In this document: in pieces, positions 1 to 64,000 of the stretch | How positions within the stretch are numbered: the first letter of the stretch is position 1 | How the letters are laid out: every line of letters starts with the position of its first letter | Assembly (NCBI GenBank): GCA_963681965.1 | Contig: OY820579.1 | Coordinates: 1,600,001-1,664,000 of the forward strand | DNA from: a bacterium | GTDB taxonomy: Bacteria > Electryoneota > JAOADG01 | Direction: 5' to 3' | Length of the DNA stretch: 64,000 nucleotides | Made by a program: the position numbers and the translations under genes | The notes under the pieces: model-generated | What the model was told of the DNA's origin: nothing | What the model saw: only the letters and a program-made list of their open reading frames with translations | Databases searched by the model: none

Positions 1-1
1 T

Positions 2-406
2 GAAAATTAGTCGTCCCCATTCCTCTCCGGTTAGCGATCCAAATGCCGGGTGAGGATACCATTTTCCAATTGATCCGCGTGCTTTCATTTCCTGAAGGAC
101 ATTCAACAGTCTCATTTTCTCCGAATCGAATGTTTCCAAGCTAATCTCGACGTTGGGTTGCGAAGATTTGATATTGCGTTTGATCGGGATACTGCTCAAG
201 GCGATCGGTTTGATGATCCACCGGGTAATAAAATTACTCCTGTCTTGAATCGTAATTTTTCCAAGTGCCATTTCGATACCGGAGGTTACATGAGCCATCA
301 TCTGCGCGACATTCATGGTGCCCCATTGTCGAATTGAGTCGCGCTGAATTGTTTCTACTCGCTGTAAGATTTTCAAAAAATCATTTTTGTCGAAGATTGA
401 GTTCAC
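2..406 (-). CDS. DUF1569/DinB-like family protein, 3' end truncated by the window edge
   Basis: Not in the ORF track. Manual translation from GTG at 406, with GAGG upstream, gives MNSIFDKNDFLKILQRVETIQRDSIRQWGTMNVAQMMAHV..., matching the typical 'WG.M.V.QM..H' DUF1569 N-terminus. Confidence 0.7.
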   Translation of the reverse strand, partial: MNSIFDKNDFLKILQRVETIQRDSIRQWGTMNVAQMMAHVTSGIEMALGKITIQDRSNFITRWIIKPIALSSIPIKRNIKSSQPNVEISLETFDSEKMRLLNVLQEMKARGSIGKWYPHPAFGSLTGEEWGRLIF

Positions 407-601
407 GGTAACCTCGAGGTTAATCGGTGTTGAGAAAGTGTAATAATTCTGTTTTATTTTATTGAATAGGAGATGAAGAGAATATAAGCGTCTAGAATAG
501 GATATTGAAACCAATTCAGGCTTTTGATTCGGATCTGAGCGTATTCTGTTTCTTGCAGTATTGCCCAATTTCGATCCGGCTTATTTTTTAATCTTTTTAT
601 C

Positions 602-630
602 TGTCATTGCGGGGAACGCAGAGCGCAATC
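602..630 (+). repeat. Degenerate TGTCATTGCG...GCAATC REP-like element
   Basis: Shares TGTCATTGCG and GCAATC ends with the elements at 50521 and 52723. Confidence 0.4.
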
Positions 631-738
631 GTGAGCGCTCGAACTACCGATTAAACCTTTTTTCAAGAACCAATAACATCATTTATTTTGCTAATCATCG
701 TTGCGTATAATCGATATGAATTGTCACCTTTATGAAAC

Positions 739-770
739 AAAAAAAAGGCGAGCCTCGCAGCTCGCCTTTT
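739..770 (-). terminator. Intrinsic terminator of rpsA, possibly bidirectional
   Basis: A8-GGCGAGC-ctcgca-GCTCGCC-TTTT just beyond the rpsA stop. Confidence 0.85.
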
Positions 771-792
771 CAATACTCTATCGGAAGAAAAA

Positions 793-2631
793 TTACTCCG
801 CTGCTGGTTCTTCGCCAACAGTTTCATCCTTCTCTTCTTCCTTGTCTTCGTCTTTCTGTTCCTTCACCATGTCGCCGATGGTCGGTGCACCAGTCGGTAG
901 CGGCATGGGCATTTCGTCGTCGGACGGCATCGTCAAATCTTTGGCAAATTCGACCGCAGTCAAAATCACCTTACGATTGTCCTTATCGAATTCTGTCACT
1001 TCCACGACCAATAGATCGTCGGATTTGAGCGATCGTCGTTTTGGACCTTCCGGCGAGCGCGACAGCAACGAATTCGGAATGAATCCTTCGATACCGTACG
1101 GCAATTCGACGATGATTCCCTTTTCAACCAACCGGACAACTTTCGCTACCGTGCGGGAATGAATTGGGAACGTATCGGCAAACACATCCCACGGATTCGA
1201 TTCAAGACGCTTCAGCGACAACCCGATGCGGCGTTCGTCTTTGTCGAGCGACACAACCATCACTTCGATAGTATCGCCTTTCTTCAACACGTCGCTGGGG
1301 TGACGAATTTTCTTCGTCCACGACAAGTCGCTAATGTGAATCAAACCGTCGATTTCCGGTTCCAATTCGACAAATGCGCCGAACGGTACGAGATCGCGAA
1401 CCACACCCTTGTGCTTGCTGTTGATCGGATATTTCTCTTCGATCGTCAACCACGGATCCGGGGAAACCTGCTTCATACCGAGCGAAATCTTGCGATTTTC
1501 GCGATCGATCTTGAGCACTGCGACTTCCACTTCGTCGCCGACCTGAACCAACTGCGACGGGTGTTTCACGTGCTGCGTCCAGCTCATTTCACTGACGTGA
1601 ACCAAACCTTCGACACCATTTTCCAATTCTACAAACGCGCCGTAGCGAGCCAACGAGACCACGCGACCCTTGACCTTGGTGCCACTCGGGTAACGGGTTT
1701 CGATATCGTCCCAGTAATTTTCTTGCAATTGCTTGAGACCAAGCGAAATGCGGCGTTTATCGGGATCGTAGGAAAGTACTTTGACAGTAATGCGCTGATC
1801 GAGTTGAACCACTTGCGACGGGTGTTCGACGCGGCTCCAAGACAAATCGGTAATGTGGAGCAAACCGTCGACGCCACCAAGGTCGACGAAGACACCGAAG
1901 TCGGTAATATTCTTGACCGTACCTTCGATCACGACATCGCGGCGACCTTCTTCGATGATCAACTTGTGCAATGTATCCAGAATTTCCGTGCGGCGTTCGC
2001 TCAGACCTTCTTCCACCAAAACCTTGCGCGAAACCACGACGTTGCGGCGTTGGTCGTTCACCTTGATGATCCGGAAGTCCATCGTGCGACCAAGCAACTG
2101 ATCGAAATCGCGAACCGGATGAACGTCGACTTGCGAGCCGGGGAGAAATGCGTCGATACCCATCAGGTCGATCACCAGACCGCCCTTGATGCGCTTAACG
2201 ATTCTGCCTTGGACTGTTTCGCCCTTGTCGTGGAGATCTTTCACTCGTTCCCAAACACGGAAATGATCGGCCTTGCGCTTGGAAAGAACGGGGTGACCTT
2301 CGTTGTTCATCGCATCGAAAAACACTTCGATTTCGGAGCCGACTTTTAAATCGACCAAGTCGGAGAATTCATCTACCGGAATTACGCCATCGGATTTGTA
2401 ATTCAACGAAATCGTGACTTCTTTTTCGCTGATCGATGTCACTTGACCTTTAACAATCGTACCCGGTTCGATATCGGATGCGGTCATGTTGATCAGGTCG
2501 GAATAATGCTTCATCTGTTCGATACTATGCTCGTCGGACTCGTCCGGCAGCACAAGCTTGGCTTTCTTGCCCTTGCGAAAGATGACTGGTTCTGGAGTGT
2601 TAGTAGTGCTGGTGGTTTCCTCGAACGCCAT
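793..2631 (-). CDS. rpsA: 30S ribosomal protein S1
   Basis: 612 aa with repeated S1 domains (GTVKNITDFGVFVDLGGVDGLLHITDLSW, YGAFVELENGVEGLVHVSEMSW). Confidence 0.97.
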   Translation of the reverse strand: MAFEETTSTTNTPEPVIFRKGKKAKLVLPDESDEHSIEQMKHYSDLINMTASDIEPGTIVKGQVTSISEKEVTISLNYKSDGVIPVDEFSDLVDLKVGSEIEVFFDAMNNEGHPVLSKRKADHFRVWERVKDLHDKGETVQGRIVKRIKGGLVIDLMGIDAFLPGSQVDVHPVRDFDQLLGRTMDFRIIKVNDQRRNVVVSRKVLVEEGLSERRTEILDTLHKLIIEEGRRDVVIEGTVKNITDFGVFVDLGGVDGLLHITDLSWSRVEHPSQVVQLDQRITVKVLSYDPDKRRISLGLKQLQENYWDDIETRYPSGTKVKGRVVSLARYGAFVELENGVEGLVHVSEMSWTQHVKHPSQLVQVGDEVEVAVLKIDRENRKISLGMKQVSPDPWLTIEEKYPINSKHKGVVRDLVPFGAFVELEPEIDGLIHISDLSWTKKIRHPSDVLKKGDTIEVMVVSLDKDERRIGLSLKRLESNPWDVFADTFPIHSRTVAKVVRLVEKGIIVELPYGIEGFIPNSLLSRSPEGPKRRSLKSDDLLVVEVTEFDKDNRKVILTAVEFAKDLTMPSDDEMPMPLPTGAPTIGDMVKEQKDEDKEEEKDETVGEEPAAE

Positions 2632-3008
2632 TACAAATTTCCTATAAGCCTCCCCGCGTTGAACGCGCTCTTCTGGTTCCAGTAGGAACGTTAGTCGGCG
2701 ATACCTTATCGATAATTAACCAATCTTCATAAATCCCGGTATGATGTCCTCCGAGAAAATTTCCGATTACAGCATATCAAATTGTCGCGTCGACAAATAA
2801 AGAGTTAAATCAAAAGCGAGAGAGTAAAGGGACCGACTAGGTTACAGTGTTTGAACGGCGGTCCAATCCGAACAAAACAATACAAGTTATAACTATTCTG
2901 TGAGAAAATGCAATCTTTCTAGATTGAAAATTGACACACTCTCTGAGTACCAATAAACAGTATGTTCTTAATTTACTAGAACTTCGCGTTTGAAAGACAA
3001 TAAAATGC

Positions 3009-3878
3009 TTAGTTATTAATATTCAATGAATTAATAAATTCACTCGGAATTGGCACTTTGTTACCCGAGAAGTCGGTTGCCACGTGGACGCTACTTGCCG
3101 TCGCACAAACCTCGCTTTGTTCGTCAAGAATACGATAGCCGTAGGTCATTGAACTTGCTCCAATCCGGATAATTTCCAGCTCGATTGTTACCGATTGACT
3201 GGTTTGGAGCGGTCTCAAAAAGTCCCCTTCCCAATGGACGACGGGAAGTCCCCATTTGCGTTCTTGCAGCATTTTTCCAATTGAAAATTGTATACTCGAG
3301 AGCCACTCTTCATTCACCCGATGGCAGATTCGAAATAGGTTCGCGTTGAAAATAATTCCCGCAGCATCGGTATCATCCAGATGAATCGTCTCGTTCTTTC
3401 GAAAGACTACCCGCGAGTTGGTTTTGGGTTCCGGTCGAATGCCATTGATCCAATTTTTCAAGAACCGTAAACCCTTACTGTAACTTGCAATACCATTGCC
3501 TTTAAAGGTTGCCACACAGACATCGGTTAGATATGAAGTGCGTCGAAAGAAATCGCGATTGGAAGGATCGGTCAGGTGAACTTCAACGACCGGATAGGAT
3601 ACTGCTTTAATCGTATCGTGCAGCGACACGCTGGTGTGAGTTAGACCACCAGCGTTGAGCAAGACACCGTCAGTTTCGGAGCGGATTGCTTGGAGTTGAT
3701 CGATTAGTTGACCTTCATGATTCGATTGAAAATGTTTCAACCGGAGATCGAGTGATTTTGCTTCTTCGTCCAACTGATTTTGCAGTTCGGTAAGCGACAT
3801 CGTACCGTACAGCTCGGGTTCGCGTTCTCCTAATAAATTCAGATTGGGACCTTGAATAATCCAAATTGTCGCAACCAT
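3009..3878 (-). CDS. aroQ: Type II 3-dehydroquinate dehydratase fused to a hotdog-fold thioesterase (probable DHNA-CoA thioesterase)
   Basis: N-terminal GPNLNLLGEREPELYG, QSNHEG and THTSV motifs of AroQ. C-terminal ~135 aa has DTDAAG..F......CH...EEWL and LPVVH..DF, like 4HBT/cyanobacterial Slr0204-type thioesterases. One uninterrupted ORF. Confidence 0.88.
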   Translation of the reverse strand: MVATIWIIQGPNLNLLGEREPELYGTMSLTELQNQLDEEAKSLDLRLKHFQSNHEGQLIDQLQAIRSETDGVLLNAGGLTHTSVSLHDTIKAVSYPVVEVHLTDPSNRDFFRRTSYLTDVCVATFKGNGIASYSKGLRFLKNWINGIRPEPKTNSRVVFRKNETIHLDDTDAAGIIFNANLFRICHRVNEEWLSSIQFSIGKMLQERKWGLPVVHWEGDFLRPLQTSQSVTIELEIIRIGASSMTYGYRILDEQSEVCATASSVHVATDFSGNKVPIPSEFINSLNINN

Positions 3879-4972
3879 CAGGCAACCCTCCCTTTGTGAA
3901 GATGGGTAATGCGGCTAGTGATAACTTCAGTTATTATCTCGCTTCCAATATCCTGTTGGATAATGGGTTTTCCAATTCCTTCAAGCATAATCCAGCGATT
4001 GGATCCTGCACTACGTTTTTTATCGTGACTCAAATATGAAATAATCGTCTCAGGATTGACAATCGCCTTCGGTACCGGGATCTTTCTAATTGCTTCGTTG
4101 ATCGTTTTCCAGGTTGGTTCTGGTAAAAGGTTCAGTTTCAGTGAGAGATCGATTGCGACACCCAATCCCCAAAGAACAGCTTCGCCATGACGGAAGTAAT
4201 TATACCCGGTGGCAGCCTCCAAAGCGTGTCCGGAAGTGTGACCGAGATTCAAGTATAGCCGTTCGCCACGGTCGTACGGATCTGAATTTACTACCGCAAT
4301 TTTTTTGGATATACATTCATGAACAATGTCGATGGTTGGAGGTACAGAAATGTCTGATTCAATCACCTTGGTCCACATCGCATCGCCGATTAATAAACTG
4401 TATTTGTAAATTTCACCCCAGCCGCAATACAATTCCCGATTGGGTAAGGTTCGAATATAACCGGCATCGACGATAACATGTTCCGGAGGATGAAATGCAC
4501 CGATTAAGTTTTTTCCAGCACTGAGATTTACTCCTGTTTTTCCACCGATCGCTGCATCTACCGATCCGATTATGGTTGTTGGTACTGCGATCCAGTGGAT
4601 TCCACGAAAAACGATCGCCGCAAGAAATCCTACGATGTCGCTGATTACACCACCACCTAACGCAATGAGACACGAATTTCGATCAATCCCTTTGTGAATG
4701 CACTGCTCGGCGACACGTTCGATCGTTTGAAGGCTTTTTTGTTCTTCACCTGCAGGAAGTACAATCACTGCGGATATCTCTGACCTGACTTCGTTCCAGA
4801 TCGCTTCGTAATGACTCCAGACGTTGGAATCGGTGATGATAATCGATCGTTGAGCGGAATCTATCAGCGAACAGACAGAGCTGGGAAAATTTCCATCGGC
4901 AAAATGGATTTCAGTGGAGTGAGTTCCGAAAGTGAACGTTTGAGTTAAGGTTTGTAACATCGTATACGTCAC
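3878..4972 (-). CDS. aroB: 3-dehydroquinate synthase
   Basis: GEEQKS, ALGGGVISD, VPTT...VDAAIGGKTGVN, KNLIGAF and LNLGHT motifs. Confidence 0.96.
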   Translation of the reverse strand: MTYTMLQTLTQTFTFGTHSTEIHFADGNFPSSVCSLIDSAQRSIIITDSNVWSHYEAIWNEVRSEISAVIVLPAGEEQKSLQTIERVAEQCIHKGIDRNSCLIALGGGVISDIVGFLAAIVFRGIHWIAVPTTIIGSVDAAIGGKTGVNLSAGKNLIGAFHPPEHVIVDAGYIRTLPNRELYCGWGEIYKYSLLIGDAMWTKVIESDISVPPTIDIVHECISKKIAVVNSDPYDRGERLYLNLGHTSGHALEAATGYNYFRHGEAVLWGLGVAIDLSLKLNLLPEPTWKTINEAIRKIPVPKAIVNPETIISYLSHDKKRSAGSNRWIMLEGIGKPIIQQDIGSEIITEVITSRITHLHKGRVA

Positions 4973-5529
4973 TGTTGAGTTTTGGCGGTATTGATTAATG
5001 CAATGAGACGCTCGGTGGTAATCGTTACCGGTTCGTCTTCATCGATGAATATGATCGCATCGCAACCTTGATAAACACGGTCGCGTTCTTCACGAAGCTT
5101 GCGAATTAGAGATTCGACTTCTGCCGGCGAATTACAGCCAGCGATCAAGGGGCGTTTGGGATTGTTGCCGACTCGTTTACATAAAACTGGAATAGATACA
5201 TCGAGGAAGATGGAGAATCCGGCTCGATGAATCTCCGTTAATGCCCCTTTGATCGTTAATGTTCCCCCACCCAGTGCGACGACTCCTTTTGGTTCTCTAC
5301 ACACTAATTGAAGTTCTTCCCACTCTCGCTGGCGAAAACCTATCCAGCCCTGTTCTTGGACTTGTTGTGCGATAGGTATCCCGTACTTCGTCTCCAATCG
5401 TTGGTCAAGATCGTACACCGGAAGCCGGAAGGCGTAGCCGATCCGACGAGCCAGTGACGATTTTCCACATCCCATTAATCCCGCGAGGAAAATGTGTCCC
5501 AACGATTCCCCCAAGCAGCAAAATGACAT
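4969..5529 (-). CDS. aroK: Shikimate kinase (start uncertain)
   Basis: IFLAGLMGCGKS P-loop, DLD, FR..E, VALGGG and RPL motifs. Confidence 0.93.
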   Translation of the reverse strand: MSFCCLGESLGHIFLAGLMGCGKSSLARRIGYAFRLPVYDLDQRLETKYGIPIAQQVQEQGWIGFRQREWEELQLVCREPKGVVALGGGTLTIKGALTEIHRAGFSIFLDVSIPVLCKRVGNNPKRPLIAGCNSPAEVESLIRKLREERDRVYQGCDAIIFIDEDEPVTITTERLIALINTAKTQQ

Positions 5530-6641
5530 TTCATCTCGGCGATACTATCGCCACCGATTTTCGCAAGGAGTTCTTTAGCTAGAACAAATGCTACTACATG
5601 CTCGCCGACAATGCTGGCTGCAGGAACGGCACAAACATCTGACCGTTCTTTCAACGCTTGAGTTGGTTCATTGGTCGCTAAATCGATCGATCGTAACGAT
5701 TGACGCAGCGATGCCAATGGTTTCATCATTGCGCGGATGATAATCAGTTCACCGTTACTAATACCCCCCTCGATGCCACCGGAGTGATTGCTGGTTCGGT
5801 GAATTGAACCAGTTTCAGTCAAATTAAGTTGATCGTGGAATTGCGCACCGGACAGACACCCATCTTCAATATCGCCGATTGAAACCGATTTAATTGCCGG
5901 AATCGACATCACTGCTTGAGCCAATTGCCCGTCAAGACGGCGATCAGCCTGAACATAGGATCCCAAACCGATTGGAACATTAATGGAGATCACCTCAAAT
6001 TCACCACCTAATGTATCGCCTTCTAGTTTGCATTTATCGATTTCTTGAATCATCTGGTGCTCGGCATTCGGGTCGATGCATCGCACTAATGAACCGTCGG
6101 CAATGGAGTTTATCACATCGTAGTTTGTCAATTTAGTTGTAGCAGATACTTTACCAATTCTCCGAACATGCGATGCGATTCTAATATCGAATTGCGACAA
6201 TAATTCCCGGCAAATCGCTCCAATTGCCACTCGCATTGCTGTTTCGCGAGCACTTGCTCGCTCAATCACAGTCCGAATGTCGGTTAAATGATATTTAAGA
6301 ACTCCGGCGTAATCAGCATGACCCGGACGCGGCATGGTTAATGGTTCGCTTGGGTTTGATACCGGTGTGATTGATGTTTTCTCGATCCAATTTTCCCAAT
6401 CAAGATTCTTAATCAACAGACTGATCGGTGCACCTGTTGTGATACCATATCGAATGCCACTCAGTATTTCAACTTGATCGTGTTCGATTTTCATTCGATC
6501 GCCGCGACCATATCCCATTTGTCTTCGTTGAAGTTGCCGATCGATCAATTCAGAACTGAGTTCAAGACCTGCAGGAATACCATCGAGAATTCCTGTAAGA
6601 GCCTGACCATGCGACTCGCCGGCTGTCAGATAGCGCAGCAT
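5475..6641 (-). CDS. aroC: Chorismate synthase
   Basis: MLRYLTAGESHG, PRPGHAD, ERASARETA, NHSGGIEGGISNG and ERSDVCAVP motifs. Confidence 0.97.
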   Translation of the reverse strand: MLRYLTAGESHGQALTGILDGIPAGLELSSELIDRQLQRRQMGYGRGDRMKIEHDQVEILSGIRYGITTGAPISLLIKNLDWENWIEKTSITPVSNPSEPLTMPRPGHADYAGVLKYHLTDIRTVIERASARETAMRVAIGAICRELLSQFDIRIASHVRRIGKVSATTKLTNYDVINSIADGSLVRCIDPNAEHQMIQEIDKCKLEGDTLGGEFEVISINVPIGLGSYVQADRRLDGQLAQAVMSIPAIKSVSIGDIEDGCLSGAQFHDQLNLTETGSIHRTSNHSGGIEGGISNGELIIIRAMMKPLASLRQSLRSIDLATNEPTQALKERSDVCAVPAASIVGEHVVAFVLAKELLAKIGGDSIAEMKCHFAAWGNRWDTFSSRD

Positions 6642-7444
6642 AGTTCGATCTCCAATTGTCTTAAACTTTCCTCAGGGAATGCCCGATCTGTCCAAATGGA
6701 GAAGGATGACATTGCCTGACCCAATAAAATTCGCAATCCGTTTTGTACGGTCGATCCCGATTCAATCAATAGTTTCATGACCGACGTCATTATCGGTGAA
6801 TAAATTGATTCAAGATAATAACTTCCCGGTAGTGGAAGTAGATTGAATGGGAATGGAGATGATACTCCATCAGAGCCAATCGGTGTTGCATTAACAACTA
6901 ACGAAGAATTTTGCCCGAGTGCAACGCGATCGACCCAAGAATGAATAGACAAGAGGTCTGGATATCTCGCGCAGAGACCTTTCCACTCCGGTAGAAAATG
7001 TCTCATCGATACGGCAACATGCCAATTATTTTGCAACAATTCCAATGTCGAGGCACGCGCAAATCCTCCACCACCAAGAATCAATGCATTGCGATCAATG
7101 GTTGATAAATTCCATGGTTTAAGTGCAAATTGAAGTCCGAAACCATCTGTCGAATCAGCGATCCAACCTTTCTCGCCTCGAATGAGTGTATTGGCAGATT
7201 GAATTATTTTTACCGTCGAACTGATATTTTCGCAATATTGAATTACCGCATATTTGAATGGATTCGTTATATTCAATCCTTGAAAACCATCGCGGAAGAG
7301 TTGATCAAGCGTTTCATGCAAATCTTCACTTCGGGTTGGAAGTAATTGATAACTTCCTTCCATCCGAAGTTCATCGAGTGCTGCTAGATGTATCTTTGGA
7401 GAAAGCGAGTAGTCAATCTGCCCACCGATGAGTCCCAGTTTCAT
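6626..7444 (-). CDS. aroE: Shikimate dehydrogenase
   Basis: SLSP.IH, GLNITNPFK, ANT, TDGFG, LGGGGFARA and VNATPIG motifs. Confidence 0.93.
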   Translation of the reverse strand: MKLGLIGGQIDYSLSPKIHLAALDELRMEGSYQLLPTRSEDLHETLDQLFRDGFQGLNITNPFKYAVIQYCENISSTVKIIQSANTLIRGEKGWIADSTDGFGLQFALKPWNLSTIDRNALILGGGGFARASTLELLQNNWHVAVSMRHFLPEWKGLCARYPDLLSIHSWVDRVALGQNSSLVVNATPIGSDGVSSPFPFNLLPLPGSYYLESIYSPIMTSVMKLLIESGSTVQNGLRILLGQAMSSFSIWTDRAFPEESLRQLEIELCCAI

Positions 7445-8733
7445 GAAACAACTCCCAGCTTTTCGGAAAGCTCTTCGAAAAATCCGGGATAGGACACATC
7501 AACCGCTGTCGCATTAACAAGTGTGGTTTCACCTTTTGCGACTAAGCTGGCAACAGCAAAACTCATGGCTATTCGGTGATCATTCATGCAATCGATTTTT
7601 GAACCATGTAACCGTTTCGTAGCTTCGAAGGCGAATCCGTCGTTGTACTCTTCACACGAAACCCCCATTGCACGCAACCCAGCTACTAATGCCAGAATCC
7701 GATCGCACTCTTTTAATCGCAATTCCTGTGCATCTCGTAATTGAAATCGTCCTCCCGATCCGGCGGCAACGATTGCCAAGATCGGCAATTCGTCAATCAA
7801 ATACGGTACGGATCCGCCGTTGATATCAAAAGAAAAGTGTCCACCGGAGGTAACAGAGATTATTCCGATCGGTTCACCATTACTTGTTGATTGTTGTTCG
7901 ATCGTGATCTTTGCGCCGGCAAGCATTAGTTGTCGATAAAATTCTATTCGACTGGGATTGATCCCGACCGATTCTAGAACAAGTGCCGAGCCCGGCACCA
8001 AGAGCGCGATCGTTGTCCAAAATGCACCACTGGAAGGATCACCCGGAATAATCCCGTCGGGTATTGGAATTGTTGTATCGCGAGACACACGCCACGAAGT
8101 GACATTATCAACTTGAGTCGGAGTTAGTTGTAATAACCGCTCAGTGTGATCGCGTGAGGGAACGGGTTCAATGATCTCGGTATAACCATCTGCATGCAAT
8201 CCGGCAAATAGCAATGCGGATTTTAATTGGGCACTGGCAATCGGCATCCGGTAACGGATCCCATGCAAAAGTGATGGATGAATATTGACTGGTAGTTTCC
8301 CATCCGTGGTCGTAATTTGCGCCCCCATTAGACGTAATGGGTCCGCGATCCGGTCCATTGGACGATTACTCAATGATTGGTCGCCAGTCAATTCAGCAGT
8401 AACCGATTTACCAGCTAGAACACCCATCAACAGACGACAAGTCGTACCGGAATTAGCACAATTAATTGGGACTGTCGGTTGGTGTTTACCTATCGGACCA
8501 ATGATTCTGAAAGTAGAATGATATTGATCGATCTGAATGCAATCTGTCGATACACTTAATCTTTCCAAAGCAAACAAGGTTGAATAGAGATCGGCACCAC
8601 AGCGATAGATGGTTAGGTCGATAGGTTGAGAAAATAAACTCGCTAAGAGCAGGCGACGGTGTGCAATGGATTTATCGGAGGGGAGTTCGATCGAACAGAG
8701 AAGTGGGTGTTTCGCTGCCGATATTTTGATCAT
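7441..8733 (-). CDS. aroA: EPSP synthase (class II-like)
   Basis: [46 protein letters not shown] and DHRIAM motifs. Confidence 0.96.
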
Positions 8734-9602
8734 GTGCTGGGAAACGCTCGATCAATCGCAGTTGCAATCCGCGACAGATCGTAGCTTAAAGACTTCAATT
8801 GAGTAGGATAGAGTGACTGATCGCCGTCGGAAAGTGCACAATCGGGATTGGTATGGACCTCAATCATCACGCCATCGGCACCAGCAGCAATTGCAGCACG
8901 TGCCATCGGTGAAACCAATTCGCGATCGCCGGTTGCATGACTCGGATCGGCTATGATTGGAAATGAGCAGATTTGTTTCAATTTGGGAATGATTGTTAAA
9001 TCGAACGTACTCCGCGAGTAATCGACAAATGTGCGAATTCCGCGCTCACAAACCACAATCTGATCGTTCCCTTCGCCAGTGATGTATTCGATCGCACCTA
9101 ATAATTCGGTTAAAGTCGCTGCCATGCCACGTTTGAGTAACACCGGTTTGCGAGATCTACCTACCCGCCTTAGTAAGCTAAAATTCTGCATGTTACGCGA
9201 TCCGATTTGCAACATGTCAACGACAGGTTCCAACTCGTTGACTTGGGCAATATCCATGACTTCGGTTACCATCGGCAGATTTTCGTGATCCGCCGCTTCC
9301 CGTAGCCATTTGATCGCTTCAATACCAATCCCCTGAAACGCTGCTGGTGAAGTACGTGGTTTAAAGGCACCGCCGCGTAAAATCGTACCGCCCGATGCCC
9401 TGACAAGTTTTGCAACCGCTCTAATCTGATCGAATGATTCAACTGCACAGGGACCGGCAATCATTACTAGCCGATTGCCCCCAATTAACACATTTCCCAC
9501 AGGAATGGGTTTGGTCGCGATGCACTGGTTAGACGTGTCGGTATATCCCGACTCTAATGGCGGGACAACAGAATTGCTGGGAAGTTTATTCGATTCAGGC
9601 AT
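8730..9602 (-). CDS. aroF: DAHP synthase, class I-beta
   Basis: [43 protein letters not shown] and DPSH motifs. Confidence 0.95.
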
Positions 9603-9733
9603 AGTATGATAGATTGATAATGATAATAAATTCTCGAGTTTCGGATTATTACCGAAACCTTACAATTTCGCTATGGATTGATACGAATGCAAGGAGGTAC
9701 CGTTGGAGATTATATCTTGTTTCCGACGGACAA

Positions 9734-11185
9734 TTACAGCTGACTTCGAGTAAATATCTCGAACAGGCGTTCTCGATTCGGTTTTCCGTTGGGTAAGGTA
9801 GGTATCTCATCAAGTAATAACCAATATTTCGGGATTTTAAAGCCGGATAATTTTCCATGTAAGAATTGCTTGAGATCGTCGATTGATTGGGTTTGAGTCA
9901 GTTCAATTGCAGCTACGACAGCTTCTCCCCAATCTTTGTCCGGAACTCCGAAAACGACTGCTAAGCGAATTAGACGATTGGTCATTAAGATTTGTTCAAT
10001 TTCACTAGGGCTGATGTTTTCACCACCACTAACTATCCGGTCAACTTGTCGTCCAGCAACGATGAGTGTGCCTTGGGGAGTTAAATATCCCAGATCACCG
10101 GTTCTGATCCAACCATCCTTGAAGGTTTTTTTCGATTCTAGCTCATTGCCTTCGTATCCTATCGCAGCAGCAGGGCTCTTGACATAGATTTCGCCCGAAA
10201 ATCCGGGTTGCAATACTTCGTCAGATTCATTCCGAATTTCTACAGTAACACCAGGAAGAGGTAGACCGGCACTTCTCCGGATCGATAATTCCGAATTTGG
10301 TGGTACAGTGGTAATCTGTGACCCTGCCTCACTCATTCCATAACTAGCCACAAATCTTGGATCTCGCTCTAGCAATTCAGTTGGGATTGATCCTCCTCCA
10401 ATCAATACAAGCTGTACACAATCAGGTAGCGGCTGATTATTTCTGAAAGCTAGCAATCGTTGAAGTGTGGTTGGAACCAAAGACAGATGACTGATTGTGC
10501 CACTTTCAATTACATCGTTGACTTCAGTCGCCTCGAATTTATCCAATAGATGAAGCGATAAACCGGTCATCATCGATTTCATAAAACTACTAATTCCACC
10601 AATGTGGAATAATGGTAAAGTGATAAGCCATCGGTTAGTATTACTGAATAATAGGTGTTGCTCCGACATTTTCGCATGTGCCTCTAACGCTTGCCATGGA
10701 AGTACAACACGTTTCGGAATTCCGCTCGAACCGGAAGTGAAAATCACTAATGAAGAAGCTAGATATTGATTATTATACAAGGTTTTCTGACACTGTTCCC
10801 AGAACGCATCGAAAATGAATTCATCGATCTTAAATCGATACTCACATTCTAATTCTGTAAATTGTAGGTTATTATGTTCATCGAATAATATCAAATCGAA
10901 TGGACAATCACCTAATGCCCTTGCTTGCTCTTCGGTCGTCCAGTATGTTGGAAGTAGGATCGTAGTACAACCACTCTTGAGTGCTGCCCCAACAGCGATT
11001 AAATATAAATCCGATGAACTGGAAAGAATCCCAACACGAAACGAATGACCCTGAGAAAACGCTAGAATTCGTTGTGAGACATTGTCAATAATTTCTGCAA
11101 TCTCGAAGAAATCATATTGACGATCATGCCACAATAGGGAGGGTGAATTAGGTTGATTTGACTGATGAAGATCAAGCGGAAACAT
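9734..11185 (-). CDS. menE: O-succinylbenzoate-CoA ligase
   Basis: AMP-binding motifs IFTSGSSGIPK, LPLFHIGG, SYGMSE, TGDLG and SGGENI; lies in the men cluster. Confidence 0.9.
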   Translation of the reverse strand: MFPLDLHQSNQPNSPSLLWHDRQYDFFEIAEIIDNVSQRILAFSQGHSFRVGILSSSSDLYLIAVGAALKSGCTTILLPTYWTTEEQARALGDCPFDLILFDEHNNLQFTELECEYRFKIDEFIFDAFWEQCQKTLYNNQYLASSLVIFTSGSSGIPKRVVLPWQALEAHAKMSEQHLLFSNTNRWLITLPLFHIGGISSFMKSMMTGLSLHLLDKFEATEVNDVIESGTISHLSLVPTTLQRLLAFRNNQPLPDCVQLVLIGGGSIPTELLERDPRFVASYGMSEAGSQITTVPPNSELSIRRSAGLPLPGVTVEIRNESDEVLQPGFSGEIYVKSPAAAIGYEGNELESKKTFKDGWIRTGDLGYLTPQGTLIVAGRQVDRIVSGGENISPSEIEQILMTNRLIRLAVVFGVPDKDWGEAVVAAIELTQTQSIDDLKQFLHGKLSGFKIPKYWLLLDEIPTLPNGKPNRERLFEIFTRSQL

Positions 11186-12287
11186 CGTTGATTCGCTTCC
11201 AGGAAAAGTCGATCGACGATTTCATCTGAAAGCCCATCCCATTGGAAATAGGATCGAAAACAATGACACCTCGTTGAACATGATGATCCGCAATTGTATC
11301 CGATTCGAGTAGGCGATTTGTCGATATTCCATGTGCAAAATGGTTGTTCGGAAGCGATGCTGCTAGATGGAAATAAGCTGCGGCTGCAATTCCGGAATCC
11401 ATTGATGATGAGAATACTGCTTTGATTTCATTCTGTTCGGCTAGGAGGGCAAGATCGCGTGACCGCAATATGCCACCTAGAGTCATTGGTTTGAGAACAA
11501 ATGAAACGTTTGGATGAATTGTAATCCATTTTCGACATTGAGTTTCGCTCGATACCGATTCATCGAGTGCAATTGAAACTGGAACATCGCGTATTCGATT
11601 TAAAAAGAGTTCAATATCGTAATCTGCAACTGGTTGTTCGATGTATTCAATTCGCAAATCGGCGAGTCTAATTGTTCGATCGATCGCATCTTCGAGTGTC
11701 CAGCTTCCGTTGATATCGAAGCGGAATTGAGTATCTGGAAAAGACTTAATTAACTCGGTAAGTTTCTTGTAATCGGATAGAAAATCGGTACTGGTTTTTA
11801 ATTTGAATGTGCGATAACCAAGGTGTCGATAGGAATCGACAGTCTCCAACACGTTCTGATCGGTGTTCGATAACAATTGTGTAACAGGTATGATCGTATT
11901 GAGTTCACTGTTGAGGAGCATTCCGACTGGCAACTTTAAAAAATTACCAATTCGGTCGAGAACTGCGCTTTCTAGCGCAAACCGAAGTGCAGGGCGAAAA
12001 TCCAAAACCGTATCAAGTGCCGACATGAATTCCGGTACCGATTCAAGTTCGTCGGGAAACGGAATTTCTTTGATAAAAGGTTGTAGATCATTCACTCCTT
12101 TTACAGTTTCGGCGAGTGTTTCAGTACCCCAATCTGGTAACGGTGCCGCTTCGCCAATTCCGAAAGTCCCATTGTTATCACTGACTCGAAGCAAAACAAT
12201 ATTGCGTTCGATCCATGCCGATCGAATAGCATCAACGCGATGTTGAAATCGGAGTACGATAGGTTGCCACTGAAGCCGAGTTATCAT
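11172..12287 (-). CDS. menC: O-succinylbenzoate synthase
   Basis: Enolase-superfamily motifs GIGEAAPL, FKLK, RFDING.W, YIEQP, ALDES and LKPM.LGG; men context. Confidence 0.88.
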   Translation of the reverse strand: MITRLQWQPIVLRFQHRVDAIRSAWIERNIVLLRVSDNNGTFGIGEAAPLPDWGTETLAETVKGVNDLQPFIKEIPFPDELESVPEFMSALDTVLDFRPALRFALESAVLDRIGNFLKLPVGMLLNSELNTIIPVTQLLSNTDQNVLETVDSYRHLGYRTFKLKTSTDFLSDYKKLTELIKSFPDTQFRFDINGSWTLEDAIDRTIRLADLRIEYIEQPVADYDIELFLNRIRDVPVSIALDESVSSETQCRKWITIHPNVSFVLKPMTLGGILRSRDLALLAEQNEIKAVFSSSMDSGIAAAAYFHLAASLPNNHFAHGISTNRLLESDTIADHHVQRGVIVFDPISNGMGFQMKSSIDFSWKRINDVSA

Positions 12288-13162
12288 AGCGCGATCGCAA
12301 GTCCCAGCGATAATCCGAAGATGAGTTGCAATCGAGCAGTGAGGATGAGTGCTTGAATCAAGTCTTCGGGAATTGTTGTTCGAAAAACAATACTGATCGG
12401 TTTAACTGAAAAATAAAGTACCGGAAGAAGCCAATAGATCCGGTGCAACTGGTTAACTTGGTGCAATATAAGTATAGCAATAAAGAAACTGAATACAATG
12501 CTCAAAAAAAACTCAATTCGTCCAAATCGATATCCAAATCTTGCCGGAAGAGTTAATTTATTGGCTTCTCGATCAGTTGGGATGTCGCGAATGTTATTCA
12601 CACAAATTAAACTGATTGACAATAATCCCGGTGCAACTCCTGCAAGCATTGCCAGTTGTGACCACTCCAGGGTGAGTAAATAACTGGTTCCCGATACAGC
12701 AATGATACCGAAAAATCCGATCAGAAAGAATTCACTTAGCCCTTTGTAGGCGATTGGAAAAGGTCCTGCTGTATAAAATACGCCACATAAAATTGATGTA
12801 GATCCGATAATAACAATACTCCAACCTCCTCGAAGTGCGAGGGGGATTCCCAATAACAGAGCAAGCGCAAAAACCAAAAGAAATCCATTTCGAACAGTTC
12901 TTGGTGGTATCAGACCCGATTGCGTTACTCGCATCGGACCAGAGCGCTTCACATCGGCACCTTTGCGATAATCGTAGTAGTCGTTTGCGATATTCGTTCC
13001 GACTTGGATCAAAACTGCCGCAAATAAAATCGGAATCACCCACCAACCGTTGAAATTGGGGTGTCGAAGTGAAATTGCAAATCCAATCCACACCGGAAGA
13101 ATCGAAGCGATTAACGTTTTCGGACGGGCAGCAAGCAACCAATTGTGAATATTAGTTGTCAC
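12284..13162 (-). CDS. menA: DHNA polyprenyltransferase
   Basis: WLLAARPKTL, NIANDYYDY.KGAD and VNNIRDIPTD...K.TL motifs; hydrophobic. Confidence 0.95.
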   Translation of the reverse strand: MTTNIHNWLLAARPKTLIASILPVWIGFAISLRHPNFNGWWVIPILFAAVLIQVGTNIANDYYDYRKGADVKRSGPMRVTQSGLIPPRTVRNGFLLVFALALLLGIPLALRGGWSIVIIGSTSILCGVFYTAGPFPIAYKGLSEFFLIGFFGIIAVSGTSYLLTLEWSQLAMLAGVAPGLLSISLICVNNIRDIPTDREANKLTLPARFGYRFGRIEFFLSIVFSFFIAILILHQVNQLHRIYWLLPVLYFSVKPISIVFRTTIPEDLIQALILTARLQLIFGLSLGLAIAL

Positions 13163-13989
13163 TACGGTAACCGCGGGTACTTGCCGAAATCGGGTTTACG
13201 TTTTTCTAGATAAGCTTTTTTACCTTCTTGACCTTCTTCGCTCATGTAATACAACAGCGTTGTATTACCCGCGAGTTCCTGGATCCCGGCTTCGCCATCA
13301 GTTTCGGCATTGAATGCGGCTTTCAGGCAACGCAATGCCATAGGTGAATGCGCAAGCATTTCCCGACACCACTCAATGGTGGTCGTTTCAAGTTGATCCA
13401 AGGGCACGACCGTATTCACTAGTCCCATATCCAATGCTTCTTGAGCAGTATATTGACGACAGAGGAACCAGATCTCTTTCGCTTTTTTATGACCCACTAT
13501 TCGAGCCAAGTAGCCGGCACCGAAACCGCCATCGAAACTCCCGACTTTCGGACCAGTCTGACCAAATCGCGCATTGTCGGCTGCAATCGTAAGATCGCAT
13601 ACGATATGTAAAACATGACCGCCACCGATCGCGTAACCTGCGACCATCGCTACCACTGGCTTTGGTAGGCTGCGAATCTGTTTTTGCAAGTCGAGTACAT
13701 TCAAACGAGGTACTCCGCTGGCATCGACATACCCTTTATCGCCGCGAATACGTTGATCCCCACCACTACAAAACGCCAAATCGCCTGCGCCGGTTAAGAT
13801 GGCAACGCCAATTTCGGGATCCTCGCGTACATCCAGAAAGGCAATTTGTAGCTCTGCCAACGTTTGTGGACGAAACGCATTGCGAACTTCGGGACGATTA
13901 ATGGTGATTTTGGCAATACCATCCAGCTTTTCATAAATGATATCGGTAAAAGTCCCGGCTGATTTCCAAGGATATTTAGATTGTGTCAT
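13162..13989 (-). CDS. menB: 1,4-dihydroxy-2-naphthoyl-CoA synthase
   Basis: [27 protein letters not shown] and [12 protein letters not shown] motifs. Confidence 0.98.
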
Positions 13990-14819
13990 TTCGAACCTAT
14001 TTGAGTATTCGTTAAAAATGTGAACATGATCTGCATCAATGCATCAGGTTGTTCCGTCGGTGCATCATGACCGCAATTAGGGATCAGTTCCAATCTCGAA
14101 TTCGGTATATATTGTACGTAATTTTTTATCGCATTGGCATATTTCAAATCATCTTTTCCAGCGATAAATAGCATGGGCGTGTCTAATTTTGACAAATGAT
14201 CCAGCAAATACTCCTGTTTTCCAACCGAAAGTGTTCGTAGGCTCTTTGCCAACTGCTTGGGATTCTGAGCCATCCAGCTATCGCGAAGAGTGGATAATTG
14301 ATCTATCGGCAGGCTCTGTCGGTGTTTAAAAATAGGTAAGTTCTCCCAATACTCTGAAAACCATTCCATTCCTCGATTTTCAATCCATTTTGCCAACTGC
14401 TCATCAGATTGGTCTCGTTCTAATCGGTCGTCTAGGTCTGAAATTCCTGCTGATCCGCTGATTAAAATTGCAGATTGGATCGGGAGATGAGAGTGCGCTA
14501 ATAAATGCATTGCAAAACGAGCACCGAGTGAATATCCAACTAACTCTATTGGTTGATCGACAAGATCCCGAAGCTGATTGGAAAGATCGTCGACAACCTG
14601 ATCCCAAGTCAAATTACATTTTTCTGGTAATACCGACTTACCGTGACCGGGCAGATCTGGTGTAAGACAATAGAACGTTTGCGAAAGTAACTCCAGAAAT
14701 GGCGACCAGTACCGATGAGTTCCAGCAAAACCGTGGAGTAGAAGTAGCGGGGGATTTTTTTTCTCACCGCAATCGACTAGAAACCAATCGATACCAGTTT
14801 TTGTGGAATGAAGGATCAT
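13986..14819 (-). CDS. menH: SHCHC synthase (alpha/beta hydrolase)
   Basis: LHGF.G, DLPGHG, GYSLGAR and R...D..LA motifs; located between menD and menB. Confidence 0.9.
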
Positions 14820-16582
14820 CGGTTGACAGTTTTTCGCAATTTCTGAAGGAAAGCTGTTACTTCGCTTTCAGTTTCAGATCGGTCGGAGTATATCTCAAAC
14901 ACTCGGGGAAAAGGAATCTCAACCAGATCATCAAGCACTTCCATCAGATTGGTATAGGATTTAATTCGATAAAAATAGACTCCTAAACCGTGACAAACAT
15001 GTTTAAAATCGATCTGTTGTTGAATTCCCTGTATTGTTTCGAAACTGTCAACATCGGTTGACGATTCGATATCGGATGTTTTCAATGACTTTCGAGCAGG
15101 TAAATAGTGGAAAATTCCTCCGCCACCATTGTGACTAAGGAGGATTGTGATTGGTAACTTTAATCGAGAAATTAACTCAAGCGCATTGAGATTGTGGAAG
15201 AAAGCCAAATCACCGATCACGATGTATGTTGGCATATCCGAAGCGATTGCGATTCCAGTTGCAGTTGAGAGGATTCCGTCAATACCGTTAGCGCCTTTGT
15301 TCGCAAAGAAGTGCGTAATGGGGTTGCCTTGCGAAAACCAGTCAGCATACCGAATGGACATCGAATTCGACAGAAAACAGTTGCTATCGCGAGTAGCATA
15401 ATCAATCATCGTTGGTGCGATAAATGCTTCCAGTGGTATATTCTCATCGATACTTTCTCGGTATACGATATCTTCTTGTATTGCGTCGATTCGTTCCCAC
15501 TCTCTAGTAGCGTCATGCTTGTATTCTTGTTGAGTCCGACCAATCAACTCGTCGATCACAGATCCGATAGGTCTATGAATCGTTAATGTCACAATTCGGT
15601 CGGGATCGATTGTCTGCGAATGAGACTGTATTCGAAAGCACGGACATTTCTGTGAAGCCATCCAATGGAACATCGGATTGGAAGTAGGATAATTGCCAAA
15701 CCAGAGGATGCAGTCGCTGTGAAGTGTCTCACTCGCTGCTCGAATAGCTAATACAGGATACTTCAACGATTTTGGTTTTCCTCGTAATCCCGAAACGATG
15801 TCAGCCAGAATTGGAGCATCGAATTTTTCAGCGAGCGAATTGATAAGAGTTCCATCAATATCCGTTTCGCAAGCATCGGGACCAGCGACGATTACGGGTT
15901 TTTCCGCTGATGTCAAGGCGTGAAGTAGTTGATCAATTGCCGATTCATCGATTTTTTCGGCAATCAATTGAACCGGGGCTAAATTCAAGATCGCTTTTTC
16001 AGCTTGATGCCACAGATTGACAATTTGCTCTGATTCAATACCAATCGGCTGTAACGGCTCTTCGAATGGACAATTGATATGAACCGGTGCGCGATTCAAA
16101 CCCATCGCACTCGAATAGCTTCTAATCGCAAGATCAATGATTTCTGTTACGGATTGTTGATCGGAAATTTCCGGTAAACTAGTCTCCAGTGACACGTAAC
16201 TACCGAAAATACCTGTTTGTTGAATCGTTTGCGGTGAGCCGCATTGTTGCATCGATTCCGGACGATCTGCCGTTAAGACGATCAAAGGTGTTCGACTGTA
16301 ATATGCCTCAACGATCCCCGGTAAATAATTGGCGACAGCAGTCCCGGAAGTGCAAATGAGAATCGCAGGTTTTCGCGAAGATTTTCCCATACCCACTGCC
16401 AGAAACGCCGCATTTCGCTCGTCGACTTCCACAATTGATTGCAATCCGGAAGTATGAATTGCACAGTGAGAAAGGGGAGTATTGCGGGAACCGGGAGAAA
16501 TGACTACAAATTCGCAACCAAGTTTCACCAAAGCTGAGAGTATCGTCTGAGCGCGTAGCCAGTTACGGTTCATTGGAATCAT
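14816..16582 (-). CDS. menD: SEPHCHC synthase
   Basis: ISPGSRNTPL, DERNAAF, ICTSGTAVAN, LTADRP, NKGANGIDG and GDLAF motifs. Start placed at the ATGA overlap with the menF stop. Confidence 0.95.
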   Translation of the reverse strand: MIPMNRNWLRAQTILSALVKLGCEFVVISPGSRNTPLSHCAIHTSGLQSIVEVDERNAAFLAVGMGKSSRKPAILICTSGTAVANYLPGIVEAYYSRTPLIVLTADRPESMQQCGSPQTIQQTGIFGSYVSLETSLPEISDQQSVTEIIDLAIRSYSSAMGLNRAPVHINCPFEEPLQPIGIESEQIVNLWHQAEKAILNLAPVQLIAEKIDESAIDQLLHALTSAEKPVIVAGPDACETDIDGTLINSLAEKFDAPILADIVSGLRGKPKSLKYPVLAIRAASETLHSDCILWFGNYPTSNPMFHWMASQKCPCFRIQSHSQTIDPDRIVTLTIHRPIGSVIDELIGRTQQEYKHDATREWERIDAIQEDIVYRESIDENIPLEAFIAPTMIDYATRDSNCFLSNSMSIRYADWFSQGNPITHFFANKGANGIDGILSTATGIAIASDMPTYIVIGDLAFFHNLNALELISRLKLPITILLSHNGGGGIFHYLPARKSLKTSDIESSTDVDSFETIQGIQQQIDFKHVCHGLGVYFYRIKSYTNLMEVLDDLVEIPFPRVFEIYSDRSETESEVTAFLQKLRKTVNR

Positions 16583-17844
16583 GATTCGTTCCCTTGGATT
16601 GCACGTTTCATCGTCTGCATTTTCCAGTTGGTTTCTTCCCACTCATTATCAGGATTCGATTTATCGACAATTCCAACACCAGCATAAATTCTTGCCTGAT
16701 CGCCAGTAATCATTGCCGATCGAATTCCGACAGCAAATTCCGCTTCTTCATGACTAACCCATCCGACGACACCACTATAATACCCACGATCTTGTTTCTC
16801 CAGCACTGATATTTGATCAAGTGCTATCGATCGAGGATCGCCTCCGATAGCTGGTGTTGGGTGGAGCGCAGCAAGAATTTGCTCTAGTCCCGTATCGGAT
16901 CGCAAATATCCTTGAATCTGGCTGTAGAGATGTTGAACTGTGGCGAATTTCCGTATCGAAGGTTCGGGTTTCGGTGCAACATTGCTACACAACCCGCGAA
17001 ATGAACTTATCAACCAATCAACGACAACTTCGTGTTCCCAGCGGTCTTTATTCGAATGAAATAAAAGATCGGCAAATTTCCGATCTTCTTCGCCGTTGTT
17101 TCCTCGCGGTCTAGTTCCAGCGAGTGCATCGGCTGAGAGGAGATTGTTCGATACCCGACAAAGTTGTTCGGGAGATGCCCCAATAAAGCTGCCTTCTTCG
17201 GTAGGAAATTGAAATCGAAAACTGCTGGAATTCTCAGCTACCATATTCGAATAGATTTGCGAAAGATCCGAATCAGATGGAGAAGGAATCTCATCGAAAC
17301 GCGCTAACACCATTTTCCGGATTTTTCCGGCGGTGATCCATGTTTGGATAGTATTGATGCACTGACGCCAAGTGGTTTGATCCATCGGTGTTACTGCTGG
17401 AGCAGTCGTAGTCCGGGAGTGAGATATTTGAGAGATGCTTGCGATGTCGCTCAACAGCATTGCATTCGGATCATGCAGGCAAAATTGTCGTGAACCGGTT
17501 AATATCGCTTCAAATTGGTTCTGTTTGTGCAAAATAGTCCATTTCGGGAGCAGCCACCGGTTTCGATGCTTCCACGTTTCGGTTCGGAAAGGCAATGCGG
17601 CAAAACACCGCAGGTCGCTGATCGGTTCAATAGAATTTGACTGCAGAGTTCGTAAATAGGATTGCGCATCGTCCGCTGACCGAAAGCTGTTCGCTTCATC
17701 ATATCCGATCCATTCGGTATCAGAATCGCGGCCGATCCAGCGGGTGAGTTCAGCCGTTTTCGTATTCAGCAACGAATCGATTAACTTGGCATTCGGAATA
17801 AACCGAACGGTCGTGAGCGGGTGGGTTTCGGATTCGGCAAACAT
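16579..17844 (-). CDS. menF: Isochorismate synthase
   Basis: K.VLAR, FIGASPE, ALAGT, K...EH..VV, LHPTPAIGG, RGYYSG and YAGVGIV motifs. Confidence 0.92.
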   Translation of the reverse strand: MFAESETHPLTTVRFIPNAKLIDSLLNTKTAELTRWIGRDSDTEWIGYDEANSFRSADDAQSYLRTLQSNSIEPISDLRCFAALPFRTETWKHRNRWLLPKWTILHKQNQFEAILTGSRQFCLHDPNAMLLSDIASISQISHSRTTTAPAVTPMDQTTWRQCINTIQTWITAGKIRKMVLARFDEIPSPSDSDLSQIYSNMVAENSSSFRFQFPTEEGSFIGASPEQLCRVSNNLLSADALAGTRPRGNNGEEDRKFADLLFHSNKDRWEHEVVVDWLISSFRGLCSNVAPKPEPSIRKFATVQHLYSQIQGYLRSDTGLEQILAALHPTPAIGGDPRSIALDQISVLEKQDRGYYSGVVGWVSHEEAEFAVGIRSAMITGDQARIYAGVGIVDKSNPDNEWEETNWKMQTMKRAIQGNES

Positions 17845-17845
17845 T

Positions 17846-17854
17846 TGCTATAAT
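17846..17854 (+). promoter_or_regulatory. Extended -10 promoter element (TGnTATAAT), probably for menG
   Basis: TGCTATAAT ends 42 nt upstream of the GTG at 17897. Confidence 0.55.
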
Positions 17855-17896
17855 TTGGATTGGAAACGAGCCAGAAACAAACGGAAAGGTCGAAAA

Positions 17897-18601
17897 GTGG
17901 CAAAAGTCGCCGAAGGCAGGGAACAGGAAGCAGTTGGACAGATGTTCGATCGGATTTCTCGCCGCTACGACCTTGCCAACCGGTTTCTTTCGATTGGAAT
18001 TGACCAGCTCTGGCGCAGAAAAACCCTCAAGAGCCTAGGGGATTGGTCGGGAAAAATCCATTTGGATGTCGCTTCCGGTACAGGAGATCTTGTACTGATG
18101 AGTGGTCGGTTGAAACATCCCCCCGCGCATCGGATAGCTTTAGATTACTCGCGGAATATGATGCTTTATGGTCAAACCCGCTATCCCGGCGAGCCGATCG
18201 AGTGGGTCCAAGCTTCTGCCGATGCACTTCCCTTACAGGATCGATCCGTCGATATCGTCACAATTGCATTTGGCATCCGGAATGTCGCCAAATATCCCGA
18301 AGCGCTACGTGAATTTCACCGGGTACTCCGTCCAGACGGAAAAGTCGCAGTGCTCGAATTCAGTATGCCGCAAAATCCGATTTGGCATGCGATTTACAGC
18401 TGGTATTTCCGAAATATTCTCCCTCGGATAGGGGGAATGCTCAGCGGTAATTTCGACGCCTATCGTTATCTGCCCGCATCGGTATCGCGGTTCCCTTACG
18501 GCGAAAGCTTTGCAAACTTGCTTACGGAAGCTGGTTTTGGCAAGGTGACTTTTGAACCGCTGACGGGTGGTATCGCTACACTCTATTTGGCTGAAAAGTA
18601 A
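17897..18601 (+). CDS. menG: Demethylmenaquinone methyltransferase (UbiE/MenG)
   Basis: MFDRIS.RYDL.N..LS.G.D..WR, LDVASGTGD, IAFGIRNV and AYRYLP.S motifs. Start set at GTG 17897 to avoid overlap with menF. Confidence 0.93.
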   Translation: MAKVAEGREQEAVGQMFDRISRRYDLANRFLSIGIDQLWRRKTLKSLGDWSGKIHLDVASGTGDLVLMSGRLKHPPAHRIALDYSRNMMLYGQTRYPGEPIEWVQASADALPLQDRSVDIVTIAFGIRNVAKYPEALREFHRVLRPDGKVAVLEFSMPQNPIWHAIYSWYFRNILPRIGGMLSGNFDAYRYLPASVSRFPYGESFANLLTEAGFGKVTFEPLTGGIATLYLAEK

Positions 18602-18748
18602 TTTGTACTCCTCAAACTGCCACAAAACATCGTTCCCTAGCCCGGAAAATCTCCGTATATTGTGCCATTACAAATCAATTCATATCGGCGATTCATTGCG
18701 GTCGCTTGGCGAACCGACTCCAATCGTTTAACTCAAACAGGTCTACCC

Positions 18749-19705
18749 ATGAAGAATATCCTTATTACCGGCGTTTGCGGTCAAATCGGCACCGAACTGA
18801 TCCGGAAATTGCGTATGGAAATTCCTAACGCGCTGATTCTAGCCACTGACATCAAAGATCCCCCGAAGTCAGTCCATTCGTTTGCCACATTCAAGACCTT
18901 GGATGTGACCAATCCGACCGAAATCGGGCAGATGGTGCGTGACAATCAGATCGACACGGTGTTCCATCTGGCGGCGCTACTGTCAGCGACCGGCGAACGG
19001 AATCCGGCGCTGGCATGGCAAGTCAATATGACGTCATTCTTCGAATTGCTGGAATTGTCACGGAACAATGGCGTGAAAATGGTGATCATGCCATCTTCGA
19101 TCGGTGCCTTCGGACCGACTACTCCGCGCGACATGACGCCGAATCTGACAATCATGCGCCCGACCACGATGTACGGTATCACCAAGGTCACCGGCGAATT
19201 ATTGATGGAATACTATTCCCAGAAGTTCGGATTGGATTGTCGCTCGATGCGATTCCCCGGCATTATCAGCAATGAAACCGAACCGGGTGGCGGGACGACG
19301 GACTACGCGGTTGATTTCTATTACAAAGCGGTGGAAGGAAAGCCGGCAACCTGCTTCGTGAAGGAAGATACGGTTCTGCCATTCATGTATATGCCGGATG
19401 CAATCGATGTATTGTGGCAACTGGCGAATGCGGAAGCGGCACATCTGACGACCCGGACGTACAACGTGACGGCATTCAGCGCATCGGCGAAAGAGTTCGA
19501 GAATGCGATCAAGAAAGTTGTGCTCAGCTTTGCCGTGGAATATGTTCCGGACTACCGTCAGGCAATCGCGGACAGTTGGCCGCGCTCACTCGACGACTCG
19601 CAGGCGAAGAAGGACTGGGGCTGGAACCCGAAATTCGACTTGCACAAGATGTCGGTGGATATGATCAAGCATCTCCGGTTGCGGCTGGCATCGCACCACG
19701 AATAG
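18749..19705 (+). CDS. L-threonine 3-dehydrogenase, SDR/epimerase type
   Basis: ILITG..GQIG, HLAALLSATGE, PSSIGAFG, P.TMYGITK and PGGGTTDYAV motifs. Confidence 0.88.
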   Translation: MKNILITGVCGQIGTELIRKLRMEIPNALILATDIKDPPKSVHSFATFKTLDVTNPTEIGQMVRDNQIDTVFHLAALLSATGERNPALAWQVNMTSFFELLELSRNNGVKMVIMPSSIGAFGPTTPRDMTPNLTIMRPTTMYGITKVTGELLMEYYSQKFGLDCRSMRFPGIISNETEPGGGTTDYAVDFYYKAVEGKPATCFVKEDTVLPFMYMPDAIDVLWQLANAEAAHLTTRTYNVTAFSASAKEFENAIKKVVLSFAVEYVPDYRQAIADSWPRSLDDSQAKKDWGWNPKFDLHKMSVDMIKHLRLRLASHHE

Positions 19706-19727
19706 ATCGGTGGGACAGGTTAGTAAG

Positions 19728-19761
19728 AATGGCGGATTCGCAAGGATCCGTCATTTTTTTT
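19728..19761 (+). terminator. Intrinsic terminator
   Basis: AATGGCGGATTC-gcaa-GGATCCGTCATT followed by a T run. Confidence 0.8.
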
Positions 19762-20173
19762 AGTGGTGGTTAGGCTATGAAGTTTTGTAATTGCATCATT
19801 GCTTCGGTCATGTTCGGGTTAGTGCTGTGCCGCAATCAAAGAGCTACTGGAGGAAATGGAATATAATGCTAGGTTCTTGATATATAATTAATAAAAAGAT
19901 TGATCTTGCAGAAGATGAAATATAATTATCTCAGTCATCATTGAATGACTGTCGGTAATGAAATACCGTAAGTATTGCGCAGATCACATCTTCTTTTTTG
20001 AATTTGTATCTTATTGTATTGCAATAGCTTTTCGAATTTTGTACCGTGTGGAGTGTTTTCATCCCGTCAAATTATCCAACTTAGAAGCTATGTTTTAAGC
20101 CATTTATACTTTTCTAGATCCACTGATTCACATAAAGATTTAGAATTTTACAATCGAACTCGCCGGAGGTTGT

Positions 20174-23100
20174 ATGAAATTTGTGCCTATTTTTCGATCC
20201 AGCTATGTGTTAATTTTCTCAATATTTCTTCCTATTTTTTCCTTTGCTACAGCCGTTCCACCCACCAGTAATTCATCCAGTGTTCGAGTAAGCATTTCCC
20301 AAACATTAGGGAATCAGCCACTCAGTTTTACTGAGAACAAAGGGCAGTGGGATGATCGGGTCTTATATCAAGGAAAAGCTGGCAATGGCATGACCTACTT
20401 TTTCGAACGGGACGGTTTTACACTGTTAACTGTTGCTCCCGATAAGACCAAACCTCCGATCCTCGATCCGCGCGAAGCCAGTTTACCCGAGGAGATGCGT
20501 AACCCGCTTGCCGCCAAACACTATCCCTTGAAGGGTCATGCTCTGAATCTGCGCTTTGTACGCGATCCGAATCAAGCGAGTCCACAAATTACTGCAACCG
20601 ACTTTTTCGAATGGAACAACAATTACTTCCTCGGTAACGACGAGAAAAAGTGGGCACCCGATTGTAAAAATGCTGGTAAACTCGAATACAAGAATGTCTG
20701 GAATGGAATCGATGTAGTTTATCGCAACAACAACCGGCAGTTGGAGTACGATATCGTCGTTCAACCCGGAGCCAACCCTGCCAGCATGAAGTTTCGCTAT
20801 GATGGTTTGTCGGGTGCAATAGAAACTGTTGATAACGGCAAAGCGATTCAACTTCCTACTTCGCTAGGCAATCTGCGTGAAGAAATTCCCGGTTGTTTCC
20901 AGATCGTGAATGGCATGAAGCGGGATGTTCGAGCAACATTCACCGTATTCTCAAACAGTGAATTCGGATTTGCATTCCCTGATGGGTACGACTCAAATTA
21001 TCCGCTCACGATCGATCCACTAGTGTATAGCACTTATTTGGGCGGAAGTAATTCCGATGAACTCGAAGATATCGCATCCGATGGATCGGGGGGAGTTTAT
21101 GTCGTTGGATTGACTCTTAGCTCCGATTTTCCGACAACTGCAGGCGCTTTAGATCCTACTTTTAATACATACAACGATGTCTTTATATCTCACTTGAACA
21201 GTACCGGTTCAGCGTTATTGTTCAGTACTTATCTCGGTGGCGTATGGAACGATTGTGGTTATGGAATTACGGTTAGTGCTGCCAACAATATTTATATTAC
21301 CGGTACGACTGAAAGCAATTTATTCCCCACAACTACCGGTGCATACGATCAAACCTATAACGGAACTGGCGATATTTTTGTGTCGAAATTAAACTCTACT
21401 GGAAATGCTTTGCTGTTTAGTACTTTTGTAGGTGGTAATAGCTCGGAAACCCCAACCGACATCTACTGTAGCCCAGCGGAAGCTATCACCGTTTCGGGGT
21501 ATTCCTCAAGTTCCAATTTCCCCATGATGAATTCCTATGACGATACCTTCAACGGCGGTGGATCGGATGGGATTCTGTTTCGTTTGATCAACAATGGCGC
21601 AACACTCATTAACAGTACGTATATCGGTGGTTCGGGCTTCGATGCCATCGATGGGATCGATAATAAAAATGAAACGACTTTTGGCGGATCCATGTTTGCG
21701 TGCGGTCGTACCACCAGTACCGATTTTCCAACGACTACCGATGGCTACGACCGAAGCTACAATGGCGGTACATCGGATGGATTTGCCTTTCAATTTAACA
21801 ACAACTATAATTTGGTCTACGGCACCTATATCGGCGGAAGCTCGCTCGATTACTGTTCAGCAATTTCTGCCGACGGTACTGGTGGGGCTTACTTGACCGG
21901 ATCGACCACTAGTAGCAACTTCCCAACTACTATGTTTTCCACTGATCGAACCTACAACGGCGATTACGATTCCTACTTGATCTCCCTTGGGATGGGGAAT
22001 GGAGTTGGATTACAATATGGCACTTATCTCGGTGGTTCGAATTTAGACATGGGTGAAGAATTATATTCCGATCATCATTATGGTGTAACTGTAGTGGGAT
22101 CAACCAGTAGTACTGATTTTCCGACAACTGAAAATGCCTATGATCGTTCTCAGAATGGCGGTTCGGATATCTTCGTCACCAGAATTGGTAATGTCTCAGG
22201 AAATTTCACGTATAGCTACAGCTCATTTCTAGGCGGAAGTGCCGACGATCAAGCCCGAGCGATCGCTTACGATGGAACTGGAGGCATTATCGTTGCCGGC
22301 AAAACGAACGGTGCTTTGTTTCCAACCTCGACGGGTGCACTCGATCCAAGTTGGAATGGAAATTACGATGGAGTTGTTGCACGCATCGATCATCTTATCC
22401 CGCCCAATGCACCGACCGCGCTGAATGCAAGTTCGATCACATCGACATCCATTAGCGGTACTTTTACCGACAATTCTACCTATGAAACCGGATTCAAAGT
22501 TTATTATAGTACTTACAATTCCGCTTATTATTTATATGGAACTATACCGGCACACCCCGGCACCGGCATTGTATCCTATTCACTGAATCTATTACCCTCA
22601 TTGCGATACGACATTCACATCTATGCGATGGATGGTGATGTGTATTCCAATTCGAGTGACTTGTACATGCTATATACTCTTCCTGCCGTTCCGGCAGCAC
22701 CGACTTTGGGAATACCGGGTAACAATTCGATACCGGTTACTGTGAACAACAATGCCACGACCCCTAACACCGATGGGGCAATTTATGCGATTCGAGTGAA
22801 TGGATCGCAATGGGTTCAAGCCGATGGTTCTTTGGGTTCCGAACAGGTTTTTAGTTGGCAGTTACCGTACCAGACTCAAGTCAATGTCATCGGGTTAACA
22901 CCATTCACTCAATATACTTTTGAAGTGGTCGCCAACAATGGATACGGTAGTACCTCTGGATTTAGTCCACCGGCTACCTGTTGGACGACGGGTATCTGGA
23001 CACCTCACACTGATATTTTTACTCCATCTACCGGTGTCCTTCCTGCTACGATTACCGACAACAGTACTGTGAATATTCCGATCTATATCAGTGATACTCG

Positions 23101-26017
23101 AGAAATCACCGATTTAGACATTCGGATCTCGGCGACTCACAATTACGTTAGCGATGTGAGTTTTGTCTTAGTTCACCCGAATGGAACGACTATTGCGACA
23201 CTGATTCAGAACCGTGGTGCAACTGGTCGTAACTTCAATTATATGGCTTTCGACGATGGTGCCGGTTCCAGTATTTCGGGAGCTACAGCGCCATTCACCG
23301 GGGTTTGGCAACCGGAATCTCCGCTATTTGTCTTCAATGGATTACCCGCCAATGGAACGTGGTTGTTACGTTGCATCGATCGCGCATCCCCCGATGCCGG
23401 AACGGTTACATCGATCGAAATGGCATTTGCGAGCAACACACCGCGTGTACCATCCAATCCGTATCCGACGATTGGACAAACGAATATTGGCGCTACTCCG
23501 ACATTAATGTGGGACTGTGAAAACGGAACTTCGTACAATGTCTACTTTGGTACGGACAATCCTCCGACGAATATTGTTTCGTTCGAACAATCTCCGAACT
23601 CATATACCATCACGACACCTTTGACGGACTTGACGACGTATTTCTGGAAGATCGTTGCTTTTAACAGTTACGGTAGCACCGAAGGACCGGTCTGGAGTTT
23701 TACGACGACACCGACACCCGACTACCGGTTATTGGTCGAAAGCACTGGTGCCACCGGCTGTCTGGGTGGTTCGGCGATGCATTTGATTGTGATTACCAAT
23801 ACCGGAACGCTACGAGATTCGATTACCGATATTTTTGCAACATCTCCGCTATACGCCTGCGTAACCGACTCGTTCAATCCGGTGTTGCTGCCGGGTGAAT
23901 CGGTGACGATTCCATTCCGGGTGGATTTGCGCACCGATGCGACAGTTGGTGATTTTGTTACAACAACTGTTTCGGTAACTACCGCAGGTCATTCAGAACC
24001 GTTTACTGGAACGGTTACTACCCAAGTAACACCGGCAAATACACTACCACTGATCGAGAATTTCAGTAGTGATCAGTTTCCACCGCAAGGATGGTCCTAT
24101 ATTAATTTGGATAATTCGATGCGTTGGGTTCGTTTCACTGGGTATCACGGAAACGATGGCGCGGCAATGATGGATTGTTATCATTACAACGTTCTTGAAA
24201 CCGGGGATGCACTGGTACCTCCTCCAGTAACGACGATGGGTATCAGTACCGCTTTTATCGAATTCGACTGGAGCTATACACCTTTGACCGGTTATTCCGA
24301 TACATTGACCCTTCTATACAGCAATTTTACGCTCAGCGAATCGATGGTTTTATGGAGTCGACCACTGGATGGACAATCGTTGGCAGCAGGAACCAACGGT
24401 AGCACTTCCTATCCGGGTGAGGATGGAACGTGGGGTCACGCATTGGTACAAGTGCCTTCTTATCTATTGAACCGACCGACTGTACAATTCCAATTCGTAG
24501 TAACCAACGGTCATGGATCGGCAGTCTTCCTCGATAATGTTAAGATCACTGAACCTTCGATGCTGGTCGAAGCCGATACGGCAAATGGTTATTTGGGCGG
24601 CTCGGCAATGCATACACTTCGTATAACGAATACGGGAACGCAACCGGATTCGATTGTGGACCTTTTCGCGACATCGCCGTTGTATGCCGTTGCTACCGAA
24701 GCTTACAATCGGGTCGTATTACCCAATCAAACTGTGACCGTCCGGTTCCGAGTCGATATCCTCGATACGGCTATTGTCGGAGATTATGTTCTGACCGAAG
24801 TTCATGTCGCTACCCGTGACCATCCGAATCCCTACATTGGTCAAGTGGTTTCGCTTGTTCAACCAGCTTTCCAATTACCATTATTCGAGGATTTCAGCTC
24901 GACGCAATTTCCTCCGGAAGGTTGGTCGTATATCAATCTTGACAACAATTTATCATGGAGTCGATACTCTGGTTATCATGGCAACAATGGTGTGGCGATG
25001 ATGGATTGTTATCATTACAATATTTCCGATCAATCCGATCATCTGGCGTTGCCGCCGATTTCCACAATCGGTGTAAGTTCGGCACAGATCGAGTTCGATT
25101 GGAGCTATTCTCCCTACAGCAGTTTTTCGGATACTTTGATTTTAACCTATCACAACATGACATTGAATGAATCGTTCGAACTTTGGGTGCGTCCGGAAGC
25201 AGGATCTTCGCTGGCTGCCGGAAGCAATGGCAGCACCTCCTATCCAGCAGAGGACGGTACTTGGGGTCACGCGGTTGTGCAAATCCCATCCTTTTTACTA
25301 AATCGTCCTACGGTACATTTCAAATTTGTCGCAGTCAACGGTAACGGATCGTCGATTTTTATCGATAACGTTAAGATATCTGCTCCGATGATTTCCGTTA
25401 CACCCGATCCGCTTGATTTCGGAACCAGTTCGATAGGGCATCTAGTGTCTCGAAACTTGACCATCTCCAATTCCGGAATCGGATCGCTGATCATCAGTCG
25501 AATCGATATTACCGGGGATGGATTTGGCGGAAGTACTGTTTCGAATGTATCGATACCATTTGGATCCTCTTTCGAATACCCGATCAACTGGACTCCGAAT
25601 TCGATCGGTGTTAGTAACGGTACCGCAGTGATCACGCACAATGGACTAAGCTCGCCGACCACTGTGAATTTGGTGGGTGTTGCAATCTCGCCACCAACTG
25701 CACCGCAGAATTTATCAGTCACGTACACTTCTGCCACGCAGACGGCATTTTTGTCGTGGACGCAATCGAGTGGATCGGTCAGTGGGTACAATGTCTATCG
25801 ATATCCGACAGGTTATTTTCTACCACCGACCGTTGGAACTCTTGTCGGGACGACGAATCCGGATTCACCGTGGTTCTACGACAATAATGTAACTGTGAAA
25901 GGATTTTATCGCGTGACGGCATTCTACACATCGTCAGGATCGAGCGAAATTCTATCGATCCCCGCGACGACAGTACGCAACCCAATCGGTGTTCGAAATC
26001 GTGAAATAATGAAGTAG
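20174..26017 (+). CDS. Very large secreted multidomain protein: SBBP beta-propeller repeats, Fn3, P-domain, duplicated Ig + jelly-roll module, Ig-like, C-terminal Fn3-like
   Basis: Signal peptide; FTENKGQW, NYFLGND and LEYDIVVQPGA N-domain; repeated YSTYLGGS..D...G.T.S.DFPTT units; I.DLDI.I..TH.YVSD P-domain. Confidence 0.85.
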   Translation: MKFVPIFRSSYVLIFSIFLPIFSFATAVPPTSNSSSVRVSISQTLGNQPLSFTENKGQWDDRVLYQGKAGNGMTYFFERDGFTLLTVAPDKTKPPILDPREASLPEEMRNPLAAKHYPLKGHALNLRFVRDPNQASPQITATDFFEWNNNYFLGNDEKKWAPDCKNAGKLEYKNVWNGIDVVYRNNNRQLEYDIVVQPGANPASMKFRYDGLSGAIETVDNGKAIQLPTSLGNLREEIPGCFQIVNGMKRDVRATFTVFSNSEFGFAFPDGYDSNYPLTIDPLVYSTYLGGSNSDELEDIASDGSGGVYVVGLTLSSDFPTTAGALDPTFNTYNDVFISHLNSTGSALLFSTYLGGVWNDCGYGITVSAANNIYITGTTESNLFPTTTGAYDQTYNGTGDIFVSKLNSTGNALLFSTFVGGNSSETPTDIYCSPAEAITVSGYSSSSNFPMMNSYDDTFNGGGSDGILFRLINNGATLINSTYIGGSGFDAIDGIDNKNETTFGGSMFACGRTTSTDFPTTTDGYDRSYNGGTSDGFAFQFNNNYNLVYGTYIGGSSLDYCSAISADGTGGAYLTGSTTSSNFPTTMFSTDRTYNGDYDSYLISLGMGNGVGLQYGTYLGGSNLDMGEELYSDHHYGVTVVGSTSSTDFPTTENAYDRSQNGGSDIFVTRIGNVSGNFTYSYSSFLGGSADDQARAIAYDGTGGIIVAGKTNGALFPTSTGALDPSWNGNYDGVVARIDHLIPPNAPTALNASSITSTSISGTFTDNSTYETGFKVYYSTYNSAYYLYGTIPAHPGTGIVSYSLNLLPSLRYDIHIYAMDGDVYSNSSDLYMLYTLPAVPAAPTLGIPGNNSIPVTVNNNATTPNTDGAIYAIRVNGSQWVQADGSLGSEQVFSWQLPYQTQVNVIGLTPFTQYTFEVVANNGYGSTSGFSPPATCWTTGIWTPHTDIFTPSTGVLPATITDNSTVNIPIYISDTREITDLDIRISATHNYVSDVSFVLVHPNGTTIATLIQNRGATGRNFNYMAFDDGAGSSISGATAPFTGVWQPESPLFVFNGLPANGTWLLRCIDRASPDAGTVTSIEMAFASNTPRVPSNPYPTIGQTNIGATPTLMWDCENGTSYNVYFGTDNPPTNIVSFEQSPNSYTITTPLTDLTTYFWKIVAFNSYGSTEGPVWSFTTTPTPDYRLLVESTGATGCLGGSAMHLIVITNTGTLRDSITDIFATSPLYACVTDSFNPVLLPGESVTIPFRVDLRTDATVGDFVTTTVSVTTAGHSEPFTGTVTTQVTPANTLPLIENFSSDQFPPQGWSYINLDNSMRWVRFTGYHGNDGAAMMDCYHYNVLETGDALVPPPVTTMGISTAFIEFDWSYTPLTGYSDTLTLLYSNFTLSESMVLWSRPLDGQSLAAGTNGSTSYPGEDGTWGHALVQVPSYLLNRPTVQFQFVVTNGHGSAVFLDNVKITEPSMLVEADTANGYLGGSAMHTLRITNTGTQPDSIVDLFATSPLYAVATEAYNRVVLPNQTVTVRFRVDILDTAIVGDYVLTEVHVATRDHPNPYIGQVVSLVQPAFQLPLFEDFSSTQFPPEGWSYINLDNNLSWSRYSGYHGNNGVAMMDCYHYNISDQSDHLALPPISTIGVSSAQIEFDWSYSPYSSFSDTLILTYHNMTLNESFELWVRPEAGSSLAAGSNGSTSYPAEDGTWGHAVVQIPSFLLNRPTVHFKFVAVNGNGSSIFIDNVKISAPMISVTPDPLDFGTSSIGHLVSRNLTISNSGIGSLIISRIDITGDGFGGSTVSNVSIPFGSSFEYPINWTPNSIGVSNGTAVITHNGLSSPTTVNLVGVAISPPTAPQNLSVTYTSATQTAFLSWTQSSGSVSGYNVYRYPTGYFLPPTVGTLVGTTNPDSPWFYDNNVTVKGFYRVTAFYTSSGSSEILSIPATTVRNPIGVRNREIMK
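23729..25390 (+). repeat. Intragenic tandem duplication, 2 x 831 nt (277 aa)
   Basis: Both copies carry LGGSAMH...TNTGT, ENFSS/EDFSS..FPP.GWSYINLDN, MMDCYHYN, NGSTSYP.EDGTWGHA and DNVKI. Confidence 0.9.
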
Positions 26018-26037
26018 TCAACATCATTTAAGTAAGG

Positions 26038-26072
26038 AAAAATCCCCTGCACCATCGATGCAGGGGATTTTC
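26038..26072. terminator. Bidirectional terminator between convergent genes
   Basis: AAAATCCCCTGCA-ccatcga-TGCAGGGGATTTT. Confidence 0.85.
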
Positions 26073-27134
26073 TTATTTCATTAATTGAGAATTGCGGAGA
26101 GTGTCCAGAATTTTCTGCAACCCATCGGGTAACGGAGCAATAAGATTTAGCGGAGCATGGGTTTCGGGGTGGGGGACGGTCAGTTCGTGGGCATGAAGGA
26201 ACTGTCCAGCACAATGCGCGAGTCCGATCGCGGCAAGGTTACGCTGCGCGGCGGAGAGCCGTCCCAATTGACGGTTGCGACCGCCGTAGAGTGGATCGCC
26301 GAAGACCGGATGTCCGAGATGCGCCAGATGGACGCGGATCTGATGCGTGCGTCCAGTTTCGGGAAAACATTTGATCAAGGTCCATAATCCAAACCGCTCG
26401 ACGACTTCCCAGCGTGTGATGGCGGCTTTTCCATCGGGTACGATCGCGAACATCGCACGTTCGTACGGGTGTCGTCCGATGGGAGCGTCGATTCGTCCGG
26501 TAGGTTTGTTGAGATCGCCCCAGACGAGTGCGAGATAGGTCTTGTGAACAGTGCGGTCTTTGAATGCTTGTGCCAATTTCTGTTGACTGTGGAGGGTCTT
26601 GGCAGCGAGCAGAATACCGCTGGTGTCTTTGTCCAAGCGATGAATAATACCGGGGCGGAGCCCTTCAGTGTCGCCCCCTTCGAGTCCGGGCGAGAGGTCC
26701 TCGCCGGTCTGTGCGACATGCCAGAGCAGCGCATTGACAATCGTGCCGCTTCGGAACGACTGTGCCGGGTGCACGACGATGCCCGCCGGTTTGTTGATCG
26801 CGATGATCACATCGTCTTCGAACAAGATATCGAGTGGGATATTTTCCGGGATCAACTCGGGTGCGGGAGGGAGAAACGGTACATAGAAGATTTGATCGCC
26901 CGGTCGCACCTGATACGAGGCGCGTGCCGGCTGATTGTTGACGATGACATTGGCAAGATCAATCCACGCCTTGACGCGAGAGCGGCTCATGCCGGTACGC
27001 ATCGCGAGATAGATGTCCAAGCGCGTTGGCATCTGACCCGGATCGACGGTGATCGAGTGCGACAATTCGCCGGTGGATGCATCCGCCAGTTTCTTCGCCG
27101 ATGGGTTTTGATGAATGTATTTTTTCTGAGTCAA
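26073..27134 (-). CDS. rluD: RluA/RluD-family 23S rRNA pseudouridine synthase
   Basis: S4 domain (RLD.YL), INKPAG.VVHP, RPGIIHRLDKDTSG and TGRTHQIRVH motifs. Confidence 0.92.
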   Translation of the reverse strand: MTQKKYIHQNPSAKKLADASTGELSHSITVDPGQMPTRLDIYLAMRTGMSRSRVKAWIDLANVIVNNQPARASYQVRPGDQIFYVPFLPPAPELIPENIPLDILFEDDVIIAINKPAGIVVHPAQSFRSGTIVNALLWHVAQTGEDLSPGLEGGDTEGLRPGIIHRLDKDTSGILLAAKTLHSQQKLAQAFKDRTVHKTYLALVWGDLNKPTGRIDAPIGRHPYERAMFAIVPDGKAAITRWEVVERFGLWTLIKCFPETGRTHQIRVHLAHLGHPVFGDPLYGGRNRQLGRLSAAQRNLAAIGLAHCAGQFLHAHELTVPHPETHAPLNLIAPLPDGLQKILDTLRNSQLMK

Positions 27135-27283
27135 GTGTCTTCCATGAGATTTCGTGATAGTAATGTAGTGAATCCGGTGGGGAAGAGCGAGTTGGTGCCT
27201 GGGAAAGGATGGGTGTTGGGGAGTAGGAGGTAGGGAATGGGAAAAGAAGAAATGATACGTGAATGGGTGGACACAAGAGGATT

Positions 27284-27618
27284 GCCGATACGGAGATCGG
27301 CAGTACTGCCCAACTCCGATTGGGCATCTTGTAATCTATTTCCATCTTTACCTATTGAAAAGAGAAAAGGATTAAAATACACAAGAGCCGATGCGGAGAT
27401 CGGCAGTACTGCCCAACTCCGATTAGGCATCTTGTAATCTTTTTCCATCTTTACCGATTGAAAAGAGAAAAGGATTAAAATACACAAGAGCCGATTCGGA
27501 GATCGGCAGTACTACCCAACTCAGATTGGGCATCTTGTAATCTTTTTCCATCTTTACCGATTGAAAAGAGAAAGGGATTAAAATACAAAAGAGCCGATTC
27601 GGAGATCGGCAGTACTAC
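27284..27618. repeat. Tandem array of 103-bp units (~3.3 copies) built from head-to-head REP-like palindromes
   Basis: Units start at 27284, 27387, 27490 and 27593. Each reads GCCGATNCGGAGATCGGC-AGTACT-GCCCAACTCCGATTGGGC plus a near-identical linker. Confidence 0.95.
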
Positions 27619-27650
27619 CTCCGGTAATCCACAAAAATAGAGTCACAAAA

Positions 27651-27676
27651 GGCGGTCAGAATAAATTCTGACCTAC
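27651..27676 (-). repeat. GTAG-footed REP-like palindrome
   Basis: Minus strand reads GTAGGTCAGAATTTATTCTGACCGCC. Confidence 0.6.
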
Positions 27677-27723
27677 AGCAATAACATTTGGCAGCAACGG
27701 GGAATCGCCGTATAGAGAAATAA

Positions 27724-28455
27724 TTATTTCGATAGCACGATGTTGACGATTTCGGCGGAAATCTTTTTCGACCACTCGGCGGAGACGTGCATCGGTTTGA
27801 AACCGAATTTGCGCGTAGCGCCCGGCTTCAGCATCAGCGCCGGGTCGGGCTGTCCGACGACGCTGGTGGCGGCGACCGGAGAATAGGTGTCGGATGCAAT
27901 CGGATGTCCGGCGGCATTGAGGAAATTGATTTTGATTTCGACTTTCGCGAGCGCCTGTTTGCCGGTATTGCGAATTTCACCATAGACGCTCGGTTCGTCG
28001 TATCTCGATTGCTGTGCGCGGAGATTCAGAATCTTGATTTTGGGGACATAGGCTTTTTCGTCGGGTGTCATCTCGAGGCGCACGGAATCGACCTTTGCCG
28101 TGACGCCGTTCATGTTCATGGTCGAGAGATTTTTGATCATCGTGTTGGCTTTGGCGACCATCTTCTGGTCGATGTTGTACATGTAGTAACACGCGGCGAT
28201 GAGGCTCGGGACGAGGATCACGAAGCTGATTTTTTTGATCCGGACGATCGCCTCGATGAGTGCGGAGACAAGTGTCAGGATACCGATGGTGGCAGTGATT
28301 GCCATCAGGTAGATGAAGAATTTCGCGATGCCGGAGATCTCGCCGAAGTTCTGCGTAAAGGTCGAGCCGAAGCCGGACAGCAGGAACAGGATTAACTCGC
28401 CAGCGGTGGCGAGGATACAAATGATAAAAATCGTGACGCCGATGGATAGTTTCAT
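27724..28455 (-). CDS. Membrane protein with C-terminal FxLYD-type Ig-like domain
   Basis: Three N-terminal hydrophobic segments, then VYGEIRNTGKQ...VEIKINFLNAAG..I and LKPG..RKF. Confidence 0.65.
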   Translation of the reverse strand: MKLSIGVTIFIICILATAGELILFLLSGFGSTFTQNFGEISGIAKFFIYLMAITATIGILTLVSALIEAIVRIKKISFVILVPSLIAACYYMYNIDQKMVAKANTMIKNLSTMNMNGVTAKVDSVRLEMTPDEKAYVPKIKILNLRAQQSRYDEPSVYGEIRNTGKQALAKVEIKINFLNAAGHPIASDTYSPVAATSVVGQPDPALMLKPGATRKFGFKPMHVSAEWSKKISAEIVNIVLSK

Positions 28456-28568
28456 GGTGATCTCACGATGGTTGAGAAACGATAGGAAAGATATAAAATT
28501 GTTTAGAATTTTCTATGGAGGATCTAGAAAATAGCAAACAAAAAATAAGATCATTGAATTTTTGAAAA

Positions 28569-29288
28569 TTAGATTTCAATTTTACATTCAATTCCTAAAC
28601 TTGCAATACCTAAACCATTTAAAGCCCAAATACCCATCTGTTTTGCATAGTCACTTGCAGAAGGCTCAAAACTGGTTGTAATCCAGTATGCAAAAACAAC
28701 TGGCTTTAAAATGCTATCTTTGTAGAGAGGGTCTGATGGATTATTAATCCTGAAAATTGAACCGCCGACGAAAGTTCTTAATTCATTTAAACATACTTTA
28801 TTATCACTTCTTTTATTTTTTGCTTGACCGATTACAGAAATACTACACCAATCAGGCATAAATCTTGAAAGTTTAAATTTCTTTGCAGAGAAATCAACTC
28901 CTCCATCATTTTTGCCACCCACTGTAACAGCTTCGCCACCTAATTCCTGTAATATTTTTGTACAGAAAATTTCAAACTCTGTTGATGAAAGTTGATTAAT
29001 TTTGTTTAAATATTTACTTTCATTAGTATTATGTTTTGTGTAATATCCATCCTCATCTATGGAAAAGTCAGGATTTATTCCACTTTCCATACATTCGTCT
29101 CTCATTTCTTGTAATCGATTAATTATTTTTGGTAAAATTTTCTCAATATGTTCTAAACGCTCTTCGATTGAGCAATTGCAGGTTCTGGAAGATAGTTCAG
29201 CTTCAATGACAGAGGAGATTTTGTGAACACCGACATGCTCGATGTTACGAACCCACAGGGCAAATGTGTTTTCATTAGGAAGTGGCAT
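28569..29288 (-). CDS. Mrr-like (Mrr_cat) PD-(D/E)xK restriction endonuclease
   Basis: LSSTEFE.FC..IL..LG, DGGVD, QAK, V...ELR.FVG, T.F..SA..YA and LNG motifs; visibly AT-rich. Confidence 0.8.
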   Translation of the reverse strand: MPLPNENTFALWVRNIEHVGVHKISSVIEAELSSRTCNCSIEERLEHIEKILPKIINRLQEMRDECMESGINPDFSIDEDGYYTKHNTNESKYLNKINQLSSTEFEIFCTKILQELGGEAVTVGGKNDGGVDFSAKKFKLSRFMPDWCSISVIGQAKNKRSDNKVCLNELRTFVGGSIFRINNPSDPLYKDSILKPVVFAYWITTSFEPSASDYAKQMGIWALNGLGIASLGIECKIEI

Positions 29289-29289
29289 T

Positions 29290-30393
29290 TTAATAATGAA
29301 GTTTGATGTTTGATTCTTCTATGGCAAGAATTCTTGATTTTAATTTTTCTAATACATCTTTCTGCTCTTCATTTAAATCCTTTACTATATCTACACTTAA
29401 TGTTGACAATATTTTCTCAGTACGAATTACTTCCATTAACCAGTCAGTTTTATGGAAAAGCTCTAGCATTGTTAAAGCGTTAGAAAGTGAACCATCTTTA
29501 CTTCTAAATTTGCTTAAGGCAGTTGGTTCACCAATTATTTTTGATAGTTCGCGGATGCTATGTGCAGTTGGTAATTTTTTCTCTTCTGAAAGTTGTCCAT
29601 TATCTTGTATCTCACCTAGAATCCAAGTAAAAAACTCATGTAATTTGTCTTTCTGTTTAAATTCTCGGGTTTCATCATCCCATTCAAGCCAATTTTTTAC
29701 TGAAGGTTGTTTAAAAACTTCTTCAAAATAACTGTAATGACTCGGTTCAACGAATTCTCCAAATTCTTCATCCTGTTTCATTTGTTCTAGGGCGTTGAAT
29801 GATCGCCATAAAAGATTCGCCGCCCGAGTTGATAACCCTAGACTTTGGGCAGCGATCTGTGGACTTTCTCCACGCTTTCTAAGTTCTGCAATAGTTCTAG
29901 CTTTTTGATAAGCACCCCATTCTCTTATACCTGAAACATGTCGTAATCCAGGAAGAATCCACCTAGAGTTCTCAGGTGCATCGTCTACTAATAGAAGTGC
30001 TTCAAAATTTGTATAATTACGGATTTGTTCATCACTAAGATCAGATCGACCTGTTTCATGCAATTCCATTAGCCATTTCAAAGCAGTAATTCTTCTATTT
30101 CCCTCAACAACTACATATTTATCTGTTGGATTTTTTCCCGCCCATTTTCTTACTACTAACCTATCCATTGGAAGAAACCCGAGATTATATATTGTATCTC
30201 GTAATTCTGCCACTTCAAACCGTTTGTCTTTCATTCGCTCAAATGTACTTGATTGAACTTTATCCTCTTCAAATCGACGCTCAGGTATTAAATCAAATTC
30301 TTGTCCTAATTCAGCGAATCGGGGATTATTAGGATCTAATAGTAATTTTTCTAAAGATAAATTGATTGGTTTTAAAAAACTCGTTAATAGCAT
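29290..30393 (-). CDS. ParB/Srx N-terminal domain protein with a following HTH-like region
   Basis: LLLDPNNPRF, YVVVEGNRRITALK (GxxRR) and RHVSGIREW..YQKA motifs; HTH-like SPQIAAQSLGLSTRAA; AGGAG RBS; AT-rich. Confidence 0.75.
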   Translation of the reverse strand: MLLTSFLKPINLSLEKLLLDPNNPRFAELGQEFDLIPERRFEEDKVQSSTFERMKDKRFEVAELRDTIYNLGFLPMDRLVVRKWAGKNPTDKYVVVEGNRRITALKWLMELHETGRSDLSDEQIRNYTNFEALLLVDDAPENSRWILPGLRHVSGIREWGAYQKARTIAELRKRGESPQIAAQSLGLSTRAANLLWRSFNALEQMKQDEEFGEFVEPSHYSYFEEVFKQPSVKNWLEWDDETREFKQKDKLHEFFTWILGEIQDNGQLSEEKKLPTAHSIRELSKIIGEPTALSKFRSKDGSLSNALTMLELFHKTDWLMEVIRTEKILSTLSVDIVKDLNEEQKDVLEKLKSRILAIEESNIKLHY

Positions 30394-30576
30394 AACACAT
30401 CTCCTTAATAAATATTTACTAATATTGATTTAGTGTGAACTAATGAAAATATATACTTTATTGTTGTCAATCCAACTTAAAGTATAACTGGTTAAAAAAA
30501 TACTTTGTGAATATAGAAGTTTAATGTTGATTTAATATATTGCGATTAACATTCAAAGTCAACTTTTATTCAGATT

Positions 30577-30603
30577 ACAGGCGCCCCTTTCGGAGCGCCT
30601 GTG
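30577..30603 (-). terminator. Probable degP terminator hairpin
   Basis: ACAGGCGC...GCGCCTGT inverted repeat just downstream of the degP stop; weak T-tail. Confidence 0.5.
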
Positions 30604-30629
30604 GTTTGTGTACTGCCTGTCGGAAAAGA

Positions 30630-32138
30630 TTATTTCGGTGTGACGGTCACGTAAGTCTTGGTGTCGCCCCGCTGGATGCGGAACAGGATCGCTTCGGACT
30701 GATTCTTCAGTTCGCCGGTCACCTTCCGCCAGTCGGCAAGATTCTCGATCTTCTTGCGGTCGACTTCAATAATGACATCCCCTTCGCGCAAGCGATTGTC
30801 CGCCGGTGAATCGTCTTCAATGCGCGTGATGACCACGCCGTTATCGGCAGTGATGCGGAGCTGACGCGCGCGAGTCGATCCGGCTTCGGTCACTTCGATG
30901 CCGAGCCAATTCTTCTCATTGTCGCGGTCCTTCACCGTTCCTTTGCCCGACGCGGCAATGTACTCGCTACGGTCGCCAAGGATAATCTCATACTTCTTGG
31001 TGTCGCCGTCACGCCAAATATCGACCTTCAACTTGTCGCCGGGGAAATGATCGGCTACAAAGAGGCGGAACTGTGTCGGATCGGTAAAGGTCTTCCCTTC
31101 GATCCTGGTAATGACGTCGCCGCTGTGCAGCCCGGCTTTGTCGGCAGGGGTGTTTTCCTGCACGTTGTCAAGGAAGATACCGGTGACGCTCTTGGGCGCT
31201 TTCATCGCGGCGCGTTTCTCATCGTCGAATGCGGTCGGCACGAGTCCAAGATATCCGCGCTCAACTTTCCCCTTAGCGTGAAGTTGCGCCATCACACGCT
31301 GTGCAAGATTCGACGGGATGGCAAAGCCGATGCCCTGCCCCTGCGTATTGACGGCGGAATTGATGCCGACGACTTCGCCGTGGATGTTACAGAGTGGTCC
31401 GCCGGAATTGCCGAAATTGATCGATGCATCGGTCTGAATGAAGTCCTGAAACGACGGACCACCGCCGGCAATCGGGAGATTCGAACGTCCTTTCGCACTG
31501 ATGACGCCGACAGTGACTGTCCAATCGAGACCGAACGGGTTGCCGATCGCAATTGCCCACTCGCCGACGCGCAATTTCTCGCTGTCTGCCCACTTCGCCA
31601 CGCGGTCTTCCGGAAATGTCTCTTTCACTTTGATCAATGCGAGATCGGTTTCAGGATCGCGCCCGACAATTTCCGCCGATAGTTCGGTGTCGTCGGTGAA
31701 TTTAACGGTGATTTTATCTGCCTTCTCGACGACGTGATTGTTGGTCATGATCAAGCCGTCGGTACCGACGATGAAGCCGCTGCCGCCCGACTGTGTCTTC
31801 GGGGCTTTGCGCTTCTGCTTGTTCTGCGGGGTCTGCTCGTCGTCAAACGGGTTGAACGGATCGAATAAATTAAAGGGGTGGAAGTCCATCAACGGTTCTT
31901 CGGAGCCTTTTTTCTCGACCTGAATATTGACGACAATTGGTTTCATTTTTTCGGCAATCGCGACAAACGGCGATTCGCCATTGGCAATTATGTTCGACGC
32001 GGGAACTGCGCTGGCGACCCGATCCCAGCCATTCGACGCGGTAAACAACACGCCGGCAAGAAATCCGGCAGTGACGAACAGCGATAACGCAGCAATCCAG
32101 CGGTAACGGTTTTGTGTCGAACGGTTGTGTTTTTCCAT
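30630..32138 (-). CDS. degP: Do/DegP (HtrA) serine endoprotease with two PDZ domains
   Basis: GSGFIV, TNNHVV, DLALIK, AIGNPFGL, QTDASINFGNSGGPL and RGYLG motifs. Confidence 0.93.
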   Translation of the reverse strand: MEKHNRSTQNRYRWIAALSLFVTAGFLAGVLFTASNGWDRVASAVPASNIIANGESPFVAIAEKMKPIVVNIQVEKKGSEEPLMDFHPFNLFDPFNPFDDEQTPQNKQKRKAPKTQSGGSGFIVGTDGLIMTNNHVVEKADKITVKFTDDTELSAEIVGRDPETDLALIKVKETFPEDRVAKWADSEKLRVGEWAIAIGNPFGLDWTVTVGVISAKGRSNLPIAGGGPSFQDFIQTDASINFGNSGGPLCNIHGEVVGINSAVNTQGQGIGFAIPSNLAQRVMAQLHAKGKVERGYLGLVPTAFDDEKRAAMKAPKSVTGIFLDNVQENTPADKAGLHSGDVITRIEGKTFTDPTQFRLFVADHFPGDKLKVDIWRDGDTKKYEIILGDRSEYIAASGKGTVKDRDNEKNWLGIEVTEAGSTRARQLRITADNGVVITRIEDDSPADNRLREGDVIIEVDRKKIENLADWRKVTGELKNQSEAILFRIQRGDTKTYVTVTPK

Positions 32139-32213
32139 TAGAATATCCTCCGATTTTCCTCTTGGTCATTCATTCAGATTGTGATACGTGGATTTTTCGG
32201 AAAAGTTCCCGGA

Positions 32214-34631
32214 TCAGGGGAGAGACATCTGAACAACGCGGAATCCGCGATTGAGGTCGGTCATATACAGCAAGTTGCCGTCGGCTTCGACATCGGACGC
32301 CGTCTCAGTAGTACCGATCCGGCAACAGAATACCGGTTGCGACGGTCGGGCGATGTTGTATACAGCGACACCGTTGAAGTTGCAGGCGAGATATAAATAA
32401 TTGTCGAAAACGCGGTTTTTCAGAATATAATCGTTGAGTGGAATGTTGATCAGTTCGACTGGTTGTGCCGGCACTGAGACATCGTAGGCACGGAACCCAT
32501 CGGTACCGTAACCGACATAGGCAACATGATTGTGCACGGCAACGCTGCTGCAGAAGCCACTGGAGTTTGCTGGAATAACACTAAAGACGCGACGCGGGCG
32601 ATCGGGCGACGAGCAATCGATAATCCGGAAGCCACCGGCACCGTATGCGAGATAGACGAAACTCCCTTCCACGGCAAATTGCTGCGGCGCGGCAAATTGA
32701 AGATCCTCGGTGTATTCACCGACGAATGTGGGATTGGCGTAATTGTGGAAATTGACGATCTGCAATCCATGAACGTAATCGAGAATATATCCGAGGGTTC
32801 CCACCATGATTATCGAAATCGCCGATCCGGTCGAGCTATACGACCCGACAATTCGCGGCTCCGCTGGATTTCCCACGGCAACAATTTGGATTCCCGATCC
32901 GCTGTTGGCGCAATAGAGTGTATCGTCTCGATAAAATACATCTTTTGTCCACGCGGGCAGAGCTAAACTTGCAACCAATTGTGGAGTTGTGGAATACGCG
33001 ACATTTACAACTTTCAGACCGTTAATTTCGGAAGCAAGATAAACGTAGGTTCGGTCGCGAACGATCGAAACCGGACTTCCAACCGTGCTAAGCGATCCGA
33101 CTTCGAGCGCGGATGAAGTCGTCATCGCAAACGATACGTTCGATGGAGCGGATTGGAGCTCGTTGTTTACTGCACAGACCCGGTAACCGTAAGTCGTATT
33201 CGGTTGCGGCGAAGAATCGTCGGCATCGTCGAGATGCGGTCCGACGTAGCGGAGGGTGGCGAATGCGCCATCGTAACCGACACAGCGTTGTATCATGAAT
33301 CCGGTTTCATTAGTGGAATGGATCTGCCATGAGAGCGTGATGCGATTGGAAGCTACCGATCGTGCCACCAGATTGGTCGGTGCTGCCGGGATCTCTGCCG
33401 ACGTGGTGGTTGAATCGATATTGGAATATTCCGAGAAACCGATCGCATTGATTGCACATACTCGATAAAAGTATCGGGTCGATGGCACGCAATTGGAATC
33501 GAGCCATTCGGTACTGTTTGCCGGAGGATAGCCCACAGGCATGAATGCCGACCACGAGGCGCGTCGTTCGATCCGGAAACTGTCTTCGTTAGTCGAATTG
33601 TCGTGCCAAGCCAAGTGCACCGAGAATGGTGTATAGGCGAGTGCTACCAGATAGCTCGGGGGATCGGGTGTGACATTCGAGGAATGAATAGTGATACTGT
33701 TGCTTAATTCGGATCGACCGTTCGCATTATAAGCGATTACGGCAAAATCGTAGGAGGTAACCGGAGCGATGGTGATATCGTGAAAGACGGTTTGATCGCG
33801 ACCGGATTGTCCAACTGCTGCGAATGTATCGGTACCCGTGACGCGACGCATGATCAGGAACCCATCTTCGATGGCAGTGTTATCCTGCCACTGTAAGCCA
33901 ACATAATGCGGTGCGATCGAATCGGAGCGGAGCATTGACGGTGCATCGGGAATCGGATTGGCGGTATTCGTGCGGGCTTCGGTAGAATATCCGGAACTAC
34001 CGGATTGATTGAAGGCGCTGATGCTGTAAGTGTAAATTCGACCGGCAGCAACGGTAGAGTCAAGGTATGAACGGGCAGTACCAATGACGTTTGCAAGTGG
34101 CAGATACGATCCGTTCAGCACTTTTCGAACAATGCGAAAGGAATCATTTTGGGATGCGGTGCTGCTCCAGTTGAGTCGTACTTTCGGTCCGGCAATAGCA
34201 GTTGCTACAAGGTTTTCCGGTGTGTTTGGAATTGCCGGGAAAGTAATCGAGGATAGCTCGGTAGATGGTAGTGAAACTAAATCGCCATGATAGGCGAGCA
34301 TACGATAGCGATACGACGTACCGGCTTGTAAAAGCGAATCGGTGATTGATCGACGATTGGAAGGAATCCAGCTTGATCGTTGAAAAGTAGTGTCACTGCC
34401 CAGTGCGCGTTCATAATAAAAACCGTCGATTTGTTCGGTAACGAAACTCCAATCGAGTTTAATGCGATTGGGGGAGATTGATCGAATTGAATCGAGGGTG
34501 GGAGCATGAGGAGGTACATTGACGACGACATCGGCTAGTTTGTCGGTTTTACAACCGATCAATGTCAGGAAAACGGAAATTGAAATAAACAATCCAAGTA
34601 GTAAACCGCGGGTCATTGCATCATTCCTCAT
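32214..34631 (-). CDS. Lipoprotein with tandem Fn3 domains and C-terminal LVIVD repeats
   Basis: Lipobox LIGC; about five W.DNS.NE.GF...Y.YRV.A.N Fn3 units; YLA....GL.VV.V..P..P repeats. Confidence 0.8.
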   Translation of the reverse strand: MRNDAMTRGLLLGLFISISVFLTLIGCKTDKLADVVVNVPPHAPTLDSIRSISPNRIKLDWSFVTEQIDGFYYERALGSDTTFQRSSWIPSNRRSITDSLLQAGTSYRYRMLAYHGDLVSLPSTELSSITFPAIPNTPENLVATAIAGPKVRLNWSSTASQNDSFRIVRKVLNGSYLPLANVIGTARSYLDSTVAAGRIYTYSISAFNQSGSSGYSTEARTNTANPIPDAPSMLRSDSIAPHYVGLQWQDNTAIEDGFLIMRRVTGTDTFAAVGQSGRDQTVFHDITIAPVTSYDFAVIAYNANGRSELSNSITIHSSNVTPDPPSYLVALAYTPFSVHLAWHDNSTNEDSFRIERRASWSAFMPVGYPPANSTEWLDSNCVPSTRYFYRVCAINAIGFSEYSNIDSTTTSAEIPAAPTNLVARSVASNRITLSWQIHSTNETGFMIQRCVGYDGAFATLRYVGPHLDDADDSSPQPNTTYGYRVCAVNNELQSAPSNVSFAMTTSSALEVGSLSTVGSPVSIVRDRTYVYLASEINGLKVVNVAYSTTPQLVASLALPAWTKDVFYRDDTLYCANSGSGIQIVAVGNPAEPRIVGSYSSTGSAISIIMVGTLGYILDYVHGLQIVNFHNYANPTFVGEYTEDLQFAAPQQFAVEGSFVYLAYGAGGFRIIDCSSPDRPRRVFSVIPANSSGFCSSVAVHNHVAYVGYGTDGFRAYDVSVPAQPVELINIPLNDYILKNRVFDNYLYLACNFNGVAVYNIARPSQPVFCCRIGTTETASDVEADGNLLYMTDLNRGFRVVQMSLP

Positions 34632-34665
34632 TTTAACGCGGTGGATGAATTCGTTTTGCTGAATC

Positions 34666-36396
34666 CTACTTTACTAAACTGATGCGCGTAGTTTGTCCAT
34701 TTTCAAAGCGCAGAAAATAGTTTCCCGCCGGGAGATTAATTGCTTGAAAATACGCACGCGACGAACGTGACGCTACTGGGATTGTAGCAATTGTGCGACC
34801 GGTGATGTCGAATACTTGAATCTTCCGGGTTTTGGATTCTGGTGCAAAGAAAAGCACAACCGATGGATTGAACGGATTGGGAAACGCGCGAATGGTGTAG
34901 CGCTCGGGTAGTTGTGCCGGAGTACATCCTCCCGGAGGACAGGGAATAACATTCAGTAACCGGGCAGAATCGACTGCTGCTGCGATATTCGGAACTCCCC
35001 AACCAAACAGGGTATCGGGGTGATTCGCTTGACTGGCAGTTGCCTTCATAATGCCCATCAATTGCATCGGACTTAGTGCAGGATTGGCTGAAAGTACGAC
35101 TGCGCATGCACCTGCTACGATCGGCGTGGAGAAACTCGTTCCGGTGCCACTGGTAATCGTTTGCGAGTTGTTGGGATTGAGTGTGGTAGTCTGAACGCCG
35201 CAAGCGACGAGATCGGGTTTGATTCGACCGTCGTACGTCGGTCCGCGGCTTGAGAAGCCTGCATATAGCGAATCGTAACTGACTGCACCGATACAGAGCA
35301 TCGAGTCGGCGTCGGAAGGGCAACTAACCCACGGAACCGAATCCCACCCGTGATTGCCGGATGAGTTAACCACCAGCACTCCCCGTGAAGCGGCAAGTGA
35401 TGCGGCGCGAGAGGAAGCGGCAGTCTGACCGTCGCGGACATTGTAAGGGAGCCATGCGACCCATGAAACTGAACTACTGACGATATCGACACCCAACCGT
35501 TCCATCCACTCCAAACCGGCTACCCAATAATCCTCCTCGGCGGGAAAATCGGCACCGGCTGCTTGTTCGGTTTTCGCAAGCAATACCGATACTCGTGGTG
35601 CAGCTCCGATGTACAGACCCGGTAAGTAACCGGCAATACAGCACAGCGTCATTGCGCCATGGGAACCGTCGCCATTGTCGCCGTGATTCGTAACCAGTGA
35701 ATCGTTATTCAGAAAATCGTGCGTAGCGACGATGTGCAGGCTGTCGAATAAGATGTGATAAGAATTGGTATCTTCCGGGGTATAACTGCGACAAAGACGA
35801 CTGAAGCCGGCATCGATGACGCCTAGCAACACACCTTGACCGGTGTAGCCTTGAGAGTGTGCCGCGATCAGATTGATCTGTTGCAGTTGGCGATACGAAT
35901 AGTTGTAATCGGCGGAATCCCATTGAATGCGCGCATGATTTTTAAATGGTGAATTGCTCGGTCGTGTATCCAAAGGCGATGTCGAAGATTCTAGTGACAG
36001 CTCTGGAAGCTTTCGCGGTAGTGGTTGCACTTTTACAACAAACGGGAGTGCTTCAAGCGATCTGACTTGGTCGTATGAGCCTTGGACGCTAACGGCACGT
36101 AACATGCGCGATTCGACGACAATTGAAAATCCTCGAGATCGAATGGAATCGAGTAAATTTTGCGGTAACGGGAGATCGAATTCATCGACAAGTTGATCGG
36201 AACTGCGGACTTTGGCTCGACGAGCTAGAGCACGCTCGGATAAATTCCCGCTACCTTTATTGATTTCGATCGCTAATTGTTCGGAGGAATATTGTGGTTC
36301 ACGCAGAAATACCCAACAGCGATCATGATTGTCCGCTAATGCAATACGAACTGCGATCAGGATGAAGATCATGCTTGCGAATCGATAGAATTTCAT
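34666..36396 (-). CDS. S8 subtilase with T9SS/FlgD-type C-terminal sorting domain
   Basis: VIDAGF, HGAMTL, GRIKPD and GTSFSTP catalytic motifs; C-terminal FPNPFNP...FDITGR...LPAGNYF...LVK. Confidence 0.9.
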   Translation of the reverse strand: MKFYRFASMIFILIAVRIALADNHDRCWVFLREPQYSSEQLAIEINKGSGNLSERALARRAKVRSSDQLVDEFDLPLPQNLLDSIRSRGFSIVVESRMLRAVSVQGSYDQVRSLEALPFVVKVQPLPRKLPELSLESSTSPLDTRPSNSPFKNHARIQWDSADYNYSYRQLQQINLIAAHSQGYTGQGVLLGVIDAGFSRLCRSYTPEDTNSYHILFDSLHIVATHDFLNNDSLVTNHGDNGDGSHGAMTLCCIAGYLPGLYIGAAPRVSVLLAKTEQAAGADFPAEEDYWVAGLEWMERLGVDIVSSSVSWVAWLPYNVRDGQTAASSRAASLAASRGVLVVNSSGNHGWDSVPWVSCPSDADSMLCIGAVSYDSLYAGFSSRGPTYDGRIKPDLVACGVQTTTLNPNNSQTITSGTGTSFSTPIVAGACAVVLSANPALSPMQLMGIMKATASQANHPDTLFGWGVPNIAAAVDSARLLNVIPCPPGGCTPAQLPERYTIRAFPNPFNPSVVLFFAPESKTRKIQVFDITGRTIATIPVASRSSRAYFQAINLPAGNYFLRFENGQTTRISLVK

Positions 36397-36445
36397 CCCA
36401 GCCTCGTTTTCGTCCCAAATACAATGTTGTTGGTGACAGTGATTG

Positions 36446-38389
36446 TCACATGAATATTTCTTTCGACATCAGGATCAATAACAAAATGAATAACAGCAGT
36501 AAGAAGAATTTAATCCAGCCATAATTCCGTTTGCTCCAATCTCCGATCGCTTTCGAAGTAACACCATTATAAGCTAAGAAAAAGATCAACAACAAGGGAG
36601 CGGTAAAGAGTAAATTGTAAATTACTAGATAGAGCCACGCTTGCCCGCTGAGTTCGGGATCTTTCAGCAACATTACAATGGTGGGTAGATAAACCTGACC
36701 GGTACATACGGCTTCGAATAAAGTAACTAGAAATCCAATAACAATCGATCCTAGCGCTAACTTTCCGGGTTTGACATGATCGCGCATAATCGCGTGAATA
36801 CGCTTTTTATAGCTGTCAGGTAGTTGAAGGATTGCCTCGCTGGGTGGTGCGCCGTTCAAATACGACCAGATATCGCGAATTGTCAGCAGGGTTAGAACCA
36901 AGAGCAAGACTGCCGTCAAGATGAAAATTACTTGAGCGACGAAGTGGTAAGTTGATAAACGGGTGAGAATTCCGAATGCGCCAACTCCCATTAACAAGTA
37001 TGTGAGAAATACCGTTGTCGAGAAGCAAATCCCGACGATCAGCAAATCTCGCTTCTTTCCACCAACATACGTTATCATCGAGAGGAAAAAGATCAAAGTT
37101 GCAAAAGCGCAAGGATTGATACCGTCCAGCAGACCAGCCGACACAAGCGTCCAAAAGGTTACACTTCGCAATTTGGAACGGAGTATTTCCATTGGTGGTT
37201 GTGGTAGTTCTTCTTCTTCGATATTGTGATTGAGTGTACTGTTGATACTGAGGATCAATGAATCGAGCGAGACGTAATCAGTAAAATTCACATCTCCGAC
37301 TGTCAGCAAGAACGGGTTTCCGCGAACTTTCCGCTGCTGTTGAATCGTGATATACCGAGCCAATCCACTATCGGTTTCCGTCAGATAATGTTTGACAATG
37401 ACACGCCCACCGAAAGTGAGAGCTATCTCTTCGATTTTCTTGGTTGCTTTCAGGCAAATCGCGCAGGTGGCAGAATGGAAATATTGCAGGGTTAATGGCT
37501 GCTGTAACCGCGCTTTCCACTCACTTTCTGTCACCTCGGGTGGAACCCATTTTTCGCCGCGAAGTACTGCGGAAATACTATCGAAAGCGCGCTCAGTCAA
37601 ATCCCCCGGTCGCCAAATGGCATTAGTGTCGGTAAACAAATCGTGATTAGTTTCCTCGGACGATCCAATATGAGTGGTATCGATTGTAGTGGGTTCAAAG
37701 GCTCTACGACCGTAATTCAGTAATGCATCTTTAAATACACTTTGCAATGAATCGGGGAGAGAATGGAGCAGTGAATCCAGTCGAGGGTCGGTCATCAATT
37801 CTTTTGCTTGACGTTCCCGTTCGTCATTCTCCCGATCTTCGCGCGAAATTGAGTCCATCGGTCCCGGTCGGGGCGTGGACATCATTGGTCCTTCTTGTCG
37901 CCCCTCGAACATTTCCGGAGGAAGTGGCGGGGCGGGATTGGTCCCGCCTTGTTCGTCGGTCCAGACGACTTTAATCGGTAGTCGAAGGATCGGTCGAACA
38001 GGATCGTCGGAAAGAAGGTAGATACTTGATCCATAATAACCCCGGTCGGTCGATTCCGTTCGAAGTATTATTGTCAATGGGATAGATGATTTACCGGGCA
38101 GTTCTTTCGGCATTCCCGATACTTGAAGACAAGGACAGGCAGCTTGCCATTGATCAAGCATTCGAGTATCGGAGCCGATGTTGCGCAATGGAACTCGTTG
38201 GGTGTATTCCCGTCCGGCAACTTTCGATCCGAAATCAAGGGTATCGGCATCGATTCCCCAGATTAGAAAAGGTTTGGATTGGGCGAAGAGCGAACCAGCC
38301 GACAACAAAACTAACAGAAGAAGAAACAATCTTTTTCTAGTTGGATTAAAACATTCGCAATTCACATCTCGATTTCGTATCATAACCAT
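36446..38389 (-). CDS. DUF1573-like Ig domain + thioredoxin-like CxxC domain + CcdA/DsbD-type membrane domain (start uncertain)
   Basis: DFG...RNIG...AACPC; FHSATCAIC; AGLLDGINPCAF and FEAVCTGQVYLP transmembrane motifs. Confidence 0.75.
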   Translation of the reverse strand: MVMIRNRDVNCECFNPTRKRLFLLLLVLLSAGSLFAQSKPFLIWGIDADTLDFGSKVAGREYTQRVPLRNIGSDTRMLDQWQAACPCLQVSGMPKELPGKSSIPLTIILRTESTDRGYYGSSIYLLSDDPVRPILRLPIKVVWTDEQGGTNPAPPLPPEMFEGRQEGPMMSTPRPGPMDSISREDRENDERERQAKELMTDPRLDSLLHSLPDSLQSVFKDALLNYGRRAFEPTTIDTTHIGSSEETNHDLFTDTNAIWRPGDLTERAFDSISAVLRGEKWVPPEVTESEWKARLQQPLTLQYFHSATCAICLKATKKIEEIALTFGGRVIVKHYLTETDSGLARYITIQQQRKVRGNPFLLTVGDVNFTDYVSLDSLILSINSTLNHNIEEEELPQPPMEILRSKLRSVTFWTLVSAGLLDGINPCAFATLIFFLSMITYVGGKKRDLLIVGICFSTTVFLTYLLMGVGAFGILTRLSTYHFVAQVIFILTAVLLLVLTLLTIRDIWSYLNGAPPSEAILQLPDSYKKRIHAIMRDHVKPGKLALGSIVIGFLVTLFEAVCTGQVYLPTIVMLLKDPELSGQAWLYLVIYNLLFTAPLLLIFFLAYNGVTSKAIGDWSKRNYGWIKFFLLLLFILLLILMSKEIFM

Positions 38390-38412
38390 CTTATCATCCT
38401 GCAGAGATATCC

Positions 38413-39486
38413 TTGAATAGTATCGTTGAACTAATTGTAGCAAGTTGGTCAATCCTTTTGGATTCTGGGATTTGGCTATTACTCGGTTTTGCCATCGCCG
38501 GGTTATTCCATGTATTACTTCCGGTTAAGGTGATAGCTAAATACTTAACTGGTAATGGATTTAAGTCAACCCTATCAGCAGTAATTCTGGGTGCGCCAAT
38601 GCCGCTCTGTTCCTGCTCAGTGATTCCCGTTGCCAAAGCACTTCGCGATGGTGGTGCCAGTCGTGGTGCCACCACGGGATTTTTGATTTCCGCCCCCGAG
38701 ACTGGCGCCGACACAATTGCACTCTCCTGGGCATTGCTCGGACCGATCTGGGTGATAGCCCGACCGATTGCGGCGATTGTCACGGCATTAACTGCTGGTA
38801 TCCTCCAACCTAAAGATGGTACGTCAGAACGTGAACGGCAAGAGATCGAGAACCAACCGGACGATTGTTGCTGCGATGATTGTCATTGTGGGTCGGTTGA
38901 GGCGCCCACGATTCCAGAATCTTCTAAGAATAAATGGTATCTTCAAGTAAAACAAGCATTGAAATATGGTTTTATTGATCTTCCCAGCGATCTTGCCCGC
39001 TACTTGCTGCCGGGTATTCTTATTGCCGGGGTGATCGCTTATCTCTGTCCTCCCGCTTCATTAGCGACCTACGGTCACGGTTTTCCGACTTATTTGGCGG
39101 CGATGTTGATCGGTTTACCACTCTATATTTGTTCTTCAGCCAGTACACCGTTAGCGGCGTCACTACTCGCGGCGGGGGTTGCACCAGGACCTATACTGGT
39201 CTTTCTGTTGACTGGTCCGGCGAGTAACGTAGCAAGTTTCGGTGCCGTCCGTAAAATGCTCGGTTTACCCGGTTTTATCATACAACTCATCGCGATCTGC
39301 GGTGTTGCGCTGCTTTGTGGATTCGCGTTCGATGCGCTTTTTATTCAAAAACCGGAATGGTTTTCTATTCCTCAAATAACGTCCTCGGAAGAATCGATCA
39401 CATTGTATCACATCGTTGGCGCTGTCTTAGTTCTTGTTCTCTTAGTTATGGGATTAATTCGCGACTTAGTCTATCACAAACGCTAA
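38413..39486 (+). CDS. DUF318/ArsP-like permease (SO_0444-type metal efflux family)
   Basis: GAPMPLCSCSVIP, FLISAPETGAD and PLYICSSAS.P motifs; Cys/His-rich loop DDCCCDDCHC. Confidence 0.8.
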   Translation: MNSIVELIVASWSILLDSGIWLLLGFAIAGLFHVLLPVKVIAKYLTGNGFKSTLSAVILGAPMPLCSCSVIPVAKALRDGGASRGATTGFLISAPETGADTIALSWALLGPIWVIARPIAAIVTALTAGILQPKDGTSERERQEIENQPDDCCCDDCHCGSVEAPTIPESSKNKWYLQVKQALKYGFIDLPSDLARYLLPGILIAGVIAYLCPPASLATYGHGFPTYLAAMLIGLPLYICSSASTPLAASLLAAGVAPGPILVFLLTGPASNVASFGAVRKMLGLPGFIIQLIAICGVALLCGFAFDALFIQKPEWFSIPQITSSEESITLYHIVGAVLVLVLLVMGLIRDLVYHKR

Positions 39487-39633
39487 ATCTTCGTGTTCTT
39501 GAAGAATTTCACTACTTACACGCTGGATGATGTTCCAGCGTTTCCGTTTTCAATCGGAAATTGTAAATATTATCTTAAAGCACTTAAATCAGTAAGTCAC
39601 AGTAACTGAATTTTGATCTTCCGAGAGCATTCC

Positions 39634-41604
39634 ATGACACAGAACTTAATTGAAAAAATAGCACAGCGATTTGCGTTAGGACTTCTCGATACGCATACCA
39701 TCCGAGCGGGCGATTATTTGTCGATTCAACCTGCTCATGTGATGACGCACGACAATACTGGAGCCGTTATTAAGAAGTTCCGGGAGATCGGCGCGAAACA
39801 GATGGCGAATCCGCGACAACCGGTATTCACGCTTGATCACAATATTCAAGATACCGGCGAAGACAATCGCAAGAAATATGCGAAGATTGCTGAATTCGCT
39901 AAGCAGATGGGAGTGGATGCGTATCCCGCCGGTCGGGGTATCGGTCATCAGGTGATGTGTGAGGAAGGATATGCCTTTCCGGGAATGATGGTGGTTGCAT
40001 CCGATAGTCATTCGAATATGTACGGTGGTTTGGGCTCGCTGGGAACCCCGATTGTGCGCACGGACGCGGCTGCGATTTGGGCGACTGGAAGAACGTGGTG
40101 GCAGGTTCCACCGGTTGCTTTGGTTGATTTACGTGGAAAACTGTTACCGGGAGTCACCGGAAAAGATGTGATTATTACCTTATGCGGTCTATTCAACAAG
40201 GACGAAGTATTGAATCACGCGATCGAATTCGGAGGCGATGGTGTTGCAGCACTCTCGATCGATAACCGGTTAGCAATCGCGAATATGACTACCGAGTGGG
40301 GTGCGTTGACTGGGGTATTTCCGGTCGACGATACGACGATTGCGTGGTTGGAAGCACGAGCTGCAGCAGTTGCCAAACGCGGTCTGGAAGGGGTCGTTTC
40401 GGATGCGGATACAGTGTCTGGCACTCATCCCCGGATGAATCAAAAGCGCATCGATGCTCTGAAACAAAATCCGTTGCGCCCGGATGCGGATGCAGTGTAT
40501 GCGAAACGGATCGTCCTCGATCTCGCGACGGTACGACCGCACATTTCCGGACCGAATCATGTCAAAGTAATGATGAGCGTGACGGAAGCGGATCGGCAGC
40601 ATATCGCCATTCAGAAAGCATATCTGGTATCGTGTGTGAATAGCCGAGTCGATGATTTGGCGGAAGGAGCGGCAGTTGCTCGCGGTAAGAAAATCGCAGC
40701 TGGCGTGAAGCTATATATTTCAGCAGCATCGATCGAAGTACAACGTGAAAGCGAGCGACGCGGCGACTGGCAAGCACTGCTGGATGCTGGAGCGATCCCC
40801 CTGATGGCTGGGTGCGGTCCGTGTATCGGATTGGGTGAGGGGTTGTTGGAAGATGGCGAAGTCGGTATTTCGGCTACGAACCGCAATTTCAAAGGGCGGA
40901 TGGGTTCGCCAAATGCAAAAGCCTATCTTGCTTCTCCAGCAGTAGTGGTGGCATCGGCAATCGCGGGATTCATCACGGCACCGACACCATTCGATGAAGT
41001 AAAGCCAATCGGTTCGATTGAAGTCGTTTCTTCGGGAGCATCCAAAACTCCTACCGTTCGCGTATTGGATGGATTCCCGGCAATAATCGAAGGGGAAATA
41101 TTGTTCTGTCATCAGGACAATCTTAATACCGATGGGATCTATCCTGGAAAATATACTTATCAGGATGACATTACGCCCGAGCAACAAGCACAAGTGGTCA
41201 TGGAAAATTACGATCCGGAATTCGGAAAGATTGCGAAAATCGGCGACCTATTGGCAGGTGGTTTCAATTTCGGGACCGGTTCCTCACGGGAACAGGCTGC
41301 GACTGCGTTAAAGTATCGTGGAATCCGATGTGTGGTTGCGGGTTCATTCAACCAGACTTATCAGCGTAATGCCATCAACAACGGTTTTCTAGTGATCGAA
41401 GCACCGGAATTGACGAAGGAATTGAAAGCGAAATTCGGTAGCGATCATCCTACGGTTCGAACGGGAATGACTGCAACAATCGATATCGCTCTTTCGAATA
41501 TCACAGTGGCTGGAACAGATTACGCAATTGGACCGGTTGGTGAAGCGGCGCAGGAGTTGATCATCGCGGGTGGTTTGGAAAATTGGGTGAAGCAGCGCAT
41601 CTAA
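39634..41604 (+). CDS. lysF: Single-chain homoaconitate hydratase (fungal Lys4/LysF-like)
   Basis: HDNT, LDHNIQD, PAGRGIGHQVMCEEGY, ASDSHSNMYGG, TPIVRTDAAAIWATG.TWWQ, SCVNSR and GCGPCIG; fused C-terminal swivel domain DNLNTDGIYPGKYTY and GSSREQAA. Confidence 0.88.
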   Translation: MTQNLIEKIAQRFALGLLDTHTIRAGDYLSIQPAHVMTHDNTGAVIKKFREIGAKQMANPRQPVFTLDHNIQDTGEDNRKKYAKIAEFAKQMGVDAYPAGRGIGHQVMCEEGYAFPGMMVVASDSHSNMYGGLGSLGTPIVRTDAAAIWATGRTWWQVPPVALVDLRGKLLPGVTGKDVIITLCGLFNKDEVLNHAIEFGGDGVAALSIDNRLAIANMTTEWGALTGVFPVDDTTIAWLEARAAAVAKRGLEGVVSDADTVSGTHPRMNQKRIDALKQNPLRPDADAVYAKRIVLDLATVRPHISGPNHVKVMMSVTEADRQHIAIQKAYLVSCVNSRVDDLAEGAAVARGKKIAAGVKLYISAASIEVQRESERRGDWQALLDAGAIPLMAGCGPCIGLGEGLLEDGEVGISATNRNFKGRMGSPNAKAYLASPAVVVASAIAGFITAPTPFDEVKPIGSIEVVSSGASKTPTVRVLDGFPAIIEGEILFCHQDNLNTDGIYPGKYTYQDDITPEQQAQVVMENYDPEFGKIAKIGDLLAGGFNFGTGSSREQAATALKYRGIRCVVAGSFNQTYQRNAINNGFLVIEAPELTKELKAKFGSDHPTVRTGMTATIDIALSNITVAGTDYAIGPVGEAAQELIIAGGLENWVKQRI

Positions 41605-41629
41605 TTCGAGCAATCATAATTAAAACGAT

Positions 41630-41662
41630 TCGGGTGGACAAATTCTGTCCACCCGATTTTTT
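41630..41662. terminator. Terminator between convergent lysF and E1-alpha genes
   Basis: TCGGGTGGACA-aattc-TGTCCACCCGA followed by a T run. Confidence 0.8.
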
Positions 41663-42731
41663 ATTCCCAGATTTTATTCGATCGTTTTTCAAATCCGGAC
41701 GCGTACACGCCACCATCTGCTTCGATACCCTCCGGTTCGGGTTGCACAAGCGCCCATTCCAATGCTGTTTTGATCTCTGCCTCGACAGATTGTTCAATTT
41801 CGATTAATTCGGTTTCAGTCACGATTTCGTTTCGTCTCAGATACCGACGATAGCGTGGAATGGGATCGAATGCCGACCAAGCTTCCGTTTGTGCTTTCGG
41901 TACGTAGTCAGCGGCATCGTGCGCGCTATGACCTTTCATGCGCATTGTAACACACTCAATCAATGCCGGACCGGCACCGGTTCGTGCCTGATTCAGAAAG
42001 TGACGCGAAGCGGCAAGTACTGCAAGGATGTTGTTGCCATCAACCGTTACGCCAGGGATTCCGTACCCGATTGCACGGTCGGAGAGCATCGCTAGGGCGT
42101 GTTGTTTATGGGTGGGTGTCGAATATGCGAATTGATTGTTTTCAATGAATACGATAACCGGAGCCTTCACCACGGAAGCGAAATTCATCCCTTCGTGAAA
42201 ATCACCGATCGAAACGCCACCATCGCCGAAGTAGGTGATGGCACAGCAGGGTTCATTGCGAACCTGACCGGCGTAGGTGACTCCAACAATAAACGGAAGC
42301 ATCGCCCCGATATGACTGATACATCCGGCAATATTGTAATCGAAATTGGCAAGGTGAACCGATCCATCGCGACCCAGCGTCGGACTGGTCTTCCGACCGA
42401 GATATTGCGACAACACAAATTTTACCGGTTGCCCTTTCACAATTTGAGCTGCGATATCACGATGCAACGGTGCCACCCAATCTTCCGATTGAAGTGCGAA
42501 AGCACTGCCTACGGTGATTGCCTCATGACCGATTCCGGGATAGACTCCGCCAACGATTTTCCCTTGTCGATACAATGAAATTGTGGTTTCTTCCGTTCGC
42601 CGACCCAGAAGCATGAAGCGATATAGCTGCCGGTGTTCAGCGTGGGAAATGGGACCATAATCGAGATCGGGAAGTTCCAATGGGATTCCAAATTGATCGG
42701 GAGTGGTAAGTGGAAAAGATAAATCGGTCAT
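41661..42731 (-). CDS. TPP-dependent 2-oxoacid dehydrogenase E1 alpha subunit
   Basis: GHEA, HRD, GDG...GDFHEGMNFA, ENNQFAYST, VDGN and RMKGHSAHD motifs. Start set at ATG 42731 behind an AAGGA RBS. Confidence 0.9.
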   Translation of the reverse strand: MTDLSFPLTTPDQFGIPLELPDLDYGPISHAEHRQLYRFMLLGRRTEETTISLYRQGKIVGGVYPGIGHEAITVGSAFALQSEDWVAPLHRDIAAQIVKGQPVKFVLSQYLGRKTSPTLGRDGSVHLANFDYNIAGCISHIGAMLPFIVGVTYAGQVRNEPCCAITYFGDGGVSIGDFHEGMNFASVVKAPVIVFIENNQFAYSTPTHKQHALAMLSDRAIGYGIPGVTVDGNNILAVLAASRHFLNQARTGAGPALIECVTMRMKGHSAHDAADYVPKAQTEAWSAFDPIPRYRRYLRRNEIVTETELIEIEQSVEAEIKTALEWALVQPEPEGIEADGGVYASGFEKRSNKIWE

Positions 42732-42811
42732 CGATATTCCTTGGATGTTCTTTAGGAAATACGAGGATAAGTTCGAAATTTGAGAGAATCGAGTTAAGTG
42801 GGATTGTAGAT

Positions 42812-42845
42812 AAAAAAAACGGCGGGGCTGACGTCCCGCCGTTTT
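42812..42845 (-). terminator. Intrinsic terminator of the LTD protein gene
   Basis: A8-CGGCGGGGC-tgac-GTCCCGCCG-TTTT. Confidence 0.8.
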
Positions 42846-42861
42846 CATTGAATGGAGAAAA

Positions 42862-45800
42862 TTAGTTGGCTGCTTTGACGCGATACAGTTTCTTGACTGC
42901 TGCAGTAGCATTCAGATCGGTGTAAGTATTCGTCGTGGAAGTTGCGATTAACGACCACGGTCCGGTCTGATAGGTAGCCGAATAAATATTGTAGGATGTT
43001 GCGCCAGAAACGGTAGTCCAGTTAAGTACTGCATTACCGTTTACTGTTGCGGACAAGGTAATCGCCAAATCGGTCGGATCTGGTGGTGGACCGGCAATCG
43101 AAATGGTAAATACATTGCTGATCACATCTACCGGACTATCCATATCGCCTACGATCACTTTACAGTTGGTCGACGGGGTATTGGGAATCGTCCATTCGAA
43201 CGAATGGGTATTGGCAATCGGTCCAAACAGATGGTTCCAAGACATCCCGCCATCCGTAGAATATGCACCATTCACCTGCGCGATACCATTATCCGTCCAA
43301 GTGATATTGTGCGTCGAACCGATATTCCAATTTTCGCCACCGACCGGTGAAGTTAGTGCGAGAGTGTGAAGCGTTACATAGAACCCTCCACCGTAGATTA
43401 CGCTATGATTATCCGAAACCAGCTTTAATGAGACATGATGATTGCTGACCCATTCCGGTACAGTCCAGTCGTATGAGTGGGTGTTTGTCGTGAAATCGAA
43501 AATTTGATTCCACGAAGCACCAGCTTCGTCGGTCATGTAATACATCGCTACTTGCGCACAACCATCATCCGTCCAGGTAATGTGTTGCACTGATCCGGGG
43601 AACAGAGTGTCGGTTGCCGCTGGGAAAGTAGCCGAAGTGAAGTTAATATTCTGAACCATAAACGATGGGCTGACACCGTATGCACTGGTAAGCGGTGACT
43701 CGACTTTAATTGTCAAGTAAAGTACTTGCCACTCGAATGCGGTAGTATTGAGTGGTACTGTCCATGCATAGGTGTTGGTATTCGGTAGATCCGAAACAAT
43801 CGAATGCCAATTTGTACCGTTATCGTCCGACCAGTAAAGGTTTACGAGATCCATGCCATTATCGGTCCAAGTAATGTTATGGACTGATCCAACCATCCAG
43901 AAGGAAGTGTTGGTTGGCGATGTGACAGTGACCTGATAATCGGAAATTGTGAAGGTGTTGCTAACTGCTTCTGCACCAGTTCCCGATGTGATTTTAACTT
44001 TACAAGTAGTCGATGGTGTAAACGGTAACGACCACGGGTAAGTACCGGTATTGGCGATCGGACCAAATATTTGCGTCCAGTTTGCACCATTGTCAACTGA
44101 GTAGAAACCGTTTGCTACCGTCATTCCATTATCAATCCACGTCACATTGTGCGTTGTTCCGACCACCCAGTCATTCCCGAAAGCCGGGCTGGTGACGGAA
44201 GCGATCGAATAATTCGCATTGACCGGCCATTCAGTAGACCAAACCGATGGAACGGAATTCTTGATGCTGCGAACCCGCCAAAAATAGCGAACCCCTGGAA
44301 CAAGTGTAGTAAACGTATAAGATGTGGTCGTGATAACTGAATTGTCGACTGTTGTGAACAGACTATCCGAAGCAACCTGGAGATGGTATGTCGCAGCCAA
44401 AGGATCGGCAACCCACTCAAAAGTCGCATTATTCGGTACCACGGTAGCATTCATTGACGGACCCATCTGGATCGGTGCCGACGAAAAGCCCGAACTCGGC
44501 ATTCCGGGGGTACCGTAATCGCCATTGATCATCTGAACGTTTGAAATGGACCATGAAGTACCAACTCGACGGTCGGCATTGAGGTCAGGCAGATAGATCG
44601 ATTTGCCAAGGGTATTGGCATTCAATGGCCACAATCCGGAAACGGCATACGACAAGCTGTCGATGATCGTTCCCGAGCTGTTGGTTAATGTCATACGTGC
44701 AGTTGAATTCGACAGCGAGCCAGTGCGGGGATACCCGTAATTAGCAGTGATACCCATAAACCCGGACAGCGAATCGGGGTAGTTGGCGAAGACTACATAT
44801 TGACCCGGTTGAACGATCAAATCGGTACCAATGATGGTATCGGCAACGCTGGAAGTCGACCAGTTAATCGTGACATGCCAGCCGTTGAGGTTGATCGCGG
44901 AAGATGTGGTATTGACCGCTTCGAACCATTCGAGCAATTGTTCGGATGAGGTTCGGTGGCTAGGGTGATAATTGATTTCGTCAATCATCATTACCGGTAG
45001 CGGGGTGGCAGTCCAAGAGAATACACCGGTCAAAGTACCGGCAACGTTGTTCGATGCGTCGGCAAGATTGCTAACCGATAAAGTGTATTCCACAGTGGAA
45101 ACCATCGGAGTCGACGGATTTAAATAGACCGATACATCCATCAAGTTAGCAGCGAGACGAACGCTGTCGATCGTTAAACCGAAGATGGAATAATTGGTCC
45201 GAAGATTGGCTGAGGCAGTTTCCAACGGTTCGTTGAAGTGTGCAATTGCGACATATCGACCGGAAGAAGCGACCGACGACAATATCGGAGGGGTAACGTC
45301 GCTGCCACCGTTGGTGGCGCCTGGAGTACCGTATAGCGTACCCGAGATCAACCAGTTGGCACCGAGTGAATTGTCGTGACTCGGGTTGTCGAGCATGATG
45401 CTGTAACCGGCTGTCGCAATCGGCCACGGCGATGCATTGGTGTAACCAACGGCATTGATTTCGTTACCACTCAAATCGTAAATGCGGATCGAGTCGGTTG
45501 GCATACTCAATTCGAACGTGAACGACGGACCGACGATAGTTGTAGAGACATCGGGATAATCGGCAATAAACGTTGAAGTGGTGTACGGGAGAATGTAGTA
45601 ACCACCGGCAGCGATCGTTGTACCGGCAGGAAGAGTATAACTGCGAACGGCATTGTCCGAGAACTGGAAGTACGAAAGATCGATTGTTTCAGCAGTATTG
45701 TTGTAGAGCTCAACCCAATCATGGGCATGTGATGCAGGCTCGGTACGGTAGTACATAACTTCGTTGACAACCAGCCGGGTATTGGTTAGCGGTGTTGCCA

Positions 45801-46782
45801 AAACGCGATAGCGGTAATCGGACGAGGGGAGCCGAACTGTGCTAGCACCTTGATTGGTCGCATCGACATAATATTCGACCAAAGTCCCTTCAACTTGTCC
45901 GGGAATATTGCCGGTCCAAGTTGTACCGGTAGTATTGGTCATGGCAACGGCTGTATAGGTGCCCGTGCCACCGGTGCGGTACTGAATATTGACGGTTGCA
46001 TTACTCGTTCCGGATACATCGGCAGTAATCGTTACCGCACTGTTCGGAGTCGGGTGCGATAAACCGGCATTGTTGACCGAATTAATCGAAGCTGGCAAAG
46101 TGCCGCCTCGAAGCGAAGCGATCCAAGCGGTATTCAAACCGCCGTTGCCTTGACCCGGAGTTACATTCGAAGCATAATCTAAAGCTACTGGAACTGTATA
46201 CCAATTGGCAGTATCTGCAACACCTGCGGCAGTATTTCCAATGTAATGAGTTGCTTTTGTATTAGTAGTACCGCCAAGTGGTTTTTTCGCTAAGAATCCT
46301 GCGTTATCGCCTTGATCCCAGTCGTGAATGACGACGCCAGCGGCATCTTTCAACATCGGTGCATCGCCAGCAGCAAAAGATGTTGAATTTCCATTATTGA
46401 AAGAGATCCAAGAACCACCATTCGTTACTTTGGTGCCGTTGTGAGCAAGTACGACTTTATTATCAGTGGTCCAATCGACATCCTCTGGTGGAACTCCAAG
46501 CGGTACATCGATTTCACCGGCATTATAGACAACGATGATTGTGCCTGCAGGAACCGAGGCAAACATTGCATCGCTGAACTGTACGTAGGCTGCAGAGGTT
46601 GCACTCGATGTGTAGTTATCGGTCAGGCGCCAGTTCTGCATGTTAGTGGTTTGAACTACTAGGAGTTCCACCCACTCTTTGGAGCCACTACCACCTTGCG
46701 TCCACTCATTGATGATCACCGACTGTGCAAACGACAGTGTGGTCATCAAGATGAGCGCAAAGAGGACAATTGCTTTTTTCAT
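42862..46782 (-). CDS. Large secreted protein with lamin-tail domains, Ig/Big domains, four ~90-aa TSP..G..W.VG..H.ITWTD repeats and a C-terminal Fn3-like module
   Basis: Signal MKKAIVLFALILMTTLSFA with GGAGG RBS; three (I/V)NE/IDE...(E/D)W.E...TPG LTD units. Confidence 0.82.
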   Translation of the reverse strand: MKKAIVLFALILMTTLSFAQSVIINEWTQGGSGSKEWVELLVVQTTNMQNWRLTDNYTSSATSAAYVQFSDAMFASVPAGTIIVVYNAGEIDVPLGVPPEDVDWTTDNKVVLAHNGTKVTNGGSWISFNNGNSTSFAAGDAPMLKDAAGVVIHDWDQGDNAGFLAKKPLGGTTNTKATHYIGNTAAGVADTANWYTVPVALDYASNVTPGQGNGGLNTAWIASLRGGTLPASINSVNNAGLSHPTPNSAVTITADVSGTSNATVNIQYRTGGTGTYTAVAMTNTTGTTWTGNIPGQVEGTLVEYYVDATNQGASTVRLPSSDYRYRVLATPLTNTRLVVNEVMYYRTEPASHAHDWVELYNNTAETIDLSYFQFSDNAVRSYTLPAGTTIAAGGYYILPYTTSTFIADYPDVSTTIVGPSFTFELSMPTDSIRIYDLSGNEINAVGYTNASPWPIATAGYSIMLDNPSHDNSLGANWLISGTLYGTPGATNGGSDVTPPILSSVASSGRYVAIAHFNEPLETASANLRTNYSIFGLTIDSVRLAANLMDVSVYLNPSTPMVSTVEYTLSVSNLADASNNVAGTLTGVFSWTATPLPVMMIDEINYHPSHRTSSEQLLEWFEAVNTTSSAINLNGWHVTINWSTSSVADTIIGTDLIVQPGQYVVFANYPDSLSGFMGITANYGYPRTGSLSNSTARMTLTNSSGTIIDSLSYAVSGLWPLNANTLGKSIYLPDLNADRRVGTSWSISNVQMINGDYGTPGMPSSGFSSAPIQMGPSMNATVVPNNATFEWVADPLAATYHLQVASDSLFTTVDNSVITTTSYTFTTLVPGVRYFWRVRSIKNSVPSVWSTEWPVNANYSIASVTSPAFGNDWVVGTTHNVTWIDNGMTVANGFYSVDNGANWTQIFGPIANTGTYPWSLPFTPSTTCKVKITSGTGAEAVSNTFTISDYQVTVTSPTNTSFWMVGSVHNITWTDNGMDLVNLYWSDDNGTNWHSIVSDLPNTNTYAWTVPLNTTAFEWQVLYLTIKVESPLTSAYGVSPSFMVQNINFTSATFPAATDTLFPGSVQHITWTDDGCAQVAMYYMTDEAGASWNQIFDFTTNTHSYDWTVPEWVSNHHVSLKLVSDNHSVIYGGGFYVTLHTLALTSPVGGENWNIGSTHNITWTDNGIAQVNGAYSTDGGMSWNHLFGPIANTHSFEWTIPNTPSTNCKVIVGDMDSPVDVISNVFTISIAGPPPDPTDLAITLSATVNGNAVLNWTTVSGATSYNIYSATYQTGPWSLIATSTTNTYTDLNATAAVKKLYRVKAAN

Positions 46783-46980
46783 AACTTTCCTCCGAATAAT
46801 CAATAGCTGAATTCGTGATTGTGAATTTTTAAACAGAAAAATGTAATAATCAGTTGTTAAGAAAGTGTGCAAAGGTACTCACTCGAGAGATTACTCTCAA
46901 GTGATTTCTGAAACTCGATAAAGTTTGATAAGTTAGGTACGGTTTTCACTGTTTTCAAACCAGTTTGACGGGAAGTAGAA

Positions 46981-48150
46981 ATGGGAAAAAAAAATTACCA
47001 AATGGATCGCAATTGCGAGTTTTTTCGTTATAAGTTTAATATAAATTATTTATTATTAACAGTATTGTTGGTCGTATTGAGTGGCTGCCCGACGCATCGA
47101 TTGCCGCAATTGTTATCCGATTCTGAACAAATGCGGGCGAAATCCGGTTTGGTGAAATTTCTTTCGAATAATAGCCGCATCCTCACTGAGGCAGGGATCA
47201 GCGAACCGACCGAGTTTTCGGTTGGCGCCAAACAAACCAATGAGATCCTGCCCTATGAATGCTGGGAACTTCAAATCAACGATCCTAAACGCCACCCCGT
47301 AAGACTGTTGCTGAAAATTTACAGTAACGATGAAGACGCACTCACTGAGGAAATCAATTACCGAAAGCTTCGCACCTTGAAGATGCCGGTACCGGTCGAT
47401 CTAGTATGGTCGAAAGCGAAACCGTATGCGAATGCGCCCTGTGTATTAATGGCGAAACCAGTAGGTCGCACTCTGGGAGAAGCGATCGCACTGAAGATCA
47501 GCAAAAAAGAGCCAGAAACGGCGCAGAATTATACCGACTTGATCAAAATATTAGCCGATTTACACCGTACGACCTTGCTCGATACGGTGGATCGGTTCCC
47601 GGTCGGGGAATGGTTGCGCCAAATGGCGGAAATCGGGGTGTATCGCGAGATCTGGGATCAAACGGTGTGCGATTCGCTCAAGGCGATTGCGAGTGGCTGG
47701 AAACCGGAGCGGAAAGCGAATATCCACGGCGCGTTGAGCTTTCAGAATGTCTGGGTCGACAGCTCATTTAAAGTAACAGTGTATACCGATTGGGAACGAA
47801 GCGGGTGTGGCGAACCGATCATTGATGTCGGTTTTTTGGCTGCGGAAATGATGGTGGCGCAGCCGTTGGAATTGCGGGAACGATACAATCAGGCGTTCGA
47901 TCCGGATTTCGATCGAATTGGCTTGACGAAAGCGTTCCTGGGTGCATACTTGAAGCAAACGGGTATTCCGAATACGGCTGAGTTGCAAGCCAATTTTCGT
48001 GCGTCATTTTACTTAAAGCTGGTATCGATCGTTATTTATCAGCAACGCGATCCGTTGTTGAAACGAGGGGTAGAGCAGATCCGATCGATGCTTTCGGTGC
48101 TTCTCCGGAATGATCCGACGCAGAAACTCGTTAATTTATCCGGTAAATGA
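46981..48150 (+). CDS. APH/choline-kinase-fold lipoprotein with a degenerate catalytic loop (start uncertain)
   Basis: Lipobox-like VLSGC; LLKIY, E..N...L, MPVP, LA.LH and IHGAL...N...DWE....G.P..D motifs. Confidence 0.65.
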   Translation: MGKKNYQMDRNCEFFRYKFNINYLLLTVLLVVLSGCPTHRLPQLLSDSEQMRAKSGLVKFLSNNSRILTEAGISEPTEFSVGAKQTNEILPYECWELQINDPKRHPVRLLLKIYSNDEDALTEEINYRKLRTLKMPVPVDLVWSKAKPYANAPCVLMAKPVGRTLGEAIALKISKKEPETAQNYTDLIKILADLHRTTLLDTVDRFPVGEWLRQMAEIGVYREIWDQTVCDSLKAIASGWKPERKANIHGALSFQNVWVDSSFKVTVYTDWERSGCGEPIIDVGFLAAEMMVAQPLELRERYNQAFDPDFDRIGLTKAFLGAYLKQTGIPNTAELQANFRASFYLKLVSIVIYQQRDPLLKRGVEQIRSMLSVLLRNDPTQKLVNLSGK

Positions 48151-48248
48151 AAGAAACTGATTAGTTAACGGGGATTGCGGCGGGTCGTTTCGACTTGGAA
48201 CTGAAGAAATTATGCAAGGTATTGAATAAGTTTGACCTCAAAGAGGAT

Positions 48249-48277
48249 TTGCATTTCCCGCAGAGGTTTTTTATCTT
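48249..48277 (+). promoter_or_regulatory. Sigma70-type promoter of the tRNA cluster
   Basis: TTGCAT-17 nt-TATCTT followed by GC-rich GCCATGC, 37 nt before tRNA-Glu. Confidence 0.6.
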
Positions 48278-48314
48278 GCCATGCTCGTAAAAATACGGGC
48301 AATTTTGTTATGTT

Positions 48315-48386
48315 GACTCCATCGTCTAGTGGTTAGGACTCGAGGTTTTCGACCTCGCAACCGGGGTTCGAACCCCCGTGGAGTCG
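48315..48386 (+). tRNA. tRNA-Glu(TTC)
   Basis: Acceptor GACTCCA/TGGAGTC; anticodon arm CGAGG-TTTTCGA-CCTCG; GGTTCGAA T-loop. Confidence 0.95.
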
Positions 48387-48462
48387 CAGTCTAGCGGTTC
48401 GATCAGACATGTTCTTTCATTCTTGTTTTGACCGGATTCCGATGGTACTATTCCATTGGTTT

Positions 48463-48536
<74 letters not shown>

Positions 48537-48641
48537 CGATAACAGTTGTTTACGTAGATAAGTCTGAAATAAGACGATAACTTGATTTTTCGGGCGATAT
48601 AGCGTTATATTAAGCGCTTGCGACGGTTTTAATCGTTCTTT

Positions 48642-48714
48642 GCGGGAGTAACTCAGTTGGTAGAGTGCCACGTTGCCAACGTGGTTGTCGCCGGTTCGAG
48701 TCCGGTCTCCCGCT
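48642..48714 (+). tRNA. tRNA-Gly(GCC)
   Basis: Acceptor GCGGGAG/CTCCCGC; anticodon arm CCACG-TTGCCAA-CGTGG. Confidence 0.96.
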
Positions 48715-48854
48715 CTCCATCGGTTCGGAAGGGTGGCAATGGAACGTTGTGCCATCTTTACCCGCGATCGCATCGCAGGGCTGATGCCGATACCTCACGT
48801 GCTGGGCGGAGACGAATACGGTTCTCCGTTTTATTTTTTCGGCGAGAGGGTTAC

Positions 48855-48926
<72 letters not shown>

Positions 48927-48942
48927 CTTTGAGTTGGGAACC

Positions 48943-49026
48943 GCCGGGGTGGCGGAATAGGCAGACGCAAGGGACTTAAAATCCCTCGGGGTAACACCCG
49001 TACCGGTTCAAGTCCGGTCCTCGGCA
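48943..49026 (+). tRNA. tRNA-Leu(TAA)
   Basis: Acceptor GCCGGGG/CCTCGGC; anticodon arm AGGGA-CTTAAAA-TCCCT; long variable arm. Confidence 0.95.
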
Positions 49027-49089
49027 CGCGGGACATTGCAGTCCGCGCCAGTTACATGGACGGATCCTTGCGATGTCGGCAAGAATTTC

Positions 49090-49164
<75 letters not shown>

Positions 49165-49249
49165 CTGCGATACAATCGTACGCGCAAATGAATTTCATCG
49201 GCGCCGCTATTGCGGCGTCTTGTGTCAGAGACCGCTGGAGGAGTATACC

Positions 49250-49786
49250 GTTAGAGCACCGCAATCACTACCGTCCGATGACGGAAAGATTCGTGTCAAT
49301 GAGATGATTCGCGTACCACAGGTACGGGTTGTCAATTTTGACGGTCAGCAACTTGGGATCATGGATACCAAGCTGGCGATGGAAAGAGCTCGCGAAGCGG
49401 AATTGGATCTGATCGAAATCGCGCCGAATGCGAACCCTCCGGTTTGCAAGATTCTCGATTTCGGTAAGTACAAGTTCCAACTGGCCAAAAAGGAGCGCGA
49501 CTCGCGTAAAAAACAGTCGCATTCCGAAGTCAAGAAAATTCGTTTTACGCCGGTCACCGACGATCACGATTTCGAGACGAAAGTGAAGCAGTCGCGCGGT
49601 TTCATCCTCGAGGGGAACAAAGTTAAAGCAGTGGTGTTGTTCCGGGGACGATTGTTAACGCGCAAGGAATTCGGCGATGAATTGCTTCAGCGATTTTGTA
49701 CAGCCTTGGCTGATGTCGCGAAAGTAGAAATCGCGATTCAGATGGAAGGGGCACGCAGCATGAGCGTGCAATTGATGAAGAAATAA
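49250..49786 (+). CDS. infC: Translation initiation factor IF-3 (probable non-canonical GTT start)
   Basis: [38 protein letters not shown] and HDF.TK motifs. GGAGGAG lies 6 nt upstream of an in-frame GTT. Confidence 0.93.
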
Positions 49787-49797
49787 GGTGGCTGACA

Positions 49798-49992
49798 ATG
49801 CCCAAGATGAAGTCCAAACGTTCGGCTTGCAAGCGATTTAAAGTAACCGGTACCGGTAAAGTATCGCGCCGTCGCAACGAAATGCGTCACAAGCTCACGC
49901 ACAAGAGTTCGAAACGAAAACGTCATCTGTCGACTGAAGCATTGGTAGCGCGTGTCGATGAGAAGCGTGTCAAGCGGTTGATTTTGGCGTAA
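49798..49992 (+). CDS. rpmI: 50S ribosomal protein L35
   Basis: [21 protein letters not shown]; follows infC. Confidence 0.97.
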
Positions 49993-50056
49993 TCGGTAGA
50001 TCCTGTTGGCGGGGGCATCGCGATGCTACCCGCAAAGTCGAAGAAAAGAGTTAGAA

Positions 50057-50404
50057 ATGCCCAGAAGTACTAGAAATGTCGCATCGAAGCAGCGTCGCAA
50101 AAAAGTTTTAAAGGCTGCCAAGGGTTTTTGGGGTTCGCGTCATACCCGTATTCGCTCCGCGATGGATGCGGTTGACCGTTCACGTTTGTATGCCTTCGAA
50201 CATCGCCGGAACAAGAAACGCGATTTCCGCGGACTATGGATTGTCCGTATCAATGCCGCCGTTCGTCAATTCGGCATGAGCTATAGTGTGTTCATGCATC
50301 TGTTGGAAGAGAAGGGCATTGCGGTGAATCGCAAAGTACTTGCCGACCTCGCATTTAGCGATCCAGTAGCGTTTGAGCGCCTCGTGGAGGCTGCCCGAGC
50401 CTAA
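50057..50404 (+). CDS. rplT: 50S ribosomal protein L20
   Basis: MPR...RRKKVLKAAKGFWG and KKRDFRGLWIVRINAA motifs. Confidence 0.97.
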   Translation: MPRSTRNVASKQRRKKVLKAAKGFWGSRHTRIRSAMDAVDRSRLYAFEHRRNKKRDFRGLWIVRINAAVRQFGMSYSVFMHLLEEKGIAVNRKVLADLAFSDPVAFERLVEAARA

Positions 50405-50430
50405 TCGCGCACCTTGCGAACAAGCTTATG

Positions 50431-50462
50431 GGGAACCTCCGTAAAAGAGGTTCCCTTTTTTT
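50431..50462 (+). terminator. Intrinsic terminator after rplT
   Basis: GGGAACCTC-cgtaaaa-GAGGTTCCC-T7. Confidence 0.88.
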
Positions 50463-50517
50463 ATATTTGAGATTGTTTTTATGAACGGATTGAGAAATTG
50501 CTGGAGTAAGAATTTCA

Positions 50518-50566
50518 ATCTGTCATTGCGAAGCCCCGAAGGGGCTGTGGCAATCTACTATTGTAT
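50518..50566 (+). repeat. TGTCATTGCG...GCAATC REP-like element, copy 1 of a 49-bp direct repeat
   Basis: ATCTGTCATTGCGAAGCCCCGAAGGGGCTGTGGCAATCTACTATTGTAT; 4 mismatches to 52720-52768. Confidence 0.85.
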
Positions 50567-50583
50567 TTTTTTGACGTTCTTCC

Positions 50584-50606
50584 GTAGGGGCGTATGGCAT
50601 ACGCCC
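50584..50606 (+). repeat. GTAG-family REP
   Basis: GTAG-GGGCGTATG-G-CATACGCCC. Confidence 0.75.
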
Positions 50607-50639
50607 AATCTTTTTCATTGTTGTTTCTGAGAGGAAAAT

Positions 50640-51563
50640 ATGATCGAGAATGATTGGGAAGGTGTGGAACAAAAAGATGATAACGAATATTACACAGAAG
50701 TTTATCAGATCACTGCAGGTTTTTTTAGAAAACTCATCCCTAATCTGGATCGACTAAAAGATGTTTTGAATATTAAAATGCAGGATTATTGTAAGAAATT
50801 GCATTTACATCAAAGTCAGTATCCCAATATCGGGGATATTGAAGCTATCACAGAGAGATTTGGCTTAGTGAGTATGTTTCGAATGGTTGATGAATATAAT
50901 GTTCTGTCGATAAAAAGTCAGTATAAGTATTTAAGGCTTTTAAAGGGTGCGATTTTAATGCAATATGAGGAGCTTGAAGAATTAAATAATAAGAATAGGA
51001 ATCCTAATGACAAAAATTTAGAGATAGCATTGCAACAAGTTAAAGACGAATTAAACAAAGATATTTTCAAAGGACTCAGACCCAATCAAATTTTTCTTGA
51101 GGAGTTTTATCACCCGGATTCGAAAGTGACGAGGAATGTTAGTGAGAGTGTCTCAATAACTCCTGAATTAATTTCACAAGAATTATTTACTAAGAAATTA
51201 CAGTATTTAAAACGAATCGTATCTCAGATTAACGCAAGTTATCGCTACGAACTATACGATTGCTGTGCAGTGATGTGTAGAAGGTTGCTAATACTCCTTA
51301 TCATTGAGCTATTTGAAAGTAAGGAAAAGTTAAAGCTGATTTTTAATAACGACGAATATTTGCCATTACCAACAATGATTGATCAATTAAAAAAAGAGTA
51401 TCCCGGACAGTTTACGAATCATAGTGGATTATTGCGATTAAAGAGTCTTGGTGATCGAGCTGCTCATCACAGAAGAGCATTTACTGATAAGGATAATATC
51501 GATAAACTTCACGATGATTTTAATACAAACATCAAAACACTTGTATCACTGATTTTAGATTAA
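50640..51563 (+). CDS. AT-rich hypothetical protein with C-terminal HEPN/DUF4145-like domain
   Basis: C-terminal QIN.SY...LYDCCAVMCRRLL.LLII and LK.LGDRAAH..R motifs; N-terminal region unrecognised. Confidence 0.6.
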   Translation: MIENDWEGVEQKDDNEYYTEVYQITAGFFRKLIPNLDRLKDVLNIKMQDYCKKLHLHQSQYPNIGDIEAITERFGLVSMFRMVDEYNVLSIKSQYKYLRLLKGAILMQYEELEELNNKNRNPNDKNLEIALQQVKDELNKDIFKGLRPNQIFLEEFYHPDSKVTRNVSESVSITPELISQELFTKKLQYLKRIVSQINASYRYELYDCCAVMCRRLLILLIIELFESKEKLKLIFNNDEYLPLPTMIDQLKKEYPGQFTNHSGLLRLKSLGDRAAHHRRAFTDKDNIDKLHDDFNTNIKTLVSLILD

Positions 51564-51584
51564 CCATGATTAATATTCGGAGTA

Positions 51585-52625
51585 ATGATGTATCTCCAAA
51601 CCGAAATTGACGATCTAAAGCAGCGTTTCAGCGATGCGCTGGGAACTGCGAATCCCGCGGCTTGGGAAGAGCTGAAGAACCGTTTCCTCAGTCGCAAAGG
51701 GGAATTGGCAGCGCTGTTCGATCAACTGGGAAAAGCTCCCGGCGACGAACGGAAAGCGCTGGGGATGGCGCTGAATGAATTGAAAAATGATTTCACCGCT
51801 CGGATCGAAACGTTGCGATCACAGGCGAGTGTCAAGATTGCGATTCCGCGACTCGATCCGACCCTGCCGGGACGTCCATTCGATCGTCCGACTCAACACC
51901 CGATCACGCAGGCGATGCTCAAGATTGCCGATCTCTTTGCGCGGATGGGATTCGTGGTCGAAGAAGGTCCGGAACTGGAGACGGCATTCTACAACTTCGA
52001 TGCATTGAATACCCCGAGTTGGCACCCGGCACGTGAGAAATCGGATACGCTCTATTTGGAAACGAAGATCGGCGATCGCGAATTGCTCCGCACCGAAACA
52101 TCACCGGTACAGATTCACGCACTCGAGCGGCGTGGTGTGCCGTTACGGATCATCTCACCCGGAAGAGTCTATCGCAACGACAAGCCGGATGCGACGCATA
52201 GCCCCGTGTTCTATCAAGTGGAAGGTCTCTGTGTCGATCGCGGTATTTCGATGGCGGATCTGAAAGGGACATTACTCGCATTTTATCGCGCATTGCTGGG
52301 TCATGATACCGAGATTCGCTTCCGACCGCATTTCTTCCCGTTTACGGAACCATCGGCGGAAGTCGATGTCACCTGTCCGTTCTGTCATGGCGGCGGTTGC
52401 AGGATTTGCAAGCAGAGTGGATTCATCGAGATGGGCGGTTGCGGGATGGTTCATCCGAATGTGCTGGAAGGGGTGAAACTGCCGGGCGGCGCGACGATCG
52501 ACACGGAGATTTATACCGGTTTCGCATTCGGTCTAGGGATTGAACGATTAGCGATGCTGTTGTACGGCATTGACGATATCCGGTTATTCTATGAAAACGA
52601 TTTGCGGTTTCTAAATCAATTTTAA
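51585..52625 (+). CDS. pheS: Phenylalanyl-tRNA synthetase alpha subunit
   Basis: NFDALN.P..HPAR, LLRTETSPVQ, DATHSPVFYQVEG, FPFTEPS and GFAFGLGIERL motifs. Confidence 0.98.
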   Translation: MMYLQTEIDDLKQRFSDALGTANPAAWEELKNRFLSRKGELAALFDQLGKAPGDERKALGMALNELKNDFTARIETLRSQASVKIAIPRLDPTLPGRPFDRPTQHPITQAMLKIADLFARMGFVVEEGPELETAFYNFDALNTPSWHPAREKSDTLYLETKIGDRELLRTETSPVQIHALERRGVPLRIISPGRVYRNDKPDATHSPVFYQVEGLCVDRGISMADLKGTLLAFYRALLGHDTEIRFRPHFFPFTEPSAEVDVTCPFCHGGGCRICKQSGFIEMGGCGMVHPNVLEGVKLPGGATIDTEIYTGFAFGLGIERLAMLLYGIDDIRLFYENDLRFLNQF

Positions 52626-52684
52626 TCGGAGCGGAACACTATTTCCGCAAAATTATTCGTTGGGTCATATGGTGTATGCCCGGA

Positions 52685-52801
52685 GGTGGGGCTTCAGCCC
52701 CGCCACTGCTTGTATCATGATCTGTCGATGCGAAGCCCCGAAGGGGTTGTGGCAATCTACTCTTGTATCTTGATTTGGTGGCGCAGGCTTCCGAGCCTGC
52801 G
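52685..52801 (+). repeat. Cluster of three REP-like palindromes in the pheS-pheT spacer, including direct-repeat copy 2 (52720-52768)
   Basis: GGTGGGGCTTCAGCCCCGCC; TGTCGATGCGAAGCCCCGAAGGGGTTGTGGCAATC; GTGGCGCAGGCTTCCGAGCCTGCG. Confidence 0.75.
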
Positions 52802-52822
52802 ATTCAAATAGTTAGGTCGATT

Positions 52823-55264
52823 ATGATTCGCATTTCCTATCGTTGGTTGCAAGATTTTATTGAGCTTCCGGAAGCGCCGGAAGAAGTGAAGCAATTGCTC
52901 ACGTTTCTCGGCTTCGAGGTCGAAGAAGCGCGCTACATTCCCGGTGTTCCCGATGGCGTGTATGCGGCGTATGTGCTGGAAGTGCTGCCGCATCCGAATG
53001 CCGATAAACTGCATCTGGTGACAGTGGCGCTAAACGGCGAGACCAAAACCGTAGTGTGCGGTGCTCCGAATATCGATGTGCATCAGTGGGTACCACTCGC
53101 GCTGGTCGGTACTAAAATCGGCGATATCACGCTGACGTCGCGCCCGATCCGTGGCGTGATCAGCGATGGCATGATTTGCTCGGAACGGGAACTCGGACGA
53201 AGCGACGATCACAGCGGCATTTGGGTACTCGGGGTTGGCGATTGCGACGAGTGGGATGCCGGTGAACCGCTATCGAAACGAATTCTCGACGACACAATCT
53301 TCTCGATCGAAGTGACGCTGAATCGACCGGATTGTCTGTCTCATCTTGGTATCGCGCGCGAATTGGCGGCGAAATTGAAACGCGAAATTCATGTACACCC
53401 GACACCGATCGACGAATTGGACGAACCGGCATCGAATCAGATCAAAGTTGTTCTGGACGATTCAGTCGGCTGTCCGCGGTATCGTGCAAGATTGATGCGC
53501 AATGTCAATGCGAACCGACCATCGCCATTCTGGCTGCGCGAACGCCTCAAAGCTATGGGGACTCGGTCAATTAACGCAGTGGTTGACGCTACAAATTATG
53601 TGATGTTCGAGGTGGGACATCCGCTACATGCCTTTGATCGATCCTTCCTCAAGGGGAATGAAATCGGGACACGAATTGCCGCCGAAGGGGAAATTTTTGT
53701 CACCCTAGACGATGTCGAGCGGACACTTAACGCTGGGGATGTGTTGATTCGAGATGGCGAACATGCAGTGGCGCTAGGTGGCATCATGGGTGGCAAGAAC
53801 AGTGAGATTCGCGATACGACGCGCGATATCCTGCTCGAAGCTGCGTATTTCCATCCTGTAACGATTCGAAGGACCGCCAAGCGACTCGGCATTTCCAGCG
53901 AATCGTCGAAGCGGTTCGAACGCGGTGCCGATCCCGAAGGAGTCGTGTACGCAATGGAACGTGTCACTTCTTTGATCCAGATGTTGGCTGGCGGCGAGGT
54001 CTATTTTCATGCTGTCGATTCGTATCCGAATCCCGTGAAGCGGGATCCCGTATCGCTCCGAGAGAAGCGTCTACACTCGCTGTTAGGGTTTGATGCGATC
54101 TCGCTCGGAGAGGCAGAAACGATTTTGAACCGACTCGGTTTCTCAACCATCTCTAAAACACCGGATGAAATCACGGTTTCGGTTCCGTCGCACCGTCACG
54201 ACATTTCGCGCGAGATTGATTTGATTGAAGAAGTGGGGCGGGTTTACGGCTACGAACATATTCCTACGAAGGGTTCGGCGACGATTCCGATGAAGATCGA
54301 CGAATTGCCCGATTGGCGCGCACGCCAACGCTGGAGCGGCTGGGCGCGTGGATTGGGGTGTTCGGAAGCGGTCTCGAATTCGATGGTGGATCCGGACGAT
54401 TTGGCACCGCTTGGATTGCTGGACAATGCCATCCGGATTGCGAATCCGATTGCTCCGGAACTGTCTGTATTGCGACCGAATCTCTTAGTTTCGCTTGTCA
54501 AAGCAGCGGCACATAATTTGCATCATGGACGGGAAAGAATCGCGCTCTTTGAAATTGGCAGGGTCTTCGGAAAAGGGTTGATTCCGGCGGATTCGACCGA
54601 ACGGTGGCACTTAGGGATCGTTTTCGCGGGAACCGCACTACCGGAATGGTGGCGCGACAGCAAACCGCGACCGGTGGACAGCACCGATCTGACCGGAGTT
54701 TTCGAGGAAATACGCGCGCTCGGGCTTGCATCATTACGCTGGAAGGCTTATGATTCCGTACATTTACTAGAAGAGGCTTTTTTATTAAGCGACGGCGAGC
54801 GACCGATCGGGTATGCCGGTAAGTTGCCGGGAGCGGTTCGCAAAGACATTCTAAGACCGGAATCGCAAGCAGCGGCGAAACGATTCGATCTCGATCATCC
54901 ACTTTGGATTATCGAAATCAATTGTGAACCATTTCAGTTGGAAGCGGCAATCCCGCAGTATCGAGCGTTTTCCCGGTTCCCGGAAGTAACCCGCGATTTG
55001 TCGTTCCAAATACCGGAAGCGATGGCGGCGGGCGAATTGCTTGAAGCAGCCAATGCGGCGATTGCGCAGCGAATGTATGTTACCGGTGTTACATTGTTCG
55101 ACCGTCACGAAGACAAGACGACGAAATTGACCTCGCTCGGTATTCGTATGAAATTGAAAGCTGCCGACCGGACCTTGACGGAACAGGAAATTGCCGGTGC
55201 GGTAGATGACGTGGTTACTGCGATTACCCGATTGGCGGGCGTGGAGCTGCGAGGCGGAAAATGA
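52823..55264 (+). CDS. pheT: Phenylalanyl-tRNA synthetase beta subunit
   Basis: ISYRWL, HPNADKL, VVCGAPN, S.GMICS..ELG, NRPDCLSH.GIARE, RFERG and DLIEEV.R.YGY motifs; C-terminal FDX-ACB domain. Confidence 0.97.
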   Translation: MIRISYRWLQDFIELPEAPEEVKQLLTFLGFEVEEARYIPGVPDGVYAAYVLEVLPHPNADKLHLVTVALNGETKTVVCGAPNIDVHQWVPLALVGTKIGDITLTSRPIRGVISDGMICSERELGRSDDHSGIWVLGVGDCDEWDAGEPLSKRILDDTIFSIEVTLNRPDCLSHLGIARELAAKLKREIHVHPTPIDELDEPASNQIKVVLDDSVGCPRYRARLMRNVNANRPSPFWLRERLKAMGTRSINAVVDATNYVMFEVGHPLHAFDRSFLKGNEIGTRIAAEGEIFVTLDDVERTLNAGDVLIRDGEHAVALGGIMGGKNSEIRDTTRDILLEAAYFHPVTIRRTAKRLGISSESSKRFERGADPEGVVYAMERVTSLIQMLAGGEVYFHAVDSYPNPVKRDPVSLREKRLHSLLGFDAISLGEAETILNRLGFSTISKTPDEITVSVPSHRHDISREIDLIEEVGRVYGYEHIPTKGSATIPMKIDELPDWRARQRWSGWARGLGCSEAVSNSMVDPDDLAPLGLLDNAIRIANPIAPELSVLRPNLLVSLVKAAAHNLHHGRERIALFEIGRVFGKGLIPADSTERWHLGIVFAGTALPEWWRDSKPRPVDSTDLTGVFEEIRALGLASLRWKAYDSVHLLEEAFLLSDGERPIGYAGKLPGAVRKDILRPESQAAAKRFDLDHPLWIIEINCEPFQLEAAIPQYRAFSRFPEVTRDLSFQIPEAMAAGELLEAANAAIAQRMYVTGVTLFDRHEDKTTKLTSLGIRMKLKAADRTLTEQEIAGAVDDVVTAITRLAGVELRGGK

Positions 55265-55632
55265 CATTGGAACTTTTTGAGGACCCCATGGACAGCAGTA
55301 TTCTTGAAGCGTTGGAACAACGATTTGATCAATTAAAAAACAAGTTGGCAGCGACTCGCGATGAGTTGGCGAATGCACGACAGGAAAACGAAGTGTTGCG
55401 CGGCGAGATCGAGAAGACTCGTCAGGAGCGCGATCAGGCATTAGCCGAAAACAGTGTGTTGACTTCGAATTTGGACGATACGACAAATGCGAAGAATGCG
55501 TTAAGCAGCGAGCTGGATGCGTTGAAACTGGAACTGATTGAAGCGAAACGCGATCTTTCAGCCCGGGAAGAGAAGCAGGATAATTTCCGGGGAAAAGTGC
55601 AAGCCCTGCTGGCGAAGATGGAAGAGATGTAA
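55261..55632 (+). CDS. ZapB-like coiled-coil protein
   Basis: Heptad-rich sequence LE.LE.R...L...ENE.L...KVQALL.KM; lies between pheT and zapA. Confidence 0.6.
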   Translation: MTLELFEDPMDSSILEALEQRFDQLKNKLAATRDELANARQENEVLRGEIEKTRQERDQALAENSVLTSNLDDTTNAKNALSSELDALKLELIEAKRDLSAREEKQDNFRGKVQALLAKMEEM

Positions 55633-55658
55633 CCCAAGTCGAACCGGCACCGGAAGCA

Positions 55659-56027
55659 GTGGCAGAAACAATGCCCACGACTCCGGTACCATCCGAAAAG
55701 CCGGTAGGGAAGCGACAGGAGAAGGCGATGGCGGTACAACCTACGGTGGTAAGAGTCCGTATCTTCGGGCAGGAATACGGCGTGAAAGGCGATGCCGACG
55801 CCGATTATATCAAGAAGGTCGCCGAATACGTCGATGCGAAAATGCGCGACGTCGAGGAGACGCTCACGCAAGGCAGTTCGCCGCTGAAAATTGCGGTGCT
55901 TGCTGCGCTCAATCTGACCGACGAACTGTTCATGGCATGGGAAGAGCGCGACAAATTGAAAAACGATATCGAAGCGAAAGCGCGTGCTTTGACTGAACGG
56001 ATGAACAAAGCACTGGACGACGATTAG
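55659..56027 (+). CDS. zapA: Cell division protein ZapA
   Basis: VRVRIFGQEY.V, YI.KVAEYVD.KM and AVLAALNLTDEL motifs. Confidence 0.92.
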   Translation: MAETMPTTPVPSEKPVGKRQEKAMAVQPTVVRVRIFGQEYGVKGDADADYIKKVAEYVDAKMRDVEETLTQGSSPLKIAVLAALNLTDELFMAWEERDKLKNDIEAKARALTERMNKALDDD

Positions 56028-56078
56028 ACGTCGGTGTGATCGATTTCGTACAACTTGACTATAGGTTTGAAATGGCTT

Positions 56079-56259
56079 TGTCCGACCGGTTGATGATCAA
56101 AGGGAGGAACCATCACTAGAGAACCGGGAGCTTGACGTCGAATGGCAATGACACGCCCCCGCCGCATGCGCGACGCCAGGGGAAGTCAGACCCACGAGAG
56201 GAAGCACCCACCGTAATCCAACGGCGTGGTTCTCTCACCAATGCATGACTGGTCGGGCA
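56079..56259 (+). ncRNA. ssrS: 6S RNA
   Basis: ~180 nt directly after zapA, the conserved position. 5' TGTCCGACCGGTT pairs with 3' GACTGGTCGGGCA and GAGAACC pairs with GGTTCTC, giving a rod with an internal bubble. Confidence 0.8.
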
Positions 56260-56266
56260 CGATTGT

Positions 56267-56305
56267 AAAAAAAACGGGTACACGAAGAGTGTGCCCGTTT
56301 TTTTT
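56267..56305. terminator. Bidirectional terminator
   Basis: A8-CGGGTACAC-gaaga-GTGTGCCCG-T8. Confidence 0.88.
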
Positions 56306-56342
56306 GCGATCGATGCACGATTGATGCACAGACGAAAAAAAT

Positions 56343-57698
56343 TTACAGAATCTTATATCCCAAATCGGTGACTGCACTCCAGTAAATCGGTTGCTTCCTG
56401 CCATCGATTTTCTGGAAGCGGATGGTCTGCGTCAAGACGAATTTAGACGCGATATAGATATTCAGTGTTGAACTGAGGGATCCCTGTACGACGACGGCGC
56501 GCAATGATTTCAGATATATGTAATTTTGCGGTGGTAGCTGTTTGGACACATAGAGATTTGCTTGATTCGACAGGATGATATGTCGAGCCAGTTCGTAATC
56601 GAGTTCCGTAAATCCGGAAAGTGTATATCCGTAACTGTGGGTGCTGCGGATTCCCGTCCGTTTGAAGGAAATGGAATTGTTCCACTGCAATTTCATCGAC
56701 AAGGGTTTGTAGTATTCTAGCGTTCCTATCACCACTGGACGATCGTCTTTCGTAAGCTCAGTAAAACTGGAGTCGCCGTCGTAATACGCTTTTGTGCTGT
56801 TATAACCCTGATAATCGAAGCCATAACCGGCACTAACCGCCCAGCCATGTTCGCGTGCATACCAACTTTCGTTCAAAACTTCGGAGATAATTCGCTCGCC
56901 GACACCACCTAACGCATTTCGATTGAATTTACCCGATGCAATCAGCACTTTCCCCATTGCATCGTACCATTCGAAGAGATAGGAACTGATGACACTGGTC
57001 GCTGAACCGGAAACTGTTATTAGGTTGGATTTCGAGTCACCTGAAAGAGAAGAGTTTATCACATTTGATTTAGGATCCTTGTATTTATTGATGAATTCAT
57101 CGCGACGGTCGATCACATTCGCCAGATCAGTCAACTGCGCATCGGTCAAATCGCCACTTACGAATTCGATTTCCCGTAACCGATCGACGATTTCCACTGC
57201 TTTCCGCAATGATGTTGCATTCTCGACTCGGCCATACCCCATGCCGAGTGTACCGCTGAATGCCCGATAGTGACTGCGCGATAGCGTGCGGGGATGAATA
57301 CTGTAGCGGTAGCGATCGTACGAGTACTGAAACGAGGCATTGAATCGACCGAACCAGTCGTTGCTCATGGTGTGGTAATGATCGAGGGTCACCTGATCGT
57401 ATTGATTGAAATAGCTCCTGGTATTTGGATCACTCCGATTGAAGCCGCCCGAAGTTTGATGATAGAAATTATAGCGGTTTTTGTCCGACCAATATTTGCG
57501 GGTGAAATTTGCACTGGTATTGATATAGTACCCGACTTTCGAACTATCGGTTAATTCTCCCGAAAAGTCAGAGTGGTAAATCAGATTGAGTTCCTGCCAC
57601 ACCGATTTTGGATAACTGTATTGCGATAGATCGATGGAAAGTGCCACAAGTGGCAGCAGGATGATAATTAGTACGAGAAATATTACCGGTTTCTGCAT
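56343..57698 (-). CDS. Secreted protein, probable outer-membrane beta-barrel
   Basis: Signal peptide, Tyr/Ser/Gly-rich alternating strands, C-terminal DLGYKIL; family not recognised. Confidence 0.5.
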   Translation of the reverse strand: MQKPVIFLVLIIILLPLVALSIDLSQYSYPKSVWQELNLIYHSDFSGELTDSSKVGYYINTSANFTRKYWSDKNRYNFYHQTSGGFNRSDPNTRSYFNQYDQVTLDHYHTMSNDWFGRFNASFQYSYDRYRYSIHPRTLSRSHYRAFSGTLGMGYGRVENATSLRKAVEIVDRLREIEFVSGDLTDAQLTDLANVIDRRDEFINKYKDPKSNVINSSLSGDSKSNLITVSGSATSVISSYLFEWYDAMGKVLIASGKFNRNALGGVGERIISEVLNESWYAREHGWAVSAGYGFDYQGYNSTKAYYDGDSSFTELTKDDRPVVIGTLEYYKPLSMKLQWNNSISFKRTGIRSTHSYGYTLSGFTELDYELARHIILSNQANLYVSKQLPPQNYIYLKSLRAVVVQGSLSSTLNIYIASKFVLTQTIRFQKIDGRKQPIYWSAVTDLGYKIL

Positions 57699-58064
57699 GG
57701 CAAACTCCAAAGCATGAGGTCTAAGTGGTCGATAAAGATATTCTATGTATTGAGGTAAACGATATATCGTGACGACTTCTCGATTACTTCATTTAATTGA
57801 TGGAAATTGATTTCTGAACTCATCTAGCGTCTTCTGCATAAAACAATGGCTATCTGCGTCGACGAAATCCGGTGAAGCGAAGCAGGTAGCTCATATCCGA
57901 TCCTGTAATGAATCTCGATGAATGTAAAATTTGATGATGTAAAAAAAAGATATTAATTGTTAATCAGTAGTGCAAGCGAAAATGGTAATTGTTAAACCTG
58001 TCCGCTTCACTACATCAAGGTTTTCCTCGAAACGACGAATCAGGATACAAGATAAAAATAAAAC

Positions 58065-58196
58065 GCCCAATCGGAGTTGGGCAGTACTACAAGATGAGGG
58101 ATACAAAAACGGGGGCATGTGGGGATGCCCCCCTACTGCAGGATAAAGGATAAAGAAATTATAACGAATAAAACGCAGGCTAAAGCCAGCGGTTAC
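58065..58196 (-). repeat. Cluster of three GTAG/GTAA-footed REP-like palindromes
   Basis: Minus strand: GTAGTACTGCCCAACTCCGATTGGGC (58065-58090, same palindrome as in the 27.3-kb array), GTAGGGGGGCATCCCCACATGCCCCC and GTAACCGCTGGCTTTAGCCTGCG. Confidence 0.8.
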
Positions 58197-58258
58197 AAAT
58201 AAATTACCTCGTCATCCGTAAGCTAACGGATTTGTCAGAACGGAAACACCAAGCAAAA

Positions 58259-58918
58259 TTAATTTTCGCTCAGCCGATTGATGTCGCGGTTCTCGTGGAT
58301 GAGTCGACCTTCTCCCGATTTAGCAACGTGAATCATCGCGCGACCGACTTTCTCGGTAGTAGTAACATAATCGGGGAAGAGCATCTTCCAGACCGGATAG
58401 AGCGGTCCCAAGACCGCATACATGAAGCGATACAACAAAGTGCGCGATTTGATGCCGTAGAGCGGTTGGATGAATGCGGGTCGAAAGATATGAACCGATT
58501 TGAATGGAAGTTGCAGTAACGTCTGTTCCGTTATCCGTTTGACCCGTGCCCACATCTGCTTCGGGTTGTCGGCACCCGTGCCGGAGAGAAATATAAACGT
58601 GAGATTCGGATTGAATTTGAGCAACGGTTCAACAATCGTCATCGTCAAATCATGAGTGATTCGATGATACTCCGCTTCACTCATTCCGAATGCTGAAACC
58701 CCGAGGCAAAAAAAACAGGCATCGAATCCAGTCAGTTGCTCTGGATATTCGGGAAGCTGATTGAAGTCGGAAACAATCAACTCAGTGAGTTTGGAGTGAT
58801 TCTGCGAGGTGTGATTTCTGCCCACCGCTAACACCCGATCAATTGCGTTGTCGGATAAACATTCCCGTAAAACTCCCTGTCCGACCATTCCGGTAGCACC
58901 GAAAATCATTACCTGCAC
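58259..58918 (-). CDS. NAD(P)-binding Rossmann protein (YraR/TIP30-like atypical SDR)
   Basis: IFGATGMVG, DACFFCLGVS, MWARVK..TE and FRPAFIQP motifs. Confidence 0.85.
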   Translation of the reverse strand: MQVMIFGATGMVGQGVLRECLSDNAIDRVLAVGRNHTSQNHSKLTELIVSDFNQLPEYPEQLTGFDACFFCLGVSAFGMSEAEYHRITHDLTMTIVEPLLKFNPNLTFIFLSGTGADNPKQMWARVKRITEQTLLQLPFKSVHIFRPAFIQPLYGIKSRTLLYRFMYAVLGPLYPVWKMLFPDYVTTTEKVGRAMIHVAKSGEGRLIHENRDINRLSEN

Positions 58919-58977
58919 GATGTCTCCTTATTGATTTAGATGGTATTCAACTCTACTGGAAGATCGTTCGAATCGAC

Positions 58978-59481
58978 TCAGCGATTGCCACGGGAAACCA
59001 TCAGCTCTAAGTCTTCACGAAGACTTTGGAGATCTTCCTCATGTTCGACTTCCTGTTCAAGTATCGTTAATGCGAGGTTGTAAGTCACCATATCCTTGTC
59101 TTTGGTGGAGTCCATCAGCGCTTTGTAGGCGGAAATGGCACATTGTTCGCCGGCGATATTCTGATCGAGTAAGACTGCGACATAGGGATCGGTAGGGTCG
59201 TCGTAGGCGCAGGGACTCAATTTGAACCAATCCATCGGATTGGTGACCGGAGTTCCACCCAACTGAAGAATCCGGGTCGCTAGCAATGTGGCATGGTTGA
59301 GTTCTTCGGTAGCATGCAACGTCAACTCAGCAATGACGGCGTCTTTCATCGGTCCTTTGATGATCTTGGCACCGATCCAATATTGATAATAGGCAAGCCA
59401 TTCGCTGGCATAGGCTGCATTCAATAGTTTAAGTATTTCATCGACATCCATCCCGATGATTTCGCGTCCTCGAACGCCCAT
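58978..59481 (-). CDS. Ferritin-like / DPS-like (bacterioferritin-related) protein
   Basis: LNAAYASEWLAYYQYW, EE..HA, RI.QLGG.P, EQCAI and E.EHE.DL motifs; GGAGGAG RBS before ATG 59481. Confidence 0.88.
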   Translation of the reverse strand: MGVRGREIIGMDVDEILKLLNAAYASEWLAYYQYWIGAKIIKGPMKDAVIAELTLHATEELNHATLLATRILQLGGTPVTNPMDWFKLSPCAYDDPTDPYVAVLLDQNIAGEQCAISAYKALMDSTKDKDMVTYNLALTILEQEVEHEEDLQSLREDLELMVSRGNR

Positions 59482-59620
59482 AACTCCTCCCGAATTCAGG
59501 TAATTGTTGATCGGAACTATATTATCGCTGTGAAGTGATACGGGCAATAGCGGAGAGTTCGAAGCAAGGGTTTTCAACGACCGTTCTTGTTTCTATATTG
59601 AAATCGAAGAGTAACGTTGT

Positions 59621-60439
59621 ATGAAATCGAAAGTGAGCGAAGTGCCGATACAGATCTTATTTCTTGGCGATGTCGTGGGCGATCCGGGAATTGCGATCGT
59701 GGCAAACTGGTTACCGCAACGGTTGTCTACGCACCAATACGATTTGGTGATTGCCAATGGCGAAAATGCCTCGCACGGTCGGGGAATCACGATCAAGCAG
59801 GTAAAGGAGCTGTTGAAAGCCGGCGTCCAGGTGATTACCGGAGGCAATCATATTTTCGATCGCGAAAAAGTGGTTGATGCTTTCAATGCTTACCCGGAAA
59901 TACTGTTACGACCGGCAAACTATCCCCCCGAAGTGATGGGGAAGGGTTCGACCATCTTTGAAACGACTTCCGGATATAAAATCGGAGTGATCAATTTACA
60001 AGGTCGCGCTTTCATGATTCCGATCGAGAATCCATTCAGTGTTGGCGAAAGCATTATCGGCGAAATGACGAAAATTACTCCGATCATTTTGATCGATTTT
60101 CATGCCGAAGCGACTGCCGAAAAATTGGCTTTTGCTAGATTTATCGATGGTCGAGTCAGCGCGATTATCGGGACTCATACACACGTTCAGACGAATGATG
60201 CCGAAGTCTTGCCGGGTGGAACGGCATATATCTGCGATGTTGGCATGACCGGTTCTCACGGCGGAGTGATCGGAATGGAGACGCAGGCAGCGATCTATCG
60301 AGCCCGGATGGGTGTAGCGCCACCGTCGGCACCGGCAGTTGGCGACGATCGAATCCATGCGGTAGAAATTTCGATCGACGAGACTTCCGGAAAAGCAATT
60401 TCGATTTTACCAATTCGATGGAGCGAGACCCAGCGATGA
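59621..60439 (+). CDS. ymdB: YmdB-like (TIGR00282) metallophosphoesterase
   Basis: LFLGDVVG, IANGENA, T.GNH, LRPANYP, DFHAEATAEK, GTHTHVQT and DVGMTG motifs. Confidence 0.92.
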   Translation: MKSKVSEVPIQILFLGDVVGDPGIAIVANWLPQRLSTHQYDLVIANGENASHGRGITIKQVKELLKAGVQVITGGNHIFDREKVVDAFNAYPEILLRPANYPPEVMGKGSTIFETTSGYKIGVINLQGRAFMIPIENPFSVGESIIGEMTKITPIILIDFHAEATAEKLAFARFIDGRVSAIIGTHTHVQTNDAEVLPGGTAYICDVGMTGSHGGVIGMETQAAIYRARMGVAPPSAPAVGDDRIHAVEISIDETSGKAISILPIRWSETQR

Positions 60440-62007
60440 ATTCAATTCTAATCTGCAACGTTCGGGTTTATCGTCCCGGAGTTCCACTGTCGCGACGTCC
60501 GCGCGCGTTCGAAATTCGACATGGTCGATTCTATCGTTTCTTCGACGAGCCGTATCCGGATGGAGGACATGATCGAATTGATATGCATGAGGCGTACGTC
60601 TACCCCGGATTTTTCGATAGTCATACGCATTTCGTCTGGGGTGGATCCGCACTGGGACCGTTGAATTTCAGTAATGTTTCATCGGTCGACGAGCTACGCG
60701 CTCGAATCGCGAAAGTATGTTACGAAATGGACAGTGATCCGGGGCGTGGGTGGATCGTTGGATTGGGATTGGATCAAAGTGTATTGAATTTGACGCGTGC
60801 CGATCTGGATGAAATCACCGGCGATTATCCCACGATCATTGAAACCAAAGATCTTCATTCGGCGATTGCCAATCGGAAAGCGTTATCAATTGCCGGTTAC
60901 TGGGACAACGTGACCGATCCGGAAGGTGGTCGAGTAGAGCGCGTTGCTACCGGTGAACCGACCGGGTGGTTGCGCGAATTCGCAGTACACGCGATTAAGA
61001 AGCATATCCCCGAAGCAACCACTGTTGAACAACGACGGTGGTTCGAAGCGGCGGCGGAGTATGCTCTGGCAAACGGAGTGGTGGCTGTCGGCGAGAATGC
61101 CGACTGTTCGTTGGCGAAACAATATCACCATTGGGCTGAAGCAAGTGCGTTGCCTCTGCGAATTGATCTCTGGTTGAATGAAGGATGGCCTAACGACCGA
61201 ACTTTGCATTTTCCGAAACATCATTCGGATCGACTGCGAATCGCGACCCAAAAACTCTTTTTAGATGGTTCGATGGGGAGTCAAACGGCATGGTTTCGAG
61301 AACCCTATTGTTCCAATCCAGAATCAAACGGATTTCCATTACATACCGATGAAGAATTGTTTGAAGTGTTAGTTGCCTGCAGCGAACTGGGTTGGGACAG
61401 TGCCATTCACAATATCGGCGATGCCGCCTGCGCACAATTATTGCGGGTTGCCGATCGGCTCGAATTGGAGGGCTACCGCACCAACACGATTTGCGGTGAG
61501 CACTTGCAAGTGATAACCCCCGATGCTGCCGAGCGGATGGCTTCATTAGGAATCACTGCTTCGATGCAACCAATCCATTTGGCGGGAGACCGACGGTGGA
61601 TGGAGGCGCGGATCGGGAAAGATCGGTGTCGATTGGCATTTGCCTTCCGGAGTATCATTGATGCAGGAGTCACTTTGCGATTTGGCAGCGATTGGCCGGT
61701 TGAAAGTCTCAATCCGATCGCTGGACTTCGCACCGCAATTCTTAGAACGGGATATTCCAATGATTTAGGCGAATCATGGTATCCTGAACAAGGCTTAGAC
61801 TTCGATCAAGCTTTAGCCGCATTCACGATCAATCCCCATCTCCGAGCAGGTTGGCGCGAAGCGGGTCGATTAGAACCGGGCAATTCTGCCGATTTTCTCA
61901 TCCTTGAACAGGATTTAGCTTCAATCGACCCCCGAGAGTGGATTGAAGAGATTGTGGTTCAAACTTGGATCGGAGGAGAGTGCCTATTTAATAAGAATAG
62001 CCTCTAA
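60436..62007 (+). CDS. Amidohydrolase 3 family (YtcJ-like)
   Basis: PGFFDSHTH, KLFLDGS.GS.TA, H.IGD, EH.Q, SMQP.H and FGSDWPV motifs; ATGA overlap with ymdB. Confidence 0.9.
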   Translation: MNSILICNVRVYRPGVPLSRRPRAFEIRHGRFYRFFDEPYPDGGHDRIDMHEAYVYPGFFDSHTHFVWGGSALGPLNFSNVSSVDELRARIAKVCYEMDSDPGRGWIVGLGLDQSVLNLTRADLDEITGDYPTIIETKDLHSAIANRKALSIAGYWDNVTDPEGGRVERVATGEPTGWLREFAVHAIKKHIPEATTVEQRRWFEAAAEYALANGVVAVGENADCSLAKQYHHWAEASALPLRIDLWLNEGWPNDRTLHFPKHHSDRLRIATQKLFLDGSMGSQTAWFREPYCSNPESNGFPLHTDEELFEVLVACSELGWDSAIHNIGDAACAQLLRVADRLELEGYRTNTICGEHLQVITPDAAERMASLGITASMQPIHLAGDRRWMEARIGKDRCRLAFAFRSIIDAGVTLRFGSDWPVESLNPIAGLRTAILRTGYSNDLGESWYPEQGLDFDQALAAFTINPHLRAGWREAGRLEPGNSADFLILEQDLASIDPREWIEEIVVQTWIGGECLFNKNSL

Positions 62008-62389
62008 CTCTATCGGAATTTGTTAATTAAAAAAGGTAAGATTTAATCGAAGCGGTCTTTGACTCAGTTTGATAATAAACGTTACTGAAATTCTCATAAG
62101 CAATATGTAAGTTACTATTAAAATTATTTATATTATAAAACATGTTGAATTTTATTAATAAATCAGTCGAATTGTAGCAATATTCAACACTTTTCTACTT
62201 GATTTTCGAGATTACTCGTATTTAATACCACAAAGGTGCTAAATCTCGCAGTACGAGAATTTTCATTTTTTTTTTCGAGTGGTGGATATTTTGAATGGTA
62301 TTTGGTAACTTTGACCGTTTGAAATGGAGTATCAGTATCAGTGTGGGATGCTCGTTGTTATTCTTTACTGACTTCATTCGTTATTCGCA

Positions 62390-62420
62390 GTGCTTCCGCG
62401 GATGCGGTAGCATTTTTTTT
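62390..62420 (+). terminator. Terminator-like hairpin in the 5' leader of the C25 gene
   Basis: GTGCT-T-CCGC-ggat-GCGG-T-AGCA followed by T8, ending 46 nt before ATG 62467. Confidence 0.55.
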
Positions 62421-62466
62421 ATGTCCGGTTCGATCTTCGGGGCGGTAGGTAATTCGGGAGTATAAG

Positions 62467-64000
62467 ATGGGAAACTGGCGTTTGTTTTTGTTAACCGGCT
62501 TGTTGCTGATTTCAGCAGCGATTTATGCACGAGAGTGGACACCCGACGATGATGTCATCGACGGTATTCCAATTGAAGGCGCTGTCAACATTACCTCTCA
62601 GTCGTTTGAAGTGGGTCATCTCAAGATCCATTATTCCGACTTTGCAGTCAAAATGGATGCGCTTGACTATCAGAATCGAAAATGGACTCTAGTCACGATC
62701 GATGGCGAAACACGGTTGTGGGATTACGGTCGACCGGCATTGCCGATGATCTCTCGAACTGTACGATTGCCGAATAAAGGCAATGTTCAAGTGGTCGCAA
62801 CACCGGGTGAGTATGTCGATTTTCCGAATGTGGATGTAATGCCACAGCAACTCACCGATCTGAAGCAAGTCGGCAATCATCTTGAACCGCTTTCGTATAA
62901 GTTCGATCAAGAGACATATAATAAGGACTGCTGGTATCCCGAAAATCCAGTACAATTGTCTACACCACAGATTATGCGCGATGCGCGCGCAACAGCGCTG
63001 ATGCTGTGTCCGGTGCAGTACAATCCGGTTACTCGCGTTCTTCGCGTGTACCGCTCTTACGACGTCGAGACGATACCTACCGGTGGCGTCGGTGAAAATG
63101 AATTGGAATTAACGCGATCCCATGCCGTACCAAGTTATGCCGGGATCTACAGCGATATTATCGGTGCCGACGAGCTGACAACCGAAGCGTTGGCAGCACC
63201 TCCCGGCAAGATCATGTTGGTCTGTCGCAGTGCTAGCCAAGCGGCGTGTCAAGCATTTGCCGATTGGAAAACGCAATCGGGACATCCCACGCAATTATAT
63301 GTGACTGCAACGACAGTTGCCGACACAATTCGTGCCGCAGTATTGAATGCATACAATACTTGGAATCCACCATTGGAAACGGTCTTGTTGATGGGGGATG
63401 GAGCAGGCGATTTTTCGATTCCGACCTATTCCTTTAGTTATGTCTATTCCGATCACAATTTCGGATGTCTCGGAACAAGTGTTGTTGCAACGATTTGGAC
63501 CGGTCGTTTACATGCCGACAATGCACAAGAATTGCAAATCCAGATCAACAAATCGGTGAATTACGAACGAAATCCACCGATGGGAACCGCTTCAGTGCCT
63601 GATACCACTTGGTTTACTTACGGTTGGGGTTATGCGGGCACTTCTATGAACATCGTATCAAATCCTCCGAACATTCAGTATTGTCTTGAGATGATGCGAA
63701 GCCGCGGGGTTCGGAATACTGTATTCGATACTCACAATGGACACGTCGATGCCAGTTTAATCAATACCCGACTGAATAACGGTGCAATTTTCTGGGCACA
63801 TCGTGCCGGATGGATTGGAGAAATAAACCAATCCGATGTAACTGGAATGAACAATATCAACAAACCGTTTGTGGGCTTTAACATTACCTGCTCTTCAGGC
63901 GATTGGTTTGGAACATCGGCTTCTGGCATTCATGTTGCATTAACGAAGATGGGTACGACAACCCAAGGTAAAGGGGCACTGGCAGCCGTTTCGACGCAAA
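62467..64000 (+). CDS. C25 (gingipain-family) peptidase-like protein with C25 propeptide, truncated by the window end
   Basis: Not in the ORF track. Manual translation: signal MGNWRLFLLTGLLLISAAIYA; propeptide G.PALP...YP..PV...P.IMRD...PVQYNPV...LRVY; C25 region F..WK...G, LMGDG, SDH.F, GRL and NITCSSGDW. Confidence 0.8.
   Translation, partial: MGNWRLFLLTGLLLISAAIYAREWTPDDDVIDGIPIEGAVNITSQSFEVGHLKIHYSDFAVKMDALDYQNRKWTLVTIDGETRLWDYGRPALPMISRTVRLPNKGNVQVVATPGEYVDFPNVDVMPQQLTDLKQVGNHLEPLSYKFDQETYNKDCWYPENPVQLSTPQIMRDARATALMLCPVQYNPVTRVLRVYRSYDVETIPTGGVGENELELTRSHAVPSYAGIYSDIIGADELTTEALAAPPGKIMLVCRSASQAACQAFADWKTQSGHPTQLYVTATTVADTIRAAVLNAYNTWNPPLETVLLMGDGAGDFSIPTYSFSYVYSDHNFGCLGTSVVATIWTGRLHADNAQELQIQINKSVNYERNPPMGTASVPDTTWFTYGWGYAGTSMNIVSNPPNIQYCLEMMRSRGVRNTVFDTHNGHVDASLINTRLNNGAIFWAHRAGWIGEINQSDVTGMNNINKPFVGFNITCSSGDWFGTSASGIHVALTKMGTTTQGKGALAAVSTQ

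Follow-up and report, generated by a model that had tools for sequence, protein, structure and literature searches.

A 15-gene block joining the menaquinone and shikimate genes in an uncultured bacterium and its family

Introduction

A 15-gene, 15.6-kb block that leads from PEP and erythrose-4-phosphate (E4P) to menaquinone is present in an uncultured bacterium, within a stretch of 64,000 nucleotides of GenBank contig OY820579.1 (the whole of this stretch is called the window below). On the minus strand, the genes run in the order menF-D-H-B-A-C-E, a 131-nt spacer, aroF-A-E-C-K-B and aroQ::thioesterase, with menG divergent. The block is probably a vertically inherited, family-specific fusion of the men and shikimate operons, in which the trunk pathway serves menaquinone and pABA/folate only. 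The novelty lies in the operon fusion and in the rare AroQ::thioesterase fusion, the components themselves being known; no description of a joined men and aro cluster or of an AroQ–thioesterase fusion was found in the literature searched.

The classical men operons are menFDHBCE in E. coli and menFDHBEC in B. subtilis. The block shares with them the o-succinylbenzoate route, the enzyme families and the leading menF-D-H-B; nevertheless, it differs in having menA inside, a thioesterase fused to a shikimate enzyme and seven shikimate genes following on the same strand. The merging of trunk shikimate genes with the operon of a single end-product branch has a parallel in the aro-trp supraoperon of B. 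subtilis (aroF-aroB-aroH-trpEDCFBA-hisC-tyrA-aroE). However, that supraoperon joins a partial trunk to the tryptophan/tyrosine branch, whereas here all seven trunk steps are joined to menaquinone synthesis and the amino-acid branches are gone. Chlamydia is a comparable aromatic-amino-acid auxotroph: it lacks Phe/Tyr synthesis but retains the shikimate pathway, and with it chorismate, for quinone and folate; the Chlamydiae, however, use the futalosine route with dispersed genes, rather than a classical men route fused with aro. The plant PHYLLO fusion likewise illustrates that Men enzymes are prone to fusion. Finally, the available part of a report on the Cyanidiophytina plastids describes a compact seven-gene Men cluster that also includes a DHNA-CoA thioesterase; as described there, it has no shikimate genes and a lateral origin was proposed (PMC6189191), in contrast to the vertical descent within the family that we favour here.

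Organization of the block

Gene identities were assigned from NCBIfam and Pfam profile matches judged against the curated cut-offs. The named-enzyme NCBIfam cut-off is passed by 12 of the 15 proteins; MenE, AroE and AroK fall under the equivalog cut-offs, but their best matches are the named enzymes and they pass the Pfam cut-offs. The men part comprises menF (isochorismate synthase; 16579–17844, minus strand, as are all genes here except menG; TIGR00543, 293.9 bits versus a cut-off of 224.75; PF00425), menD (SEPHCHC synthase; 14816–16642; TIGR00173, 376.8 versus 244.2), menH (SHCHC synthase; 13986–14819; TIGR03695, 225.2 versus 208.55), menB (DHNA-CoA synthase; 13162–13989; NF005637, 497.3 versus 380), menA (DHNA polyprenyltransferase; 12284–13162; NF004751, 268.5 versus 264; PF01040, UbiA), menC (o-succinylbenzoate synthase; 11172–12287; TIGR01927, 138.3 versus 130.55) and menE (o-succinylbenzoate-CoA ligase; 9734–11185). 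Seven of the eight men enzymes thus score above the curated NCBIfam cut-offs. MenE gives 295 bits with NF002966 and 290.9 with TIGR01923, below the cut-off of 330.15 for the latter, and was assigned because its best matches are OSB-CoA ligase models and because of its gene context. The eighth gene, menG/ubiE (demethylmenaquinone methyltransferase; NF001244, 244.3 versus 216), lies on the plus strand at 17897–18601. Its ORF was called from 17744, but the family match begins only at residues 59–64 of that ORF, and GTG 17897 or ATG 17942 is the likelier start; with either of these, the divergent menF/menG spacer is 52–97 nt long.

The shikimate trunk is complete within the block (7/7 steps). It comprises aroF (type I-beta DAHP synthase without an N-terminal domain; 8730–9602; NF006421, 379.1 bits versus 335), aroA (EPSP synthase; 7441–8733; TIGR01356, 313.9 versus 287.25), aroE (shikimate dehydrogenase; 6626–7444; TIGR00507, 146.3, below 200.2; PF08501, 71.6 versus 27), aroC (chorismate synthase, a single copy in the genome; 5475–6641; NF003793, 423.4 versus 321), aroK (shikimate kinase; 4969–5529; PF01202, 107.1 versus 22.1, with NCBIfam kinase models as the best, sub-cut-off matches), aroB (3-dehydroquinate synthase; 3878–4972; TIGR01357, 308.3 versus 305) and the aroQ::hotdog thioesterase gene (3009–3878; PF01220 with PF13279/PF03061). 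Neighbouring genes overlap by 1–64 nt at 12 of the 13 same-strand junctions, the sole exception being the menE/aroF spacer (9603–9733, minus strand). Starts called too far upstream may explain the two longest overlaps, 64 nt at menF/menD and 55 nt at aroC/aroK; the true start of menD may lie downstream of 16642, since its family match begins at residue 31.

These coordinates and family assignments agree with the initial annotation, which had been made from the letters alone, in the men-then-aro order on a single strand, the 131-nt gap, the overlapping junctions and the divergent menG. They also bear out its claim that the block covers every step from DAHP to methylated menaquinone except for the prenyl donor: by family assignment, 16 steps from PEP and E4P to menaquinone are encoded, a count that includes the thioesterase step because the closest match of the thioesterase half is Slr0204 (see below). 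Two polyprenyl synthases are encoded elsewhere in the genome.

Conservation of the block and the menE/aroF spacer

All four species genomes of the family, spread over three genera, have the 15 genes in the same order, at protein identities of 25–89% to the three other genomes (81–89% for MenB). The ordered set lies on one contig in G002 and spans contig breaks in G001 and G003. In addition, menB to aroQ::thioesterase are contiguous on a 668-kb metagenome contig, which we assign to the family because it matches the window at the same identities as the same-genus genome G001. In the sister family (f6), both sub-operons occur with the same internal order, but on different contigs (two genomes, loci L116–L119), and aroC and menD are on separate contigs in all 22 f6 genomes that have both. 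A stand-alone homologue of the hotdog domain adjoins the men genes in f6, less than 14 kb from menD in seven of eight genomes; aroQ is fused there to aroB rather than to the thioesterase, and a TrkH gene stands between menB and menA. The comparison of synteny that had been proposed for the relatives thus finds one order throughout the family and two unlinked operons in f6.

A quick AroF tree, the one gene tree built, places the sequences of the family in one clade (SH-aLRT 99), as vertical descent within the family would have it; deeper down, the family, f6 and other phyla form one polytomy, and the sisterhood of the family and f6 is not recovered. Owing to this polytomy, it is the shared gene order, rather than the tree, that speaks for common descent of the aro operon. 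Two older operons, menF-D-H-B-A-C-E and aroF-A-E-C-K-B-Q, would have fused head-to-tail, and the predicted DHNA-CoA thioesterase would have moved to the far end, where it joined aroQ.

Expression of the co-directional genes would be translationally coupled and would proceed from one unit or from two in tight coordination, and the spacer could house an internal promoter. It is possible, although rather unlikely, that two independent operons merely adjoin, with men transcribed from the menF/menG region and aro from a promoter in the spacer, their adjacency having no regulatory meaning; this account agrees with ours on gene content and descent and disputes single-unit expression only. It draws on the spacer being the lone non-overlapping junction, on its persistence in four family genomes (87–183 nt at the same menE/aroF place in the three others), on a 33-nt block within it that is common only to the same-genus genome, and on the separate operons of f6. 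On the other hand, a simple scan of the spacer found no sigma-70-like promoter and no terminator-like site, although the promoter type of this lineage may differ; adjacency and orientation have been kept over three genera at the identities given above; and the position of the putative men-branch thioesterase at the far aro end, fused to aroQ, ties the two halves functionally. Outside the same-genus pair, alignment of the four family spacers is poor, a common fold was not seen among them, and Rfam gave no match at E ≤ 1 in positions 2400–20300 of the window, which include the spacer. Neither the 33-nt block nor a 7-bp hairpin recurs elsewhere in the genome, which rules out the hairpin as a genomic REP repeat. 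The spacer was also considered as a decayed AroF N-terminal domain, but the N-termini of two full-length homologues matched it in tblastn only at E ≥ 0.1.

The AroQ::thioesterase fusion and the short DAHP synthase

In the fusion protein, type II dehydroquinase occupies residues 1–145 and a Slr0204-like hotdog domain residues 155–285, approximately, the latter matching PF13279 with 56.8 bits and PF03061 with 38.9 bits. The closest solved structure for residues 159–280 is PDB entry 4K00 (E = 4.7e-13; runner-up 1.9e-8), the '1,4-dihydroxy-2-naphthoyl-CoA hydrolase' Slr0204 of Synechocystis, and the alignment is full-length. DDTDAAG of the query is aligned to ADTDGAG of 4K00; we take this DTDxxG segment to be the N-terminal acidic motif of Slr0204-type hotdog (4HBT) thioesterases, with the catalytic Asp. 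Whereas the 141 residues of Slr0204 stand alone as a protein, the domain here forms the C-terminal half of a predicted type II dehydroquinase. From these matches we infer that the fused domain is the DHNA-CoA thioesterase (MenI step). The fusion is present in 4/4 family genomes; a protein atlas search with it gave no usable match. Its occurrence provides independent, Rosetta-stone-type support for a Slr0204-type hotdog enzyme acting as DHNA-CoA thioesterase in this group.

The second unusual protein is the DAHP synthase. Its NF006421 match spans profile positions 66–335 of 338, leaving the N-terminal 65 positions unmatched, and an in-frame stop lies 18 codons upstream of the aroF ATG. The homologues in genome G008 and in a Gemmatimonadota MAG match the profile from position 1, and among 79 homologues from other phyla, most are ORFs of about 335–338 aa. 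In Thermotoga-like type I-beta DAHP synthase, the domain of about 65–70 residues ahead of the barrel is allosteric; the enzyme of the block lacks it and is predicted to be freed from feedback control by aromatic amino acids. Elsewhere in the genome, tblastn finds one aroF paralogue, 31.6% identical; a type II DAHP synthase is absent.

A bolder reading of these two proteins is that the 14 co-directional genes form one coupled transcript whose products are a physical shikimate-to-menaquinone assembly line nucleated by AroQ::thioesterase, with flux governed only from the quinone end. Dehydroquinase and hotdog domain, both oligomeric, are united in the fusion, which could nucleate such an assembly, and control from the quinone end alone would follow from the shedding of the amino-acid-sensing domain by DAHP synthase. 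If true, it would be the first example in nature of a full trunk absorbed both genetically and physically into one cofactor branch, with the amino-acid branches lost; we regard it as improbable.

The fate of chorismate

The genome (4.24 Mb, a single contig, 99.91% complete) was searched with all 15 proteins by tblastn, and aroA, E, C, K, B and Q each turned up only once. HMM-based profile searches found neither CM_2 nor CM_1 chorismate mutase in the genome, and prephenate dehydratase (PDT), prephenate dehydrogenase (PDH_N), TrpB, TrpC (IGPS), the futalosine enzyme MqnA and UbiC were likewise absent. Each of these searches had positive controls in well-known genomes; the amino-acid-branch families were found in 13–14 of 14 reference genomes, with CM_1 in three, including the one that CM_2 misses. 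The genes whose joint loss marks an aromatic auxotroph, namely those for chorismate mutase, PDT, PDH and Trp synthase, are all missing. Because the sole shikimate set stands in a complete genome without amino-acid-branch genes, the host is very probably auxotrophic for Phe, Tyr and Trp and retains the trunk for chorismate-derived cofactors, as the initial annotation had suspected.

Only two chorismate-binding enzymes are encoded in the genome, MenF and PabB::PabC. The latter belongs to a pabA-pabB::pabC cluster at about 0.44 Mb that is kept in 4/4 family genomes, and FolP is also present. The trunk is therefore not exclusive to quinone, since pABA/folate is a second chorismate sink: of the quinone-dedicated shikimate pathway proposed earlier, the sole trunk and the absent amino-acid branches hold, but the exclusivity does not. 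A divergent TrpF-like ORF adjoins pabBC (PF00697, 72.6 bits; NCBIfam models under cut-offs); no counterpart was found beside pabBC in the other three genomes of the family, and the ORF was rejected as a member of the conserved pab cluster. Apart from this ORF and the aroF paralogue, the whole-genome check that had been called for, run here for second aro copies, chorismate mutase, TrpB, TrpC and MqnA, returned nothing.

Across the phylum, PDT occurs in 0/79 genomes. AroC is found in 34 of the 79, including all 26 genomes with MenD and all 16 with TrpB (11 of the 24 f6 genomes have TrpB); MenD and/or TrpB accompany AroC in 31 of the 34. These counts bear on the proposal that aromatic amino acids are still made from chorismate by unrecognized non-homologous enzymes, with aro as a housekeeping set standing beside men by chance. 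The profile searches behind the absences cover the recognized enzyme families, beyond which non-homologous replacements or arylpyruvate routes would lie, and a divergent TrpF-like ORF is present. Nevertheless, we consider this proposal very unlikely: six independent families from three branches are missing from a nearly complete single-contig genome with positive controls, PDT is missing from the entire phylum sample, AroC is kept almost only beside MenD or TrpB, and the N-terminal domain of DAHP synthase has been lost.

Base composition and the question of mobility

The initial annotation had described the block as apparently richer in AT than rpsA and had suggested a portable 'vitamin K2 cassette'. 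The GC values do differ (45.3% versus 51.2%), but not as an oddity of the block, since rpsA is itself an outlier (its GC3 ranks at the 94th percentile among 2223 long ORFs) and the GC of the block lies at the 16th percentile of 15.6-kb windows. Codon-usage distances of the block genes span the 8th to 94th percentile of ORFs of similar length; the GC3 of all 14 co-directional genes is under the genome mean (3rd–35th percentile), a mild, consistent bias in an otherwise unremarkable composition. A border check confined to tRNA genes found none in positions 1–30000 of the window. With ordinary composition, no tRNA gene there and an order kept in 4/4 family genomes, the block does not resemble a genomic island.

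Horizontal acquisition of such a cassette, which could appeal to the below-average GC3 and to the proposed movement of Men clusters, as in the Cyanidiophytina plastids according to the available part of that report (PMC6189191), is most improbable and the cassette reading largely refuted, given one order in four family genomes at a divergence typical of old vertical descent, sub-operons of the same internal order in f6, the ordinary composition and codon distances, flanking genes that encode a ribosomal protein and a conserved SDR protein, the absence of men genes (trpE/pabB-like matches aside) from 79 aroF loci of other phyla, and a sole supercluster among 80 metagenome aroQ loci that belongs to a family member.

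Implications

In the family-specific operon fusion that we favour, the block and the divergent menG would carry PEP and E4P through to methylated menaquinone, with the polyprenyl diphosphate supplied by the synthases encoded elsewhere. The host lineage would have lost every Phe, Tyr and Trp branch, and the remaining outlets of the trunk would be menaquinone in cis and pABA/folate, via pabA-pabB::pabC, in trans. Flux control would then reside in the men branch, because the truncated DAHP synthase would no longer be feedback-controlled by aromatic amino acids. The available part of a study of Lactococcus lactis gives a kinetic model in which chorismate supply limits DHNA production, and reports that co-overexpression of chorismate and Men enzymes yields more menaquinone (PMC12421875). 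The 15.6-kb block, with its N-terminally short DAHP synthase, may offer a compact natural template for vitamin K2 engineering.

The absence of PDT from all 79 genomes predicts that the whole phylum is auxotrophic for Phe, which bears on its culturing. More broadly, the phylum illustrates what may become of a trunk pathway after the loss of its main customers: the shikimate genes appear to be kept wherever a chorismate-derived product is kept and, in one family, the retained genes became welded to those for menaquinone.

Gene content and layout of the supercluster

The window carries, at positions 3009–18601, 15 genes (ORF coordinates) of the shikimate trunk, which leads to chorismate, and of the branch from chorismate to menaquinone. 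Profile searches with NCBIfam and Pfam bore out the initial annotation of all 15: 12 of the proteins pass a curated NCBIfam cut-off, and MenE, AroE and AroK are best matches that lie under the equivalog cut-offs yet over those of Pfam. The men half lies on the minus strand in the order menF, menD, menH, menB, menA, menC, menE; the aro half, on the same strand, comprises aroF (type I-beta DAHP synthase), aroA, aroE, aroC, aroK, aroB and a gene whose 289-residue product joins a type II dehydroquinase (AroQ) to a hotdog thioesterase. Overlaps of 1–64 nt occur at 12 of the 13 same-strand junctions, the sole gap being the 131-nt spacer between menE and aroF (9603–9733). The gene menG/ubiE is divergent from menF, and its start is likely to be 17897 or 17942 rather than 17744 as listed. 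Since runs from two studies contain this stretch, the block is not an assembly artefact.

We consider the supercluster to be real and well supported. All of its enzyme kinds, and operon fusion as a process, are already known. What is new is the variant, in which trunk and branch are both complete in one supercluster, AroQ is fused to a thioesterase and the DAHP synthase is truncated, together with its phylum-wide context; no description of it was retrieved from the literature searched.

A spacer of 87–183 nt separates menE from aroF in all four genomes of the family. Within it, a 33-nt block is common to the window and the same-genus genome only; this block and a small hairpin are each single-copy in the genome. 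Rfam gave no match in the spacer, and a sequence scan found no terminator-like or sigma-70-like site there. Beyond the fusion gene lies a 377-nt intergenic stretch (2632–3008) before rpsA, with a terminator-like hairpin at 2796–2782 on the minus strand; the same-genus genome likewise has rpsA after the fusion gene (locus L115). At the other end, 61 nt downstream of menG, a plus-strand gene (18662–19705) encodes an SDR of the NAD-dependent epimerase/dehydratase family, whose best NCBIfam match is D-erythronate dehydrogenase (122 bits; cut-off 325). The three other family genomes each have this gene at the matching position with 78–82% identity, a conservation exceeding that of every cluster gene but menB, and it may be part of a menG operon. 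A 1947-residue open reading frame (20174–26017, plus strand) is found just past the cluster.

The AroQ::thioesterase fusion

Among all solved structures, residues 159–280 of the fusion match chain 4K00 best (E = 4.7e-13; next thioesterase structure, E = 1.9e-8), which its depositors named 1,4-dihydroxy-2-naphthoyl-CoA hydrolase. An acidic DTDxxG segment is aligned between the two. In a sister family of the same phylum (f6), a separate 150-residue homologue (PF13279) is convergent to menE, and this stand-alone thioesterase lies within 14 kb of menD in seven of the eight genomes examined. Because of this top match, the aligned motif and the homologue near men genes, we read the domain as the probable MenI step, the DHNA-CoA thioesterase of the menaquinone route. 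With MenI so predicted, the block would encode 16 reactions, from PEP and E4P to menaquinone. Genes for the prenyl donor lie outside it, with one polyprenyl synthase gene at about 1.54 Mb in the genome and another at about 0.41 Mb. The fusion is rare: only seven of the best 120 of 5822 matches in a collection of 5.8 billion proteins have both domains.

Fate of chorismate

The host genome is a single contig of 4,244,867 bases and is 99.91% complete. When all 15 proteins were searched against it by tblastn, no second aroA, aroE, aroC, aroK, aroB or aroQ was found, and the lone extra match was an aroF paralogue with 31.6% identity; the genome also has no type II DAHP synthase. Six-frame profile searches of the genome found no chorismate mutase of either class (CM_2, CM_1), prephenate dehydratase, prephenate dehydrogenase, TrpB, indole-glycerol-phosphate synthase, futalosine MqnA or chorismate lyase. 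For each of these searches, positive controls in reference genomes gave matches, CM_2 and CM_1 jointly recovering 14 of 14. The genome has two chorismate-binding enzymes only, MenF and a 597-residue PabB::PabC fusion, whose gene is preceded by pabA; FolP is found in the genome, and pabA-pabB::pabC is kept in all four family genomes.

As the amino-acid branch enzymes are missing and MenF and PabB::PabC are the only chorismate users, the organism is very probably a Phe/Tyr/Trp auxotroph, as was first proposed. The accompanying proposal of a pathway dedicated to quinone holds for the menaquinone use and has to admit a second sink, so that chorismate very probably supplies both menaquinone and pABA/folate. 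Directly downstream of pabB::pabC, a divergent TrpF-like ORF (G000:C1, about 438800–439453; minus strand of locus L001, 195–848) scores 72.6 bits with PF00697 and falls under the cut-offs of the NCBIfam models. Its genome has no TrpB, TrpC or TrpE, and no such ORF was found beside pabBC in the three other family genomes.

Conservation and origin of the block

The same 15-gene order is present on one contig in a genome of a different genus (G002; 25–81% protein identity) and across contig ends in G001, of the same genus, and G003. A metagenome contig of 668 kb carries it unbroken from menB through AroQ::thioesterase, with the same identities to the window as G001. The block had also been proposed as a possible portable cassette and noted to look more AT-rich than rpsA. 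Its GC content is 45.3% versus 47.4% for the genome (16th percentile among 15.6-kb windows), and its genes lie at the 8th–94th percentile in codon-usage distance among ORFs of like length. GC3 is under average in all 14 co-directional genes (3rd–35th percentile), a mild bias, and rpsA is the actual outlier of that comparison (94th percentile). With ordinary composition, no tRNA gene within window positions 1–30000 and an order conserved in the family, the block does not appear to be a portable cassette.

In the two f6 genomes whose loci were fetched for comparison of gene order (G008 and G013), aroF-A-E-C-K-B-Q and menF-D-H-B-A-C-E have the internal orders of the block and lie on different contigs; aroC and menD are on separate contigs in all 22 f6 genomes having both. 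The aroQ gene is joined to aroB in f6, whereas it is joined to the thioesterase in the window's family. The f6 AroB::AroQ is a single 531-residue fusion of dehydroquinate synthase and type II dehydroquinase (L116:8336–9931 in G013, with an equivalent in L118 of G008). A TrkH cation-transporter gene lies between menB and menA in G013 (L117:10503–11867), and the matching position in G008 shows a gap of about 3 kb. Among 79 aroF loci from other phyla, none has the block's aro order and none has men genes other than trpE/pabB-like matches.

The simplest history would start from two old operons, men and aro, whose head-to-tail joining would date to the ancestor of the window's family, with the thioesterase moved and fused to aroQ. 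In a quick AroF tree, the family and f6 each form a clade (SH-aLRT 99 and 98, respectively) within an unresolved polytomy, by which their sisterhood is neither supported nor contradicted. In one genus of another family (f3), an aro-trp cluster contains no men genes (L120, G010:C4:84000–103999); the AroF of this genus is placed beside a Myxococcota sequence (SH-aLRT 98) and not with its own phylum, and lateral acquisition is possible.

Distribution in the phylum

We surveyed 79 species genomes of the phylum in nine families, none of which is labelled with the order or class of the window's family. Chorismate synthase (AroC) was found in 34 (own family 4/4, f6 24/24, f9 3/6, f3 3/16), MenD in 26 (4/4 and 22/24 in the first two) and TrpB, at E <= 1e-80, in 16 (f6 11/24, f9 3/6, f3 2/16, own family 0/4). 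AroC is present in every genome with MenD and in every genome with TrpB. Conversely, of the 34 genomes with AroC, 31 also carry MenD and/or TrpB, and the other three are 80–90% complete; thus, the trunk is kept only where a chorismate-derived product is kept. Dedicated use is not enough by itself to force operon fusion: the 11 f6 genomes with MenD and without TrpB keep their men and aro operons unlinked. Prephenate dehydratase was found in no family (0/79) and chorismate synthase is also missing from 45 of the 79 genomes, which suggests a phylum-wide reliance on external aromatic amino acids.

Truncated DAHP synthase and proposed regulation

The aroF product has 290 residues and covers positions 66–335 of the 338-position NF006421 profile, and 18 codons ahead of its ATG there is a stop codon. 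In most of the 79 homologues from other phyla, the ORF is about 335–338 residues long. The profile is matched from position 1 in a Gemmatimonadota homologue and in AroF of G008, an f6 genome with TrpB, and from position 56 in AroF of G013, an f6 genome without TrpB. In the DAHP synthase of Thermotoga, the N-terminal domain mediates feedback by aromatic amino acids. Loss of this domain would be compatible with a pathway that no longer produces aromatic amino acids. In one study, MenD is described as inhibited by DHNA in other bacteria, and a kinetic model is stated to predict that DHNA production is limited by chorismate supply in Lactococcus lactis (PMC12421875). Such inhibition and limitation would provide a rationale for expressing the trunk and the branch together.

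Follow-up and report, generated by a model that had tools for sequence, protein, structure and literature searches.

A single gene in the 64,000-nucleotide stretch of DNA analysed here (the window) encodes a type II 3-dehydroquinate dehydratase (AroQ) joined to a hotdog-fold thioesterase domain. The fusion gene is genuine and not an assembly artefact, and its product is probably, judging from the sequence, a bifunctional AroQ/MenI that combines the sole dehydroquinase with a 1,4-dihydroxy-2-naphthoyl-CoA (DHNA-CoA) hydrolase of the type of cyanobacterial Slr0204. The observed basis of this reading is the open reading frame, the two domains, their catalytic motifs, the clade of the hotdog domain, the operon context, and the phyletic and syntenic linkage to men genes; the DHNA-CoA substrate, the two enzymatic activities and the quaternary structure are what we infer. 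The architecture is new, while both component enzymes are well known.

The gene begins with ATG and runs without an internal stop for 289 codons at positions 3009 to 3878 of the minus strand (Table 1), as described in the initial annotation, which had been made from the sequence alone and had reported one continuous frame with a complete AroQ and a hotdog domain. The Pfam scan for PF01220 and 4HBT that it proposed matched both above cut-off, and the hotdog motifs that it quoted were located at residues 168 to 174 (DDTDAAG), 184 to 193 (ICHRVNEEWL), and 211 to 221 (GLPVVHWEGDF). In an AlphaFold2 model of the protein (mean pLDDT 92.5; in the input alignment, a few terminal residues of the single-domain rows sit in the wrong half), the last AroQ helix ends at residue 144 (131 to 144) and the first hotdog strand starts at residue 157 (157 to 164), and the linker was therefore placed at residues 145 to 156. 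It has no secondary structure, the block of lowest pLDDT is at residues 151 to 160 (69), and both its sequence and its length differ among six aligned fusions. Its position in the window, 3411 to 3446, agrees with the junction previously estimated at ~3410 to 3450.

The idea that a sequencing or assembly error had joined separate aroQ and hotdog genes into one frame is effectively refuted. Contigs from two runs (X1 and X3) of two studies each spanned positions 2900 to 4100 unbroken and without a single difference or indel, and thus without a stop or frameshift at the junction. Nothing specific speaks for an artefact, except that these runs may include the source sample of the assembly, for which reason the independent support is the open fused frame kept in other genomes and contigs (G001, G002, G003, P0004, P0006, and L118), with differing linkers and 48 to 58% identity. 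The genome is also a single contig. Stops at positions 3450, 3505, 3746, and elsewhere in contigs from X4 and X5 were considered as variants and rejected; the loose ends were adapter or bounded by GATC and were read as library artefacts.

Table 1. Features of the fusion gene and its neighbours, with positions in the window.
Feature	Position	Strand	Basis
aroQ::menI-like fusion gene	3009..3878	-	289 codons + stop; two Pfam domains
Type II 3-dehydroquinate dehydratase domain, residues 1-144	3447..3878	-	PF01220, NF003807, 1H05 alignment, fold
Interdomain linker, residues 145-156 (~12 residues)	3411..3446	-	AlphaFold2 model
Slr0204-type hotdog (4HBT-class) thioesterase domain, putative DHNA-CoA hydrolase, residues 157-289	3012..3410	-	PF13279, best PDB relative 4K00, tree
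aroB (3-dehydroquinate synthase)	3878..4972	-	TIGR01357 308.3 bits, cut-off 305
aroK (shikimate kinase)	4969..5529	-	Best NF010552 93.1 bits, under cut-off 186; named by family resemblance and operon position
aroC (chorismate synthase)	5475..6641	-	NF003793 423.4 bits, cut-off 321
aroE (shikimate dehydrogenase)	6626..7444	-	TIGR00507 146.3 bits, under cut-off 200.2; named by family resemblance and operon position
aroA (EPSP synthase)	7441..8733	-	TIGR01356 313.9 bits, cut-off 287.25
DAHP synthase (B. subtilis/KDO8PS-like type)	8730..9602	-	NF006421 379.1 bits, cut-off 335
menE (o-succinylbenzoate-CoA ligase)	9734..11185	-	TIGR01923 290.9 bits, under cut-off 330.15; top models are menE
menC (o-succinylbenzoate synthase)	11172..12287	-	TIGR01927 138.3 bits, cut-off 130.55
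menA (DHNA polyprenyltransferase)	12284..13162	-	NF004751 268.5 bits, cut-off 264
menB (DHNA-CoA synthase; source of the presumed hotdog substrate)	13162..13989	-	NF005637 497.3 bits, cut-off 380
menH (SHCHC synthase)	13986..14819	-	TIGR03695 225.2 bits, cut-off 208.55
menD (SEPHCHC synthase)	14816..16642	-	TIGR00173 376.8 bits, cut-off 244.2
menF (isochorismate synthase; start of the run)	16579..17844	-	TIGR00543 293.9 bits, cut-off 224.75
menG/ubiE (demethylmenaquinone methyltransferase), divergent from menF	17744..18601	+	NF001244 244.3 bits, cut-off 216

The fusion gene is the last of 14 co-directional genes, in the order menF-D-H-B-A-C-E, DAHP synthase-aroA-E-C-K-B, and then the fusion (Table 1), and the TGA stop of aroB and the ATG of the fusion gene have one base in common. 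This is an unusually complete single-strand set, leading from PEP plus E4P to demethylmenaquinone. MenI had been singled out in the initial annotation as the only men step without a stand-alone gene in the cluster, and this was borne out by the presence of menF, D, H, B, A, C, and E on the minus strand and of menG/ubiE on the plus strand. No tol-pal genes lie beside the fusion gene, whose neighbours are the aro and men genes and rpsA. A promoter and terminator scan of positions 2550 to 4000 returned one promoter-like and two terminator-like sites, not above the level of shuffled sequences.

The N-terminal half matched DHquinase_II (PF01220) over residues 5 to 140 with 165.1 bits (E value of 9.6e-49; cut-off 23.3) and NF003807 with 165.2 bits (cut-off 130); the score on the stricter equivalog TIGR01088, 154.1 bits, is under its cut-off of 169.85. 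Residues 5 to 142 align in register with residues 5 to 142 of the Mycobacterium tuberculosis enzyme (1H05), and N12, R19, Y24, N75, H81, D88, E99, H101, R108, and R112, which we take to be the catalytic and substrate-binding residues in M. tuberculosis numbering, are invariant in 6/6 fusions. The model of this half (block pLDDT of at least 88 over residues 1 to 150) superimposed on many solved AroQ chains with target-normalised TM scores of 0.93 to 0.95 and rmsd values of 0.8 to 1.7 Å. It is also the sole PF01220 match in the one-contig genome, rated 99.91% complete, and a profile search of the same genome for type I dehydroquinase (PF01487) gave no match. By these sequence criteria, the AroQ half is predicted to be the cell's only dehydroquinase, with its catalytic residues kept.

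The C-terminal half matched 4HBT_2 (PF13279) over residues 167 to 282 with 56.8 bits (E value of 3.9e-15; cut-off 25.5) and 4HBT (PF03061) over residues 174 to 259 with 38.9 bits (cut-off 20.6). Since a fold search with the full-length model gave AroQ chains only among the matches listed, the hotdog domain was folded separately (pLDDT 91.0, pTM 0.83). The initial annotation had called it a Slr0204-type domain, and the structure of Slr0204 (4K00) came out on top by both sequence and fold. A phmmer search of the PDB gave 54 bits for 4K00 and 27 bits for E. coli YbgC, and a profile search gave 110.6 bits for 4K00, 96.3 for 2HX5, and 55.9 for YbgC, a ranking tilted toward 4K00 because the profile contains cyanobacterial-like rows. 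4K00 was rank 1 in Foldseek, where structure alone cannot discriminate because the fold TM to YbgC (0.85 to 0.90) equals that to Slr0204. In a maximum-likelihood tree of 59 hand-chosen rows, 36 of them drawn from the 120 relatives listed, a Slr0204-type clade containing all seven fusion domains was split from E. coli YbgC and from the other 4HBT hotdog of the genome with support of 100/97; the monophyly of the fusion domains received moderate support (81/89). A member of this clade from Chamaesiphon matched 4K00 at 96.5 bits. The JGI name 1,4-dihydroxy-2-naphthoyl-CoA hydrolase is carried by 64/120 listed relatives and other specific names by none, all of these being automatic annotations. Three residues do not vary in 17/17 domain sequences, fused and stand-alone, namely E190 and the two Asp of the DxD motif, D169 and D171, which line up with DTD in 4K00; one Asp of the motif is presumably the N-terminal catalytic carboxylate. 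On this evidence, the hotdog half is assigned by sequence to the clade of Slr0204, the cyanobacterial DHNA-CoA thioesterase, and not to YbgC. NCBIfam could not confirm the assignment because no Slr0204-type model was among the domain's matches, the best of which was YbgC/FadM (TIGR00051), with 48.3 bits and thus under its cut-off of 68.7. Scores were likewise under cut-off for TIGR02799 (45.1 bits; cut-off 141.35), for MenI_Staph (NF047424; 19.8 bits; cut-off 225), and, with the fused protein, for the PaaI-type TIGR00369 (14.8 bits; cut-off 36.6).

The AroQ-hotdog fusion is rare and lineage-restricted. It is present in 4/4 genomes of family f1, that is, the source genome and the three other members, in one of which (G001) the gene is broken between the ends of two contigs with ~54 identical bases in common. 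Full-length orthologues (P0002 to P0006) are 48 to 57% identical to the fusion in the multiple alignment and 49 to 58% by BLASTP; one of them, P0005, is encoded by a metagenome contig, L118, and at least one of the 80 metagenome loci kept is thus fused. Among the named genome records, the hotdog half was matched in 1/80 loci kept (L026), and L027 is truncated at residue 135. More distant fusions were sought by a Pfam scan of 20 representatives, namely P0240, P0241, P0260, P0268, P0271, P0297, and P0358, which had a two-stretch match or a fusion-like length in an exhaustive search, and 13 others; 0/20 had a hotdog domain, and they were instead AroQ-AroQ tandems, AroQ-GAF, AroQ-GNAT, AroQ-alpha/beta hydrolase, or plain AroQ proteins. 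Locus L028 was considered as a case of unfused aroQ and hotdog neighbours and rejected, as it has aroA-E-C-B-Q without a hotdog gene. No description of the fusion was found in the literature searched, and public records name its orthologues only "type II 3-dehydroquinate dehydratase"; it is not a common annotated family, and the initial annotation had not recognised the architecture as a described enzyme.

In the sister family f6, which also has an AroB-AroQ fusion, the hotdog orthologue is a stand-alone gene lying tail-to-tail with menE in 5/6 loci and 3.5 kb away in the sixth; being convergent to menE, it is not co-transcribed with it. MenB was detected over its curated cut-off in 12/41 related genomes, and matches to the hotdog profile of at least 175 bits were found in exactly the same 12, against scores of at most 48 bits in the 29 genomes lacking MenB. 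The co-occurrence amounts to two independent observations at most, because it is confined to two clades (f1 and f6).

The proposal that the fusion supplies the missing MenI step gained support from the menE adjacency in f6 and the co-occurrence with MenB, which suggest DHNA-CoA as the likely substrate, but the initial annotation had been made unaware of a rival enzyme in the genome. This is another 4HBT hotdog, next to accA (G000:C1:1800126-1800593); among solved structures it is closest to the DHNA-CoA thioesterase of S. aureus (6FDG, 67.9 bits), and it could, on sequence, supply or share MenI activity. A candidate of a third type was sought through E. coli YdiI (MenI), which we take to be a PaaI-type (TIGR00369) hotdog; a genome-wide search for the PaaI/YdiI-type domain gave no match, while a control search picked it up in E. 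coli and in 10 further genomes.

It is therefore conceivable, although we think it unlikely, that the fusion is real and its hotdog half acts as a general or other-substrate acyl-CoA thioesterase, with a YbgC-like housekeeping role or proofreading another aromatic CoA ester, and that MenI activity comes from the accA-adjacent protein or from spontaneous hydrolysis. Such a reading would fit the YbgC/FadM model as top NCBIfam match, the resemblance of the accA-adjacent hotdog to 6FDG, and its 75.5 bits on MenI_Staph. Enzymes of the 4HBT class are often promiscuous, SaDHNA having been assayed with stearoyl-CoA and crotonyl-CoA in passages of PMC8918352, and DHNA-CoA also hydrolyses slowly without enzyme according to passages of a review (PMC13452876). 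Against this, the 100/97 split sets the fused domain apart from both YbgC and the accA-adjacent protein, and its clade tracks MenB (12/12 versus 0/29) and abuts menE in f6. The accA-adjacent type, in contrast, occurs in 39/41 related genomes, including 27/29 without MenB, and both hotdogs score far under the MenI_Staph cut-off of 225.

In another reading, which we regard as very improbable, the hotdog half would be a ligand sensor or regulatory add-on, comparable to the GAF domain of AroQ-GAF proteins, and would tune AroQ in response to a menaquinone-branch CoA ester without being a pathway enzyme. AroQ does bear other C-terminal domains elsewhere, including GAF (P0252 and P0313), GNAT (P0284), and alpha/beta hydrolase (P0298), and the AroQ and hotdog reactions are too distant for channelling. 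However, the DxD Asp pair and E190 are invariant in all fused and stand-alone domains, the stand-alone orthologues have no attached AroQ to regulate, and the pathway would be left without a dedicated MenI.

In the bifunctional AroQ/MenI that we favour, the N-terminal half would act as 3-dehydroquinate dehydratase at step 3 of the shikimate pathway, and the C-terminal half would hydrolyse the MenB product, 1,4-dihydroxy-2-naphthoyl-CoA, to DHNA for MenA, filling the sole menaquinone step without a gene of its own in the cluster. Ten enzymatic steps separate the two reactions, which the initial annotation had likewise described as far apart, and on this reading substrate channelling is therefore not the purpose of the fusion. 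Most likely, aroQ and hotdog genes came to lie side by side at the 3' end of a men-aro super-operon and then lost the stop between them, a change that would bind both activities to a single transcript and a common stoichiometry. Gene order alone can thus join enzymes ten steps apart.

AroQ enzymes assemble as homododecamers (tetramers of trimers), and a hotdog active site requires two subunits. A two-layer particle can be imagined on this basis, with a tetrahedral AroQ dodecamer as the core and twelve hotdogs paired over its six two-fold axes to give six competent dimers; the display of thioesterase domains on the AroQ cage, raised in the initial annotation, is speculative, and we consider this arrangement doubtful. 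Because the hotdog site needs two subunits, assembly of the shikimate enzyme would in such a cage be needed for activity of the menaquinone enzyme. The aromatic pathway and quinone synthesis would then be coupled via quaternary structure, and the particle might seed a men metabolon close to MenB and MenA. Provided that the oligomers are compatible, the fusion would offer a naturally occurring display of enzymes on a dodecameric scaffold.

Under the bifunctional reading, the last menaquinone step still unassigned in this lineage gains a putative enzyme. Because public records name only the dehydratase, this predicted second activity is overlooked at present. The Rosetta-stone-type fusion, the adjacency to menE, and the co-occurrence with MenB together provide genomic evidence for a non-cyanobacterial Slr0204 branch in menaquinone synthesis. 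The general impact is moderate, given a small lineage and two textbook enzymes.

Slr0204 of Synechocystis is reportedly, following Widhalm et al. in PNAS in 2009, the cyanobacterial DHNA-CoA thioesterase of phylloquinone synthesis. Like the fused domain, it is a 4HBT-class hotdog of ~135 residues with a DTD-A/G-AG motif and an association with the men pathway, and the two share Foldseek TM scores of 0.87/0.85 and 27% identity. Slr0204 is nevertheless a stand-alone chain of 141 residues, whereas the fused domain follows AroQ within one polypeptide, and in the tree a long branch of 2.19 changes per column lies between the cyanobacterial sequences and those of the fusions and f6. E. coli YbgC, a tol-pal-associated acyl-CoA thioesterase (1S5U and 5KL9), shares the 4HBT-class fold and the DTD motif, but the 100/97 split separates the two, and the fused domain scores half as many bits to YbgC as to Slr0204. 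The S. aureus enzyme SaDHNA (6FDG) is similar to the fused domain in hotdog class and proposed pathway role; it differs in being Foldseek rank 35 with 14% identity, and it is the other hotdog of the genome that resembles it instead. SaDHNA is a tetramer with a proposed active site at the subunit interface, as described in passages of PMC8918352.

The AroQ half is 45% identical to the solved enzyme of Zymomonas mobilis (6SMF). Solved AroQ chains such as 6SMF and 1H05 have ~140 to 180 residues without an extra domain, whereas the fusion bears a 145-residue appendage, and no chain among the matches listed spans both halves (query-normalised TM of at most 0.49). Fusions of operon neighbours in the shikimate/menaquinone route are also represented by plant PHYLLO (MenF/D/C/H; passages of PMC13452876) and by the AroB-AroQ protein of f6. 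Each of those proteins combines steps that follow one another or lie close together within a single pathway, whereas the AroQ-hotdog fusion joins steps ten reactions apart.

The last gene of the men-aro run joins a type II dehydroquinase (AroQ) to a hotdog thioesterase in a single frame. The initial annotation had described one continuous 289-aa ORF with a complete type II dehydroquinase followed by a hotdog domain bearing three motifs; an HMM scan recovered both domains, all of the motifs were present in the stop-free translation, and the estimated junction matched the modelled linker. NCBIfam named the N-terminal half type II 3-dehydroquinate dehydratase (NF003807, 165.2 bits against a cut-off of 130). 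The hotdog half gave only subthreshold matches of the YbgC/FadM type (TIGR00051, 48.3 bits against 68.7) and 19.8 bits on MenI_Staph (cut-off 225). In the AlphaFold2 model, built from a 95-row alignment (mean pLDDT 92.5, pTM 0.70), the AroQ domain closes with helix 131-144 and the hotdog domain starts at strand 157.

Features of the fusion gene, its surroundings, and other hotdog genes (window positions unless stated otherwise)
Feature	Location	Description
Fusion gene	3009..3878 (-)	single stop-free ORF of 289 codons, beginning with ATG
DHquinase_II	fusion residues 5-140	Pfam 165.1 bits, far above cut-off
4HBT_2	fusion residues 167-282	Pfam 56.8 bits, far above cut-off
DDTDAAG	fusion residues 168-174	
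ICHRVNEEWL	fusion residues 184-193	
GLPVVHWEGDF	fusion residues 211-221	
Linker	fusion residues 145-156; 3411-3446	unstructured in model; lowest pLDDT block 69
Men-aro run, fourteen genes	17844 down to 3009 (-)	menF, menD, menH, menB, menA, menC, menE, DAHP synthase, aroA, aroE, aroC, aroK, aroB, fusion
Menaquinone operon with divergent menG	3009-18601	whole common aromatic pathway inside (DAHP synthase to chorismate synthase)
aroC	5475-6641 (-)	
aroK ORF as listed	4969-5529 (-)	overlaps aroC end by 55 bases; translation may really begin at a start codon farther downstream
Probable secreted/surface protein, very large	20174-26017 (+)	1947 aa; DUF7948, SBBP beta-propeller repeats, fn3
Probable secreted/surface protein	32214-34631 (-)	very large; 805 aa; fn3, LVIVD repeats
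Probable secreted/surface protein, very large	42862-46872 (-)	1336 aa; lamin-tail domains
Probable secreted/surface protein	62467-63999 (+)	very large; C25 (gingipain-family) peptidase, runs off window end
Stretches with six ORFs (239-668 aa) lacking a Pfam match at E <= 1e-8	27724-30393 (-), 36446-38452 (-), 50640-51563 (+), 56343-57710 (-)	
155-aa 4HBT hotdog	G000:C1:1800126-1800593 (L025:8127-8594), window's genome	directly downstream of accA, upstream of T9SS porU/porV
YciA-like protein	~620 kb, window's genome	43.6 bits, below cut-off
Weak subthreshold hotdog match	~2.11 Mb, window's genome	inside 473-aa frame

Contigs from two sequencing runs of different studies (X1 and X3) cover positions 2900-4100 intact, with no differences or indels, and partial contigs from two further runs (X4 and X5) break off at GATC sites or within adapter sequence. 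Since the X1 and X3 runs may include the source sample, the case for a real fusion rests on conservation across genomes. Among 41 related genomes examined, the fusion was found in all four of family f1, to which the window's genome belongs. It is one frame in G002 and G003, and in G001 it lies in two pieces on contig ends that have about 54 identical bases in common, indicating one gene broken by assembly. The six full-length proteins (P0001 to P0006) can be aligned over their whole length at 48-57% identity, and their linkers differ from one another in both length and sequence. The most divergent of them, P0005, is encoded on a metagenome contig (L118) behind aroC-aroK-aroB.

In a word-indexed search of 5.8 billion proteins, both Pfam domains occurred in 7 of the best 120 matches, namely, the window's protein, P0002 to P0006, and a 189-aa fragment, P0007. 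An exhaustive HMMER search, covering 1.84 billion representatives at 50% identity, returned P0004 and P0007 as the only proteins spanning both halves among the best 150 matches, where a distant fusion should appear because it would outscore plain AroQ. A Pfam scan of 20 proteins with two matched stretches or of similar length found no hotdog domain; these were tandem AroQ, AroQ-GAF, AroQ-GNAT, AroQ-alpha/beta hydrolase, or AroQ alone. One of 80 named-genome loci was fused and one was cut at a contig end, and at least one was fused among the 80 metagenome loci listed. The only public name of the fusion proteins was "type II 3-dehydroquinate dehydratase [bacterium]," and a literature search, in which subscription journals were thinly covered, found no paper describing an AroQ-thioesterase fusion. 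The architecture, which unites two known families in a new way, is restricted to a single family-level lineage of uncultured bacteria with type IX secretion genes. Other two-domain AroQ forms occur in metagenomes, comprising tandem AroQ-AroQ (~276-315 aa), AroQ-GAF, AroQ-GNAT acetyltransferase, and AroQ-alpha/beta hydrolase (P0240, P0241, P0009, P0010, P0260, P0268, P0297, P0358, P0252, P0313, P0284, and P0298).

Across the genome, assembled as one contig with a completeness rating of 99.91%, PF01220 matches only the AroQ domain of the fusion, and no match to type I dehydroquinase (PF01487) was found; as the sole dehydroquinase by gene content, this domain must account for the flux through the shikimate pathway. 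Its residues 5-142 line up in register with residues 5-142 of the M. tuberculosis enzyme, and its model superposes on solved AroQ chains with target-normalized TM scores of 0.93-0.95. Residues N12, R19, Y24, N75, H81, D88, E99, H101, R108, and R112, which we take to have the catalytic roles known for the AroQ family, are invariant in all six fusions.

The genes of the run are separated by short gaps or overlap, and the aroB stop codon and the fusion ATG have one base in common. The run is flanked by menG/ubiE, divergent from menF, and by rpsA downstream of the fusion. Most of its genes pass the curated equivalog cut-offs; the exceptions, aroK, aroE, and menE, owe their names to their position and the best-matching family. 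The gene inventory agreed with the earlier statement that MenI, the DHNA-CoA thioesterase, is the only classical menaquinone step with no gene of its own in the cluster. The complete gene order, including divergent menG, is kept in G002 (L106/L026), and G001, G003, and L118 show the same men-aro order as far as their short contigs extend.

In the sister family, f6, the orthologue of the hotdog half is a stand-alone gene of ~136-150 codons, 35-42% identical over the domain. It lies tail to tail directly after menE of the men operon in five genomes (G034, G013, G022, G038, and G030), 3.5 kb from menE in G008, and on the menB contig, 3-9 kb away, in G018 and G026. MenB exceeded its curated cut-off in 12 of the 41 genomes (f1, 4/4; f6, 8/8), and domain-profile matches of at least 175 bits occurred in exactly these 12, the other 29 reaching at most 48 bits, a clean pattern yet one drawn from two clades only.

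The maximum-likelihood tree comprised 59 rows, namely, 7 fusion domains, 8 f6 stand-alone proteins, 16 JGI-named proteins, 3 Chamaesiphon sequences, 17 unnamed sequences, 6 weak paralogues from relatives, the genome's other 4HBT hotdog, and E. coli YbgC. A split with support of 100/97 separated YbgC, the paralogues, and the other hotdog from the remaining 51 rows, which held all fusion domains, the f6 proteins, the JGI-named DHNA-CoA hydrolases, and the cyanobacterial sequences. The fusion domains formed one clade with moderate support (81/89; 80% of bootstrap trees), as expected if the fusion arose once. Among 120 listed relatives, 64 carried the JGI name 1,4-dihydroxy-2-naphthoyl-CoA hydrolase, 4 had generic NCBI names, and the rest had none, all names being automatic. 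The DxD aspartates D169 and D171 and also E190 were invariant in all 17 aligned domains.

Genome searches with PF13279 and PF03061 identified three further places besides the fusion, and no PaaI/YdiI-type domain was found in the genome. The accA-adjacent hotdog may also hydrolyze DHNA-CoA, as its best solved relative (67.9 bits) is 6FDG, identified as the S. aureus DHNA-CoA thioesterase (PMC8918352), and its MenI_Staph score is 75.5 bits, against a cut-off of 225. However, 39 of the 41 phylum genomes have it, among them 27 of the 29 that lack MenB, and in the tree it groups on the YbgC side with paralogues from genomes without MenB. We therefore read it as a putative phylum-wide housekeeping thioesterase, probably linked to fatty-acid metabolism.

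The suggestion that the fusion supplies the MenI step is supported by men linkage and clade placement, and we consider a bifunctional AroQ/MenI, with DHNA-CoA as the deduced substrate, to be quite probable. Two independent catalytic domains would be carried on one polypeptide with a flexible linker between them, the AroQ domain dehydrating 3-dehydroquinate and the hotdog domain hydrolyzing DHNA-CoA, which MenB makes, to the DHNA used by MenA. Because ten reactions lie between these steps (aroE, aroK, aroA, aroC, menF, menD, menH, menC, menE, and menB), the fusion is not explained by channelling, and gene order would be its simplest account. In f6, the hotdog gene is at the men operon end and AroQ is elsewhere, fused to AroB; Pfam resolved DHQ_synthase, DHQS_C, and DHquinase_II in the 525-aa AroB-AroQ of G038 (L008:355-1932), with AroQ as the C-terminal domain, and in the other seven genomes the open frames that contain AroQ measure 528-887 aa. 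In f1, menE and the hotdog gene, which is co-directional, are separated by the aro block, and the aroQ stop is gone.

Type II dehydroquinases are dodecamers, and many of the AroQ PDB entries matched have 12 or 24 chains. In hotdog thioesterases of this class, the active site is described as formed between two subunits (PMC8918352). The fused protein must therefore reconcile two oligomeric symmetries, and it is geometrically conceivable that the hotdog domains pair across the two-fold axes of the tetrahedral dodecamer.

The separate hotdog-domain model (pLDDT 91.0) had 4K00 as its first Foldseek match (TM 0.87/0.85, 27% identity), although the TM for YbgC chains is just as high, so that fold alone is not decisive. 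Against the PDB, the single hotdog sequence scored 54 bits with 4K00, 39 with 2HX5, and 27 with E. coli YbgC. The 17-sequence domain profile, which includes cyanobacterial-like rows favoring 4K00, scored 110.6, 96.3, and 55.9 bits, respectively, the next best after 2HX5 being 65.2; a Chamaesiphon member of the clade scored 96.5 bits with 4K00. The Slr0204-type assignment of the initial annotation was thus upheld by sequence, profile, and structure searches along with the separation from YbgC. The second match, 2HX5, is a Prochlorococcus protein, and the closest, 4K00, is cyanobacterial Slr0204, annotated as 1,4-dihydroxy-2-naphthoyl-CoA hydrolase.

Follow-up and report, generated by a model that had tools for sequence, protein, structure and literature searches.

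A candidate two-gene defence cassette of a predicted ParB-like protein and an Mrr-type nuclease that looks like a methylase-free relative of known anti-phage systems

Within a stretch of 64,000 nucleotides of bacterial DNA (the window), two adjacent genes encode a predicted ParB-like protein and an Mrr-type nuclease. We consider it probable, at roughly 60%, that they form a self-contained, restriction-like defence module against phages or incoming DNA, which represents a methyltransferase-less branch of a large unnamed family. This reading is based on the conservation of the pair, a fusion of both proteins at one locus, the lack of a conserved third gene, co-divergence and invariant motifs, and the predicted folds. 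It is further based on sporadic distribution and G+C contrast, on defence genes next to relatives of the cassette, and on homology to cassettes in P2 hotspots and to the ParB part of PD-lambda-5. The cassette, which is uncharacterised, appears to be related to known anti-phage systems and is free of a methylase. A sequence-only reading had proposed the pair as a self-contained ParB-like plus Mrr-type candidate defence module of a new kind; adjacency, fusion, sporadic distribution and defence neighbours speak for the module, whereas the novelty has to be qualified because the pair has relatives. The features of the locus are the following.

30394..30629, minus strand: AT-rich upstream intergenic region, G+C 0.30
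30393..29290, minus strand: gene 1, open reading frame of 367 aa with ATG start, AAGGAG 7 nt upstream
29914..30393, minus strand: predicted ParB/Srx-fold nucleotide-binding domain, gene 1 residues 1-160 (VIA, motifs)
29674..29913, minus strand: predicted ParB-type helix-turn-helix (HTH) DNA-binding domain, gene 1 residues 161-240 (model, VIA)
29293..29673, minus strand: family-specific C-terminal domain, gene 1 residues 241-367, all-helical in the model
29288..28569, minus strand: gene 2, open reading frame of 239 aa with ATG start
29013..29288, minus strand: small alpha/beta N-domain, gene 2 residues 1-92 (model)
28572..29012, minus strand: Mrr/MspJI/FokI-type catalytic domain, gene 2 residues 93-239 (Pfam, VIA, Foldseek)
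28456..28568, minus strand: AT-rich downstream spacer up to the start of the FxLYD-type gene

A single nucleotide lies between the TAA that ends gene 1 and the ATG of gene 2, and both genes are open on the minus strand, in agreement with the co-orientation described from the sequence. Pfam identified the flanking genes as degP (Trypsin_2 and PDZ) and, on the other side, a DUF2393/DUF3426-like (FxLYD-type) gene. The sharp AT-richness of the cassette was confirmed: calculated over 400 nt at a time, its G+C content was 0.30-0.39 from about 28400 to 30600, compared to 0.52-0.54 in the FxLYD-type gene, 0.55-0.58 in degP and 0.50-0.58 in the flanks overall. The cassette also has the AT-rich upstream region of its own that had been claimed, which contains a promoter-like site TTGACT-17-TATATT at 30562..30534, the AAGGAG ribosome-binding site and, at its far end, a terminator-like hairpin of degP. 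The consensus scan for promoters is weak, with 12 promoter-like sites versus 8.3 ± 2.8 in shuffles. The low-G+C block ends with the downstream spacer, in which the scan reported no terminator-like site.

As stated before, no open reading frame for a methyltransferase, ParA, integrase or transposase adjoins the pair, and no phage genes were seen adjoining it in the window. A search of 26000-32500 with Rfam gave nothing, no tRNA is located within 15 kb of the cassette, and no convincing flanking direct repeat was found around it. An empty-site comparison defined no insertion boundaries, the DNA of relatives being only about 70-75% identical with degP and rluD on different contigs. Across 74 loci no upstream motif or operator of gene 1 was shared, and the top 10-mer occurred in 5 loci.

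Gene 1 is predicted to encode a ParB/KorB/Noc-like member of a large unnamed family, an assignment that is based on the predicted fold (model pLDDT 89.2) and on motifs. Foldseek matched the model to KorB (E 2e-6) and also to Noc and nucleotide-bound ParB (CDP, CTPgS), and VIA to KorB (Z 9.9; 193 residues; model residues 8-294) and Noc (Z 9.4; 196 residues). The likeness to DUF262 (GmrS) and SspE suggested by the sequence-only reading was not supported, as canonical ParB/KorB/Noc switches are much closer (Z 9.4-9.9) than SspE (Z 4.5). Pfam and NCBIfam gave nothing above cut-off for gene 1 and no DUF262 match at E ≤ 0.1, TIGR00180 scored 13.9 bits and thus under its cut-off of 58.45, and the family profile found no ParB among the sequences of solved structures but only an HTH-like designed repeat. 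The ParB nature being taken from a predicted fold, with no Pfam or NCBIfam match, weakens the defence-module reading. Relatives of gene 1 numbered 1041 among 6670 candidates; the 119 listed, with the query excluded, were 52-60% identical and 365-415 aa long, and 4 of these 119 carry a precomputed PF02195 assignment.

The predicted N-terminal domain of gene 1 aligned with Myxococcus xanthus ParB bound to CTPgS (VIA Z 9.6, rmsd 2.7, 95 residues, model residues 8-159). Three motifs are present, DPNNPRF (residues 20-26), EGNRR (residues 97-101; nt 30105..30091) and LRHVSG..W.YQKA (residues 150-165), the first of which resembles the N-terminal ParB motif PNxPR. Among 56 non-redundant full-length pairs, DPNNPRF was conserved in 55 and EGNRR in all. 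The latter includes G98-N99-R100-R101, also kept in 56/56 pairs, which corresponds to the GxxR phosphate-binding motif as defined in bioRxiv 10.64898/2026.05.05.722872. Besides EGNRR, the HTH-like segment recognised from the sequence was recovered in the model, with helices at residues 161-173, 178-184 and 189-206 and VIA matches to the DNA-binding domain of KorB (Z 5.4), Noc (Z 5.3) and SopB (Z 5.1). It is the best conserved part of the protein (mean conservation 0.64), whereas the specificity domains of classical restriction enzymes diversify, and this also weakens the defence-module reading. The most variable part is the C-terminal domain (conservation 0.33 versus 0.60-0.64 elsewhere in the protein), which had no usable match in the ESM Atlas and which we propose as a dimerisation or partner-docking region.

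Gene 2 matched Pfam Mrr_cat with 31.9 bits (cut-off 21; 1.6e-7), and its model (pLDDT 87.0) was similar to AF1548 (VIA Z 14.0), MspJI (Z 12.5; Foldseek E 8.8e-7), FokI (Z 11.5), AspBHI (Z 11.5) and the small subunit of R.BspD6I (Z 9.1). The catalytic domain carries E106, D128 and D132 within DGGVD (residues 128-132; nt 28907..28893) and Q155-A-K157 (QAK, residues 155-157; nt 28826..28818); D128, D132, Q155 and K157 were each kept in 56/56 non-redundant full-length pairs. The sequence-only reading was therefore right about an intact D...QAK active site behind an unrecognised N-domain. This N-domain had no match in Pfam, Mrr_N included, and no usable match in the ESM Atlas, and it is conserved together with the nuclease domain across the family. 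It is possibly winged-helix-like, as residues 2-87 of the model gave weak VIA matches of this type over 66-67 residues (ScpB Z 5.6, SSV1 F-112 Z 5.5). A word-based homology search with gene 2 alone recovered only gene 2 itself; the family was reached via the loci of gene 1 relatives followed by a profile search. The family profile found 125 representatives at E ≤ 1e-30, and the best 150 matches listed (E up to 1.1e-27) were all 91-316 aa long.

The two genes form a fixed unit. An HMM search for partners over stop-to-stop frames found a co-oriented gene 2 homologue directly downstream of gene 1 in 79 of 91 loci; among the non-redundant loci, which come from other phyla, the figure was 69 of 79. 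The median distance between the two genes was 12 nt. In all 12 loci without partner (10 non-redundant) the contig ends at most 169 nt past gene 1, so that the expected adjacency of homologue pairs holds with misses at contig ends. At one locus (L081) both proteins are encoded in one open frame, with the C-terminal end of gene 1 fused to the nuclease. Conservation does not extend to a third gene, as the largest cluster of neighbouring genes was found in 5 of 79 loci. The divergence of gene 1 tracks that of gene 2 (r = 0.82; 56 sequences, 1540 pairs). Prediction of the complex gave a score of 0.01 against a mark of 0.32, a value that bears neither for nor against binding.

The cassette is sporadic and horizontally acquired. 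Among 31 genomes belonging to the phylum of the window, it was found in a single one and in none of the three others of the same family; of 301 genomes from another phylum, one was found to encode the gene 2 family. The scans assigned more than 1000 protein clusters to the family and located at least 462 loci of it in metagenomes. Replication genes of plasmids or phages were not conserved alongside the pair in 79 loci.

Relatives of the cassette often lie beside defence genes, which was not seen in the window itself. PADLOC (1e-8) was applied to the 150 nearest of 230 eligible neighbour proteins from 68 loci and matched 34 of them, in 27 loci, including restriction-modification enzymes, DrmD, PbeC/DndD/DndE, methyl-directed REases, SAVED-TIR and PD-T4-6. 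Among the 40 other open reading frames of the window it matched three, all by generic domains; the difference (34/150 versus 3/40) has a Fisher p of 0.021 with a small, unmatched control drawn from one genome, and a stricter split of the neighbour matches was made post hoc. Here, the cassette lies between degP and a housekeeping-looking gene outside any defence island, and 41 of the 68 loci had no PADLOC neighbour match, both of which weaken the defence-module reading. A non-defence role in housekeeping or for a mobile element, for instance in segregating or repairing DNA, organising the nucleoid or regulating genes, would agree with this setting and with the resemblance of gene 1 to KorB, Noc and ParB, which are partition, nucleoid occlusion and repression proteins. 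We regard it as highly improbable in view of the sporadic occurrence in the phylum and family, the lack of an adjacent ParA, of a conserved upstream site and of accompanying replication genes, and the often defence-related neighbours elsewhere.

The sequence-only reading had found no match of the pair to a named system. This is correct in that the pair corresponds to no complete named system, but gene 1 matches PDC-M38A and PD-Lambda-5_A, and the whole pair is homologous to a cassette in P2 hotspots. The latter, an unnamed and uncharacterised ParB-nuclease-C5-methyltransferase cassette (e.g., gp98/gp96/mth of Escherichia phage Wphi), is located in P2-like phages between portal Q and gene A. 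Its ParB-like gene is 24-26% identical over 78% of gene 1 and, like gene 1, matches PDC-M38A (9.2e-25). The second gene is co-oriented and overlapping, and its homology to gene 2 extends to the N-domain and GDGGxD (profile-profile hhalign 94.8%, E 4.9e-8, 151 columns). Single-sequence hhalign of gene 2 versus Wphi gp96 and the D14A partner had given 6-8% probability; it was too insensitive and the profile-profile test was used instead. On viral contigs, the single pattern from the gene 2 profile found no relative, whereas an HMM search found partners in L104, L107 and L108. The prophage partner differs from gene 2 (239 aa) in its size of 296-379 aa in the loci examined, all without a Pfam match, and in reading Q-C at the QxK position without the lysine, where gene 2 keeps Q155-A-K157. 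Moreover, a C5 methyltransferase was found in 62 of 74 prophage loci (58 directly downstream) versus 0 of 79 non-redundant loci of the clade studied here.

These 58 cassettes raise the question of whether the pair is the cutting half of a restriction-modification system whose methyltransferase is either encoded elsewhere in the genome or was lost, leaving an inert remnant. An N4/N6-type methyltransferase adjoins the pair in L023, L025, L031 and L029, and the genome of the window encodes two C5 and several N4/N6-type methyltransferases far from the cassette. Of 68 loci, 10 had PADLOC methyltransferase matches at a distance of up to 2.6 kb, and several of these matches belong to separate restriction-modification systems. 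Classical systems have the cognate methyltransferase beside the nuclease, whereas the pair in the window has none, and the methylase-less state is the rule in the clade. A mobile two-gene cassette could not count on a matching methyltransferase in each new host, and the retention of both open genes and of every catalytic residue in 56/56 pairs across phyla speaks against decay. We therefore consider such a half-system improbable. The lack of a methyltransferase in cis likewise weakens the preferred reading of a self-contained defence module, as it leaves self-protection without explanation.

Of the named relatives, PD-lambda-5 is listed as 'ParB/HEPN, methyltransferase' and was validated in E. 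coli (Vassallo et al., 2022; PMC9519451, Table S1). The ParB-like module at the N-terminus is common to it and gene 1, which matched 21 PD-Lambda-5_A models (best 2.1e-13), within residues 10-184 at most and ending near profile position 170 of 428-503. Both are compact and mobile, a defence role being validated for PD-lambda-5 and a candidate one for the cassette. The effectors differ, as in PD-lambda-5 the ParB part is fused to HEPN and the second gene encodes a methyltransferase (PMC9519451), whereas the cassette has a separate Mrr nuclease; gene 2 did not match PD-Lambda-5 models, and no PD-Lambda-5_B or methyltransferase open reading frame adjoins the pair. The candidate system PDC-M38 of PADLOC-DB v2 is represented by the PDC-M38A model PDLC04607, to which the whole of gene 1 aligned (2.2e-49; profile positions 10-358 of 715), as did six relatives (2.5e-41 to 7.2e-55). 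Full-length PDC-M38A proteins of 708-736 aa add an AbiLi/AriA-like AAA_15/AAA_21 ATPase, which gene 1 lacks, and are followed by PDC-M38B. The full-length members P0122, P0123 and L109 covered positions 5-715 and carried AAA_15/AAA_21. Neither gene 2 nor its 9 aligned homologues matched PDC-M38B, whereas the true partner in L109 did (8.2e-79). Full-text searches, which covered bioRxiv preprints without their supplements, found no description of this gene pair, nor was the name 'PDC-M38' found by full-text search.

The fusion of related ParB-like modules to an AbiL/AriA-type ATPase (PDC-M38A) or HEPN (PD-lambda-5), the latter called a compact RM+Abi system by its authors (PMC9519451), brings up a toxin-antitoxin or abortive-infection mechanism. 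Here the ParB-like protein would restrain a nuclease toxin, whose release upon infection would kill or arrest the cell. The tight coupling of the genes with the putative regulator first would fit. The fusion in L081, however, suits a holoenzyme better than a releasable toxin, and gene 1, at 367 aa a large protein whose predicted nucleotide- and DNA-binding domains are conserved, is unlike a simple antitoxin, which makes this mechanism very improbable.

According to PMC12065111 and PMC10952713, GmrSD, SspE and BrxU combine a ParB/Srx-fold nucleotide-binding sensor with a nuclease, lack a methyltransferase and are sometimes two proteins, a logic shared with the cassette. They differ in that DUF262 carries DGQQR, the motif being given as DGxQR in PMC12065111, versus EGNRR in gene 1, and in that their nucleases are of the His-Me/HNH type (DUF1524) versus PD-(D/E)xK in gene 2. 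A related possibility is modification-dependent (type IV-like) restriction, in which only DNA with a foreign base modification would be cut and either the ParB-like protein or the nuclease N-domain would read the mark, as DUF262 does in GmrSD/SspE. Such cutting would need no methyltransferase, and the contrast in C5 methyltransferases between this clade and its prophage-borne relatives would be in line with it. Split ParB-superfamily plus nuclease enzymes exist, GmrS and GmrD having first been found as two proteins (PMC10952713). PADLOC assigned mREase_IV to 8 and mREase_II to 6 of 10 gene 2 family members (gene 2 and 9 aligned homologues), and the nuclease domain is close to the modification-dependent MspJI and AspBHI. 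This likeness, however, concerns the catalytic domain only, and FokI and AF1548 are equally good matches. Pfam revealed no SRA, PUA or DUF262-type reader domain, gene 1 is far closer to ParB/KorB than to SspE, and the methyltransferase-bearing sister clade implies ancestral inhibition by methylation rather than dependence on it. Overall, we consider type IV-like restriction unlikely.

With canonical ParB, KorB and Noc, gene 1 has the N-domain plus HTH architecture and the GxxR P-motif in common according to its predicted structure. It differs by the absence of a ParA partner or parS-like site, by the extra C-terminal domain and by an obligate nuclease partner, and the E of the canonical GERR is replaced by N (GNRR). 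Such a pocket can use ATP, as the ATPase ToxB has GNHR (bioRxiv 10.64898/2026.05.05.722872). Gene 2 shares the FokI/Mrr-type catalytic domain with R.BspD6I (large and small subunits), FokI and Mrr, and as in these enzymes the nuclease needs another module for target recognition. In type IIS enzymes this is a recognition domain, whereas here it would be a ParB-fold protein, and the cassette has no cognate methyltransferase. Mrr_cat with D...(Q/E)xK, as in Mrr, is present in gene 2, but Mrr_N was not detected by Pfam.

For the defence module preferred here, the following sequence of events is conceivable. Gene 1 would act as DNA sensor and hub, binding DNA via its HTH domain and switching state when a nucleotide, CTP or ATP, binds to the GxxR pocket (GNRR). 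Gene 2 would be the effector, a FokI/MspJI-like PD-(D/E)xK nuclease whose own DNA recognition would be limited to the small N-domain. A hub dimer would engage target DNA, its variable C-terminal domain and the nuclease N-domains would hold or activate two nuclease subunits, and both catalytic domains would come side by side and cut both strands. We infer from the analysis that the two proteins bind each other, that a nucleotide gates the system, that cleavage is driven by dimers, that something marks DNA as foreign and that the pair has a defence phenotype. In a variant that we consider unlikely, a canonical ParB-type nucleotide-gated clamp would have been recruited as the subunit that finds the target for a restriction enzyme working without a methyltransferase. 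The clamp would be loaded onto incoming DNA or entrap it, might slide along it, and would bring with it a FokI-like nuclease dimer whose cutting requires a closed clamp; the rule of loading, and not an epigenetic mark, would protect self DNA.

The known settings of ParB-type CTP switches are the partition of chromosomes and plasmids, nucleoid occlusion and the silencing of plasmid genes. A widespread family locking such a switch to a restriction-type nuclease would, if true, extend the CTP-switch mechanism to immunity, and the cassette of about 1.8 kb would offer a compact two-gene model for the licensing of a nuclease without methyltransferase. At least four kinds of effector accompany the ParB-like module, namely an Mrr-type nuclease encoded separately, a divergent nuclease together with a C5 methyltransferase (P2 hotspots), a fused HEPN (PD-lambda-5) and a fused AbiL-type ATPase (PDC-M38). 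This suggests that the module is a shared sensor hub, so that insight into one member would inform several systems.

The cassette consists of two genes on the reverse strand of the window:

30393..29290, minus strand: gene 1, an ORF of 367 aa encoding the ParB-like protein
29288..28569, minus strand: gene 2, an ORF of 239 aa encoding the Mrr-type nuclease

The sequence-only reading had described two co-oriented ORFs 1 nt apart, and both the coordinates and the spacing proved accurate, a single base lying between the gene 1 TAA and the gene 2 ATG. A ribosome-binding sequence (AAGGAG) is located 7 nt 5′ of the gene 1 ATG. The AT-richness claimed for the cassette was also evident, with a G+C content of 0.30-0.39 (400-nt windows, ~28400-30600) compared to 0.52-0.54 for the FxLYD-type gene located downstream and 0.55-0.58 for degP located upstream. 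In Pfam searches, degP was identified as a Trypsin_2 plus PDZ protease, while the FxLYD-type gene gave weak DUF2393/DUF3426 matches only. As previously noted, none of the window ORFs adjoining the pair encodes a methyltransferase, ParA, an integrase or a transposase. No tRNA was found within 15 kb of the cassette and no Rfam match between positions 26000 and 32500. The intergenic region between the rluD-like and the FxLYD-type gene contains a 103-nt unit repeated 3.2 times in tandem with 95% matches (27284-27616). In the genome to which the window belongs, 67 matches to this unit or to its ~25-45-nt palindromic core were found, which makes it a dispersed REP- or MITE-like repeat.

The pairing of the two genes was analyzed in 91 loci picked through gene 1 relatives, namely 11 loci from species-representative genomes (Acidobacteriota, Chloroflexia, Syntrophaceae, Candidatus Magnetobacterium, Bacillota, Ktedonobacteraceae) and metagenome loci representing the best 80 of at least 462 relatives. 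HMMs of the two proteins were run against the stop-to-stop frames of all these loci. Adjacency, which had been proposed as a check, was conserved: in 79 of the 91 loci, gene 1 is followed on its own strand by a gene 2 homologue, and in the other 12 at most 169 nt of sequence remain past gene 1. After removal of 12 near-duplicates, the homologue was found in 69 of 79 loci, the 10 misses likewise ending within 169 nt of gene 1. The gap between the genes had a median of 12 nt and was ≤ 60 nt in 68 of the 69 pairs. One near-duplicate contig pair (L067:2824-3105 and L069:7089-7370) carries a 284-nt non-coding stretch between the genes, compared to ≤ 47 nt in the other loci. The occurrence of gene 2 without gene 1 was checked directly in six genomes and otherwise indirectly via protein lengths; in the window's genome and five of the locus genomes the gene 2 family was single-copy, and this copy was the one beside gene 1. 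There was no third conserved gene, as the largest cluster of 384 neighbour ORFs was confined to 5 of 79 loci, where its distance and side varied. On one metagenome contig (L081:5980-7884), the single case among the 79 loci, the ParB-like protein and the Mrr-type nuclease are encoded by one uninterrupted frame of ~630 aa, so that the two genes are naturally fused here.

Conservation was assessed in 56 non-redundant full-length pairs. The EGNRR motif of gene 1, highlighted in the sequence-only reading, was retained in all 56, as was each of the gene 2 residues D128, D132, Q155 and K157, in line with the intact active site proposed for the nuclease; DPNNPRF of gene 1 was retained in 55. Pairwise identities of the two proteins were correlated (r = 0.82), as expected of genes inherited together. 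Gene 2 diverged faster (mean identity 0.37 vs. 0.56 for gene 1), and the C-terminal domain of gene 1 and the N-terminal domain of gene 2 showed the lowest conservation.

The gene 1 protein has no Pfam or NCBIfam match above cut-off (TIGR00180, 13.9 bits vs. a cut-off of 58.45). Its family is large and uniform, with 1041 relatives among 6670 candidates; 119 relatives among the matches listed (query excluded) have 365-415 aa and 52-60% identity. Their source labels include Flavobacterium, Ereboglobus, Leptospiraceae and Korobacteraceae, and some are annotated as "ParB N-terminal domain-containing protein". The predicted structure (pLDDT 89.2, alignment of 39 sequences) gave KorB of RK2 (E 2e-6), Noc, and ParB with CDP or CTPγS as top Foldseek ranks. 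With a second structural aligner, it matched KorB with Z 9.9 (193 residues, model 8-294), Myxococcus xanthus ParB with CTPγS with Z 9.6 (rmsd 2.7) and Noc with Z 9.4 (196 residues), whereas the DUF262 protein SspE reached Z 4.5 only. When taken alone, the DNA-binding domains of KorB, Noc and SopB matched with Z 5.1-5.4; the HTH-like segment noted earlier was recovered in the predicted structure. Based on these fold matches, the model of gene 1 has the canonical ParB-type switch architecture, in which a ParB/Srx N-terminal domain and a ParB-type HTH are followed by an extra helical C-terminal domain (residues ~241-367). The motif of the nucleotide pocket is G98-N99-R100-R101. As a ParB-fold protein with GNHR in the same place is shown in a recent preprint to bind and hydrolyze ATP (bioRxiv 10.64898/2026.05.05.722872), the asparagine in the putative pocket would be no argument against activity.

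The Mrr_cat assignment of gene 2 was supported by Pfam (31.9 bits vs. a cut-off of 21). In the predicted structure (pLDDT 87.0), residues ~74-239 resembled AF1548 (Z 14.0), MspJI (Z 12.5; Foldseek E 8.8e-7), FokI and AspBHI (both Z 11.5) and the small subunit of heterodimeric R.BspD6I (Z 9.1). Residues 2-87 gave weak winged-helix matches within the chance range (ScpB, Z 5.6; SSV1 F-112, Z 5.5). A word-based homology search with gene 2 returned its own sequence only; a profile search of 1.84 billion proteins detected 125 representatives at E ≤ 1e-30. The 150 best matches listed (E up to 1.1e-27) all had 91-316 aa, which argues that fused forms are rare.

The statement that the pair matches no named system held only in part when tested with PADLOC. 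Gene 1 was matched by the A protein of the candidate system PDC-M38 (2.2e-49), but over model positions 10-358 of 715 only, and by 21 models of PD-Lambda-5_A over the first ~170 positions (best 2.1e-13). Full-length PDC-M38A (708-736 aa) additionally contains an AbiLi/AriA-like AAA_15/AAA_21 ATPase and is followed by PDC-M38B. A complete pair of this type is present on a viral contig (L109:6450-9547), where a 736-aa protein combines the ParB-like module with the AbiLi/AriA-like ATPase (PDC-M38A, 1.5e-260) next to a 296-aa PDC-M38B (8.2e-79). In the PADLOC search, neither gene 2 nor its homologues matched PDC-M38B or PD-Lambda-5_B; they matched PDC-S02 and methyl-directed REase models via the catalytic domain. 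PD-lambda-5 is listed as "ParB/HEPN, methyltransferase" and as validated in Table S1 of its description; its authors, who cloned it in a host without the mrr region, regard it as a compact RM+Abi system of prophages (PMC9519451). The window pair thus has one module in common with PDC-M38 and PD-lambda-5 and lacks the features that define either system. That the pair acts as a toxin-antitoxin or abortive-infection module, to which the Abi-type features of these two systems point, appears improbable.

Distant gene 1 relatives (24-26% identity over 78%) were found by a protein search of phage records in P2-like phages, i.e., Wphi (gp98), vB_EcoM-12474III, L-413C, HQ103, a P2 record and a Pseudomonas Citexvirus. 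In Wphi (L099), vB_EcoM-12474III (L100) and Pseudomonas phage vB_PaeM-D14A (L101), the ParB-like gene is followed by an overlapping gene of 299-369 aa without Pfam or PADLOC match and a convergent C5 methyltransferase gene; in vB_EcoM-12474III the cassette is flanked by portal gene Q on one side and replication gene A on the other. In an alignment of 39 prophage partners, the family carries a GDGGxD motif and reads Q-C at the position of Q-A-K in gene 2. Profile-profile comparison related the partner family to that of gene 2 with 94.8% probability (E 4.9e-8, 151 columns including the N-terminal domain), while single-sequence comparisons gave 6-8% probability only.

A C5 methyltransferase match was present in 62 of the 74 viral-contig loci that have a partner ORF, and in 58 it lay directly downstream. 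The window's clade had none in its 79 non-redundant loci, and neither did the three viral loci with a classical Mrr_cat partner (L104, L107, L108). Other methyltransferases occur beside the pair in some loci of the window's clade (N4/N6 type in L023, L025 and L031, another kind in L029), and in several loci methyltransferases are part of separate adjacent RM systems. We consider it improbable that the pair is one half of an RM system whose methyltransferase is distant or lost, as the prophage arrangement might suggest. The strongly conserved HTH argues against a diversifying sequence specificity. As to how foreign DNA would be told from self, the lack of a methyltransferase points to one of three options: the pair may depend on a foreign modification, the ParB-like switch may have a loading rule of its own, or protection may act in trans. 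A modification-dependent version of the pair, with which the matches to MspJI and to methyl-directed REase models agree, seems unlikely, these matches being confined to the catalytic domain.

Within the window's phylum, the cassette was present in 1 of 31 genomes, the window's own, and absent from one genome of the same genus; in the phylum to which L005, a locus with a gene 1 relative, belongs, the gene 2 family was found in 1 of 301 genomes. In several other loci, too, the G+C content of the pair is below that of the flanks (e.g., 0.38-0.41 vs. 0.57-0.69 in L006). Such sporadic occurrence and low G+C are typical of an accessory module that spreads by horizontal transfer. The neighbours of the pair were analyzed as well, enrichment in defence islands having also been proposed as a check. 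PADLOC (1e-8) matched 34 of the 150 nearest neighbour proteins, taken from 230 eligible ORFs (≥ 110 aa, ≤ 2.6 kb) of 68 loci, compared to 3 of 40 other window ORFs, all with generic domains (mad2-like, degP protease domain, subtilase); Fisher's test gave p = 0.021 with this small, unmatched control from one genome. A stricter split, chosen after seeing the data, gave 27/150 vs. 0/40 (p 0.001). The matches, in 27 of the 68 loci, include type I, II, IIG and III restriction/modification enzymes, methyl-directed REases, DrmD, PbeC/DndD/DndE/DndA, SAVED-TIR, PD-T4-6, PD-Lambda-3_A and several PDC candidates. However, 41 of the 68 loci show no PADLOC neighbour and the window cassette stands alone among ordinary genes, which speaks against the defence reading. 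Given the neighbours in the other loci, we consider a role outside defence very improbable. The weak mad2 match (3.8e-10) concerns a 285-aa ORF ~10 kb from the cassette (17744-18601) and is probably due to a generic methyltransferase-like domain. In a Ktedonobacteraceae genome (L011:284-10759), a distant copy of the pair has a PbeC/DndD-like gene on one side and convergent DndA and DndE genes on the other, and on the Agrobacterium larrymoorei pTi plasmid NZ_CP072169.1 (L103) a ParB-like gene with 23% identity comes after a DEAD/DEAH helicase gene and faces dndBCDE. These contexts hint at a link of the ParB-like protein superfamily to DNA phosphorothioation loci.

A system formed by a ParB-type protein and an Mrr-type nuclease was not described in the full texts searched, which likewise contained no mention of "PDC-M38". 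The nearest printed ideas are DUF262-based GmrSD, SspE and Menshen (PMC12065111, PMC10952713, PMC12839542) and ParA-centred "effector-ParAB" systems, in which ParA is required and ParB inactive (2026 preprint, bioRxiv 10.64898/2026.10.19.760177). The pair is not categorically new, because its hub module, the gene 1 protein, is common to validated PD-lambda-5 and a PADLOC candidate, and split ParB-superfamily/nuclease enzymes are known.

Taken together, we favour, with a probability of roughly 60%, a defence-type module of a ParB-like hub and a nuclease effector, and the evidence supports the pair being a two-subunit, restriction-like enzyme. In this enzyme, the ParB-like protein would bind DNA and act as a nucleotide-controlled switch, and the second protein would contribute a FokI/MspJI-type catalytic domain. 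The L081 fusion joins the hub C-terminus to the nuclease N-terminus; these ends are also the most variable regions, which fits a putative contact between the hub C-terminal and the nuclease N-terminal domain. FokI/MspJI catalytic domains must form dimers or higher assemblies to cut both strands, and they rely on another module for finding DNA. A ParB-like dimer holding two nuclease subunits would supply both dimerisation and DNA finding.
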